The notes beneath the pieces are model-generated. The model ran no database searches. It was not told the DNA's origin and was given only the letters and a program-made list of their open reading frames with translations. The position numbers and the translations under genes were made by a program. From Cenococcum geophilum (Eukaryota), in the NCBI GenBank assembly GCA_050273025.1, contig CP158635.1, positions 5,766,001 through 5,830,000 of the forward strand: a stretch of 64,000 bases of DNA, read 5' to 3'. This document shows positions 1 to 64,000 of the stretch, piece after piece (positions within the stretch are counted from its first letter, which is position 1; every line of letters starts with the position of its first letter).

Positions 1-2600
1 AAGTAGTTATTTCCTTCTTAGTTATAGTAAAGCCTGCCTTTACTAAGTATCTAGAAGAAACCCAGAACGCCTTAATAAAGCGCGTTATATAGAAAAAAAT
101 ATAATGACATTATTTCCTAGCTCACTAATCTAGGTTATAAAGCTCTCTCGCAGGCTAAACGTAACGCTAAATTAAAGGCTAAGAGCCGCTGGTTTATATA
201 GGAATAAGGTAAAGAGTATATACGCGGCCTCTGGAGGCGGTTAATTCGCTTACCTAACTATAGCTTAAAGGTTGTTCCTAAGCCAGAAATATATAATACC
301 ATCGTTTAGTGCTATAAGGAGCTTTACTATATAGGGCAGAAGAAGATATATAGTACGCTTACGGCCAATTAATACGGTATATAGCTAGTGGAAGTTGTTT
401 AGCTTCTAGAATACTGCTGGGTGTGTATTAAGTAAGTTTAACTTTTTATAAAATTGTTAGTCGTACTAATATTCTTATAGGAGCGCTCCTAACGCTATAT
501 AGCTACCACTTAATGCAATTATCTCTAGGGCTCCTTTTGATTGTATCTAGGGCGATCTTATTAATATGCGTAATAAGGCTAATAGTGAATATAAATGGAT
601 CCTATAGATACGCGATTACTTCAGTAAATATTATACCCTCTACCCCCTTAAGTAGAAGACCGCTGAGTAAGTTGCCGCAGCTATGCTCTAATGGATACAT
701 TATTATATTCACCCGCGTATTTAGTAGAGTAATAACAGCTTAGAATTTAAAGGCGCCCTTCTTATACTGCTTAGGCGTTATAAAATTAAGGTAATTAACA
801 GCCGGCTATAATACCCCTAGTCGTAAGGCCTTGTAGAGCAAGCCAACGGTTATATAAAGAAGAAGCTTTATACAGTAAAGCGACTCTTAGGAACTTCGCG
901 ATGGGCGGCGGCTTGCCCAATTATTGCAGCCTTAATTAATCGCACCTACTATAAATTAATTGGCTGCATACCTTTCTACTACCTCTATGGGAGAGATCCT
1001 TAGCCATCTACTTTAGTGGCGCCTAGCCACCGGGCTACTGCAGAGCCTCTGCTAAAAGTTACCGACGCCTCTAAAGCTAAGGAGAAAGAGGATCTTAATA
1101 GTAATAAGGAAGTTCTCGGTCCTCTACTAGATAAGAACGGTAATAGGTAATAGGCAGCTAAGCAAGAGCGCAAGGACAATAAATATTTTAATGAGGAACC
1201 TAACGGTAGCTAGAGCTCGATCGCGGCCAAATATAAAGATGAGGAGAATAAGGATTAATTAGAAGATAAGGAGAATAAGGGTTAATTAGAAGATGAGGAG
1301 AATAAGGGTTAATTAGAAGATAAGGAGAATAAGGGTCTAATTAATCCTTATTCTCCTTATGTTCTAATTAACCCTTATTCTCCTTATCTTCTAATTAAAG
1401 TTAATATATAGAGGCCAAGGACTCCTTTAAACCCTACTTTATCTAACAATAATTAAACCTTTAAAGGCTGCTCACCAATCTTAAGTTGAACTCGCGAGAT
1501 TATAGAGGCTATACAGTTATTAGGATTAAGTGGATTTAGATAGCCTCCGCCTCTACTAAAAGGCTTTTCTATACTAAGCTAAGACGCCCAGATGCAATTA
1601 ATAAGAGAAGAGTTTACTAAATTAAATAGATAGATTATAGCCGACGCTGCTGCTAGAGCTCTATAGTAAGCTAAGTTTAATTGTGATATTAAAAGAAGGT
1701 AGCGATTTATCTATTAGTAGGAGGAGTTATATTTAGATAACTGGATTAAAGATCTGGAGGATCCTTTTTATATACCCGGAGGCTCCTTTATAGATAATCT
1801 TGCCATAAGGGTTAAAGATATACGCGCATAGCTCTACCGCGTAGCTAGTAGAGTAGGCCTACCACCTATAGATTTTAATAAGTACTATAACGTCGCTATA
1901 CCTTCTTACCGGCATAAGTTAATTCGGGTGGCAAAGGACTCTAATTACCCTATTTACTCTATACCACTATGGCGAGAGCTTATACGGCAGGTGCGTAAGA
2001 GACTTAAAGAACATTAGAAGGAATTATAATCGTAGTAGCTGCAAAGTCCCTTATAACGTTTAGATTCCTCTACTTATAATTTATTAGATTTATATAAGAG
2101 AGTTTAATAGTAAGCTACTTACTCCCGCGAATGAATAAAGAAGAAGTATAGTAAGTAGCACTATGTTACTAAATTTAATATAGGTGATATTATCCTTTTT
2201 GGAATTCCTAGAAAGCTTTAATATAGTACTAAAGTCTCCCGTATACCTAGCCGCATATATAAGATTTAAAATTACGGCTACTTTAAGGTTTGTACTTAGT
2301 ACGGAATCGTTAAGGAGCTCTTCTTAGGCAGCGAGCTTATTAAGCCGCTAGAGATTTATAATACTTGCCTTAATATAAGCGTTAGTATAATCCTGCCGCT
2401 CTCTGTAGTAGTTAAAGCCTATTTAATAACTGCGCGGCCTACCTGTTATAGGTATAGGTAAGGATATAATAATTAATAATATAGCTGTTGAAAAGGAAAT
2501 ATAGAGTGTTCTTCCTACTATTATAGAGGAAAGCCTTATATAAATCGGCCGACGGAGGACTTTCTGGGCGAGCCTCTAGTAAGAGCTTATAGAAGGCTTG
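1..2600 (+). pseudogene. RIP-inactivated transposase/integrase: HHCC zinc finger, rve DDE core, acidic linker, SH3-like region, C-terminal Cys-rich (CXC) motif
   Basis: RIP-reverted reading gives CHEELHHAG..HCWVC (~310-430), IQGDLIDM (~545-570), DNGSEFKG (~731-755) and INGRPRHPQSQGLVEQANG (~774-850). A CxCxxxCxxxxCxCxKxxxxCxxxCH motif lies at ~2440-2545. Many RIP-type stop codons (TAA/TAG). Confidence 0.8.
1238..1398. repeat. 27-bp tandem repeat (~3.6 copies) followed directly by ~2.3 inverted copies
   Basis: Unit GATGAGGAGAATAAGGGTTAATTAGAA starts at 1238, 1265, 1292 and 1319. Positions 1337-1398 are the reverse complement of the same unit. Confidence 0.9.
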
Positions 2601-3492
2601 CTAGTACTTAGATTAGCTTTTAAATAAAGTAAGTCTAACAGGGGACTCTACTATAAAGTTCTATATAACCTTAATTAATAATAGCAGATAAGGAAGGCAA
2701 TTAATTAAGCCCACTAGCGAGGCTGTGTAAGCTAAAGGAAAGGAAAATGATAGAGTAAGCAAGGTTAGCGTAGCTAGGAGAAATCTAAACCGCAATTACG
2801 CCAAACCTAATTAGGTAATTAGTCTATGGCCGGCAGAATATTAAAGGGCCCAGATTTTAACAGATCTTGGTAGGTTTAAAGCTTTATGCGATTTGTAAAT
2901 TTTGGTGTTAGGGAATATAATTAACTACCCCCTACCTAATTGGTTTCTACTACTTATAGACTATATCTATAACGTAGAAAGGCCTTTAAATATACCTATA
3001 AATCGCAGTATAACCTAGTTTAGATGGAATCTAATGGTGTTATAGTGGTTTAGGGGGGGTGGTAAAATTTAATCTCTAGAGTAATAGAAAATCTCATTAG
3101 AAAATTAAAATCTTATATTTTTATACTAGATATCGCGACTATGCTCTACTAAATGATAGATTATAATATCTAAGATATATAACCACTTATTTTGCAGCTA
3201 AAATTAAATTAATTATATATTGGTCCTTATTTATAATCATTAAGAAATAGGCAAAATCCATATATTTATTAAGAAGTCAAAAAAGCTCTATTAAATCTTA
3301 ATATAGCTTTAAATCTTAATATAGCTTCAAATATTTTTTAGAATAAGGCAAGATCTTTTCCGGAATAAGGTAAGCAATCTGGAATAGAGCCGATTAAAGC
3401 GATACACGACTTATTCTGGAACAAGGACGACTCGTTCCAGAATGAGGCAGAAATGTTCCGGAACATCGTATGTACCGATATTAGTCGGAACA

Positions 3493-4570
3493 CCTCTACC
3501 TTAGTTTTTGAGTAGCTTTCCCTTACCAAGCCCTAGGGCTCAGGGCTTTCCACAAGCAGTTGGCTGCTACCACTAATAACACGGGGAATTTCACCAGTTC
3601 TCTTAGGTATCTTATAATAGGATTAACCTAAGTACTAGTCTGCCCCCCAGAAGTCTATATAAGAGTCTCCTCCTAGAGTTAGTACGCTTTCGCACGGCTT
3701 AGGAGCCTTCCATAGCCTCTAGTTTCACGCCTCTTGTCATCGTTTTCGCCGGCACGGGCTTAAGCTGCCATTTACAGGGGTCGCAACTCCCGTCTTACGC
3801 GCCTACTGACGTAATCCTATAAGGGCGTCGTAGCTATATCCTGCAATATGGAAGCCTTAGGTACCTTCTGCGGTTAAGGCCCAGCTAAAAAGCCTCCCCC
3901 GCCTAAGTAACTCCTATTTGCTCCTTAAGCGTACCTCACTAGCGTACTGCCCTAGCGAGCAGTCCTATCTATTGGTATACTGACACGCGCATCCGTTCTT
4001 TCGAGCCACGTAGTAGTCTCTCTAGCTAGGACGTGATCCTACCTGCCTACTAGGTGCACTAGGGGTTAGAGCCTAGCTAAGGGGTAAGGTCCCTAGAGCT
4101 AGCAGTGGCTATTACGCACTACGCCCCGTAGGAGGCTGTAGTAGTATAGGGGCGCTACACCCTATACTACTGCCAGTTCCCGTTTCGCGTTGCCTGTAAG
4201 AGTCTCCTTATAACAGGCCGACCGTGTCTTGTAGGAGGGGGCCATAGAACGGGTCCCGTGCCGGGCGACCTGCTCCCCCCTCTCCTACTAACCAAGCTTG
4301 TGTCCCCCCTTCTTATAAGCTGGCCTATATCTCTAACTGTCACGACCTTATCCGACTGGCCTGTGTTTCCCCTACAGCCTCCCCCATATATATGTATTAG
4401 GTTACGTGCACCACGCCTATTAAGACCCTCCTATGAGTCGCCTTATACATACATGCGTCAGGTTGCGTGCACCACGCCTATTAAGACCCTCCTGTGAGTC
4501 ACCTGCGACCGTAGGTCGAACGCCATGGAGCCGTCGAAGCTGGCCTGTGTTTCCGCTACCTAGAGCTTTG
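3493..4570. repeat. Unassigned, relatively GC-rich repeat-like segment with a 61-bp tandem duplication (~4387-4508)
   Basis: AGGTT(A/G)CGTGCACCACGCCTATTAAGACCCTCCT(A/G)TGAGTC occurs at 4399 and 4460. CTGGCCT(A/G)T(A/G)T recurs three times. A possible LTR-like start TGTCACGAC is at 4338. No recognisable ORF. Confidence 0.45.
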
Positions 4571-4574
4571 CCCG

Positions 4575-7503
4575 TGTTTTACAAATATATATATAACTCT
4601 TTAAATATAATATAATATAAATTACCCTTACTATAAACCTTAAACCAGGACGATAAGGCTATAACTACTAATTATAGCAAAGAATGCAAAGATAATTTAT
4701 TAAACCTTTCTAAAATTTATATAATATAGGCCGCGCCCTTTATCTTATTAGCAAAAAGACAAAATTATAAAATCTTTACTATAACTATAGAAGATATTAA
4801 AAGAGCACTAAAACTAAAATAATATACTAATCCTTAACCTCTTATACCCAAAGAGTACTATAATCTAATTAATAAGTTTAAAAAATAATTTATAGACTAA
4901 CTAGCCCTATACTAAGATAAGCACAATTTTAAGATAGAACTTAAGCCTGGTATAACACTAAAGTTTAATCCGCTATATAGTATGTTATAAAAAGAATTAC
5001 TTATAATGTAATAATACCTTAATAAGTATCTGGAGAAAGGATTTATTTGCCCTAGTTAATCTCTATTTACCTTACCCATACCATTTATTAAAAAGCTAAA
5101 AGAAGGCTTAAGATTCTATAATAACTATTAAGCTCTAAACGCAATTACGATTTAAAACTAATATCCAATTTCCCTAATCCAAGAGGCACTTAACCGTTTA
5201 GTAAAGGCACGGTACTTTATAAAGCTTAATATAGTTCCTGCCTTTAATAAAATCTATATATATAAAGGAGATAAGAAGTATATAGCTTTTCGTATATAAT
5301 AGGGACTCTTTAAATACCTAGCAATGCCATTTAGCATAAAGAACGATTCCAGTACGTTTTAGTAATATATTAATAATATACTTTATAAATTCCTTAATAT
5401 ATTTGTTACTACGTATATTAATAATATCTTAATTTACTTATCCTTGCTTTCTAAATATTAGAAATATATTAAAATGGTCCTTAAACGCTTATAAGATATA
5501 GGCTTATAATATAATATTAAAAAATATATGTTCTACGCGTCTAAGGTAATATACTTAGGCTTAAGTATATCCTATAACGGAATTAAAATAGACCCTAAGA
5601 AAGTTTCTGCAATTATAAACTAAGAAAGTCCTAGCAATATATAAGAGATTTAAAGATTTCTAGAATTTGTAAATTTCTATTATTAATTTATTAACTACTT
5701 CTTAAAAACTGCTTAGCTATTAGTAAACCTAATAAAAAAGAACATAAAATTTAAATGGACCATTAAATGCGAATAAGCTTTTAATAACCTAAAGTATTAC
5801 TTTATAACTGCTTTAATTCTTACCTATTTAAACCCTAACCTTAAATATATTATTAAAATAGATTTATCTAATTATATACTAGGAGGAGTATTATTGCAAT
5901 ATAATAAAAACGGCGAGCTATGTCTAGTAGCCTTTCTCTCTTAAAAACTCGCCCCTACTAAATTAAACTACGAGATATATAATAAGGAACTGCTTATAAT
6001 TATTAAATGCTTTAAATAATAGCGCCTAGAACTTAAAGGATTATTATTCCTAATAGGTATATTAACGGACTATAAAAACCTATAGTACTTTATAACTATA
6101 AAGCAATTAACGCAGTACCAAATTCATTAGGCTAAATACCTCTTATAATTTAACTTTAAGATTATATACTAACTAGGCAAACTTAATTAGAAGCCTAACA
6201 TATTAATATAATAATTATAGGACCTACCTATAAACGCTTTAGATAAACGGATTATAAATTAATTATAGATCTTATTGCCCCTTAAACGTTTTAAAAACTA
6301 TATCCTATATTCCTAGATACGGAACTTAATGAAAACAAATTAAAAGTTAATAAATAGGAAATAGAAATTAATAAGCTAATGGAATATAAATATAAAAATA
6401 ATATATAGATAATAGATATAATAAAAGCGATTTAAATAGGAAGACAATAATATAAGAATATTATACTCGCTAAATACGAAATTTAAAATAGTTAATTGTA
6501 CTATTAATAGAAGGTAGTAGTTCCGAATTCAAAACTTTTATAATTTAAAATATTTAATTTTGTATATAACTTCCCTATAGTAGGACATCCTAGCCATATA
6601 AAGACTTATAAGATTATTTAACGAGTATATTACTAGCCTATAATACACGACTAAATATAAAAATACGTTTAAGTATATAGAATATGCGTACGTGGAAAGA
6701 CCTCTTATATAAAGAAGCAAGGAGTACTTTAACCGCTACTAATTCTAATATGAAGATGGCGTGATATCTTAATTAACTTAATAGTCGATTTACCTAGCAG
6801 TAATAGGTTTACGAATATTATAGTAGTTATTAACCGCCTTATAAAAATGTGATATATAATCCCTATAGACTTAATTAATGCAATATTAGTAGCCAAATGT
6901 TTTATTAAGCAGGTCTTTAAGCTATATAGACTTCCTAAATTAATAATATCTAACTATAGAAGCTAGTTCGTTTTAGACTTCTAGTAAGCTCTATATAAGT
7001 AATTAAGTATTTAAATATAACTCTTAACTGCATTTTATCTAGAGATAGGTGGTTAAACTAAAATTATAAACGCGATTATAAAATAATACCTATAAGACGA
7101 CTAGGAAAAATGGCTGCCTTTAGCTAAGTTTACTACGAATAATATAATAAATGTATTAATAGGTGTGACGCCGTTTTATATGGACAAGACCCTTAACTTA
7201 AATTTAAACTATAACCTAAGACTAATATAATAGTACCCATAATTAAACGTATCTAGTTAATTAGCGTATATAATTTCGCTAATTAAATAAAGCAGTTAAA
7301 AGAACTATTATAAAGCAAATTAATATACGTTTAAATAGTATAGGAGTAGTATGTAAATAAAGGACGAGCTCCGATATAGAACTTTAAGGAAGGTAATATA
7401 ATTTACCTAAATATATAAAACCTACAGACTTAATGGCCCTTAAAGAAACTTAATTAGAAGTTTGCGGGCCTATATTAAATTAAGAAGAAATAAAGCCTAT
7501 ACG
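4575..7503 (+). pseudogene. Ty3/Gypsy family A pol fragment (RT, RNase H, integrase), truncated at both ends
   Basis: Reverted motifs: HDFKIELKPG (~4922), YIDDILIY (~5413), NYEIYDKELL (~5966), DHKNLQYF (~6068) and KKLDWKFAGPY (~7443). Cut at 7504 by a family-B LTR. Homologous to 32775-33520 on the minus strand. Confidence 0.9.
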
Positions 7504-7926
7504 TGTAACGGAGCCTTATAGTGGGAACTACAGTAGACTTATTAATGGGCTAGGTGTGTAGTTAAACAAGAAGTCAATAACATAATAATAACTAGTAGAG
7601 TGGTTACCTAATAGATTAACTCTAATTATATTCTAAGATTTACTACAAAGGAGAGAACTATCTAAGTAGGGACTGTGGTCCTTTAAATATACAATTTAAC
7701 TCCTATAAAATATACTAAATACGTTAGTATGTTAGTACGTTAGTATATCCCACGTTCCTACGTTTCTATATTCCTATATACTAATCTAGTAATATAACAC
7801 ATTATATAACTTAGCTACCCCTTATCCTATAACTTAACTAGTTCCAGCACCTCCTATACTTCTTCTACTAGTTCATTTATATCTCCCCGTAGTAGTTTTA
7901 CTACTACTATTATTAGGTCCATAACA
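7504..7926 (-). repeat. 3' LTR of Gypsy family B, subfamily b (423 bp)
   Basis: Reads TGTAACGG...TCCATAACA. Followed by CCATCTCCCTCCTCTCT, the polypurine tract on the minus strand. Matches 38453-38872. Confidence 0.9.
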
Positions 7927-8034
7927 CCATCTCCCTCCTCTCTATCTTTGTCCTTAAAGATATCTCCTATCTCTAAGTTATTAATTAGAGGTATAGCATT
8001 CCTGTCTTTAATTTAATAACCTTTATTATTCCTA

Positions 8035-8690
8035 ATGCCTCCTATTAGATCCTCTATATCTAATTATTATAAGCAGCTAGTAACTACTATACTCTTACTT
8101 AGTAAGTTATACTGTCCTGTTCTTATTATGCGGAGAAGAAATTGGTATATATTGTAATCACGGCTCCTTCCAGTCGCCAACCTTCTTCCTACGCTAAGTA
8201 TACGCGAGCGAATATACGGTCCTCCTACAATATTTAATCCGTCTCTAATACTAAATATACGCGTTTTACAATTTTTATAACTATCTGGTTCCTTATCTAA
8301 TTTATTATAGGGTCCCAGGTTTAATTTACTATATTTTATCTTAAGGATAAGTTGGCCGTGGTCCTAGCTAAGGTGTAAAAGCTCTAAGATAATAGGGAGC
8401 AGATTTATACTAAAAAGCGGAAAGTATTTAAAGCTTAATTGGCTGCTTACGCCTGTCTGCTTTGTCTTAAAAAGATTTATAAAAAGGTGCGCTCTAAGGA
8501 GCTTCGTCTTGCTAAGTAAGGTCTCTATAAACTTAAGGCTAAGGAGGCTAAAATGGATTCTATTTAAGAAGAGGCAAAAATAACTTATATGCCGGTAGTA
8601 GATCCCGTATATAATCCGGCTTATCCATTACCTTTAGCTAATCCCTTTATTTTTAGCTCCTTTTTAATATTGCCTAATCCGTTCTCCGTT
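8035..8690 (+). pseudogene. Antisense accessory gene of family B (subfamily b): Zn2Cys6-like cluster plus coiled coil, one intron (~8257-8310)
   Basis: ATG at 8035. Reverted MPPVRSS..SCSHCAEKKLVCIAITAPSSRQPSSCAECTRANMRSSCN, then WSQVQSTVSRLEDEL.. after the intron. End coordinate is approximate. Confidence 0.7.
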
Positions 8691-11600
8691 AATACTCCTA
8701 TACCTTTCCTATAACATTCTTTAGGTTCTATAGTGGTTCCTAGATAGTCTTATTATAGCCTATCCACTTAACCTTATACTATATTTTATTGTTAACGTCC
8801 TTATAACTAATAATCTTTAAAACTTACTATTTGTCTTCCTCTTGCCCTCTATACGCATCTACTTTATAGGCTAGTAGCTTAATATTCCTATATACTAGCT
8901 CTAGCATTGCGATATACTATATAGGGTAGATTTTCATTTTGGCTGGTAGATTTAGCTTAAACGTAACCAATAAAATTCTTTACTTAATTTTAAAAGGTCG
9001 TAGTCTAATATAGTCTAACTTCTTACTTAGTTATTAACGCTTAAAATTTTTATATAGTAGCTATACTTTATCTCCCTCCTTAAGATCTAGTCCCTTAGAT
9101 CTCTTAGCATTATAGTACCTTTTTATTTGTTCTTGTACTAGTTTAACTATTTCCTTAAGGTCTATATAAAGATTTATTAACATCTCCATTCTTTACTTAG
9201 CTATGCTACTCGTTTTCTTTACTTAATGTAGTAATAATAATATTCTTAGCTTATACCCGTAATTTGCCTTAAATAGTAATGTCCCTATTCCTTCTTATAG
9301 TGTTATATTATATATAAACTATATAACTAGTAATAATAATACCTAATTATTCTATATATAATTAATATAATGCCTTAGATATTATTCTAGTATCTAGTTT
9401 AACCTTTCCGTCTATCTATATATCTGTAGATAATATACCGTTAATATTACTGCGTAAACCCCTTATCTAGCTAAGAATACTTTCTAAAATACTGCTATAA
9501 ATCTTAGATCTCTATCTAATATAATTTTATCTAGGGCTCCGTGTTTTATAAATACTTCCTTAATATAAATTCTAGTAATATCTTTTGCTAATATCTCTTC
9601 TATGCATACTATAAAGTAGCCCTACTTGGTTAACTTATCTACTATTACTAAGATTGCGTTATAATCTTATCCGGTAATAGGATCTCTTAATTTTAGCAAC
9701 TTTATAATAAAGTCCCATAATATAACCTCCTATAGTCTCTTTAGTATTTTAATAGGTTATAGCCCTCCGTACAGCTTATACCTTATTAGTTTATTTCTTT
9801 AGTAATCTAGATATTCTTTTATAACTTATCTTACTAGTCCCCAGATTCCTTAAATAATATACCCCTCTTAAAGTCTTAATACTAAGCCTGTAGCTCCACT
9901 ATGTCCTTAAGTTATTCCCTTATAAAACTCTTTTATAAACTCCTCTACAATTGCTTTTAAAATATAAGTAGCTTCCTGGTTTTTATATTGCTCTAAGTTT
10001 AGATCTTTTACCTATGCCTTTTAGATCTTTTATATTTAATTACTTTTAGATAATTTGTAGATCTAGCTTTCTTTAGTTACTATAATTTTTAGATAATTAT
10101 ATCTAATTAATCTATCTTAATCCTTTTAGCATCTGCTTATATATTATCTATACCCTTAGTATACTAAATCTTAAAATAGTATTCTATAAGCATTTCCGCC
10201 TATCTAACCTATCTTTAATTAAGTTCCTTTATTGTTAGGAATCCTATAAGGTTTTTATAGTCCATTTTAACTATAAATAGTTTCTCTATACCTTATAAGA
10301 ATGCTTTTTATTCCTTTAGTATTATAACTATACCTAATAACTCCTTATTATAGATGTTATAGTTTAACTCTAGTAGTATTATTTTTTAACTATAGTATAT
10401 TACTAGATGCTATGCGTCCTAATGTTTTTATAGCAAGTATACTCCTAGTGCAAAGTCTAATACATCTATCTTAATAACTGTTTTAAACTTTAGTTAGTAG
10501 ATCTTAAGGATTGGGTCCGAGGTAAATAACTCCTTAAGTTCTCTAAATAATTCTTTTTACTTATTTCCCTATACCTATAGTTCCTCTTTCTTTATTAATT
10601 TAGTAAATAGCTTAATATTCTTTAACCACTGTGCTATAAACCTCCTATAGTAGTTACAAAACCCTAGAAATAATCTTAACTGCGTAATATTCTCTTGTTC
10701 TTGCTAACTTACTATAGCCTCTATTTTTTTTAGGTCTATACTAATTTTTCCTAGTTTAATAATAAATCTTACAAAATTAGTCTTCCTTATAAAGAACTCC
10801 TATTTCTTAATTACTACTAGCATTTGTTCTTCTTATAGTCTCCTTAAAACCCATTTAATATATTCTCTATATTCTTCCTTACTTATTAAGTAGATAATAA
10901 TAATATTAAGGTATTCTCCTAATATACTATTAGTTCGCTTCTAGAACGTTACTAGTGCGTTTATAAGCCCAAATTGTATAACTAATAGTTTATATAGTCC
11001 TTCCTTTAACCTAAAGGCTGCCTTCTATTTATTAGCCTCCTTAATTCTAATCTAATAGCACGCCTATCTTAGATCTATCTTTATAAAGATTTATATATTG
11101 CCTATCTTATCTTAGATTTCACTAATTAAGGGTATAGGATATCTATCTTTCCTAGTAATGCTATTTAACTATCCATAGTCTATATACATCCTAAGTTTTC
11201 TAATTTTCTTTAGTATAAACAATACTAGATATTCCACTAATAACTATAATAGTCTAATGTATCCCTTTTATAAGTTCTCCTAGATAAACTTCTTAAGTAC
11301 CACTAACTTGGTTTTAGTAAGCTTATAGATTAGAAAAAACCTTAGACTTATTCCTAGTTTTAATTCTATTTTATAGTCCTATACTATATACTCTAACAGC
11401 TTTTTACTTTCTAGTAACTATAACTTTTTTCCATACTTATAGTATCTCTTTAGTATATAACTTAAGCTTTGCTTAGTCTCTTTGTATATCGCTCTAACTT
11501 AGTACTATACTAACTTAGTTTATTATCGTATTTTATATTATTAAGTATTTCTAATATTAATCTAACTTATAACCTAATTAATCTTTAGATTATATTTCTA

Positions 11601-12194
11601 TAACTAAGGCATCCCTAGTATTACCTTATCCTGTCTTAACGGTAGGATATTAAAAGATATCTTAACCTATCTTCCTTTAATAGTTAACTAAATAGGTCCT
11701 ATTTTAATATTAATAATGCCTCCTCTATAGGCTATCTAATCTCCTAAAATCGTTATAAGTAAATATAGATGTTCTTTTTATCTATATGGTAACCCTATTC
11801 TTTCTACTGCTATTAGTAATATATAGTTTCTTATTACTCTACTATCTACTAGGGCTTTAAACTATTAATCTTACCATTTAATTTATAAATTTAGGTATTA
11901 TCCTATAATTCCTTTAAGGGTTTAAGGCTCTAATACTAGTTTCCTCTAGTTTTATACACGTCGCCTTTTCCCAACTATTAGCTGCTAGATCCTATTTATA
12001 CTATTACGGAACCCTACCGCAGGGGCCTCCATAGGAGAGCCCCGTGCTCTCGCGTACACCTCGCGTACAGCTTATGTTAGCTACGCGTAGGTATATTACC
12101 TCCTTACGCCCTCGACCCTTACGATCGATTACGTAACATCTTATAGACTCCTTAAATACATACGCTTTGTAGCTATTGCCCCCGTCCTATAACA

Positions 12195-14931
12195 TTACAT
12201 TGCGCCTTTTTACCACCGACTCTTAGCGTATAACTAATTCTATATCTTTGTAATACTATAGGCGCTACTAAAAGCAGCGTGTCTATAAATTACCTTACTT
12301 TATACCTTTAAGGAACCTATAATAGTAAGACAATATTCCTTACTAGCTACTATATTAAACCTAAAGAACAATCTAATACCTATACTTAACCTATAACGCC
12401 AATTAATTTTAAGAAAACTCGATTTATTAGCCTTAGCCTTAACCCTTAAGGAGACAGACACTAATAATGTCTTATCTTTTATTAACTATATAACTACGGA
12501 TAAACAAATAGAAGGGCTACTATCTATTAAAATTAAAATACGAGACGCCGAGATATTTGTAAAAATGGTAGCATAAGACCCTAATAAATACTACCGTCTT
12601 CTATAGAACTACCACTTAAAGCTTATACAAGCCGAGATATATACTGCCTAAGATTATAATATTATTTAAGACCTATAAGCTTATAAGGCGCTCGCCAATA
12701 AAACATATTAAGAAACTAAAGATAACCTCCGCGTATCTAAACGCGACGTCTAATAGTTAAAGAAGGCTAAGATTATTCTAATTGCTACGGTTACTAAAAG
12801 AGAAGGTATAATTAAATACTTATAATCTTAGCTTAATAAGCATATTTATAATAACGCTAGATATCTCTTTACTATATATAACGCTACCTAAGTCTTTATA
12901 CCCCTAGTAACTTTACTTACTTAACGCTTAATAGAGGGCTAGTACTAAGTAGCTTTACCTAATAGGAACCCCTACTAAAGCAGTAATAATAAAAGCTATA
13001 ATAATCGGACCTAAACTACTACCGTAGGGTCTAATATATGCTACTCTAATCCCCTAGTCTTCTAGGGAAACTATAAGGAATATAGCTATTAAAAGATATA
13101 AATCCGTAAGAAATTAACTTAGAGCGCCTGCCTTTTTCCTATAGAAGATATTAAGATCGGCTATATTATTGGGCGAATAAAGGGTATACTATTTAATAGA
13201 CTCTTCGCCTAATAGAAGACTAATAGCCCCTAGAAGTAGTAGTCCTACTAAGAAATCCTTAATAATCTTAACCTAATGTACCGTAACTATAACCTATTAG
13301 CTACCAACTAAGCTAAACTATATACCCTAAAGATGAGCCGTACTAAATTATTTAATAAATTTTATATTAAATTCTAGGAATACACCGGAGCCCTTACTTA
13401 AGATAATACTAAAGACTAAAAGAACCTCCTTAAAAAAGTTACTTATTGCCTTAGTTACGCAGCTGCTAGCTATAACTATAATAATATTTATAATATAGTA
13501 GCAGCTTTACAGAAGATCGAACAACGACTAAATTAGATTGCTACTGCTAATATTTACTTAAAGACTTCTCTATAGAAGCCCTTTGGGCCTACTAAACCCA
13601 TATATACTAAGCCACTAATACTTACTACCTTAAGTACTACTAGAACTAATATCTATTTCTCTATATTAACCTTCCTATAAAAACTCCTAAATAGAAAGCG
13701 CGAGCTACTCCGGAAACTAGGACGCTGCTATAGATGCCGTTAAAAAGGCTATTATTATAATAACCTAAACTGCTTAATAGCTAGGTTTAGTAGCCGCCGT
13801 CTAATACTTAACCTAATACCCTAAATACTAAATATATCGCTATATGCCACTACCATATAAGATAAAAATGTAGTAATAGCGGTAGAGTTAAATATAGAAG
13901 TGGAAAACGCTAAGTTCTAGCCCTAAGTTATAGGTTAGGACGCCCTAATAATAGAGGGATTTATATATCGGCTTACTTAATAAATAACTCTATAAAGATA
14001 AATAGATAAAAATAAATGGTTTTACCTATAATAGGAACTACTGCTAAAAAATAATATAAAAGCCGTTTTATAATTAATTATAGAGCTACTAATAAATTTA
14101 TAGATACCTAATATATATATACTTATAACCTACTTACGTTACCCTTTACTAAAGCCTGCGCCCTATAACTCGCTAATAGTAGTTATACCGCATAGGAGAT
14201 TACCTATATGGTATAACTTTACCTAGATATAAATAGGCACCAGGAAGAACTCTAGGCCTATATTATACTACTTACTAACTACCCTATTATCCTTAGAATA
14301 AACTAGCTTAAATAATATAACCCTACTATTAACTAGAAGAAGAGAGAAGTAACTTTTAACTTTAAATACTATAGAAAGACTTGCCTAGGGTATAGCCTAG
14401 CCGCCTCTATTTACTCCCTAGGATATTAACCTAAGGAACCCCTTATTACTTTACCTATAACTAACTACCACTATATAAGTACCCTAGCCTTCTACTATAT
14501 AGCACGTAAAAAAGGCTAAACTGTTATTATAGCTTCCTAATTATAACTATATAAGCTTAATAAAGAATAGGACTACGTCCTTTATAGTAATAGAATAGAC
14601 ATAGTTAACCTTCTAGAAGATAATACCCCTATAGAACTTTACGGACTTTTACCTTTAGACTTTAAGAAGTTTATAAAGCTTAAAAAAGGACTTACTAATA
14701 AAGAACTCCGTAAGCTCCTCCCTAAGAGGTACCATAACTTTACCGATATATACTTATAAAGAGTATAGATATACTCCCCCTATATCGACCTAATAACTAT
14801 ACTATTAATATTAAATAAGGAAAAATGCTACCTTATAAGAGACCCTACTTAATATTAAAAGATAAACTTCTAGTTATAAAAGAGTATATTAATAAGCACA
14901 TTAATAAAGGATTTATTTATCCTAGTATATT
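12195..14931 (+). pseudogene. Family E 5' internal region: gag, protease and start of RT, interrupted by a family-B LTR
   Basis: Collinear with 24291-27028. Gag CCHC-like motif (CYRCR..GH) at ~13785. GGAAAAC plus hairpin at ~13902-13941. Confidence 0.85.
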
Positions 14932-15463
14932 TATAACGGAACCTTATAGCAGGTACTACGGTGGGCTCGTTATTAGGCTAGGTATGTAGGTAATACAAAT
15001 TAAAGTTAACAACGTAATAATAACTGGTGGAGTGGTTACCTAATAGATTAACTTTAATTGTATTCTAAGAATTACTATAAAGAAGAGAACTATCTGGGTA
15101 GGGACTGTGGTCCTTTAAATACACAACCGTACTCCTAAGAAATCCCCTTTATACGTAAGGTACGTGTTATACGTGTTATATATACGTTCTCTTTATACAC
15201 TATATATACTGCGTACAACGTTATATAACCTTAGTTACTATTCCTTATTATATAGCTCTACCGGCTCTATTTTAGACTGTGCTTATATTAACTAACTAGC
15301 TTCTTTTAACTCCTCTCTAAGTAGTTATAGCATTATACTTAAAGCGTCCGTAACACTATCTTCCTTCTCTTTATCTTCGTCCTTAAAGATTCTAAATATC
15401 TCTAAGTTATTTACTAAAGGTATAATATCCGTCTAATTAATTTAGTTAATATTATTGCTTATT

Positions 15464-16090
15464 ATGCCTAAGGCTCCTTCTTTCTCGCAGGCGCAACGCC
15501 GTGCTCGCACTATTGCTGCAATATTATCTCTTAGTAAGATTATACTGTCTTCGTATTCTCGCTGTTTAAAAGAGGGATTAGTTTATATTGCGTTAGTAAA
15601 CCTATTTTCGCGATAACCGTCCTTTTATTTAAAGTGTACTAAAGCGAATATTTGTTTGTCCTATAACATTCGCTTCGTCTCTAATGCTAAGCATATATAA
15701 CCTATTACTCTTAATAGTCGTCTAGTTCCCTAATTAATTTATCTTAGGGTTTTATATTTAATCTGCTAATGCGTAGCTAGATAGTAAACTGTCTTAAGCC
15801 CTTATTAAGTTAGAACGTTCTTATAATATAGAGTAAAAGGCTCTTAAGGCCCGTATTACGGCGTCCGCTCGGTTACTTTGTCTTAAGAAGGTTTATAAGA
15901 AGGTTTATTTTAAGGAGTAGAAGCTTATAAAATAGGGTCTGTAGGAACTTAGTAATAAGAAAACAAACTTTTTTTTAGTTAAGAAGAAAACAGATCTAAG
16001 TAATTTAGCAACTGCTTTTCCTAGGTCCCCCTTAAGTAACTTATTTTTTAGCAATTTTTCTTTATTAATGCTGCCTAACCTAATCTCTTT
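15464..16090 (+). pseudogene. Antisense accessory gene of family B (subfamily a): Zn2Cys6-like plus coiled coil, intron ~15693-15747
   Basis: ATG at 15464, MPKAPSFSQAQRRARTIAAILSL... TGT codons survive for Cys2 and Cys5. Acceptor region CTAAT...CTTAG. End coordinate is approximate. Confidence 0.7.
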
Positions 16091-17145
16091 TAATACTCTT
16101 ATACCTTTTCTATAGCGTTCTTTAGATTTCCTAGTAGCTCCTAGGTAGTTTTATTGTAGCCTATCTACTTAACCTTATACTATATTTTATTGTCGATTTC
16201 CTTATAGTTAATAATCTTTAAAACTTGCTATTTGTCTTCTTCCTATCCTTTATACGTATCTGCTTTATAAACTAGTGGCTTAATATTCCTATATGCTAGC
16301 TTTAGTATTATAATATACTATATAGGGTAAATCTTTATCTTAGCTGGTAGGTTTAACTTAAATATAATCGGTAAAATCCTCTATTTAATTTTAAAAGGTC
16401 CTAGTCTAACATAGTCTAACTTCTTGCTTAGTTATTAACTTTTAAAATTTTTATATAGTAGCTATACTTTATCTCCCTCCTTAAGATCTAGTTCCTTAGA
16501 TCTTTTAGTATTATAGTACTTCTTTATTCTTTTTTATACCTTTTTTGCTAATTCTATAAGGTCTATATAAAGATTTATTAGTATCTTTATCCTTTCTTTA
16601 GCTGTGCTACTTGTTTTCTTTGCTTACTATAGTAATAATAATATTCTTAGTTTATATCTATAGTTTGCCTTAAATAGTAATATGCCTATTTCTTCTTGTG
16701 GTATTACATTATATATAAACTATATAATTAGTAACAGTAATACCTAATTATTCTACGTATAATTAATATAATGTTTTTATTAGTATAACTTTTACAACGT
16801 GCAGAATATATATATCACAATAATATGTACTATACGGTATTATAAATAGATTATTCTCTAAGATCTACGCGTCGCGAGAGGTAAGGCTTGTCACGTGTTC
16901 TCCTATAACCTCTGTCAACCAATTACGATTTTTCATACCCGGTATAGAAAATCACCATTAGCTTACTTACCACTAGCGCCTTAGCCGCCCTTACAATATG
17001 TCTAACACTTCTAGCTACACTAGGAATACTTTAGAAAACGTAAAAATCTAGTATCCTATAACTGTGCAATTTAAAAATCCATATACGCATTTCTCCTTCC
17101 TTCCTTCCTTACTATTACAGCATAGGTTATAATAGTACTAAGTAG

Positions 17146-17269
17146 TGTTATAGGTACAGGTAGATTGCCATAGGTTGCCGTAGATTACCATAGATTACAG
17201 TTACGTAATACAGAGATTATATATACCCTCTTTACCGTATTTACGCGTTAATTAACTAGGTCGCTAACA
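17146..17269 (+). repeat. Short solo-LTR-like insert related to the family C LTR, at the end of the Copia ORF
   Basis: TGTTA...GTCGCTAACA termini. The 3' ~45 bp match 48203-48245 (CCCTCTT..CCGTA..TTAATTAACTA(G/A)GTCGCTAACA). TSD is imperfect. Confidence 0.55.
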
Positions 17270-18893
17270 TAGTGCGTTTTACCCATTCCACTATCTTTAA
17301 CTTAATTTAGTTTGTGTTAATAAGTCGCTTAAGGGCTAATAATGGTTTGCTTTTAGTTATAGCGTCTATAGGGTTACTATCTCCGTTAATCTATTTAACT
17401 TCCGCTATTTCGCGTCTTTTATATAACTAGCGTAGGCATATGACATTAATTATAAGTCTCTTTTCTTATATAGTTCCTAGTTTAACAAGGCATTTATAAA
17501 TTAACTTAAAATTAGTATAAAGAATAAGCGGGAGGCTAATATTAAGTTATAATTTAACTATGGCTCTAATTGCAGCGCCAATATTAAAACTATAGGCTAT
17601 AGTATATAATTCGGAGGCTAGTACGCTTCTAGTAATTCTCTTACACTTAACTAAGGACCAGTAAACAATATTCGCCTTATTTAATAAGTCTGCTAGTACT
17701 AGGATATACCTAATCTATAATAAGAGGTCTTTATTATTTGCGAATAAGGAATTAGTAAATATAAGTAGCTAAAGTGTCTTTATATTAAGCTTAACAAAGC
17801 TTAAGCCTCTTATTAAGTAGTTTTGCGTCTTTTTTGTTAGGGTTAATTACCTAGGCAGCGTAGGATAAATTAAAAAAAGCTTTAGGCTGGCATACAGACG
17901 CAATATAAGCTCCTCTTGCTCATTAGGCGATATATTAGTCCTTAGGTATAAGTACTATGCGAATAGTACCTCTAAAACTGGTTATTATAGTAGCTTCCTT
18001 AATATTAATAAGGGTTAAGTTCTAGCATTGGCGCTTCTATATAAGCATAATTATATAATCCTATTATTAAACAATGCCTCTGTTAAACTTAATTAGGTAT
18101 TTCGGTGTAAGTTACTCACGTTCTTTAATTAGAAACTTAGCTTTTTTAATCTTCTCCTATTCCAAAGCTACAAAAACTAAGTTAGCTAGTAGAAGGGTAT
18201 TATTAGTCTATAAACTAACTATTCCGAAACTTATAGGGTTATTAAGGTAAAGTAGGCAGGGGTTATAAGTAAATTAGCTCATATTTAGTTCTTTAATGTA
18301 GTAGTTATAATAAGTCTTAAACCAATAATTACCTACCTTAGGAATACCGTATAAAGGTCTAACGACCTTTAGAATTATGCCTTATAAGACTCTAAGTACT
18401 ATACTAAGTTTAAGAGGGGCTTTAATATAAAAGTCTCGGTTTAGTTTCGTAGTTAATTATACATAGGCCTATAAAATATCTCGTAAGTAGAGATATATAC
18501 CATCGTTCTAAGTTATAGCTATAATATAAAGAATAAGGCGTTAGCTAACTCGTTAAATTATAGGTAATTAGGTTAGTATAAGGTCTTTCTCTAGGTCGTT
18601 ATAGGCCTGTATAACTAGTTTTAACTTCTTAAAGACTTTATTAATGCTAGGGTTTTTAATCTCGTTAATAAATCTAAAGTTAAATACTCTATTGCCTTAT
18701 AGTATATCCTTAGGGTTAATTAGTTCAAAAACTCCTTTTTTAAGTAATCCCTTAATCTCCTTTTAGCGTAATACTATAAACTAATTAAGATTTATAAGTT
18801 AATTATTATCCTTATCCTATAGATAAATTGAGATATTCGCGGTATTTGCTTTAATAGGGTACTTATATAGTCTACCTCTTCCGCGTTTAATAG

Positions 18894-19026
18894 GTTAAGG
18901 TCTAGGCTTAGTTTAAGGTTAAGGTCTAGGCTTAGTTTAAGGTTAAGGTTTAGGCTTAGTTTAAGGTTAAGATTTAGGCTTAGTTTAAGGTAAAGGTTTA
19001 GGCTTAGTTTAAGGTAAAGGTAGTTT
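18894..19026. repeat. 18-bp tandem repeat (~7 copies) in the Copia integrase-RT linker
   Basis: Unit (T/C)TAGGCTTAGTTTAAGGT-like, 18-bp period. The period is a multiple of 3, consistent with a low-complexity coding linker. Confidence 0.85.
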
Positions 19027-22000
19027 AATATCGTCATCTTCTAGTTATATATCTTCTATAATTTCGGGGTCTACTATATATAGTTTCACAACTATACTAT
19101 AGAAGTTAGTAGGTCTATAGGGAAGTTATATAGTATATGTCTTATTTTTAATACTAAGTAGGTTATATAGACTAGACCAGTAGCCGGGTTAGCCTATAGG
19201 TCCTTCTCTCTATACCAATATAGGTAAGTTAAGTAGTAGGTTATAAATCGCGGTTGTTTTAGGTCCGTTATATATATTAAAGGCATCTACTACTTAACGC
19301 TTAGCTCTAAGCTTCTTAACTTCTTCTATAGCCTTTTTAAGAGCTACTACTCGTTTTATAACCGTAGGATTAAGTACGTCGGATTCCATTATATATAGGT
19401 AAGCTCTAAATACTAATAAGGTAGGTATAAGACTATTAGGGCCTGCGGAGTCGTTAATTGCTTTAAAAGCCATTTATAAAGCTATATCTTTATTAATATC
19501 TAGTAGTTTTATAATAATAATATAGTATATATATAACGGAGGGGGCTATAGTAACATTCTACCATTCTAACTAAATTATAGGCTTTAATAGGTACGCCTT
19601 TTATAACTATTCCGAGTATTATAGCGTATTATTTAAATTCTTTACTTATAAAGTTCTTACCTGCATTATATATAATAATATTAGGGGGTCCTAGGTATAT
19701 GTTAATCTAGCATATTTATAGTACATCCCATATATACTTGGCGCTAATATTTTATAGCTATCTACCGGCTTAAAATTATATTCCTTCATCAATAATATAT
19801 AGTAGAGGTATGCCATTAATATACATAATATTAACTATAATTAAGTAGTTAAAATTAATATTATTATATAAAGTAAATCTAAATCTACCAGGCGACTTTC
19901 TATATTTTTAATAATAGTAGTAATAATGTGTAAGATGGTCTAAAGTCTTACTATTAATATCGTGCCCTAAGTGTTTAAGTATTCGTATAAGACGCTTAAC
20001 TAAAGGGTAGCTAAAGCAACGATATAGTTATCTTAATTTAATATTAGTTAAATAGTAAGGGTTTTAATTAAATAATATAGTTAAGTAGTTATATAGGGAT
20101 ATATTTTAAAGGAGGAATAAATAGCTAAAGTAATATATAACTAGTACTTTGCTCTAAAAGGTAATCAGTATATTTTTTAGGTTATTAAAGTATACTTATA
20201 GTTAATCTATATCTATTAGGCAGAGTAAAAATAGAGTATCAACTTTAATAATATAAAACTCAATTATGCTAATTAGGGTAGTTACTTTAGTTAATCTAAT
20301 TAATAAGGTTAATCCGATGCCGAATTATATATTAACTATACCTTATATAGTGGTATTAAGTTATATACCGGTATCAAGTCTTTAAAATACTAGGAATTGG
20401 CCATATCCTACTATAAATTATTTAGATACTTCTATATTAATTATTATACCTATAAAGTAGTCTGCAGTATAGCGGGATATAGATATAGTTATATTGTAGG
20501 TAAAGGGGTCCTAGTTAGTTATAAGAGGTATTATATTATCTATAGTTATAACTAAATAGCTAAAGGCTTTATTAGCTAGGGTAGCAGCTATAGAAATTAC
20601 TTTATACTGTTCTACTTAGCTAAAAGAGGTATAAAAGTAGTTAATGTCTAGTTAAGAGTTCTTATCGGTTGCCTTATAATTTATATTAATAGTTAGTGCT
20701 TAGAAAGCTTCCTTAAGCTCTTCTTTTAAGTTAATATTGTTATCCTTATAGTCTATAATATATTAATTAAGTCGTTTATTAAATCGGTTATTAAATTTAC
20801 TAAACTTATCTCTATTAGCGGTTCTAAACTTAGCTTTAAACTCTTCTTATTCTTCTTAGATATAGTTCTATAATTAGTAGCCTTCCTTATTATATATAAA
20901 GCAACGTAGTTTATAATATAGAGAGAAATAAGGGCGGGTATGGTCGCGGTTATAGTTTCGGTCATAAGTTTAGTTTTAATATTAGTTATAGTTTTAATAC
21001 TAATTATAGTTATTCTCCCTTCTAAAATACTAACAATCTATATAGTAAGCTTAAGTTTAAGCTTACTCTAGGTTCTATTTTTCATAAGCCGTAATTAAGG
21101 ACTATAGTTTATTAATAAGGGGGCCTAGTTCTTAAGATAGGTCTAATACAGCGAATTAGTATACGTGAATTCCCTAGTAAGATATAATAAGTTTATTAGT
21201 TAGAAATGGTGTTATTTATAGTTCTAGGGTAAGGCCATACTATAGTTAGGAGAGTATATCAATTAATATTTAGAGGCAATCGCTAGTTAATTTATCTGTG
21301 TTTTTATCTATTATCGTTCTTAATAAAATTATATTTCATTTACTAAGGTTCTTACGTTCTAAGCTAGGGCCTTTAAAGAAATTACAAAGGTGCCTATAAG
21401 CGTCTTTAAATAAGAGATTACTAAGTCCGCTATTAAAGTACTAGTTTAAGGCTAGACCTATTAATATAATTAGTAAAGCTTTATTATAAGCCTCTTATAG
21501 AATATTAAATCGGCTATAAATGCTATAGAAGATAGTAAGTTTATAATTAAAGCTGCCATTTATGCCATTATATTTAAGTTCCTCTATATATATCTTTGCT
21601 GCGTTAGAAATCTCTTTACCCTATTCTAGTATAGTTAGCATCTATAGGAGGGAAGCGGTTTAGGGTCGTGGGGTTACATACGGTAAAGGTCCTACTAGTG
21701 TTCCTCTAAATAGTGGTAGGGTTATAGTCTAAATACTTAATAGTTATTATAGTTAAAATAGGGTTATACAAACTGTTAGGTCTTATAATACTTTATAGTT
21801 AAGACCGCGCTTAAGTATATTATTTATTTTATTTAACTAAAACCCATTTCTATTTAGCTTATTATACACCTTATCTAAGTTCTCTTAAGTCTAGGAATAT
21901 TAACGTTCTTCCTAGGTTAATTTAAATAAGAGTTGCGTATATATTATGCGTTTCTCCTTTATACGTATATATACTCCTTTATATTATAGGAAGGTATATA

Positions 22001-24448
22001 TACTTTAAAGGTACTATATATTTACTTTTAAAAATATATTAATACTAAATATTTTAAAATTGTCTTAAAAGGAGGACTAAAGTCCATTATCTATTAACTT
22101 ATACTTATTATATTCCTATAACTTAAACAGTATAAAGTTTATAAGGTCTTTACTAGTTACCGTTTATATATTAATCCTATTTCTCTATTATTCTATTTCT
22201 ACCTTCTAATCTATAGGTATAGCTATCTTGAAAGAAATAAGGAAGATGCGTAAAATAGTTTAGGGGGTAGTTTAAGTGGTTGTTTAAGGGACAGTTTAAG
22301 TAGTAGTTAGGGTAGTTACGTTCTTAGTATAGTCGCGTTCTTAACGTAGTTACGTTAACTACTAATATAGTGGTCTGTCTCTAGTTAAGGTAAAGCGTTA
22401 AACGTCTTCTAAATCTAGGGTAGATTTAAGGTATTTCTAGGTAAGGTAGAGCGTTAGACGTCTTCCAAATCCAGAGTACTTTAATTCTCTTTAACTAAAA
22501 TAAGGCCTTTATAAGGTAGAGCGTAAACGTTTTCTAAGTAAGTATATATCTCCTAATCTATACGCGCTTACTAATTAGTATTGGTATAACTTTTACAACG
22601 TGCAGAATATATATATTACAATGATATGTACTATACGGTGTTGTAGATAGATTATTCTCAAAGATCTACGCGTCGCAAGAGGTAAGGCTTGTCGCGTATT
22701 CTCCTATAACCTCTGTTAACCAATTACGATTTTCTATACCCAGCATAGAAAATCGCCATTAGCTCGCTTACCACTAGCGCCTTAGCCGCCCTTATGATGT
22801 ATTTAACACTTCTAGCTACAGTTTTAAATACTATTTTAGCGTCTAATTTAGTCTTTCTATTTAACCGTCCGTCTGCGGATAATATATAGTGGAAGTTGCT
22901 ACTCTAACTCCTTATTCCGCTAAGAATACCTCCTAAAATGCTGCTATAAATCTTAGATCCCTATCCGATATGATTTTGCCTAGTACTTTATGTTTTGTAA
23001 ATACTTCTTTAATATAGATTCTAGCGACATCTTCTGCTAATATTTCTTCTATGCATACTATAAAGTATCCCTACTTTATAAGCTTATCTACTATTACTAA
23101 GATTATATTATAATCTTATCCGGTCATAGGGTCTCTTAACTTTAATAATTTAATAATAAAGTCCTATAATATGACCTCCTATAGTCTCTCTAGTATTTTA
23201 ATAGGTTGTAGCCCTCTATATAGCTTATGCCTTATTAGTTTATTTCTCTAGCAATCTAGATATTCTTTTATAACTTTTTATACTAAGCCCTAGATTCCAT
23301 TAACGATATACTCCTCCTAGAGTTTTAACACTAAGCCCCTAGCTCTATTGTGTCCTTAAGTTATTCCGTTATAGAAATCTTCTATAAATTGTTCTGCTAT
23401 ACTTCTCGGAATATACTTTACCTCTCTATATTTATATAATATTTCTTCTTTTAGATGTTCTAGCTGTTCCTCTAGTTATACTTTAAAGATTTTTTATATC
23501 TAAAAGCTTTCTAGTAACTTATAAACTTTATCTAGTTTATTATCCTCTTAAGTTGCTATAATTTTCGGATAATTATATCTAATTAATCTGTCTATATCTT
23601 TTTGCAATAAAGCCCCTAATGGCTTTTTATTATTTTATAATTTAGCCTTTTTACTTAAAGCGTCTGCTTGTGTATTGTCTGTACCTTTAATATACTAAAT
23701 CTTGAAATAGTATTCTATAAGCATCTTTGTCTATCTAACCTATCTTTAGTTAAGTTTCTTTATTATTAGGAATCCTATTAGGTTTTTATAATCTATCTTA
23801 ACTACAAATAGTTTTTCTATGCTTTGTAAGAATGCTCTTCATTTCTTTAATACTATAACTATACCTAACAACTCTTTATTATAGATGTCGTAGTTTAACT
23901 CTAGTAGTGTTATCTTCTAACTATAGTATGCTACTAGGTACTATCTATCTTAATATTTCTATATAAAGTACGCCCCTAGTATAAAGTCTAATATATTTGT
24001 TTTTATAACTGTCTCTAGTCCTAGTTAATAGATTTTAAAAACTAGCTCCTAGGTAAACAACATTTTAACTTCTTTAAATAATTTTTACTATTCCTCTTGT
24101 TACGGAACCCCACCGCAGGGGCCTCTATAGGAGAGCCCCGTGCTCTCGCGTACACCTCGCGTACAGCTTATGTCAGCTACGCGTAGGTATATCACCTCCT
24201 TACGCCCTCGACCCTTATAATCGATCGCGTAATGTCTTGTAGACTCCTTAAATACATACGCTTTGTAGCCACTGCCCCCGTCCTATAACATTACGTTACG
24301 CCTTTTTTACCACCGACGCTTAGACTACGACTAATTCTACGTCTCTATAATACTGTAGGCGCTGCTAGAAGCAGCGTGTCTACGAATTACCTTATTTTAT
24401 ACTTTTAAGGAACCCACGATAGTAAGACAATATCCCTTACTAGCTATT

Positions 24449-27400
24449 ATGTTAAACCTAAAGAACAATCCAATACCTATACCTAACCTACGACGCCAAT
24501 TAATCCTAGGAGAATTTAATTTATTAGCCCTAGCCTTAACCCCTAAGGAGACGGACACCAATAATATCTTATCTTTTATTAACTATATAACTACGAACAA
24601 GTAAATAAAAGGGCTACTACCTATTAAAATCAAAATATAAGACGCCGAGACGTTTATAAAAATGGTAGCACGAGACCCTAATAAATACTACCGCCTTCTA
24701 TAGAACTATTACCTAAAGCTTATACGAGCCGAGATGCGTACTACTTAAGATCGCGATATTATCTAAGACCTATAAGCTTATAAGGCGCTCGCTAATAATA
24801 TATATTAAGAAACCAAAGACGACCTCCACGTATCTGAATGTGACGTCTAATAGTTAAAGAAGGCTAAGATTGTACTAATTGCTACAGTTACTAAAAGAGA
24901 AGGCATAATTAAATACCTATAATCTTAGCTTAATAAGCATATTCGTAACAACGCTAGATACCTCTTTACTATATATAACGCCACCTAAGTCTCTACGCCC
25001 CTAGCAACTTTACCTACTTAACGCTTAATAGAGGGCTAGTGTTAAGCAGCTTTACCTAATAGGAACCCCTACTAAAGTAATAATAATAAAAGCTATAATA
25101 ATTAGACCTAAACTATTACTATAGGGTCTAATATACACTACCCTAATCCCCTAGTCTTTTAGGGAGACCGTAAGGAATATAGCCACTAGAAGATATAAAT
25201 CCGCGAGAAACTAACTTAGAGCGCCTACCTTTTTCCTACGGAAGACACTAAGATTGGCTATATTATTAGGCAAGTAAAGAGTATACTATTTAATAGACTC
25301 TTTGCCTAATAGGAGACTAGTAGCCCCTAGAAGTGGTAGTCCTACTAAGAAGTCCTTAACGATCTTAACCTAATATACCGCGACTATAACCTACTGGCTA
25401 CTAACTAAGCTAAACTACGTGCCCTAAAGATAAGCCCTACTAAATTATTTAATAAATTCTATATTAAATTTTAGGAATATACTAGAGCCCTTACCTAAGA
25501 TAATACTAAAGACTAAGAGGACCTTCTTAAAAAAGTTACTTATCGCCTTAGTTACGCAGCCGCCAGCCACAATTACAATAATGTTTATAATATGGTAGCA
25601 GCTCTATAAAAGATTAAATAACAACTAAATTAGATTACTACTACTAACCTTTACCTAAAGACCTCTCTATAGAAGCCCCCTAGGCCTACTAAACCTATAT
25701 ATACTAAGCTACCAACGCTACTACCTTAAGTACTACCGGAACTAATATCGATTTCTCTATACTAACCTTCCTATAGAAACTCCTAGATGGAAAGCGCAAG
25801 CTACTTTAAAAACTAGGACGCTGCTATAGATGCCGTTAAAAAGGCTATTATTGCGATAACCTAAACTGCCTAATAGCTAGGTTTAGTAGCCGCCGCCTAA
25901 TACCTAACCTAATACCCTAAACACTAAATATATTACTACGCGCTACTACCATATAAGACAAAGACGTAGTAATAGTAGTAGAGTCGGATATGGAAACGGA
26001 AAACGCTAAGTCCTAGCCTTAAGTTATAGGTTAGGACGCCCTAATAATAAAGGGATCTATATATCGGCTTACTTAATAGATAACTCTATAAAGATAAATA
26101 GACGGAAATATATAGTTTTACCTATAATAGGAACTACTGCTAAAAAATAATATAAAAGCCGTTCTATAATTAATTGCGGAGCTACTAATAAATTTATAGA
26201 TACTTAATTTATACGCACTTATAACCTACCTACCTTACCCCTTACTAAAGCCCGCGCCCTATAACTCGCTAACGGTAATTATACCGCATAAAAGATTACC
26301 TATATAGTATAACTCTACTTAGATATAAATAGGCACTAGGAAGAACTCTAGGCCTATATTATACCACTTACTAACTACCCTATTATCCTTAAAATAAACT
26401 AGCTTAAATAATATAACCCTGCCATTAATTAAAAGAAGAGAGAAGTAACCTTTAACTCTAAATACTGCAGAGATACTTACCTAGGGTATGGCCTAGCCGC
26501 CTCTATTTACTCCCTAGGATATTAACCTAAGGAACCCCTTATTACCCTACCTATAACTAACTATCACTATATAAGTGCCCCAGCCTTTTACCGTATAGCA
26601 TATAAGAAAGGCTAGACCGTTACTATAGCTTCCTAATTATAACTATATAAGCTTAATAAAGAATAGGACCACGTCCTTTATAGTAATAGGATAGATATAG
26701 TTAACCTTTTAGAAGATAACGCCCCTACGGAACTCTACGGACTTTTACCTTTAGACTTTAAGAAGTTTATAAAGCTTAAAAAAGGACTTACTAACGAAGA
26801 ACTCCGCAAGCTCCTCCCTAAGAGGTATTATAACTTTACTAACATATGCTTATAAAAGAGCGTAGATATACTCCCCCCATATTAACCTAATAACTATACC
26901 ATTAACATTAAATAAGGAAAAATGCTACCTTATAAGAGACCCTACCTAATATTAAAAGACGAGCTTCTAGTTGTAAAAAAGTATATTAACGAGCACCTTA
27001 ATAAAGGATTTATTTGTCCTAGCATATTACTAGCAGCCGCCCCTATCCTTCTTACTAAGAAGCTAGGAGAAGGTATCCAATTCTATATTAACTATAGAGG
27101 ACTTAACGCTATTATAATTAAAAACCGATACCTAGTATCGCTTATACGTGAGACCCTTAAGCGGCTTAGTTAAGCTAAAATCTATACTAAGCTTAATATT
27201 ATCGCCGCCTTTAACTATCTTTAAATACGGGAAGGTAATAAATGGAAAACTGCATTCGCATCGCGCTTCGGCCAATTTAAATATACTGTTATGCCCTTTA
27301 GCGTATATAACGGCCTAGGCACCTTCTAAAGCTATATTAATAACGCCTTATAGAACTACCTTAATAACTTCTGCTCTACGTACCTAGACGATATACTTAT

Positions 27401-29990
27401 TTATAGTAATAACCCCTTTAAGCATACCAAATACATTTAAAAGGTCCTATAGCGCCTTAGGGACGTAGGACTTTATATTAATTCAAAGAAATATGAATTC
27501 TTAGTTATAGAAGTAAAATACCTTAGACTAATTATTACCACTAAGGGTGTCTATATAGACCCCAAGAAGGTACGCATAATTACTAAATAGCAAGCCCCTA
27601 ACTGTATTAAGGACGTATAAGCCTTCCTTAGTTTCGCTAACTTTATTAGAAATTTATATACAACTTCTTAGGCGTAATAGCACTACTTATAGTAATAATG
27701 CGAACGAAGGGCCTTTCTGTAAAAGGAAGAAAAACGCACTTATACTTTACCTAAACGCCTAAATACGAGAAGGCGTTTTAAGACCTTAAAAATGCCTTTA
27801 CTAAAGCACCTATCCTAGCTCACTTTATACTAGGATGATAACTCTACCTTAAAACCGACTCCTTAGACTACGTTAACGCAGGCATCCTCTCCTAGATGGG
27901 TAATAACGGTCTCCTTTACCTAGTTATATTCTACTTATCTAAGCTTATACTATAAGAGTATAACTACAAGATCTATAATAAAGAACTCCTTATAATTATA
28001 TAAGCGTTTAAAGAATTCTAACCAGAACTCTCCTTAGTAAAGCCTAACTAGCTAACTAAAGTCCTTACGGACCATTGTAACCTTAAGTACTTTATAACTA
28101 TAAAGTAGCTAAACTAACGCTAAGCACGTTAGAACGAGTTCCTCTCTAGTTTTAACTTTAAAATCGTATATAAACTAGGAGTATAAGGTACTAAACCTAA
28201 TAGCCTAATACGCCGCTCGTAAGACCTTCCTTAGTCTAATAATAACCCCTATAATTAGTTCCAACAACAAACAATCCTAAAAGCACGAAATTTGGCCCTA
28301 AGTATACTACCTATAATAGAGCCAACTATACCCTAGCTTTATACTACAGAACTAGAGTTACTTCCCAAAATTAATAAGCTTATTACTACGGCATATGACG
28401 TCTCTGTCGACCCATTACTATATTAACTTATTGCTATAAAGACCGCCGGCGCCTATATACTGCCTACTAACCTCTAAAGCTTAGGCTAGATTAATATGGC
28501 AGCCTTAGAAGTAAAAGAGAATAGGCTCTATTATAGACGCCGCCTATTTATCCCTAACTTAGAAAATCTATAACGGCAACTAATCTAAATGGCCTATAAC
28601 CTTTGATTAAGCGGCCACCTAGGCAAAGGAGGAACCTATAAGCTTCTTAGCCAATACTACTTCTGGCCAAAAATAATAGACTTAGTTAAACGCTTTATAG
28701 GCGCCTGCTACGGTTATAAGCGCGTTAAGGCCTTTAATATAAAGTACTAAGGACTACTGCACCCTCTACTAGTACCTATACGACGATAGGCAGATATCGC
28801 TATAGATTTCGTTATTAACCTACTACCCTATAAACGATACGGCCGTACCTATAAGAATATCCTTATAATAATATGCCGACTTATAAAAGAGCGCTACTAC
28901 GTCCTAACCGAAGGCGTAGCCGTTAGCGACGTTACTGACGCCTTCCTTCGCGAAGTCTACTGACTATATGGGTTACCTAACTCGATTACATCCGACCAGG
29001 GTATATAATTTAACTCCAATATATAAAGACGAATCTACTAACGCCTTAATATCTCCGTTAAGATATCTATATCCTTTTACTATAAAACTACTGGGTAACT
29101 AGAAAACGCTAATGCCAGTATAAAAGCGTACCTACGACAGGTAGTTGCCTATAGTTAAGATAACTAGGTAGATTACCTTCTACTAGGTAAATTTATAGCG
29201 AATAACTACGTCTTAACTACTATAGGATTTACTCCGTTCTTTATAAACAAGGGTTATTACCCCTAATCCGGCATAGAGCCACTAAAACCTATTAATAAGA
29301 AACTGCCATATGGAAAACGCCTTAAGATACTACTTACTAACTAGTATACAGACCGTATAAAAAATCTACTCGACTACTATAAGGGAGAAATGGCCTGGGC
29401 TTAAGTAAAGTAGGCCTACTTTACCAACCGTTATAGAACGCCACTACTAGAGATACGTGTTAGCGACTAGATATAGCTAGATATACGTAATATCTCTACG
29501 CAGAGACCTATAAAGTCACTCGATTATAAGAACCTTGGCCCCTATTTAATTAAACGAGTTATTAATAGGGGAGTCGTATATAAGCTAGAACTTCTACCTA
29601 TTCTAACTACCTGTAGAATATAACCTATATTTTACCTATAGCTACTACACCTCTATTAGCCTAACCCCCTATTAGGGCAAATATAGCCTAAACCCCTATT
29701 AGTATTAATCTAAGATAAGAATAAAGATAAGAACTATAAGAAGTGGACCGTTAAACGAATTATTAACTCGGAATACTTTAGCAAAGGCAGAGGACAACGG
29801 CTCTACTATAGAGCTATATATATAGGATTTAATATAGATTAGCTAGAATAGCAATTATAAAAAGATTTTAAAAATGCAAAGGATTTAATTAGCGACTTTT
29901 ACTATACAAACCTATAGAAACTGGGCCTAAGCAGAAATTTTATACCTAATCCTCTATAGGAGCTCTTATAGAGTTAAACTGTTATATATT
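24449..29990 (+). pseudogene. Family E gag-pol (gag, protease, RT, RNase H, integrase, chromodomain)
   Basis: The ORF-track entry 26922-27173 (KGFICPS..AAPILL..KK...IQFYINYRGLNAII.KNRY) is the RT N-terminus. TACCTAGACGATATA = YLDDI at 27381. GHPG at ~28612. Chromodomain-like EWTVERIVDS at ~29740. Confidence 0.9.
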
Positions 29991-30503
29991 GCTATATAAG
30001 GGCAAATTGCTATTAAATTGCGGTAAAGTGCGATTACGTAACCGGAATATTATTAAGATGTTTAGGAACTTTAACCGGCGGTTAAAGTTATTTAATTAGT
30101 TAGATTCTTAGATGCCAAGCCTTATTATATAACGTTATTTTAAGCCTTTAGTAATACCCCCCTTTTCTTCTTTTCTATACCTTAAGTGTCCCTTTTATAT
30201 ATATATAGTAACTATAGCGTTACTAAAGCTCCGCCTCTATAGGAGGGAGGGTAGTATTACGGAACCCTACCGCAAGGGCCCCTATAGGAGAGCCCCGTGC
30301 TCTTATATACACCTTGCGTATAGCTTATATCAGCTACGCGTAGGTATATTACCTCCTTGCGCCCTTAACCCTTACAATTAATTGCGTAACGTCTTATAGA
30401 CTCCTTAAATATATACGCTTTATAGCCACTACCCCCGTCCCGTAATATATACTTAGTCTAACTTAGGCCAATACTTAGTTTATTTTTTTCCTCTATATAC
30501 TAT

Positions 30504-30651
30504 CCCTTCTAACGGTAGCGTCCTACGAGAATTGGACCGTGCGCGAACACCAGAATTAGAAGTACGCGTATAGTCACAGAGCCTTAATCCTATCAATTCT
30601 ATTGGCTAGCTCTTATCGATAACCGTAGGACGAATTGTACCCTTGGAAGGG
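30504..30651. mobile_element. 148-bp MITE derived from a piggyBac-like family
   Basis: TIRs CCCTTCTAACGGTA / TACCCTTGGAAGGG plus inner inverted CGTCCTACG / CGTAGGACG. The first ~70 bp are homologous to 53808-53880 (GTGCGCGAACACCAGAAT). Absent from the same site in other family-B copies. Confidence 0.85.
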
Positions 30652-32774
30652 ATAGATAAGTATTCTTTAGGCAGTCCCACCACTATTATCTATCTAGGTA
30701 TTTTTCTATAAGAAATCTTCCTAGTTAAAGCATTAGGTCTCCTTAACTCTATACTTCTACTAGGGGCTATCTATATATATACTTAGCATCCCTAAACCGT
30801 TTTTCTTCCAGTGTCTAATATATCCTTACTAGGTATTTATAGTTCTTCTCTTTTAGTGCTTTATATATTCCGTATATATTATCTATATAAGCTATCTATA
30901 ATAGTATATAATGCGCTAAGTGACTTAGGTTAACTCTTAGCTTATCTTTACTTCTAAGTTTAAACCTCTATCTAGCTAACCTAACTATTATTCTTTCCTC
31001 TACGAGTATTAAGATCTATTATTTGCTTCTCTAGTCCCTGGATCCCTCTTCTAGGTTTTTTAATATTATAATTAATGCTTCTTTAATATAACTTATGCGT
31101 TTCTCTATAATAAGTTAGTCTTAAACAACTTTTTTATTCAGCTATATATAGAAATCTTCTTATTTATTATTATGTTGTTACTTATACTACTTTTTATACA
31201 ACTAGTTTAGTATATATAGTCTATCTGTAAGAAAGTACCTTGTTATTACTACATTGTAATAACCTTTAATATATCTTTCTTTAAATCTAGTTAGGATTCC
31301 TAGATCCTCTTCTTACTCTAGTTTATTTAACTATTTTGCTTTTAGCGTACCTACTTTAGGCCTATTAGTAATTCTTTATATAGGTACTCTGTCCTATATA
31401 TAACCTAGCATACTAAATCTTTAGTCTAGTTTTTGCTCTTACTATACAATAATTCTTATCCTAAACTTATCTATAGTTTCTTACTTTTTATATCTTGCAG
31501 CTAGATCCTTAAAGTTATCTTACTTCTTAATCTTAGTATTAAATTTTTAATCTTTAGGTTAAACACTACGTTTACCTAGGATTAACGTTCTTATTTATTC
31601 CCCAAACTTATAGTTTTTAAACTTGCGTCCTATACTTATTTATTTATTACTAAACTAAGTTACTGCTCTTTTCTCTTAGTTTTTGTCCGTTATAGGTTCC
31701 TAAGTTGTCCTTATTATATTTTATAAGTCTAGAGCCTTCCTTATCTCTTCTTAAGAATCTTAAACCTATAGCCTTTTATCTTTATTAAGTGGTAAGCTGG
31801 CACTAGCAGTTATCTACTTACCTAATTTTTTACTAACGTTGCTCCTTCTGTCTTGCGAAGTAATGGATGCCGTATCTAATAGTATTATAATACCCGTTAC
31901 TAATCCCTACTCTATAATGGTTTTAGTTTCTACTTCTATTTTAACTTCTTTAAGGTTTACATACTCCTAGTAAGCTGCCTTTACTGCCTTATTATTGGTA
32001 AATGCTTTATCTACATTAAATTTATTGTCTTTAATATCTAATCTATAAGCTGGTTCGTTGGTTCCTCTAAACTTAGATAATAATGGCTCCTATAGCCAAT
32101 AGCTTATATTATACTTGGCGTCCTTATAAATTTAGTATATATTATTATAACAAAACGCAAAACTGTTAATTAAACATTCTTTTGTTCCTTATAGCGCACT
32201 ATCGTCCCTCTATATATATATGTCGTCTACTAGTCTAGTTCCCTTTACTACGTAGTTAATTTAACTACCTTTATAGTCTTTAGTAAAATAACCCTATTTT
32301 CCGTAATTTATATAAGCTCTATCTCTAAACCACTAGCTTTACTATAGAGTCCGCCTAAATATCTTCTATTGCTAAGATCCCTGGTTTAGCCTCTACTCCT
32401 TAGTCCTGTAATTACTAGATCCTTAACCTTTAGGTTTCTATAGTTTCTTATTTTATCTTTTAGATTCTTTGGTACTACTTAAGTCTATTAGCTCTACACT
32501 ATACTATAGTTTTTAACTCTATATCTGCTGTTGCGTACTCTGCGCCTTATATAACTATAGAACTCTATTCTAACCTTTCTTAGTCTACTCCCTTTAGTAT
32601 ATCCTATTATTAATATTAATTGCTTAATTAATTAATTCCCTTAAGGTATCCGCATCTTCTATTAGAATAATTACGTCCTAGACTTTAGCCTTAAGTCCCT
32701 ATTTATACTATACTATAAGAGCCCTATTATTCTACTTAACCTACGTAGCAAGTGTTTAAAATTATGTTATATAC

Positions 32775-35707
32775 GGCATTACTAGATATTTAAAAAGTCC
32801 CTATTATATACGGAAAGCTATATACTTCTTATCTCCTTTATAAATACGGATTTAATTAAAGGCAGTAATTACATTAAGCTTTATAAAGTATTATATTTTT
32901 ACTAAGCAGTTAAGCGTTTCTTGAAGTAGAGGAATTGAATATTAGTTTTAAATTATAATCGCATTTAGGACTTAATAATTAATATAGAACCTTAAGCCTC
33001 CTTTAGGTTTCTTAACGAATAGTATAGGTAAGGTAAATAGTAATTAACTAGGGCGAATAAATCCTTTCTCTAGGTGCTCTTTAAGGTATTATTATATTTT
33101 AAGCAGCTCTTCTTACGATATACCATATAACGGGCCAAACTTTAGCATTATACTAGGTTTAAGTTCTATTTTAAAATCGTGCTTATTTTAATATGGGGGT
33201 AGTTAGTTTATAAATTGTTTCTTAAACGTATTAATTAGATTATAGGTATAAGAGGTTAGGGGTTAATATATTGCTTTGGTTCTAACGCCTTTTTAATATC
33301 TTCTGGTGTTATAGTAAAGATCTTATAGTCCTGTTTTCTTACTAATAAATAAAAGGGTGCGGCTTATACTATATAAAATTTAAGGGGTTTTAATATATTA
33401 TCTTTATATTCTTTATTGCAATTAATAGCTATAACTTTATTATATTAGTTTAAGGTTCGTAGTAAGGGCAATTTATATTATATTAAATTTAAATAGTTAT
33501 ATATATATTTATAGGGCAAGTAGTATTTTAAGTAATAACTTTAGCAGTAGGTTATACAAAATTTTAGTGTTTCTTTAACCCAGCTAATTAAAGGGTTATG
33601 TTGTTTTAGCTATCTATATCTAAGTATTACCCTATAATACCTTAAGGGTATTATAAATAGGGAAACGTATTTAAGGTATTTGCTTATTTACATCTTTATA
33701 AGAGTATAGTACGTTAATTCGCCGTATATTAAAGGCTTGCTATTAAAGCCCCATAGGCCCTAAGGCTTATTAAGTTTCTTTAAATTTAAGTATTAAGTTT
33801 TTGCGTAGTTCGTATTAATAAAGCCTATGCTAGTAGCTCTACTATTTATAAGGATTTATACTTCCTTCTATTTTCTAAGTATTTAAATTTTGCTAAGTAT
33901 ATTAAGGGAGTTATATTATATATTAGCGCTAGAAAAGCCTAGATACTTATACTCTTCTACTTCTTATCCTAAGGCGCGACTTAGCCCTAGGACGATTTAT
34001 TTTCCAAATTAACTAAAGGTAAGATACTTTATAGCGACCGAGTATAATTTATAGAACGAGTGCGACTTAAGGACTAAGAGGAGCTACAGTAACCCTTTTT
34101 AAAAGGGTAAGTTTGGCAATCCCTTTAAATATATCCCTTTTTTTTAATATCTAAAACATTCTCCATTTACGGCTTATATTCTTTATTTGTTAATTCTTAA
34201 GGGTATATAGGATCGAGTAGCGTTAAGGTCCATATGGTTATACATAGGGCTTTTAAGTCTTAGAGACAGATCGCGCTTTAGAGTATATACTAGTTTTATA
34301 GAGTTTTAAATATAAGGTGTAGTTGGCTTTAGAGAACGAGTCTATTTATTATATTAAAGGTCCTTATTAATTTATTAACACATTATAGCAAATTTAGGTA
34401 AGTCCTTTAGCAGTTCTCTACCTACTAACTATGCTCTAATTTTATCCGAAATAGCTTAACGGAAAGCAGTAACTCTAGCGGCTTTATTCTAATTTAGTTT
34501 ACTAATAAGGCCTAAAAATTCCAAAAAGAAGCTAGTAAAGTCTTGGTTCCATTATTATAGATTTTTAAGTTTAGTAATAGCTATATATTCGCGGCTGACG
34601 TTATTATATATTTATTCTAATAGAGAGATAAAGGTTTTAAAATTAATAAAGGTGCTATTATAGAAGAATAGGTCTATAGTTTATATAGCGTCTTTACTTA
34701 AATAAGATATTCTATAGTGTCGGTATTACCCGGGGGGTACTGCAATTGCAATATAAGGTAACTAGTTCTTGGTTTATTCGTATCTTTTTTTGTCTACTTA
34801 AGGAGAGAGAAAGGGGTAGTAAAGGTCGGGCTATCTATCGGGCCGTAGGTAGTCAGGTGACCTACGCTACGCCATACGGCCCCTACCGCATACGCTCTAC
34901 GTCAGATATTTATAACCTCTATTTATACAGACATATAGCTAATCATGCTAGCTTCTATAGGGTATTAGTTATAGTTTATTAAAAGTTTAAAACGGAGCTT
35001 AGTTATAAAGGGATATAGGTTATTTTAATTTCCATTAAATATTAGGGGGTTAAGGAGCTTTTTAGATTTTATAGTAGGTACTAGGTTCGTTATAAATATA
35101 GGTTAAGCTGCCGTTACTAGTTTAGGGTTTATATTTAATAAGTCGGGTTTATATATAGTTATTTTAATTTTATTTATAGGTGTTACTATTAGGGTCTTTA
35201 ATATAAGTGCTTTAAGGTTATAGAGTTCTTTATAGATTGCTCCCATTAATTACTAGTACTAAGCTTCTAATATTGCTCGCTATTAGGCTAAAGCATCCGT
35301 AAAGGACTATTATATTATAGTTAACTATTCCCTAACTAGGGCTATAATACTTATAGTTAACGCGGAGGGTTTGAGTTTATTTACTATTTTAATAATAGTT
35401 ATTTTAATGTAATATAATATAAGGACGCGAAGAGACTTTAGGGAAGATTTAAAGGAATAATATAAATTCTATCTAAATCTAAGGGTATATAGCTCTCACT
35501 AAGAACAAGACGCTGCGTAAAGAAAAGAAAGGAATAGCAAGAGAATCATATAATTAAATAGTTAGGGGCTTGGTGGTTGATGCGTGTGTATATATGCACG
35601 CGGCCTTTAATGGAATTTAGTAGAATTCGATTGATTAAAGCGTTGGAATTTATCTGTCGAGTGTTTCACCAAGACATTCCTACTGTAACTAGGCTAGCCC
35701 TGTTACA
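32775..35707 (-). mobile_element. Gypsy family A copy, 5' part (LTR, gag, protease, start of RT)
   Basis: 32775-33520 is the reverse complement homologue of 4580-5330. The outer terminus ...CCTGTTACA at 35707 abuts family-B sequence. The inner LTR boundary (~35408-35550) is uncertain. Confidence 0.8.
34718..34933. mobile_element. Solo LTR (216 bp), family not otherwise seen in window
   Basis: TGTCGG...CAGACA termini with 5-bp TSD TATAG (34713-34717, 34934-34938). Confidence 0.85.
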
Positions 35708-38700
35708 CTACTATTGTCTATTTAAGCATTCTTCTATAAGAAATCTTTTTAGTTAAAGTATTAAGTCTTCTAACTCCTAGACTTTTATTAGATACTATCC
35801 GTATATATACTTAGTATTTCTATATTATTGCTTATCTAGCGCCTAATATATTCTTATAGGGTACTTCTAATTCTTTTCTTTTAGATTCTTATATATATTG
35901 TATATATTATCTATATATATAATCTATAATAGCGTATAATATGCTATGTGTTTTAGGTTAACTCTTAATTTATCTTTATCTTTAAGTTTAAACCTCTATT
36001 ATATTAATCTAAACATTATAACTTTGTTTGCAGGTACTAAGATTTGCCTTTCGCTTCTCTAGTCCTCTAATTATTCCTCTAAATCCTTTAATATTATAAT
36101 TAAGGCTCCCTTAATATAACTTATAGCTTTTTCTATAATTAGGTGGTCTTAGATAACTTATTCGTCTAGCTATATATAGAAATCTTCCTATTTATTGTTA
36201 TATCGTTGCCTATACCACTTTTAGTATAGCTGTTAGGGTATATACGGTTTATCTATAAGGAAGTATCTTCTTATTACTGCATTATAATAGCCTTTTATAT
36301 ACCGTTCTTCGAACCTAGTTAAAATCCCTAAATCCTTTTCTTATTTTAGTTTAGTAAGCTACCTAGCTCTTAGCGTGCCTATTCTAAGCCTATTAGTAAC
36401 TTTTTGTATAGGTGCTCTGTCCCTAGTATAACCTAGTATACTAGATCTCTAGTCTAGTTTTTACTCTTACTATATAAGGATTCTCTATCTAAATTCCTCT
36501 ATAATTTCCTTTAGTTTACGCCTTATAAGTAGATTTTTAAAGTTCTCTTACTTTATAATCTTAGTTTATTTAATAATCCTTATTTATGTCTAGAAATCTT
36601 AGTCCTATAGAATTTTTAATCCTAAGCTTGCTTCTTTCTTAAGCTTAGCTTTAGCCTTAGTCTAACTAGGCTTCCGTAGCGTTCTCGTCTTATCTTAAGA
36701 ATTTTAAATCTTACTTATCCTACTTTAAGAATCTTATATCTTTAGGAAACTTCATCCCGAGCTTATTTATATGTTACTAAACTAAGCCATTACTTTGCTT
36801 TATCGGTTGTTGTCTATTATAGGTCCTTAAGCGTGTCTTATCTCTTCTTAAGAATCTTAAGCCTTTAGCCTTTTACCTTTATTAAGTGGTAAGCTAGTAC
36901 TAGCAGTCATCTACTTACTTAATCCCTTTTCTTAGATATTTCTCCTTCCGTCTTATAAAGCGATGGATATCGTATCTAATAGTATTATAATTTCTATTAC
37001 CGACCCTTACTCTATAGTGGTCTCGGTCTTTACTTTTAATATAATATTTTTAAGGCTTATATACTCCTAGTAAGCTGCCTTTATTACCTTATTATTACTA
37101 AAGATTTCGCCTATATTAAAGTTATTATCCTTAATATCCAATCTATGAAATAGTTTGTTAGTTCCTCTAAACTCTAATAATTTCGGCTCCTACGGCTAAT
37201 AGCTTACGCTATACTTAGCGTCCTTATAAATCTAGTATGTGTTATTATAATAAAACGCAAAACTCTTAATTAAATACTCTTTTGTTCCTTATAGCATATT
37301 TTTATCCCTCTATATATATATATTGTCTACTAGTCTTATTCCTCTTACTATATAGTAACTCTGTCTACTTTTATAGTCTTTAATAAAATAACCTTATTTT
37401 CCGCAATTTATATAAGCTCCTTTCTTAAACCATTTTTCTTATTATAGAGTCCGCCTAAATGTCTTCTGCTATTAAGATCCCTAGTTCGGCCTCTACTCCT
37501 TAGACCTTAAATTACTTAATCCCTATTTTTTAAATTTCCATAGTTTCTTATTTCATTTCTTATTTTCTTTAGTACCGCTTAGGTCCATTAGCTCTGCGCT
37601 ATACTATAGTTTCTAGTTTTAACTCTATTATTGCGTACACTACGCCTTATATAACTATAGAACTCTATCCTAACCCTTCTCAGTCTGCTCTCTTTAGTAG
37701 ATCCTATTATCGATCTTAATTACTTAATTAATTAATTCCCTAAGAGTATCCGCATCTTTTATTAGGATAATTACATCCTAAACCTTTACTTTAAGTCCTT
37801 ATTTATACTATACTATAAGCGCCTTATTATTCCATTTAACTTATATAGCTAATATCTAAAACTACATCATATACTTAATTACTAAAGTTTATTACACTAA
37901 GTTTTAAAGCTTTTATTTTACTATAGTGGTTGCTTCTAGGTCTTTAAATATTTATATTAGGTATTCCGCGAACCCATTCTAACTAGTAAACATATATCGT
38001 ACTTCTTAGTTAGTAGTTGCTATACCGCTTCTCCATATCTCCGTAAGGTAAGATTTAAACTACTTAAATGCCCTTCCTAATAGGAATAGTCCTATATAGG
38101 CTATTTAATCTACAGGTATTGCTAGCTTCGCTCCTTCTTATATAACCTTAAAATACATTTATATAAGGCATCCTTTAAGTTTTAACTTCTTACCTAAGAA
38201 TTGCTTAATAGATAGTAGCCTAATCTTCGCTGCTCCTATTCTATTAATCCTTTCTTTAAGTATTCTATTATTATCCGTTGATTAATTAACTATAGCTTAT
38301 AATTATCCAACCGTAATTAGCTAAGAGTTAGTATCTACTATACTAGTGTTGTTACCTAATCCCGATATAGTTGCTGCCGTTAACAGCGTTATAACTAGTG
38401 CTTTTAGTAGCATATTATTTAACTTCTTTTACTATAATCCTAGTAGTAAATATATAACGAAGCCTTATAGGAAATACTATAGTAGACTTATTAATAGGCT
38501 AGGTATATAGGTATAGAATAGTCAATAACGTAAATATAACTAGTGGGGTAGTTACTTAATAGATTAGCTCTAATTATATTCTAAGATTTACTACAAAGAA
38601 GAGAACTATCTAGGTAGGGACTATAGTTCTTTAAATATATAATACTACGCCTAAGAAATATACTAAGTACATTAGTATATTAGTATATCAGTACATTACG

Positions 38701-38872
38701 TTTCTATATTTCTATGTTTTTATATTCTAAACTTATAATATAACTAATTATATAACTTAGCTACCTCTTATCCTTTAGCTTAATCGGTTCTAGCGCCTCC
38801 TATACTATCTTAACCACCCCGTTTATATCTCTTCTTAGTAGTCGTACTACTGCCGATATAAGGTCCGTAACA
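35708..38872 (-). mobile_element. Gypsy family B copy (subfamily b), 5' part: gag region plus 5' LTR 38453-38872
   Basis: Collinear with 59355-62239. The LTR matches the 7504-7926 type. Confidence 0.88.
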
Positions 38873-40128
38873 ATTATTATATAATATATTAAAGAGATTT
38901 TAAGATATTCCTTAATAATATTAATAACTTTAAGAACCCATTTAATTATTGCTTGTTAACCTTTAAGAAATAAAGTTATACTCTTAAAGATAGAGAGAAA
39001 TTACTCTATTATACGACAGAGAGTAATATTAGAGGGAGTAAGCTTATCTCTTTTATTAATCGTACTCTTATTAATATGCGCTTTAGTATAATTCCGAAGT
39101 ATATTAAGGACTTCCTTCTTAAGTATAATATAAAGTATACGGAACTAGCTATTTTATCTTATATAATTACCTAGGGGGATTAACTTTCTAGAGAGTGTAT
39201 TAAACTTATTTATATAATTAGGCGAGGCACGGATATAGACAACAAGATTATAGATCTTGCCTATAACACCTATCTTTACTCTAATTAAATTTGCTCTCTC
39301 TTTTTAGTATTTATTATTTAACTCTTCTCCTAATTTATCTTCTCTATATACAATTCTATAAGTTACTCTTCGCTATTATTAATAAAGAGAAAAGCTTTAA
39401 TAATAAGATTAAGAATATAGCCTATATAGCAGAGCCGTTAGAAAGTCTAATTCTAGTTAATTTAATTCTTTATACTAAGATAAGTTGCCATTATATAATA
39501 AAGCGTATTATTTATGGTAGAATTGTTATTAATAAGGATGCTAATATTTTCTATAATTCTATAATCTTTAAGGATGGGGTAAAGGGCTTCCCTTTAATTT
39601 AAACTACTATAGCTATATACCGTATAAAGGGTAATTAAGATATTTTAAAAGCGATCCTATGTTACGGACGCTTTAAGTACAATGTTATGACTACTTGGAG
39701 AAGAGTCGGAAGAAGCTAGTTGGTTAATTTAAGCACGGTTTAGGATGGAGCCGATAGAACTATGTGACGAGGAATGGTAACTAAGGTCACGTAATATAAT
39801 CTGTATAATCTGTAGGATTTATATAATCCGTAACAGAGTAGGTAGAGTATATATATATTATGTATAAGAAGGATTTTATAGGATTACGGTTGTGTATTTA
39901 AGGACCCTTAGTCCCTACCTAGATAGTTCCTTTCTTATAGTAATTCTTAGAATACAATTAGAGTTAATCTATTGGGCAACTACTCCACTAGTTATTATTA
40001 CGTTATTAACTTTAACTTGCATTACCTATATACCTAGCCCAATAATAAGCCTACCGTAGTACCTACTACAAGGTTCCGTTATATAATTACTACCTAGTTA
40101 CAGTATTAAGTATAGAAAGTTGAATAAT

Positions 40129-43100
40129 ATGCTACTAAATGCAGCCACTATAACGCCATTGACGGCGGCAACTACCTTAAGGTTAGGAGGCGATACCAGT
40201 ATAGCAGATACTGACTCGCAATAACCTATGACGGTTGGATAACTATAAGAGATAGTTAACTAATTAACGACTAATAATGCGGCGCTGGAAGAAAGGGTTA
40301 ATAGGATAAGAGTAGCAAAGATTAAGTTACCATTAATTAAGAGATACTTAGGCGAGAGATTAAAGCTTAAAGGATTTCTTATATAAATGCACTTTAAAGT
40401 TATATAAGAAGGGGTAAAGCTACTAACACCTATAGATCGAATAGCCTATGCGAGACTATTTCTGTTAGGAAGGGCACTTAAGTGGTTTAAGCTTTACCTT
40501 ACGGAAATATAGGTAAATGGAATGACAACCACTAATTAGGAGGTGCGGTTTATATTCTTAAGCTAAGAAGGGTTTATAGAGCAACTTACGCAGATATTTA
40601 GAGACCTAGAGGCAATAACTATAGCGGAAAGAAAGCTCTAAGACATTACGTAACGAACTTTAGTAATTAAATATATAATATAGTTCCAGATATTAGCTAT
40701 ATAAGTTAAGTGGAATAATGAGGCGCTTATAGCATAATATAAATAAGGACTTAAGGCTAAAGTCTAGGATGTAATTATCCTAATAAAAGATGCGGACACC
40801 CTATAGGAATTAATAGATTAAGCGATTAAGATTAACAATTAGATCTACTAAAGGGAATAGGCTAAAAGAGGCTAAAATAGAGTTCTATAGTTATATAAGG
40901 CGTAAAGTACGCAACAACTAAAGCTAAGTTAGAGACTATAGTATAGCGCAGAGCTAATAGACCTAAGTAGTACTAAAGAAGCCTATAAGAGATGGAGTAA
41001 GAAACCATAAAAACCTAAAGGTTAAGGATCTAGTAATTATAGGACTAGGGAGCAGAGGCTAAACTAGGGATCTTAGCAGTAGAAAATATTTAGGCGAACT
41101 CTATAATAAAATTAGTGGTTTAAAGATAGAGCTTATATAAATTATAGAAAATAAGGTTACTTTATAAGGGATTATAAAGATAGTTAGAAGTACTATATAA
41201 TAAAAGGAACTAGACTAACGGTAGATAATATATACGTATAGAGGGATAATAGTGTACTATAGGGAACAAAAGAATATTTAATTAGAAGTTTTGAGTTTTG
41301 TTATAATAACACATACTAAATTTATAAAGACGCTAAGTATGGTATAAGCTATTGGCTATAAGAGCTAAAATCCTTTGAGTGTAGAGGAACTAATAAACTA
41401 GTTCGCAGATCGGATATTAAGGATAATAAATTTAATATAGGCGAAACATTTTGTAATAATAAGGCGATATAGGCGGTTTACTAGGAATACGTAGCTATCG
41501 GAGATGTTATACTAGAGGTAGAGGATAATTCCACTATAGAATAAGGAACATTAGTAGGGATTAAGACCCTACTAGACACGATATCTATCGCTTCGCGAGA
41601 CTTAAGAGAAGTAGGATAGCGAGCTACTTTAGCACTCAATAAAGGCAAAAGGCTAAAGGCTTAAAATTCTTAAGACGAAATAAAAGACAACTAAGATTCT
41701 TAAGACGAGATAAGGTAAGCTTAAGGACTTATAACAGACGATAACTAATAGAGTAGAGTAATAGCTTAGTTTAAAGATATATAAATAAGCTTAAGATAAG
41801 ATAAGTAAGATTTAAGACTTTTAAGATAAGATAAGAATACCCAAGCCTAGTTAGACTAAGGTAGGAGTTAAGCTTAAGTTAGGAGTAAGCTTAAGATTAA
41901 AGAATTTAAGGGACTAAAGATTTAGAGTATAAATAAGGGCACCCACAAGTAAGAGGCAAGAGGCTTCTTTATAGATTAGAGAATCTATAGTGCAAATAGT
42001 AGTTAGGCTAGGAGACAGATATATAGACCTAAAAGACCTACTAGGTAAATAAAGCATTTAGCTTAAAGATCAAAAAGTTAATACTAAAATTAAGAAGTAA
42101 GATAACTTTAAGGATCTACTTATAAGATACAAAAAGAAAGAAACCATAGAGGAATTTAGAGCAAGAATTACCTTATAGTAGGATTAGAAACTAGATAAGA
42201 GATTTAGCGTACTAGGTTATATAAGGGACAGAGCACCTATATAAAGAATTACTAATAGACCTAGAATAGGTATACTAAGAGCTAAGTGGCTTACTAAATT
42301 AGAAGATAAAGAGGATCTAGAAATCCTAATTAGGTTTAAAGAACAATATATAAAGGGCTATTATAACGTAGTAATAAGAAGATACTTTCTTATAAACAAG
42401 CTGTATACACTCCAGCAGCTATATTAAAGGTAGTATAGGCAACGACATAATAATAAGTAGGAAGATTTCTATATATAATTGGACAAAAAAGTTATCTAAG
42501 ACCACCTAATTACGGAAAAGGCTATAAGTTATATTAAAGAAGCCTTAATTATAATATTAAAGGATCTAGAGGAGTAATTAGAGGACTAGAGAAGTAAGAG
42601 GCAAATTATAGTACCTGTAAATGAAGCTGCAACGCTTAAATCAACATAGAAAGGTTTAAACTTAAGGGTAAAAACGAGCTAAGAGTTAACCTAAAACACT
42701 AAGTATACTATATATTAGCATAGATTATATACGTAGATAATACGTATAATATATATAGAGCACTAAAGAATAGAAACTGGAAGTACCTAGTAAGGATATA
42801 CTAGTTATTAAACAAGGCAAAATATTAAAATATTAAGTATATGCATAGTTAGCACCTAGTAGAAGTATAAGCCTAAGGGGACTTAATACTTTAACTAGGA
42901 AGATTCCTTACGGAAGAATACCTAGATAGATAATAGTAGTGGGAATACCTAGAGAATATATATTTATAGTATATTAAAAATAAAAAGCAAACTAAGTATT
43001 AGCTAAAAGTGGACTAAGTATAAACAGGATTAAGCAGCTAATAGTTAGGAAAAGTAGAGGCCTATAGAACTAAAGGGAACTAGTAGTAGAGCCTTAAACC

Positions 43101-46100
43101 CTTAAAGGAATTTAAGGATAATACCTAAATCTATAAGTTAAATAGTAAGATTAGTAGTTTAAAGCACTAATAGATAGTAGAGTAATAAGGAACTATATCT
43201 TACTAATAGCAGTTAAAATAATAGGGTTACTACACAGGAAAAAGGAGCACCCTTACCTACTAGTAATAATTTTAGGAGATCTAATAGCCTATAAAGGAGG
43301 TATTATTAATCTCAAAACAGGACCTATTTAGTTAACTATTAAAGGAAGATAAATTAAGATATCTTTTAATATATTACCATTAGGGAATAATAAGGCAGTA
43401 CTAGAAATGCCTTAGTTACAGGAATATAATCTAAGGATTAATTAGATTATAGGTTAGGTTAATATTAGAGATACTTAACGCCATAAGATATAATAATAAA
43501 CTAAGTTAGTATAGTACTAAGTCGGAGTAATATACGAAGAAACTAAGTGAGGCTTAAGTTATATACTAAAAAGATACCACAAGTATAGTAAAAAACTATA
43601 GTCACTAGAAAGTAAAAAGCTATTAGAATATATAGTATAGGACTATAAAATAGAATTAGAACTAGAAATAAGTCTAAGGTTCTTTCTAATCTATAAGCTT
43701 ACTAAAGAAGAAAGGAGAGTATTAAAAGAGTTTATTTAGGAAAACCTATAAAAGGGATATATTAGACTATTGTAGTTATTAGCAGGTTATCTAGTACTAT
43801 TTATACTAAAGAAAAATAGTAAACTAAGGCTGTATATCGACTATAGACAGTTAAATAGTATTACTAGAAAGGACAGGTATCCTTTACCCTTAATTAGCAA
43901 AATTTAAGATAGGATAGGTAACGTACAAATCTTTATAAAGATAGATCTAAGATAGGCGTACTATTAGATTAGAATTAAGGAAGGTAATAAATAAAAGGCA
44001 GCCTTTAGGTTAAAAGAAGGACTATATAAACTATTAGTTATATAATTTAGGCTTATAAACGTATTAGCAATATTCTAAAAGCGTATTAATAATATATTAG
44101 GAGAGCACTTAGATGAATTTGTTATAGTATACCTTAATAATATTATTATCTACTTAATAACTAAGGAAGAATACGGGGAATACGTTAAATAGGTTTTAAA
44201 GAGACTATAAGAGGAATAGATACTAGTAGCAATTAAGAAATACGAGTTCTTTACTAGGAAAACCATTTTATTAAATTTATTATTAAACTAGGCTAACTTA
44301 GTATAGATCTAAAAAAGATTAAGGCTATAGTAAATTAGTAAGAACTAGAGAATATTATATAGTTAAGATTATTTCTAGGGTTTTATAATTACTATAGAAG
44401 GTTTATAGCGCAGTAGTTAAAGGATATTAAACTATTTACGCGATTAATAAAGAAGAAAGAACTATAGGCATAGGGAGAAGAACAGCGAAAATTATTTAAA
44501 GAAGTTAAAAGGTTGTTTACCTAAGAGCTAGTTCTTAAAATCTATTAACTAGGGCTAAAAACGGTTATAGAAACGGATATATTAGACTTTATACTAGGGG
44601 TATACTTTATATAGAAATATTAAGATAGATGGCACCTAGTGGCATACTATAGTAAGAAAATAATACTACTAGAGTTAAACTATAACATTTATAATAAGGA
44701 GTTATTAGGTATAGTTATAGTACTTAAAAAATAGAGAGTATTCTTATAAGGCATAGAGAAACTATTTATAGTTAAGACGGATTATAAGAACCTAATAGGA
44801 TTTCTAATAATAAAGGAACTTAATTAAAAATAGGTTAGATAGGTAGAGATACTTATAGAATACTATTTTAAAATTTAGTATATTAAGGGTACAGATAATA
44901 TATAAGTAGATACTCTAAGTTAAAAAGCTAAACTATAAAATAATAAAAAGCCATTAGGGGCTTTACTGCGAAAAGATATAGACGGATTAATTAGGTATAA
45001 TTATCTAAAAATTATAGTAACTTAAGAGGAACTAAATAAGGTTTATAAGTTATTAGAAAGCTTTTAGGTATAAAGAATTCTAAAGGTATAACTAGAAGAT
45101 CTATAGACGGATATATATAAAAATTAGGAAGTAAAGTATATCCTAAAAAGCATAGCAAAGTAGTTCGTAGAGGACTTCTATAAGGGACTAACTTAAGGAC
45201 ATAACGGAGCTATAGGCTTAGTGTTAAGACTTTAGGAAGAATATATTATTAATAAAATCTAAAATATTATAAGAAAAGTAATAAAGGAATATCTAGATTG
45301 CTAAAGAAATAAATTAATAAGGCATAAGCTATATAGAGGGCTATAACCTAATAAAATATTAGAGAGACTATAGGAGGTTATATTATAGGACTTTATTATT
45401 AAGTTACTAAAATTAAGAGATCCTATTACTGGATAAGATTATAACGAAATCTTAGTAATTATAGACAAGCTTATAAAGTAGGGATACTTTATAGCATACA
45501 CAAAAGAAATATTAGTAGAAGATATCGCTAGAATCTATATTAAAGAAGTGTTTATAAGGTATAGAGCACTAAGTAAAATTATATTAGATAAAGATTTAAG
45601 ATTTATAGTAGTATTTTAGAAGGTATTCTTAGCGGAATAAGGAGTTAAAGCAGTAACTTTTACCGTATATTATCCGCAGACGGACGGTTAAACGGAGAGA
45701 TTAAATTAGACACTAGAATAGTATTTAAGACATTATATTAATTATATACAGAATAATTAGGTATTGCTATTACTAGTTATATAGTTTATATATAATATAG
45801 CACCTTAAGAAGGAATAGGCATATTACCATTTAAGGCAAATTACGGATATAAACTAAGAATATTATTATTATTATAGTAAGTAAAAAAGACGAGTAGCAT
45901 AGCTAAAGAAAGAATAAAGATATTAATAAATCTTTATATAGACCTTATAAAATTAGTAAAAAAAGTATAAGAAAGAATAAAAAGGTACTATAATACTAAG
46001 AGATCTAAGGGACTAGATCTTAAGGAGGGAGATAAAGTGTAGCTACTATACAAAAATTTTAAGAGTTAATAACTAAGTAAGAAGTTGGACTATATTAGAC

Positions 46101-46450
46101 TAGGACCTTTTAAAATTATATAGAGGATTTTACCGGTTACGTTTAAGTTAAACCTACTAGCTAAAATAAAGATTTACCCTATATAGTATATTATAATGCT
46201 AGAGCTAGTATATAGGAATATTAAGCTATTAGTTTATAAAGCAGACATATATAGAGGATAAGAAGAAGATAAATAGTAAGTTTTAAAGATTATTAGTTAT
46301 AAGGATATTAACGATAAAATATAGTATAAGGTTAAGTGGATAGGCTATACTAAGACTACTTAGGAACTACTAAAGAATCTAAAGAACGCTATAGGAAAGG
46401 TATAGGAGTATTAGAAGAAATTAGGTTAGGCAGTATTAATAAAAAAGGAT
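40129..46450 (+). pseudogene. Family B gag-pol: gag with CCHC, ~2-kb spacer, protease, RT, RNase H, integrase, chromodomain
   Basis: ATG at 40129. Reverted CYNCGKQGHF (~41133), ALIDSG (~43164), YLDDIIIY (~44130), WDFIVKL (~45386), QTDGQTER (~45677) and YKVKWTGY..TTWEP..NL (~46325). Confidence 0.9.
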
Positions 46451-47060
46451 TAAAAAAAATAAGTTACCTAAGGGGGACCTAAGAAGAGTAGTTGCTAAAC
46501 TACTTAAATCTATTTCCTTCTCGGCTAGATAAGAATCCGTTCTTTTATTACTAAGTTTCTATAGACCCTATTTTATAAGTTTTTACTCCTTAGAATAGAC
46601 CTTCTTATAAACCTTCTTAAGACGGATTAACTAAGCGGACGCTGTAAGATAAGACTTAAGGGCCCGTTGCTAAGTATTAGTAGCCTCCTATTCTGCGTTA
46701 TAAGAATAGTATAACTTCGCCAGGGTAATAAACAGCTTATTATCTAGCTATATAATAGTAGATTAAATATAAAACCCTAAGACAAATTAATTAAGAAACT
46801 AGACAACTATTAAGAGCAATAGGTTGTGTATATTTAGTATTAGAGATAGAGCAAACGTTATAGGACGAATAAATATTTGCTTTAGTGCGCTCTAAATAAG
46901 AGGATGGTTATCGCGAAGATAGACTCGCTAACGCAATATAAACTAACCCCTCTTTTAAATAGCAAGAATATAGAGACGGTATAATCTCACTAAGAGATAA
47001 TATCGCAGCGATAATGCGAGCATAATGAGCGGTTAAAGAAAAAGAAATTACTTTAGGTAT
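46430..47060 (-). pseudogene. Antisense accessory gene (Zn2Cys6-like plus coiled coil) in the full-length + strand family-B copy
   Basis: Reverse-complement homologue of 15464-16090. The start codon is mutated to ATA at 47060. Confidence 0.68.
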
Positions 47061-48011
47061 AATAAGTAATAATATTAACCAAATTAATTAGATAGATATT
47101 ACACCTCTAGTAAACAACTTAGAGATATTTTAAATCTTTAAGGACGAAGATAAAGAGAAGGGAGATAGTGTTACGGACGCTTTAAGTATAATATTATAAC
47201 TACTTAGAGAAGAGTTAAAAGAAGCTAATTAGTTAATTTAAGCACGGTTTAAGATAGAGCCAATAGAACTATGTAACGAGGAATAGTAACTAAGATTATA
47301 TAATATAATCTATATAATCTATAGGATCTATATAATCCGTAATAGAGTAGGCAGAGTATACGTATATTATATATAAGAAGGATTTTATAGGAGTACGGTT
47401 GTGTATTTAAGGACCCTTAGTCCCTACCTAGATAGTTCCTTCCTTATAGTAATTCTTAGAATATAATTAGAGTTAATCTATTAGGCAACCACTCTACTAG
47501 TTATTATTACGTTATTAACTTTAACTTGCATTACCTACACACCTAGCCTAATAATGAGCCTACTGTAGTACTTGCTATAAGGTTCCGTTACATCCTAGGT
47601 ATTAATAAAGCTGGCGCAAATTATAAGTAAAAGGTTATAACTTAGTAAGGTCTAGATATCGACAGTAAAATAGATGCTTATTTGCGATAATTAAAGCCTT
47701 TTTTATATAATATCTTTTGCTTATGGAAACTAAGCCCCTACCCTCTATTTAGTCATGTTATAAGATACTAGTATAAATATACGGCCTTGTGGATTTATTG
47801 CTTAAATAAAGGCATACTATTCTGGCTATTCTATACCCAAAAATAGAAGCTATTATACAATAATTAGATCCAGGAGGGTTTAGTTAACGACCTGTTAATT
47901 AACTATACGCTAAAGAATCTCTTAATTAAGGTCGTCTTTACTATTACTAAGCTGGAGAAGAAGCTATTGTATTACAGCACTAGTGGAAACTAGTAAATTG
48001 TGGCTAATAGA

Positions 48012-51000
48012 TATTGGTGAATTATAGTAGATAGTTATAGATAGTTATAGATAGTCGTAGACAGTTTTATATAGTTCTAAACAGTTACTGTTATATAACT
48101 AGAGAATTATATATAACGTTAAGCGGCGCCGCCTCCGTCTCCTTTCCTTTTTTTAGCTTTAGATCTTTATTTATAGACTACCAATTATATAGGCTTACGC
48201 GTCCCTCTTGCCGTACTCGTGCCTTAATTAACTAAGTCGCTAACATTATCTAAAGCTTAACTACCTCTTCTTCCTAAGAAGGAACTTAAAAATATTTATA
48301 GACCATAAATAAGAATAGAACATAGAAGTAGACCTAAAGACTATTACTAGAACTTAAAGGACAAAATAGAACTAGAATAATAGAAAAGAATAATAAGATT
48401 TATAGAACATGTATAGACTAGAACCCCTGCAGAATCCTACTAAAAGTTACCCTAGTAACTATACTATAATGCTAAGAAATACAGCAGCTGGTAAAGCAGC
48501 CGTAGGACCCTTAAATACCTCCGATGGTAAAATAGTAACTAACTTAAACTTCTAGGTAGAACTTATAGTAGCTAATACTAAAATTAAATAACTTTAAGAG
48601 CTGCTTAAAGCTAGAGAACCCCCTATACCTAGCGAAGCGTTATTAAACACCTAGAGACTTGCTACGGTTTTTAAGGCCCTAGCCTAATATATAGTATTAG
48701 TATCGTCGCGGTCTGTAAAGGTTGCGGACCCCCTATTACTTACAAACGGAACCAACCCTATATTTAATAATTAGAAGCTTTAATTATAGAATAAGCTTAA
48801 AGTTAATACGAACTACTTCCCTACTACTTAGGCTAAAATGGCCTATATCTTTGGCCATACTGGTAGGGACGCATAGATGTACTTATGTCCTCGGTACGCA
48901 CAGGACTTAGTAAATCCCTTTCTCTCTAAAGAAGAGATAATTGTCTACCTGTCTTCTATTTATAAGGACCCCTTTAAAGTATAAAATGCCCGACTTAATT
49001 ATAAAAGCCTAAATATAAAAATAATAAAGACCTTCTTGGCCTTTTAGACCCGCTTTCTATACCTAGCTAGCTAGGCTTAAATTCCCTAAAAAGATCTAAT
49101 ACTAGATTTATTTAATAAGCTTACCCTAGATCTGCAGTAAGCCGTACTATTAGTTTTTACTACTATATAGACGCTAAAGGAACTTATGGACTAGTGCTTA
49201 GCTATTAACTAAGGCCTTTACTAAATTAAGGTATACGCCAAACGGTATAAAGCTAAAACCCCTTTTAATCAGACTATAAGCAATATAAGAACGGCCCACA
49301 ATACCCTAACAAAATTAGTAACCCCTATAGTACTACCCGTACAGCCCGCCGTTAATTTAGCAGCTAGCTATACGGCCAGTCCTACTATAGGTCTGGCGAA
49401 TGCTTGGCCTATATATAGCAACCCCTATATATAGGTCCTTAGTAATTAAAGAGCTTACTTTTCTTATGGTTAGAAAGGTTATTATATAAAGGATTACCTA
49501 ACGGGCGTAAAAGCGGATAAGGTTTTGTTAATCTAAGAGGATAGCGCGAAGTTAGAAAAAGAGGAACCCTAGAGGAAGACTCCTCTCTAGGGTTAAAAGG
49601 GATTAATATATTAGATATTAATCTAGGTTAGCTAGTTAGTAAAAGAAGCTACACTATCCCTTATACTTTATTCCGTAATAGATATTAAGTTTTAACCTCT
49701 GCTTTAGCTAACTTTCTAAATATACCTATTAAAGAACTGCCTAAACTAATTCCTATTTATGGGTATAATGAGCGGATAGGGCTACCTATTACAACTATCT
49801 TAAGGATTTACCTCCGTATTAATAAACGAAGGTAGTATAATGTCCCCTTCCTTATTACGGACCTAGGTAGCCACAATATAATCTTAAGGCGAAAATAGCT
49901 AGCCTATTTAGGCTTATGGCTCAATGTATAGAGTAGACGGCTTATCTAGCCTAAAACTCTACCCCTAACCCCTTCCTTTATAAAAGAAATCAGCATTATA
50001 ATAGAAAACCTCGTACGGCCTTAGATTAATACTATTTACTAGGCTAATACTATGCGTAGGGACTAGGCCTTTAAGAAAGATATATAGCTTAATTTGCAAC
50101 GGATCCGTATACTATATCACCCCTAAATTACCTATATTACGCCACCCGTATTAAAGACCTAGGAAGTTAATAGAGACCTAAAAAAGCCCCCTATAGAGAG
50201 CTTAGGCCTTATATAGCTACAAAGAACAGTAAGGGATGTTAGACGTTATACTAAACTAATAGATTGGAGGGATAACCTATAGAAAATAAAATAGGAGCTA
50301 AGAAAGATTATAAACCCTAAACTGTAAAATACGGTCTAGAAAATGGCTGTAAGGAAACTAGCGGACCTCCCACTAGTTAATATCTGCTGTATTAGTGCCG
50401 TAGGATTCTACTAGAACTTAGTTTAGCCTAATACTATTACCTTTATAACAAGCTTATATAAAATTAATTAAATAATTAAGGAAAAGGGAAGTAAGCTTAG
50501 TGGATAAGAAAGCGAGCTTATAGATAAGGAACTAGTAGAATAAAAGCTGCCCTATTAATACTAGAAATTTAAGGATATATTCTCTAAAGTAGTGTCTAAT
50601 ATACTTCTACCTTACTAATTATATAACTATAAGATTAAGATTAAGCAGGGCAAGGAAAATACCCTTAGCTTTAGCCCCCTTTATAAGCAGTTTATTACTA
50701 AATTATAGGCCATAAAGCAGTATTTTATTAATAACCTAAATAAGGGCTTTATTAAGCCTAGCTAAGCCCCTTTTACTTTACTTATTCTCTTTATTAAAAA
50801 GCTAAATAGAGAACTCTACTTCTGTATTAACTACTATAAGCTAAATAATATAACCCGCAAGGACCGCTATTTACTGCCCTTACTTAATAAGACTTTAACC
50901 TAAATAAGTAGAGCTAAGGTCTTTATAAAGCTTAATATTCGCTAGGCCTTTTACTAAATTAGGATAAACCCCAGGTCTAAAGATCTTACTATATTTTAGA

Positions 51001-53807
51001 CCTATTACGGAATATATAAATATAAGGTACTCCATTTAAACTAACTAATAGACTAGCTATATACTAGCGGTATATAAATAATATACTCTTTAACTACCTT
51101 AACGACTTCTATACGGCCTATTTAGATAATATTATAATCTACTCTAAGAACGAGCTAGAATATAAGGAGCACGTCTATAAAGTCCTATAATGGCTCCGCG
51201 AGGCTAGCCTTTAGGTTAATATTAAGAAGTTAGAGTTTAGTGTTAAGCGTATAAAGTACCTAGGTTTTATTATTAGTATAAACAGAATTAAAACTAATCT
51301 AAAAAAGACGGCTGTAATTAACTAGTGGGCACCCCCACGAACCGTAAAGGGGGTATAATTATTTTTAGGTTTTTGTAACTTCTACTAACGCTTTATTAAA
51401 AACTATAGTAGGATTGCCTAGCCTCTTAACTATTTTACTAGAAAAGACTAGCTTTTTTACTTTAACGCTATATATAGGTAGGCCTTTAATAAGCTTAAGA
51501 AACGGCTAGTATCGGCTCCTCTATTTGCCTATTTTGACCTAAAACGGCCCTTAGTACTAGAAACTGATGCCTTAAATAGCGTAATAGCTGGTGTTTTTTC
51601 CTAGAAGTAACTAGATAGAGAGTAGCACCCTATTATATACTATTTAAAGACTATAATAGATATTAAGCTAAACTACTACATCTATAATAAAGAAATGCTG
51701 GCTATTATCTCTAGTTTTTAGCACTAGCGTATACAGCTAAAGGGGACCCCTAAGCTAATTAAGGTAGTTTTAGATTATAAGGCCCTAGAATACTTTATAA
51801 TAATTAAGGCCCTTACGGCCTAGTAGGCACGCTAGGCGGATACCCTATCTTAGTTTAACTTTTTAATTATATATAGACTAGGCGCTATAAACCGTGCGGA
51901 CGCTCTTATAAGGCGTAAGTAAGACCTAGATAACTAAACGGCTGTGAAGATCTTATTATAGACCTAGACGCTATTATAACTAGAATACCTTAACCCCTAA
52001 ATATGGGAAGAACTAAGTACAGACTTCTTAGGCGCTAAGATATATCCTATTAACTCCTCTAAACTTAACCTTATTAATAAACTACTATAGGCTAACTAAA
52101 TAACCCCCTCTCTATAGGAGTACTGTAAAAAGGTAAAGAATATTACTAGCCTATAGTCCCTTAAAAATAGACTACTTAAGCACTAGAAATGGCTAGTAGT
52201 AGCTAAGGAATAGAACTTACGGACCCGGCTTATTGCCGAAGCTTATACCTAGGTCTCTACGGCCTACTCTAGAAAAAATAAAACCTGTAAGATTATTAGT
52301 AACCGCTACTACTAGCCCGGAATAGTTATAGATATTAACCGCTATATACGGAACTGTAACGACTGCTATAGATCTATAATTCTATAAGATAAAACCCTAG
52401 GACTATTAAAATCACTCTTAATACCAGAACGCCCCTAATAGTATATCTTTATAGACTTTTATAAACTACCTATAGACCGTAACGGATATAATATAGTTAT
52501 AATCCTAGTTAACTGCTTTAGTAAGCGCCTGTTCTTAATCCCCTATTATAAGAATATTAATACTAAAGAGGCGGCCTAACTATATATCTACTACGTCTAC
52601 CAAATTTACGGACTACTAGATACTATTATATCCAATTATAGGCCGTAATTTATTTTAGCTTTCTGGAATAAGTTTATCTAAATCTTAAGCATTAAGCTAA
52701 AACTTTTTATAGCATACTACCCCCAAATAGATAGTTAGACGGAAATTATAAATTAATACTTAGGCTAGAGACTTTAGCCCTTTATTAACTACTTCTAAGA
52801 TAACTAGGCTAAACTACTACCCCTAATAAACTACGCCTAAGCGACTCTACCTTACGACTTTATAGGATTTGCCCCTATCTAGCTAGAAATAGTGTAAGCT
52901 TTGCAGTATATGGGAATTGAACGAGCAACTTAATTCTAAATCTATGGAAATCAAGTGGTATAAATATATAAAAGTAGACCGATTTGGTGAGCGAGTTAAG
53001 GGCTAGGCAACTGAAACAAGGTGGTACGCTAGTGAGACAAGGTAGTGTTTTAGCAGGGTACCGTAGTCGGTTACAAATAGGCTACTTACTCCATATAAGC
53101 TTTGACTGGGAAAGACTAAAAGGACCCTAGACTATACGCAAAAAACTATTTTATAAGGAAGCCTAGTAGTACGCCAAGCGCTTAGAAGAAGCCTAAACGG
53201 TAGCCTATATAAATCTAAAAAAGGCCTAGAAATTAATATAATAGTAGGTAAATAAGTATAGGCAAGAGCCTAACTTTACTATAGGAGATATGGTCTAGGT
53301 TATAACAAAAAACTAAAAGATAAAACAACCTAGCCGTAAGCTAGACTATTAGATAGTAGGACCATATAAAGTTCTTAAGAAGATAGGTAACGCGTATAAA
53401 GTAAAGCTCTCAGATTTAATTAAAGTTTACCTTATTTTTTCTTTAGATAAACTATAGAAAGTTATAAATGACCTATTACCTAAATAAAAGAATAAACCTC
53501 CCCTGCCGATTTAAGTTAATAGCGATAATAAATAGGAAATTAAAGAAATACTAGCCTATAAGCTTATAAGGGGAACGTTAAAATATTATATTAGTTAGAA
53601 AGGGTATAACCTAGACCCTACTTAGTATCCTATATAGAACTTTATAGGTAGTCCCTATAAGCTTTAGGAATTTTATAGTTATTACCCTAATAAACCTAGA
53701 CCCCTAAAGTACCTTAATAAGTAGATAGAGTGCTAGAATAGCGAAGATAATAAGCTACCTATTAAGCATAAAGATAAGAATACCTTATGGATATAATACG
53801 GACGTAT
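48012..53807 (+). mobile_element. Gypsy family C element: 5' LTR 48012-48245, gag-pol with chromodomain; 3' LTR not in window
   Basis: LTR TATTGGTG...GTCGCTAACA. Gag KVADPPLLTDGTDPTFDNW (~48718), YLDDIMIY (~51119), QMDGQTE (~52723) and chromodomain WEIEEILA..DPTWYP (~53533-53630). Confidence 0.88.
52893..53075. mobile_element. Solo LTR (183 bp) inserted in family C integrase
   Basis: TGTAAGC...GGTTACA termini with 5-bp TSD AATAG (52888-52892, 53076-53080). The host frame continues across it. Confidence 0.9.
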
Positions 53808-54731
53808 CCCTTAACACGGCAGGGTCCTTAAAGGAACTGGTCTGTGCGCGAACACCAGAATCAAAATAACGCGTATATCTATATAGAATTCAATTATTAA
53901 TTATACTACTACTATTCTAATCGTTCTAAAATTGATATAGACCTTGTTCAGCCTACTTAATATAACGTTCGGCCTAATTAGAGTGCGAAAAACCCCTATC
54001 TTAAGCCCTAGCCGTTGCCCAAATTTAAACCGCTCTATATTGACAATTAGGACGACTATAGCTTACTAAACCTACCCCCTAATGTTAATACACACGATCC
54101 TTTTAAGTTATTTAGTCTCTTCATTATAGATAAGATTATGGATAGGCTTACAGAATAGACGAATAAGCACGTAGAGCTTTACCCGCTAAATAAGGAATTG
54201 GAACACCTACGCGTATAGCAGCCTATATATAAGTAGGAACTTTACGCATACTTTATAGTGCAGATTTATATAGGTATTACTATAGAATTATGCATTAAGG
54301 ATTACTGGAAGGATTTAATAATATATAGCTCTAAGTATATTGTTAAAAAAATATATAGGACTTAAGAGATTCTAGTAGCTTAATTATTACTTTTAAGCCT
54401 TACCACTATAGTTAAAGTCTAACAAAATACCTAAAACTATATTTAATAAAGTTAATAAGCTTATTAAGTACCTCTAGCTTACTTATAGGAAGCTCTATAC
54501 CCCTAGAACCTACCTTGCCGTTAATAAAACAATTTAGTACTTTATGGGTCGTGCTCCTAAAATAGTTAATATTCTATCTAAACCAACACCAGAAGGCTTT
54601 AAAATATGGATTTTGGCTAATAAGGGCTATATATTAGACTTTATATAGCACACTAAAGGTAATAAGAAAGGTCCAGGTAATTTAGATAAGTCTTTTTTAG
54701 AGGAAGGCTTTTTAAAGACATAGGTAGTAGT

Positions 54732-57700
54732 TATAACGGAACCTTATAGCAAGTACTACAATAGGCTCGTTGTTGGGCTAGGTGTGTAGGTGATACAAAT
54801 TAAAGTTAACAACGTAATAATAACTGGTGGAGTAGTTGCCTAATAGATTAACTCTAATTATATTCTAAGAATCACTATAAGGAAGGAACTATCTAGGTAG
54901 GGACTAAGGGTCCTTAAATACACAACCGTACTCCTATAAAATCCTTTTTATACGTAATATACGTCTTATATATAAGGTATATAAGTTCCTTCTATTTCTC
55001 TTATTTAATATATAGCATGTTATATAACCTTAGCTACTATTCCTCGTTATATAAATCTACTAGTTCTATCCTAAACTATATTTAAATTAACTAATTAGCT
55101 TCTTTTAACTCTTCTCTAAGTAGTTATAATATTATACTTAAAGCGTCTATAACACCATCTCCCTTCTTTTTATCTTCGTTCTTAAAGATTCCTAATATCT
55201 CTAAGTTGTTTACTAGAGGTATAATATTTATTTAATTAATTTAGTTAATATTATTGCTTATTATACCTAAAGTAATTTCTTCTTTATACGCCCAACGTCG
55301 TGCTCGCACTATTGCTGTAATATTATCTCTTAGTAAGATTATACTGTTTCCGTATTCTCGCTATTTAAAAGAGGGGTTAGTTTGTATTACATTGGCGAAC
55401 CTATCTTTATAACAACTATCCTTTTACTTAGAGTATACTAAAGTAAATATTCGTTTGTCCTGCGATGTTTACTTTACCTTTAATGCTAAATATACGCGAC
55501 CTATTACTCTTAATAGTCGTCTAGTTCCCTAATTAATTTGTCTTAGGGTCTTATATTTAATCTATTACTACGCGGCTAGATAGTAAACTATTTTAAGCCC
55601 TTACTAAGTTAGAATGTTCTTATAATACGGAATAGAAGGCCCTAAATACTTACATTGCGGCGTCTACTTAATTACTTTATCTTAAAAAGGTTTATAAGAA
55701 GGTTCGTTTTAAGGAGTAGAAACTTATAAAATAGGGTCTTTAGGAACTTAGTAATAAAAGAACGGATTCTCTTCTTACTAAGAAGAAAATAGATCTAAGT
55801 AGTTCAGTAACTGCTCTTCTTAGGTCCCCCTTAGGTAACTTAATTTTTAGCAATTCTTCTTTATTAATGCTTTCTAACCTAATTTCTTCTAATACTCCTA
55901 TACCTTTTTTATAGCGTTTTTTAGGTTCTTTAGTGGCTCCTAGGTAGTCTTATTATAGCCTGTCCACTTTACCTTATACTATATTTTATTATTAATATCC
56001 TTATAACTAATAACCTTTAAAACTTGCTATTTGTCTTCTTTTTATCCTCTATATATGTCTGCTTTATAGACCAATAGCTTAATATTCCTATATACTAACT
56101 CTAGCATTACAATATACTATATAGGGTAGATCTTTATTTTGGCTAGTAGGTTTAACTTATATATAACCGGTAAAATCCTTTATTTAATTTTAAAAGGTCC
56201 TAGTCTAATATAGTTTAACTTCTTACTTAGTCATTAACTTTTAAAATTTTTGTGTAGTAGCCATACTTTATCTCCCTCCTTAAGATCTGGTCCCTTAAAT
56301 CTCTTAATATTATAGTACCTTTTTATTGTCTCTTATACTTTCTTTACTAATTCTATAAGGTCTATATAAAGATTTATTAACGTCTTTATTCTTTCTTTAG
56401 CTATACTACTTATTTTCTTCGCTTATTATAATAATAATAATATTTTTAGCTCGTATCCATAATTCGCCTTAAATAGTAATATGCCTATTCCTTCTTAAGG
56501 TGTTGCATTATATATAAACTATATAACTAGTAATAATAATACCCAATTATTCTATACGTGATTAATATAGTATCTTAGATACTACTCTAGTGTCTAATTT
56601 AATCTTTCCGTTTGGCCATCTGTCTACAGATAATATACGGTAAAAGTTACTACTTTAACTCCTTATTCTACTAAGAATACCTCCTAAAATACTGCTATAA
56701 ATCTTAGATCTCTATCTAATATAATCTTACTTAATACTCTATATCTTACGAATACTTCCTTAATATAGATTCTAGCGATATTTTCTGCTAATATTTCTTC
56801 TATACACGCTATAAAGTATCCCTACTTTGTAAGCTTATCTACTATTACTAAGATTACGTTATAATTTTATCTAGTAATAGGATCTCTTAATTTTAGCAAC
56901 TTAATAATAAAGTCCCATAATATAACCTCCTATAGTCTCTTTAGTATTTTAATAGGTTGTAGCCCTCTATATAGCTTATACCTTATTAGTTTATTCCTCT
57001 AGCAATCTAAATATTCTTTTATAACCTTTCGCGCTAAGCCCTAGATTCTATTAATAATATACTCCTCCTAGAGTTTTAATACTAAGCCTATAGCTCCATT
57101 ATATCCTTAAGTTAATCCTTTATAGAATTCTTCTATAAATTGCTCTACTATACTTCTTAGGATGTACTTTGCTTCTTAATTTTTATATATATCTGTCTAT
57201 AGATCTTCTAGTTATGCTTTTAGAATTCTTTATACCTAAAAGCTTTCTAGTAACTTATAAACCCTATTTAGTTTCTCTTTAGTTTCTCTTAAGTTACTAT
57301 AATCTTTAAATAATTATACCTAATTAGTCTATCTATATCTTTTTATAGTAAAGCCCCTAATAGCTTTTTATCGCTTTGTAGTTTAGCCTTTTAACTTAGA
57401 GTATCTACTCGCGTATTATCTGTACCCTTAGTATACTAAATCTTAAAATAGTATTCTATAAGCATCTCCGCCTATCTAACCTATCTTTAGTTAAGTTCCT
57501 TTATTATTAGGAATCCTATTAGGTTCTTATAATCTATTTTAACTATAAATAGTTTCTTTATACCTTATAAAAATACTCTTTATTTTTTTAGTGCTGTAAC
57601 TATACCTAATAACTCCTTATTATAAATGTTATAGTTTAACTATAGTATACCACTGGGTGCTATCTATTTTAATATTTCTATATAAAGTACGCCCCTAATA

Positions 57701-60700
57701 TAAAGTCTAATACATCTATTTCTATAACCGTCTCTAGTCCTAGTTAATAGATCTTAAGAACTAGCTCCTGGGTAAACAACCTTTTAACCTCTTTAAATAA
57801 TTTCTACTATTCCTCTCTCTATGCCTATAGTTTTTCCTTCTTCGTTAATTACGTAAATAGTTTAATATTCTTTAACTATTACGCTGTAAACCTTTTATAG
57901 TAATTGCAAAACCCTAAAAACAATCTTAACTATATAATGTTCTCTAGTTCTTACCAATTTACTATAGCCTTAATCTTCTTTAGATCTATACTAAGTTAGC
58001 CTAGTTTAATAATAAATCTAATAAAATTGGTCTTCCTAGTAAAAAACTCGTATTTCTTAATTGCTATTAGCATCTATTCTTTCTATAGTCTCTTTAAGAC
58101 CCATTTAACGTATTCTTTATACTCCTCTTTAGTTATTAAGTAGATAATAATGTTGTTAAGGTATACTATAACAAATTTATCTAAGTATTCTCCTAATACG
58201 TTGTTAATACGCTTCTAGAACGTTGCTAGTATATTTATAAGCCTAAATTATATAACTAATAGCTTATATAGTCTTTCCTTTAACCTAAAGACTGCCTTCT
58301 ATTTATCGAGTTCCTTAATTCTAATCTAATGGTACGCCTATCTTAGATCTATTTTCGTAAAGATTTATATATTACCTATCCTATCTTAGATTTCGCTAAT
58401 TAAGGGTAAAAGATACCTATCCTTCCTAGTAATACTATTTAACTGTCTATAGTTAATATATAGCCTTAGTTTACTATTCTTCTTTAGTATAAATAGTACT
58501 AAATACCCCACTAATAACTATAATGGTCTAATATATCCTTTTTATAGATTTTCCTAGATAAATTCTTTTAATACTCTACCTTCTTCTTTAGTAAGCTTAT
58601 AGATTAGAAAGAACCTTAGACTTATTCCTAGTTCTAATTCTATTTTATAGTCCCATGCTATATACTCTAACAGCTTTTTACTTTCTAGTAACTATAGTTT
58701 TCTACCATACTTATAGTATTTCTTTAGTATATGGCCTAATCCTTTTTCTATTTCTTCGTAGGTCGCTCCTACTTAATACTATATTAACTTAGCTTACTAT
58801 TATATCTTACGGCGTTAAGTATCTCTAATATTAACCTAACCTATAACCTAATCGATTTTTAGATTATATTCCTATAACTAAGGCATTCTTAGTACTGCCT
58901 TATTATTTCCTAATAGTAATATATTAAAAGACATCTTAATTTATCTTCCTTTAATAGTTAACTAAATAGGTTTTGTTTTAAGATTAATAATACCTCCTTT
59001 ATAGGCTATCGAATCTCCTAAAATTGTTACTAATAAGTAAAGGTACTCTTTTTTCCTATATAGTAATCCCATTCTTTTAACTGCTATTAGCGAGATATAG
59101 TTCCTTATTACTCCACTATCTATTAATACCTTAAACTGTTAATCTTACTATTTAACTCGTAAATTCAGGTATCGTCCTTAAATTCCCTTAAGGGTTTAAG
59201 GCTTTACTACTAGTTCCCTCTAGTCCTATAGGCCTCTACTTTTTCTAACTATTAGCTACTTAATCCTATTTATACTTAATCTATCTTTAACTAATACTTA
59301 ATTCGCTTTTTGTCTTTAATATACCATAGATATATATTCTCTAAGCATTCCCACTACTATTATCCATTTAGGCATTTTTCCGTAAGGAATCTTCCTAGTT
59401 AAAGTATTAAGTCCCCTTAGCTTTACACTTCTACTAGGTGCCAACTATATATATACTTAACATTTCTATATTTTACCTCGTCTAATAACTAGTATATCCT
59501 TACTAGGTACTTCCGGTTCTTATCTTTAGGTACTCTATATATATTATATATATTATCTACGCACGTAATTTATGCTATTATATAATATGCTTAGTGTTTT
59601 AAGTTAACTCTTAGTTTATTTTCTTCCTTAAGTTTAAACCTCTCTTATATTAATCTAAGCGTTATAACTTTATTTACAGGTACTATAATTTACCTCTTAC
59701 TTCTCTAGTCCTCTAATTACTCCTTTAGATCTTTTAACGTTATAATTAAGGCTCCTTTAATATAACTTATAGCCTTTTCCGTAATTAGGTAGTCTTAGAT
59801 AACTTTCTTATCTAACTATATATAGAAATCTTCCTACTTATTATTATGCCTCTACCTATATTACCTTTAGTATAGCTGCCGGAGTATATACAGTTTATTT
59901 ATAAAGAAGTATCTTCTTATTACTACATTATAATATCTCTTTATATATCGTTCTTTAAACCTAATTAGGATCCCTAGATCCTCTTCTTATTCTAATTTAG
60001 TAAGCTACTTAGCTCTTAATGTGCCTACTTTAGGCCTATTAGTAATCCTTTATATAGGTGCTCTGTCCCTTATACGTCCTAATATACTAAATCTCTTATC
60101 TAGTTTCTAATCTTACTATAAAGTAATTCTTGCTCTAAATTCCTCTATGGTTTTTTTCTTTTTATATCTCGTAAGTAGATCCTTAAAGTCATTTTACTTC
60201 TTAATCTTAGTATTAACTTTTTAATCTTTAGGCCGAACACTATATTCTCCTAGTAAGTCTTCTAGGTCTATATATCTGTCTCCTAGTCTAATTACTATTT
60301 ATACTATAGATTCTCTAATCTATAAAGAAGCCTCTTGCCTCTTACTTATAGGTGTTCTTATTTATACTTTAAATTCTTAGTCCCTTAGATTCTTTAATCC
60401 TAAGCTTGCTTCTAACTTAAGCTTAGCTCCTACCTTAGTTTAACTAAACTTAGGTATTTTTATTTTATCTTAAGAGTCTTAAATCTTACTTATTTCGTCT
60501 TAAGAGTCTTATACCTATGGGAAACTCTATCCCGAGCTTATTTGTATATTTTTAAACTAAGCCATTGCTCTGCTCTATCGGTTATCGTCTATTATAGGTC
60601 CTTAAGCTTACCTTATCTCGTCTTAAGAATCTTAGTTATCTCTTATCTTATCTTAAGAATCTTAAGCCTTTAGTCTTTTGCCTTTATTAAGTACTAAAGT

Positions 60701-62662
60701 AGTTTACTATTCTACTTTTCTTATATCTTGTAAAGCAATAGACATCGTGTCTAGTAGGGTCTTAATCCCTACTAATATTCCCTATTCTGTAGTGGAATTA
60801 TCCTCTACCTCTAGTATAATATCTCTAAGGTCTGCATACTCCTAGTAAGCTACTCTTATTACCTTATTATTATAAAATATTTCGCCTATATTAAATTTAT
60901 TATCCTTAATATCCAATCTATAAACTAGTTCGTTAATTCCCTTATATTTTAAGGATTTTAGCTCCTATAGCCAATAGCTTACGCCATACTTAGCGTCTTT
61001 ATAAATTCGGTATGCGTTGTTATAACAAAATATAAAACTTCTAATTAAATACTCTTTTGTTCCTTATAGTATACTATTATCCCTCTATATATATATATCT
61101 TCTACTATTAGTCTAGTTTCCTTTATTATATAGTACTTCTAACTATCCTTATAATCCCTCACAAAGTAACCTTATTTTCTATAATTTATATAAGCTCCAT
61201 CCTTAAACCACTAACTTTGCTATAGAGTCCGCCTAAACATCTTCTACTACTAAGATTCCTAGTTTAGCCTCTGCTCCTTAGTCCTATAATTACTAGATTC
61301 TTAACCTCTAGGTTTCTATAGTTTCTTACTCTATCTCTTATAGGTTTCTTTAGTACTACTTAGGTCCATTAGTTCTACACTATACCATAATTTCTAACTT
61401 AGCTTTAGTTATTGCGTACTCTACGTCTTATATAACTATAGAACTCTATCCTAGCCTCTTTTAGCCTATTCCCTTTAGTAAATCCAATTATTAATCTTAA
61501 TCGCTTAATCTATTAACTCCCTTAGGGTATCCATATCTTCTATTAGGATAATCGCGTCCTAGACTTTAGCCTTAAGTCCTTATTTATACTATACCATAAG
61601 CGCCTTATTATTCCACTTAACTTATATAGCTAGCGTCTAGAACTACGTTATATACTCTATTACTAAGGTTTATTGCATAATATCTTAGAGTTTTCTTTCC
61701 GCCGTAGTAACTGCCTCTAGGTCTTTAAATATTTACGTAAGTCGCTCTATAAACCCCTCCTAGCTTAAGAATATAAATCACACCTCTTAATTAGTGGTCG
61801 TTATTTTATTTACCTATATTTCCATAAGATAAGGCTTAAACTACTTAAGTGCCCTTCCTAACAGGAATAGTCCTACGTAGGCTATTCGATCTATAGGTAT
61901 TAGTAGCTTCGCCCCTTCTTACGTAACTTTAAAGTGCATTTAGGTAAGAAACCCCTTAAGCTTTAATCTTTCTCCTAAGTACCTTTTAATTAATAGTAGC
62001 TTAATCTTTGCTGCTCTAATCCCATTAACCCTTTCTTCTAGCGCTACATTGTTTGTTATTAACTAGTTAACTATCTCTTATAGTTATTTAACCGTTATAG
62101 GTTGCTATAAGTCAGTATCTGCTATACTGGTGTCACCTAACCTTAAAGTAATTGCCGCCGTCAATAGCGTTATAGTGGCTGCTTTTAGTGGCATGTTGTT
62201 TAACTTTCTGTATTTAATACTATAACTAGGTAGTGATTATATAACGGAACCTTATAGCAAGTACTACGATAGGCTCGTTATTAGGCTAGGTGTATAGGTA
62301 ATGTAAATTAAAGTTAACAACGTAATAATAACTGGTGGAGTAGTTGCCTAATAGATTAACTCTAATTATATTCTAAGAATTACTACAAGAAAGGAACTAT
62401 CTAGGTAGGGACTAAGGGTCCTTAAATACACAACCGTACTCCTATAAAATCCTTCTTATACGTGATATACGTCTTATACATAAGGTACGTAAGTTCCTCC
62501 CATTCCTCTCGTTTAATACGTAGTATATTATGTGACCTTGGCTACTATTCCTCGTCATATAGATCTACCGGTTCCATCCTAGACCGTGCCTAAATTAACC
62601 AACTAGCTTCTTCTAACTCTTCTCCAAGTAGTCGTAATATTGTACTTAAAGCGTCCGTAACA
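54732..62662 (-). mobile_element. Full-length Gypsy/chromovirus family B element (7931 bp)
   Basis: 423-bp LTRs at 54732-55154 and 62240-62662, TSD GTAGT (54727-54731, 62663-62667). Gag ATG at 62194 on the minus strand. Collinear with 39660-47592. Confidence 0.96.
55263..55880 (+). pseudogene. Antisense accessory gene (Zn2Cys6-like plus coiled coil), intron ~55492-55546
   Basis: Homologous to 15464-16090. Cys3 (GTT TGT ATT) and Cys6 (TCC TGC GAT) codons survive. Confidence 0.7.
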
Positions 62663-63481
62663 GTAGTCCTTAATTTACTTCTCTAACTAGATACTAAAAT
62701 AGAAGAACGCCTCTACCTACCTAGAAAGCACGTTTTTTGGCTTAATAACCTATTTATAAGCGTTAAGCTTTTTATACGACTTTAAGACCTTAGTATTAGA
62801 GGCGTAGGAACCGTCTGAACAACTAAAATAAAGTGGGAAAAGTAGGGGGACCTTAAAGGCGATATTAAGGTGGCTATAACTATATAAGGAAAGAAGAAGG
62901 CACTTACCAAGCAAATTAGCTAGAGGCTTATAGAGCTTAAATTAACCTACGCCAGTTAAATTCTATATGGTGAACTCTATAGGGAGCTTTCTAAGGATAG
63001 CTAGGTAATAGAGTTTGCTTAAAAGGACGCTAATATTATCCTTTTTATAAGTACTATTAATAACGGTAAGTTTTATACCTTAACTATAAAGCTTAAAAGG
63101 TAATAACGTTATATATCGCTAGGTCGCTATATAATTGTTACTATATAGAAATGTCCTCTTCTTACTATTAGTGGTGCCAGATAGACTTGGAAGGTCTTTA
63201 GCAATAAAGGTAAGAAGGAATTACCTATTCCTACCTTTATTTTCTACTATAATTACTATATATGCAGTATAGATATTGCTAATTAACTACGCGCGTATTT
63301 TATAACGTAGAGGATTAACAAAAAGACCTAAAAGCCTCTATTCCACTTCCTACTTAATATAGTAATTAGTATTTACTATTTACTATCTTCTTACCCTTAT
63401 ACTAATCGCTGAGTAAGCTGTATAGAGGGCTATAAATAGTTTCGTATCGACCTCCGCAACGCCTTATTTAATATTATGGCA

Positions 63482-64000
63482 CTGACCTGATATATACTGT
63501 TTTATACTATCTTGTACTGTTTCTTACTGTTAGCTGGCCTACCACTAGCGACTTAGTGGCTGGCCCTACTATTTATATATAATACTCCCTTTTTACCTTC
63601 TTCCCCTCTTTATACTATAATGTAGTTATTTAGTCTACTTTATTATAGCACTATGATAGTTTATAGTATCTTTAATTTGCGCCCTATCGCGATTATTAAT
63701 TCCTTATACCCTAGCTAATTAACCTCCGCCCTAGAGTAATTGCAACCTATGCGCGCCTCTGCTGAAACTAATACGTCCCTAGTACAGTTTTAGAATGATC
63801 CTTAGTTTTTACCTAGCGCCTAGATGGGCGACACTAATAATGCCGAAATGGCCGAAACCTAGAACCCCTGTAATGTTTTTATAAACCTCTTTATAGAGAT
63901 ATACCCTAATATTATATAGATAATCCGCTGCTCTTTACCGTACCCTAAGACCTTTAAGCCTAGTAAAGCTTACCTTACCCTTATTAACTATACTAATGAG
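63482..64000 (+). mobile_element. Probable start of a further LTR element interrupting the piggyBac
   Basis: Transposase similarity stops at ~63480 with no Cys-rich tail or right TIR. LTR-like sequence follows (TGTTAGC, TATA-like run, pyrimidine tract), then an acidic gag-like start MGDTDDAEMAE (~63823). No second copy is available to confirm. Confidence 0.35.

Follow-up and report, generated by a model that had tools for sequence, protein, structure and literature searches.

A mutation-killed copy of a spliced third gene, antisense to pol, in a Gypsy retrotransposon lineage of fungi

The 64,000-nucleotide stretch of Cenococcum geophilum DNA analyzed here (contig CP158635.1, positions 5,766,001 to 5,830,000), referred to below as the window, harbors at 55263 a copy, killed by mutation, of a genuine third gene that is spliced and belongs to one lineage of fungal Gypsy retrotransposons. 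The gene is read antisense to pol, it is conserved and under purifying selection, and its nesting within an open pol tail is a new finding of the present analysis. All four copies in the window are dead, having been inactivated by RIP. We regard it as very probable that the lineage consists of Ty3/Gypsy chromoviruses of the Ascomycota and that the antisense gene is their real accessory gene, as described below. The complete explanation that we favor on balance combines this RIP-killed accessory gene of a chromovirus lineage with a role for its product as a regulator, and the mechanism of that regulation, taken by itself, is put forward tentatively.

The gene resides in a full-length family-B element at 54721-62665, which is read on the minus strand and measures about 7.9 kb with LTRs of about 435 bp. 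Pfam recognizes Ty3_capsid, RVT_1, RT_RNaseH and SH3_Tf2-1 in this element, and Chromo (E=2.5e-9) in its intact relatives, one of which, locus L003, serves as the reference below. The relevant features are as follows.

54721..55154, minus strand: 3' LTR of the family-B element, pairing with 62227-62662 at 88.3% identity; inner edge TGTTA at 55154.
55155..55177, minus strand: putative polypurine tract, a purine run (gaagataaaaagaagggagatgg) adjoining the 3' LTR upstream, so named from its position.
55155..55891, minus strand: tail of the pol frame, facing the antisense gene; an open frame in intact relatives, here interrupted by many stops.
55892..56971, minus strand: end of pol with the integrase core, the SH3-like part and the chromodomain (matched in tblastn by the integrase-chromodomain of L003 at 61% identity over 360 aa).
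55263..55491, plus strand: exon 1 of the antisense gene, aligned to exon 1 of L003; basic N-terminus and six-Cys module, with an ATA start and RIP stops.
55492..55546, plus strand: intron of the antisense gene, 55 nt; donor changed from GT to AT, acceptor AG retained.
55547..55914, plus strand: exon 2 of the antisense gene; long helix, KVYKKVRxKE motif and C-terminal NTPIPFL, with a TAG stop at 55912-55914.
15464..16115, plus strand: second copy; exon 1 15464-15692, intron 15693-15747, exon 2 15748-16115; ATG kept, 8 stops.
46389..47060, minus strand: third copy; exon 1 47060-46832, intron 46831-46777, exon 2 46776-46389; ATA start, 8 stops and a late 1-nt frameshift.
8035..8714, plus strand: fourth copy, of subfamily b; exon 1 8035-8256, intron 8257-8310, exon 2 8311-8714; 7 stops and several indels.

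Self-BLAST of the window places the four copies at 55101-56000, 15302-16191 (83.7% identity), 47222-46303 (81.7%) and, more distantly related, 7873-8795. The peptide starts given in an earlier note on this DNA (55263+, 15464+, 47060- and 8035+) all map exactly, and the two-exon antisense reading frame is common to all four copies, two of which have an ATG start and two, at 55263 and 47060, an ATA. The range originally given for the gene, 55263..55880, begins correctly but ends too early, as the frame runs on to 55914. The gene starts about 110 nt inside the edge of the 3' LTR and ends about 20 nt inside the region encoding the chromodomain, such that the last eight or so codons of the chromodomain end of pol (within 55892..56971) overlap the 3' end of the antisense gene (exon 2, 55547..55914).

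The decay of these copies bears the marks of RIP. Compared with L003, the three subfamily-a copies show 194-210 differences, 139-146 of which are C>T or G>A, with just 18-24 reverse transitions. Each of the three contains 8 stops, nearly every one at a codon for Q, W or R, and the exons of the copies at 15464 and 55263 are free of frameshifting indels. The GT donor has become AT in all four window copies. By the earlier note's own terms, disruptions that RIP would leave unexplained would have counted against its reading; the frames are found to be broken by RIP-type changes, with the stops falling almost wholly at Q, W and R codons. It had also read tyrosine codons as former cysteines, and here the pattern is as it described: at each of positions 1, 2, 3, 5 and 6 of the module, one or more window copies still have a Cys codon; all four have Tyr at position 4; and intact relatives have Cys at all six. 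The six-Cys peptide reconstructed in this way is nearly letter-perfect against those relatives. A de-RIPped consensus of the four window copies retains stops wherever every copy is mutated, and the consensus was therefore set aside in favor of the intact relatives.

Searches with the antisense protein gave 109 homologue representatives at E<=1e-3. The genomic set comprises 80 loci kept from 85 confirmed relatives, the scan having used a closer alignment set. Four loci, the un-RIPped metagenome copies L001, L002, L003 and L010, have no stop in either exon, and the intact database proteins include P0118 and P0120, so that intact homologues at the equivalent position do exist. All six carry the arrangement C-x2-C-x6-C-x13-C-x2-C-x8-C. 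The encoded protein has about 200 residues, which form a basic N-terminus, the six-Cys module, a helix some 100 residues long whose VREKVRSKE core is invariant, and an end conserved as ...DTPxPF; the DAEW junction, the 55-nt GT..AG intron and the helix are all found in intact relatives. None of the 20 homologue proteins looked up has an informative name, and none of the sequence-search hits to the antisense protein comes from NCBI or UniProt.

That the gene is spliced, as had been proposed, is upheld by an intron that follows DAE-W and has canonical GT..AG borders in intact copies, where it reads GTRCGY...YAG. Its length is 55 nt in 81/85 aligned copies; the acceptor is AG in 79/83, and the donor is GT in 24/83 and AT in 58/83. 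The intron is precisely absent from 6/124 database proteins, which read DAEW-S(R/Q)V across the joint. A spliced form was found in 0/80 genomic loci, and 0/134 tblastn HSPs from these loci and the window span the junction; the spliced database proteins are presumably derived from transcripts. For the window itself, 24 RNA runs were listed and four compared, one of raw reads and three of metatranscriptome contigs. The raw-read run yielded 39 reads, all of which lie only partly on the stretch and mostly at less than 95% likeness, with none over 55393-55784; there is essentially no depth at 55281-55840. The three contig sets stem from relatives present in RNA libraries and cover mostly the LTR. 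The joint 55491/55547, with the predicted donor, was not found in the four RNA sets. One contig of a metatranscriptome set joins 55218 to 55547. These RNA data speak neither for nor against expression of the intact copies.

The earlier note had placed the gene in an interval of about 0.65 kb separating pol from the 3' LTR. This interval, of about 0.7 kb, is no spacer in the intact relatives: their pol frame continues without a stop across all of the antisense gene and on into the LTR, extending about 290 codons past the chromodomain and reaching about 39 codons into U3, which places the gene within pol. No Pfam domain is detected downstream of Chromo in this pol tail. The end of the integrase-chromodomain region lies on the opposite strand within 150 nt of the antisense gene in 81/83 copies. 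On the antisense side, no stop interrupts the frames of P0120 and P0122 upstream, where they cross the complement of the polypurine tract and the edge of the LTR.

With both strands open, the question is which of them is under selection. In the antisense frame, as the earlier note's proposal of a conserved gene would predict, dN/dS is low in all 12 pairwise values (0.06-0.40), at 0.06-0.23 for exon 1 and 0.21-0.40 for exon 2. In the sense frame over exon 2 it is 0.74-1.28, and because of this the antisense protein is taken to be the selected product. Transversion diversity in exon 2 is 0.139 at antisense codon position 3 against 0.065 and 0.063 at the other two, antisense position 3 being sense position 2, and the excess of variation at position 3 is seen in both exons. 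Part of the conservation of exon 1 could nevertheless serve the sense strand, since the sense frame is open there.

In zinc clusters of the canonical Zn(II)2Cys6 type, the cysteines are spaced C-x2-C-x6-C-x5-12-C-x2-C-x6-8-C. The module described here resembles these clusters, as found in Gal4 and PPR1, in having six cysteines in two C-x2-C-x6/8-C triads, in its N-terminal location, and in being followed by a long helix. The claim that its spacing fits the Gal4 type holds for five of the six intervals but not for the middle loop, which at 13 residues is one too long. An assignment to this family, as made in the earlier note, is not supported by Pfam. Weak matches to Zn_clus (PF00172) are obtained with four intact exon-1 translations (E=0.006-0.09), the best of them, for exon 1 of L002, reaching 17.0 bits (E=0.0063) against a cut-off of 21 bits; the others score 8-15 bits, and 1/75 members attains E<=0.01. 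DUF3716 (PF12511) scores slightly higher, with 20.1 bits for L003 (E=6e-4), 18.6 for L002 and 12-15 for three others, all below its cut-off of 22, and 2/75 members at E<=0.01. The match takes in positions 3-59 of the 59 in the profile, and so spans the whole six-Cys module.

Structural comparisons gave no significant match for the module. A single-sequence search of the PDB gives PPR1 as the best match, non-significantly (E=0.56), and in the alignment Cys 1-3 fall on the second triad of PPR1, which limits the match to a C-x2-C-x6-C half-site. When the PDB was searched with profiles, no zinc-cluster protein came up: A4 had 0 matches and A5 had 4 helical chance matches. AlphaFold gives no confident fold for the Cys module, with a pLDDT of 41-62 in two models, and Foldseek found no match to the full-length model at E<=0.001. 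The coiled coil that was said to follow the module stands as a long helix (residues 98-200 in the AlphaFold model of P0120, with block pLDDT values of 85-99), whereas its heptad periodicity is weak: in a simple heptad test, the observed value was reached by 66/2000 shuffles with Ala counted as hydrophobic and by 284/2000 with Ala excluded. In the ESM Atlas the best matches, at 0.86-0.88, are unnamed Ascomycota clusters, and one cluster with DUF3716 on 28% of its members scores 0.77. DUF3716 is a fungal Cys-rich domain of unknown function that is tied to accessory genes of Ascomycota transposons, among them REP9-1 and REP9-2 of the IS3EU DNA transposon in Zymoseptoria tritici (PMC8232023), although, as noted, scores here stay below its gathering cut-off.

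One could take the module to be a divergent Gal4-type Zn(II)2Cys6 cluster, captured from a host transcription factor, in which case the protein would be a sequence-specific dimeric DNA-binding regulator. The single loop by which the spacing departs from the canonical one, the order of module and helix, the weak Zn_clus matches and the identity of the best PDB match are all in line with such an origin. Set against it are the uniformly subthreshold Zn_clus scores, the fuller coverage of the module by DUF3716, the half-site alignment, the outcome of the profile and model searches, and a scarcity of basic residues between Cys2 and Cys3, where they are typical of Gal4-type clusters. We consider such a capture unlikely.

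Similarly unlikely is a main function for the antisense RNA itself, which would form double-stranded RNA with the genomic RNA or act through transcriptional interference at the 3' end, the protein then being secondary or acting on RNA or protein and not on DNA. Along its whole length the transcript is complementary to the 3' part of the pol mRNA, and the option has been raised for the antisense ORFs of plants in a review (PMC7264820). However, a role of the RNA alone would neither yield variation at the wobble position and the low dN/dS of the antisense frame nor hold six cysteines invariant.

It is very improbable that the sense pol tail alone is coding and that the antisense frame is its by-product. 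Every intact relative has a pol frame without stops across the region, and synonymous shuffles of the antisense CDS leave this frame open in only 0.1-0.2% of cases, or 0.9% when the TpA count is held at or below that observed. Conversely, synonymous shuffles of the sense frame leave the antisense CDS open in just 1.4-1.5% of trials. Four intact copies were available for weighing the overlapping frames. Coding by the pol tail alone is contradicted by the sense dN/dS over exon 2, where the second sense codon position is the most variable, by the precisely placed and conserved intron that the antisense frame needs, and by the database proteins that lack it; the tail also carries no Pfam domain after Chromo. 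A chance open frame, arising when Tyr is read as former Cys in AT-rich RIPped DNA, might be expected from window copies that are full of stops and from the abundance of Tyr codons in such DNA, and is refuted, to the point of being negligible, by intact relatives that carry all six cysteines and match the predicted peptide almost letter for letter, by the antisense-frame dN/dS, and by the 72/124 database proteins in which the spacing is preserved and every one of the six places holds Cys or Tyr.

The preferred reading, an antisense accessory gene, has parallels elsewhere. LTR retrotransposons with antisense accessory genes have been described from plants and from Botrytis, and to our knowledge no such gene has a demonstrated function. 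The Boty element of Botrytis is reportedly about 6 kb long with LTRs of about 0.6 kb, compared with about 7.9 kb and about 435 bp for the element described here. Boty-like elements carry brtn (Zhao et al. 2011, Virology 417:248, PMID 21802103), an extra gene that is read against gag-pol and that occupies, in an ascomycete chromovirus, the interval from the chromodomain end of pol to the 3' LTR, as outlined in PMC8365987, PMC4227169 and PMC7264820. On that description, brtn and the present gene share slot and orientation, a likeness that concerns layout, and the position and strand of this brtn-type slot in a Ty3/Gypsy chromovirus hold in 81/83 copies. The layout, which the earlier note had thought possibly undescribed, thus has a published equivalent. 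According to the review PMC7264820, the plant elements Grande1, RIRE2, Retand and PvRetro13 also have additional antisense ORFs, which lie downstream of pol and ahead of the 3' LTR. These ORFs show conservation within each family, some of them undergo splicing, and they are suspected of a regulatory role that is still unproven. They have the same slot and orientation in another kingdom, with no sequence similarity to the present gene in any search run here, and by that account they sit in long non-coding internal regions, whereas the gene described here lies inside an open pol frame. A literature search found no paper linking Zn2Cys6 with an antisense gene of an LTR retrotransposon, and one on antisense ORFs of fungal chromodomain gypsy elements gave nothing relevant among the matches listed.

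A mechanism can be suggested for how such a gene might operate. Transcription would start in or next to the 3' LTR, and the antisense orientation would protect the intron from loss during retrotransposition, since the genomic RNA represents the opposite strand. The Cys module would bind zinc, and the protein may act in the nucleus as an oligomer that binds nucleic acid or chromatin and regulates the element encoding it. DNA binding, autoregulation and the start in the 3' LTR are steps that we infer. The mode of action could be like that of HBZ, an unrelated antisense spliced bZIP factor of HTLV-1. HBZ is transcribed in antisense from the 3' LTR side, is spliced, contains a basic region and a long dimerizing helix, and modulates the transcription of its own element. 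The analogy is to the possible mode of action and serves only as a lead, as HBZ is a bZIP protein without a Cys module, encoded by an animal retrovirus and showing no homology to the present protein.

Extending this proposal, we consider it conceivable, if rather doubtful, that the element maintains a two-strand coding unit of which the antisense gene is one half. The pol tail would drift neutrally over exon 2 and be selected only to be translatable (for example, to avoid a long 3' UTR exposed to nonsense-mediated decay), and the regulator would act on its own LTR as a zinc-binding, helix-mediated oligomer, a fungal counterpart of HBZ. If true, a two-strand unit would allow the strand opposite pol in a retrotransposon to hold a regulator gene that contains an intron. 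The reason for the pol frame staying open over the antisense gene is a separate question that these findings raise.

More broadly, both strands are coding in the tail of these elements, a point of relevance to genome annotation, and RIP-degraded copies are still readable with the help of un-RIPped relatives. Intact members in environmental fungi, apparently expressed, offer a handle for functional work. The features of this antisense gene family, namely its small protein built of a defined six-Cys module plus a long helix, the clear purifying selection on it, its conserved intron and its unusual position nested in the pol tail, make the role of antisense accessory genes testable through zinc and DNA binding, dimerization and LTR-driven expression.

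The window is AT-rich throughout (GC 0.25-0.38) and composed of degraded repeats, among which self-comparison resolved two full-length family-B elements of ~7.9 kb, with LTRs of ~435 bp, plus truncated copies. A Ty3 capsid, reverse transcriptase, RNase H and Tf2-type integrase SH3 domain were found in the element by translation through stops, and family B is classed on its sequence as a Ty3/Gypsy chromovirus. In the element at 54721-62665 the integrase-chromodomain block terminates at 55892.

Features of family B, its antisense gene (copy 55263) and two intact metagenome relatives (L002, L003)
39660-47593, + strand: full-length family-B element (self-comparison)
54721-62665, - strand: full-length family-B element (self-comparison)
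55263-55491: exon 1, copy 55263
55492-55546: intron, copy 55263
55547-55914: exon 2, copy 55263
55155-55891, - strand: pol-tail region in the window
L002 3784-7512: open pol frame (tail part 3784-4718)
L003 29-4291: open pol frame (tail part 29-905)

Window pieces 14928-16770 and 22824-24097 match 54728-56569 and 56575-57816 and are collinear parts of a single family-B copy, which means that a nested insertion of ~6 kb separates them. The two truncated family-B copies end at 12002 and 24097, and each is followed directly by a 2.9-kb repeat (12004-14931 and 24100-27028, 88.7% identity). Another retrotransposon family is represented by a second, distant Gypsy integrase at 28751-29593 and 52400-53436 (+), with 28-32% identity to family B.

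The antisense peptides that the earlier note had reported to start at 55263+, 15464+, 47060- and 8035+ mapped exactly to these positions. The stretch 55101-56000 is repeated at 15302-16191, 47222-46303 and, more distantly, 7873-8795, and the described cysteine pattern was also recovered, with Cys 1, 2, 3, 5 and 6 each retained by one or more copies and Tyr at position 4 in all four. The three copies of subfamily a (55263, 15464 and 47060) show 194-210 differences from an intact relative, of which 139-146 are C>T or G>A and only 18-24 are the reverse transitions. Each contains 8 stops, nearly all at Gln, Trp or Arg codons, and two of the three have no frameshift in the exons. Judged by sequence, this is the pattern of RIP acting on a former gene, and the attribution of the changes to this process holds. 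All four window copies are dead, because the start is mutated in two, the splice donor is mutated in every one, and each has 7-8 stops.

Intact homologues do exist, as follow-up database searches and a metagenome contig scan revealed. The 8035 copy (subfamily b), used as a query with X read-through of stops, gave 109 cluster representatives at E<=1e-3 with both halves of the frame covered, the majority being Tyr-rich products of RIPped copies themselves. Two database proteins represent the intact form, P0118 (152 residues, 5' end complete) and P0120 (239 residues, extending to the C-terminus), and both contain C-x2-C-x6-C-x13-C-x2-C-x8-C. All six Cys are found in 2 of 124 database proteins, and 72 preserve the spacing if either Cys or Tyr is accepted at each place. 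The contig scan yielded 80 loci from 85 confirmed relatives; both exons are stop-free in four (L001, L002, L003 and L010), with one frameshift, in exon 2, in L001. The core of L003, CSRCSKEGLVCVALASPSSRQPSSCSECTKANVRSSC, differs by only two residues from the RIP-reverted peptide of the earlier note.

At the intact loci, exon 1 ends in ...GA(G/A) T and exon 2 begins with GG TC, so that the Trp of the exon-junction motif DAEW arises by splicing; the intron reads GT(A/G)CG(C/T)...(C/T)AG. In 81 of 85 aligned copies it is 55 nt long. An AG acceptor is present in 79 of 83 copies; at the donor, 24 of the 83 have GT and 58 have AT, the latter including all four in the window, as RIP is expected to turn TpG into TpA. 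Uninterrupted reading over the joint, DAEW followed directly by S(R/Q)V, is found in 6 of 124 database proteins, and the joint is crossed by none of the 134 tblastn segments obtained at the 80 genomic loci and in the window. These six proteins most likely derive from assembled transcripts, since the gene callers run on contigs of this kind perform no splicing. The conserved 55-nt GT..AG intron and its removal in the six bear out the proposal that the gene is spliced. A single contig of the X15 metatranscriptome run joins window 55218 to 55547 with GT..AG ends, and the two sides may be separated by additional nucleotides; its acceptor is that of the intron and its donor lies upstream of the start codon.

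The position assigned to the gene, after the end of pol and before the 3' LTR, required revision, as this region is not a spacer. The end of the integrase-chromodomain block lies on the opposite strand, at most 150 nt from the antisense stop, in 81 of 83 copies. The intact loci have no pol-frame stop after the chromodomain; ~290 further codons span the entire antisense gene, and the open frame reaches ~39 codons into the LTR. The pol frame of L010 is likewise open, as is that of L001 apart from a single frameshift common to both strands. This is the sole stop-free frame over the region at the intact loci, with a Pfam Chromo match (E=2.5e-9) and no significant Pfam domain downstream of it. Since the frame is open across the whole region, the antisense gene is nested in pol. 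The L002 and L003 contigs, each ~7.5 kb with direct overlaps of 126-127 nt at their ends, represent circular assemblies in which a single, collapsed LTR accompanies the internal part. Their gag frames are unusually long at 953-964 residues (L003 4201-7062 (-), L002 614-3508 (-)), with a single CCHC knuckle and, after it, several hundred more residues.

The intron changes phase between the two frames: third codon positions coincide on both strands in exon 1, and the antisense third position is opposite the sense second position in exon 2. Transversion diversity over 85 copies at antisense positions 1/2/3 is 0.061/0.028/0.138 in exon 1 and 0.065/0.063/0.139 in exon 2, and in exon 2 of the four intact copies 72% of third antisense positions are variable, against 39-43% elsewhere. 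For pairs of intact copies, Nei-Gojobori dN/dS in the antisense frame lies at 0.06-0.23 in exon 1 and at 0.21-0.40 in exon 2, compared with 0.74-1.28 for the sense frame over exon 2. This third-position variability, together with a low antisense dN/dS (0.06-0.40, i.e. not ~1) against a sense value near 1 over exon 2, points to the antisense protein as the constrained product and to purifying selection upon it. The sense frame is nevertheless open more often than expected. Synonymous shuffling of the antisense coding sequence introduces a mean of 4.5-5.0 sense stops and leaves the sense frame stop-free in 0.1-0.2% of cases, or, with TpA no higher than observed, in 0.9% for L003 and 0 of 15 for L002; in the converse shuffle the antisense frame remains open in 1.4-1.5%, these results not being independent tests as the four copies are mutually related. 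We read this as a pol tail that is kept translatable, its sequence itself being unconstrained. Tyr is absent from the intact proteins P0118, P0028, P0017 and P0115 (138-154 residues), and may be so as part of the two-strand constraint, since in exon 1 a Tyr codon after a pyrimidine-ending codon would create a stop in the pol frame.

Membership of the Zn2Cys6 family was not upheld. In Pfam searches with intact exon-1 translations, Zn_clus scored 13-17 bits (cut-off 21) and DUF3716 20.1 and 18.6 bits (cut-off 22), the latter with the whole profile covered; at E<=0.01, 2 of 75 members matched DUF3716 and 1 matched Zn_clus. Two profile searches of the PDB returned no zinc-cluster proteins, and the best PDB sequence match was PPR1 (E=0.56), with Cys 1-3 aligned to its second triad. 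At the level of sequence the module thus resembles both families below the threshold of membership, and is probably a metal-binding six-Cys unit. AlphaFold predicted a single helix in P0120 (residues 98-200, block pLDDT 85-99, 47 aligned sequences), with pLDDT of only 52-62 for its Cys module and a mean of 58.8 for L003 exon 1 (75 sequences); a heptad test on the helix gave a weak signal, and Foldseek returned no matches. DUF3716 is also described in accessory genes of a Zymoseptoria tritici DNA transposon (PMC8232023).

The observation in the earlier note stands, and its interpretation does so in part. No database match to the antisense protein had an NCBI source, and none of the names looked up was informative; a literature search found nothing linking Zn2Cys6, LTR retrotransposons and antisense genes. 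According to PMC8365987, PMC4227169 and PMC7264820, Boty-like elements of Botrytis and Sclerotinia carry brtn (Zhao 2011) in antisense, after pol and before the 3' LTR, a layout common to the gene here when compared, via these descriptions, by position and orientation alone. The layout of the antisense aORFs of plant elements likewise matches (PMC7264820). For one feature alone, the location of the gene inside an open pol tail, no published description was found.

Four RNA runs were compared with the stretch. The raw-read run gave 39 partial reads, mostly <95% identical and leaving most of the gene bare, and the metatranscriptome contigs are relatives placed mainly over the LTR; neither result has any bearing, for or against, on expression. 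We are highly confident that the antisense protein gene is real, conserved, spliced and nested in the pol tail beside the 3' LTR. Its intron, lying on the antisense strand, would not be removed from the sense genomic RNA and so would survive every round of retrotransposition. The frames of P0120 and P0122, a further database protein, remain open upstream across the polypurine tract, read in antisense, and the edge of the LTR, which suggests that transcripts may start in the 3' LTR. As a tentative and rather doubtful proposal, the anatomy of the protein, a basic, putatively zinc-binding head and a long helix, could be that of an oligomer that would bind nucleic acid or chromatin and tune the element, working like HBZ of HTLV-1.
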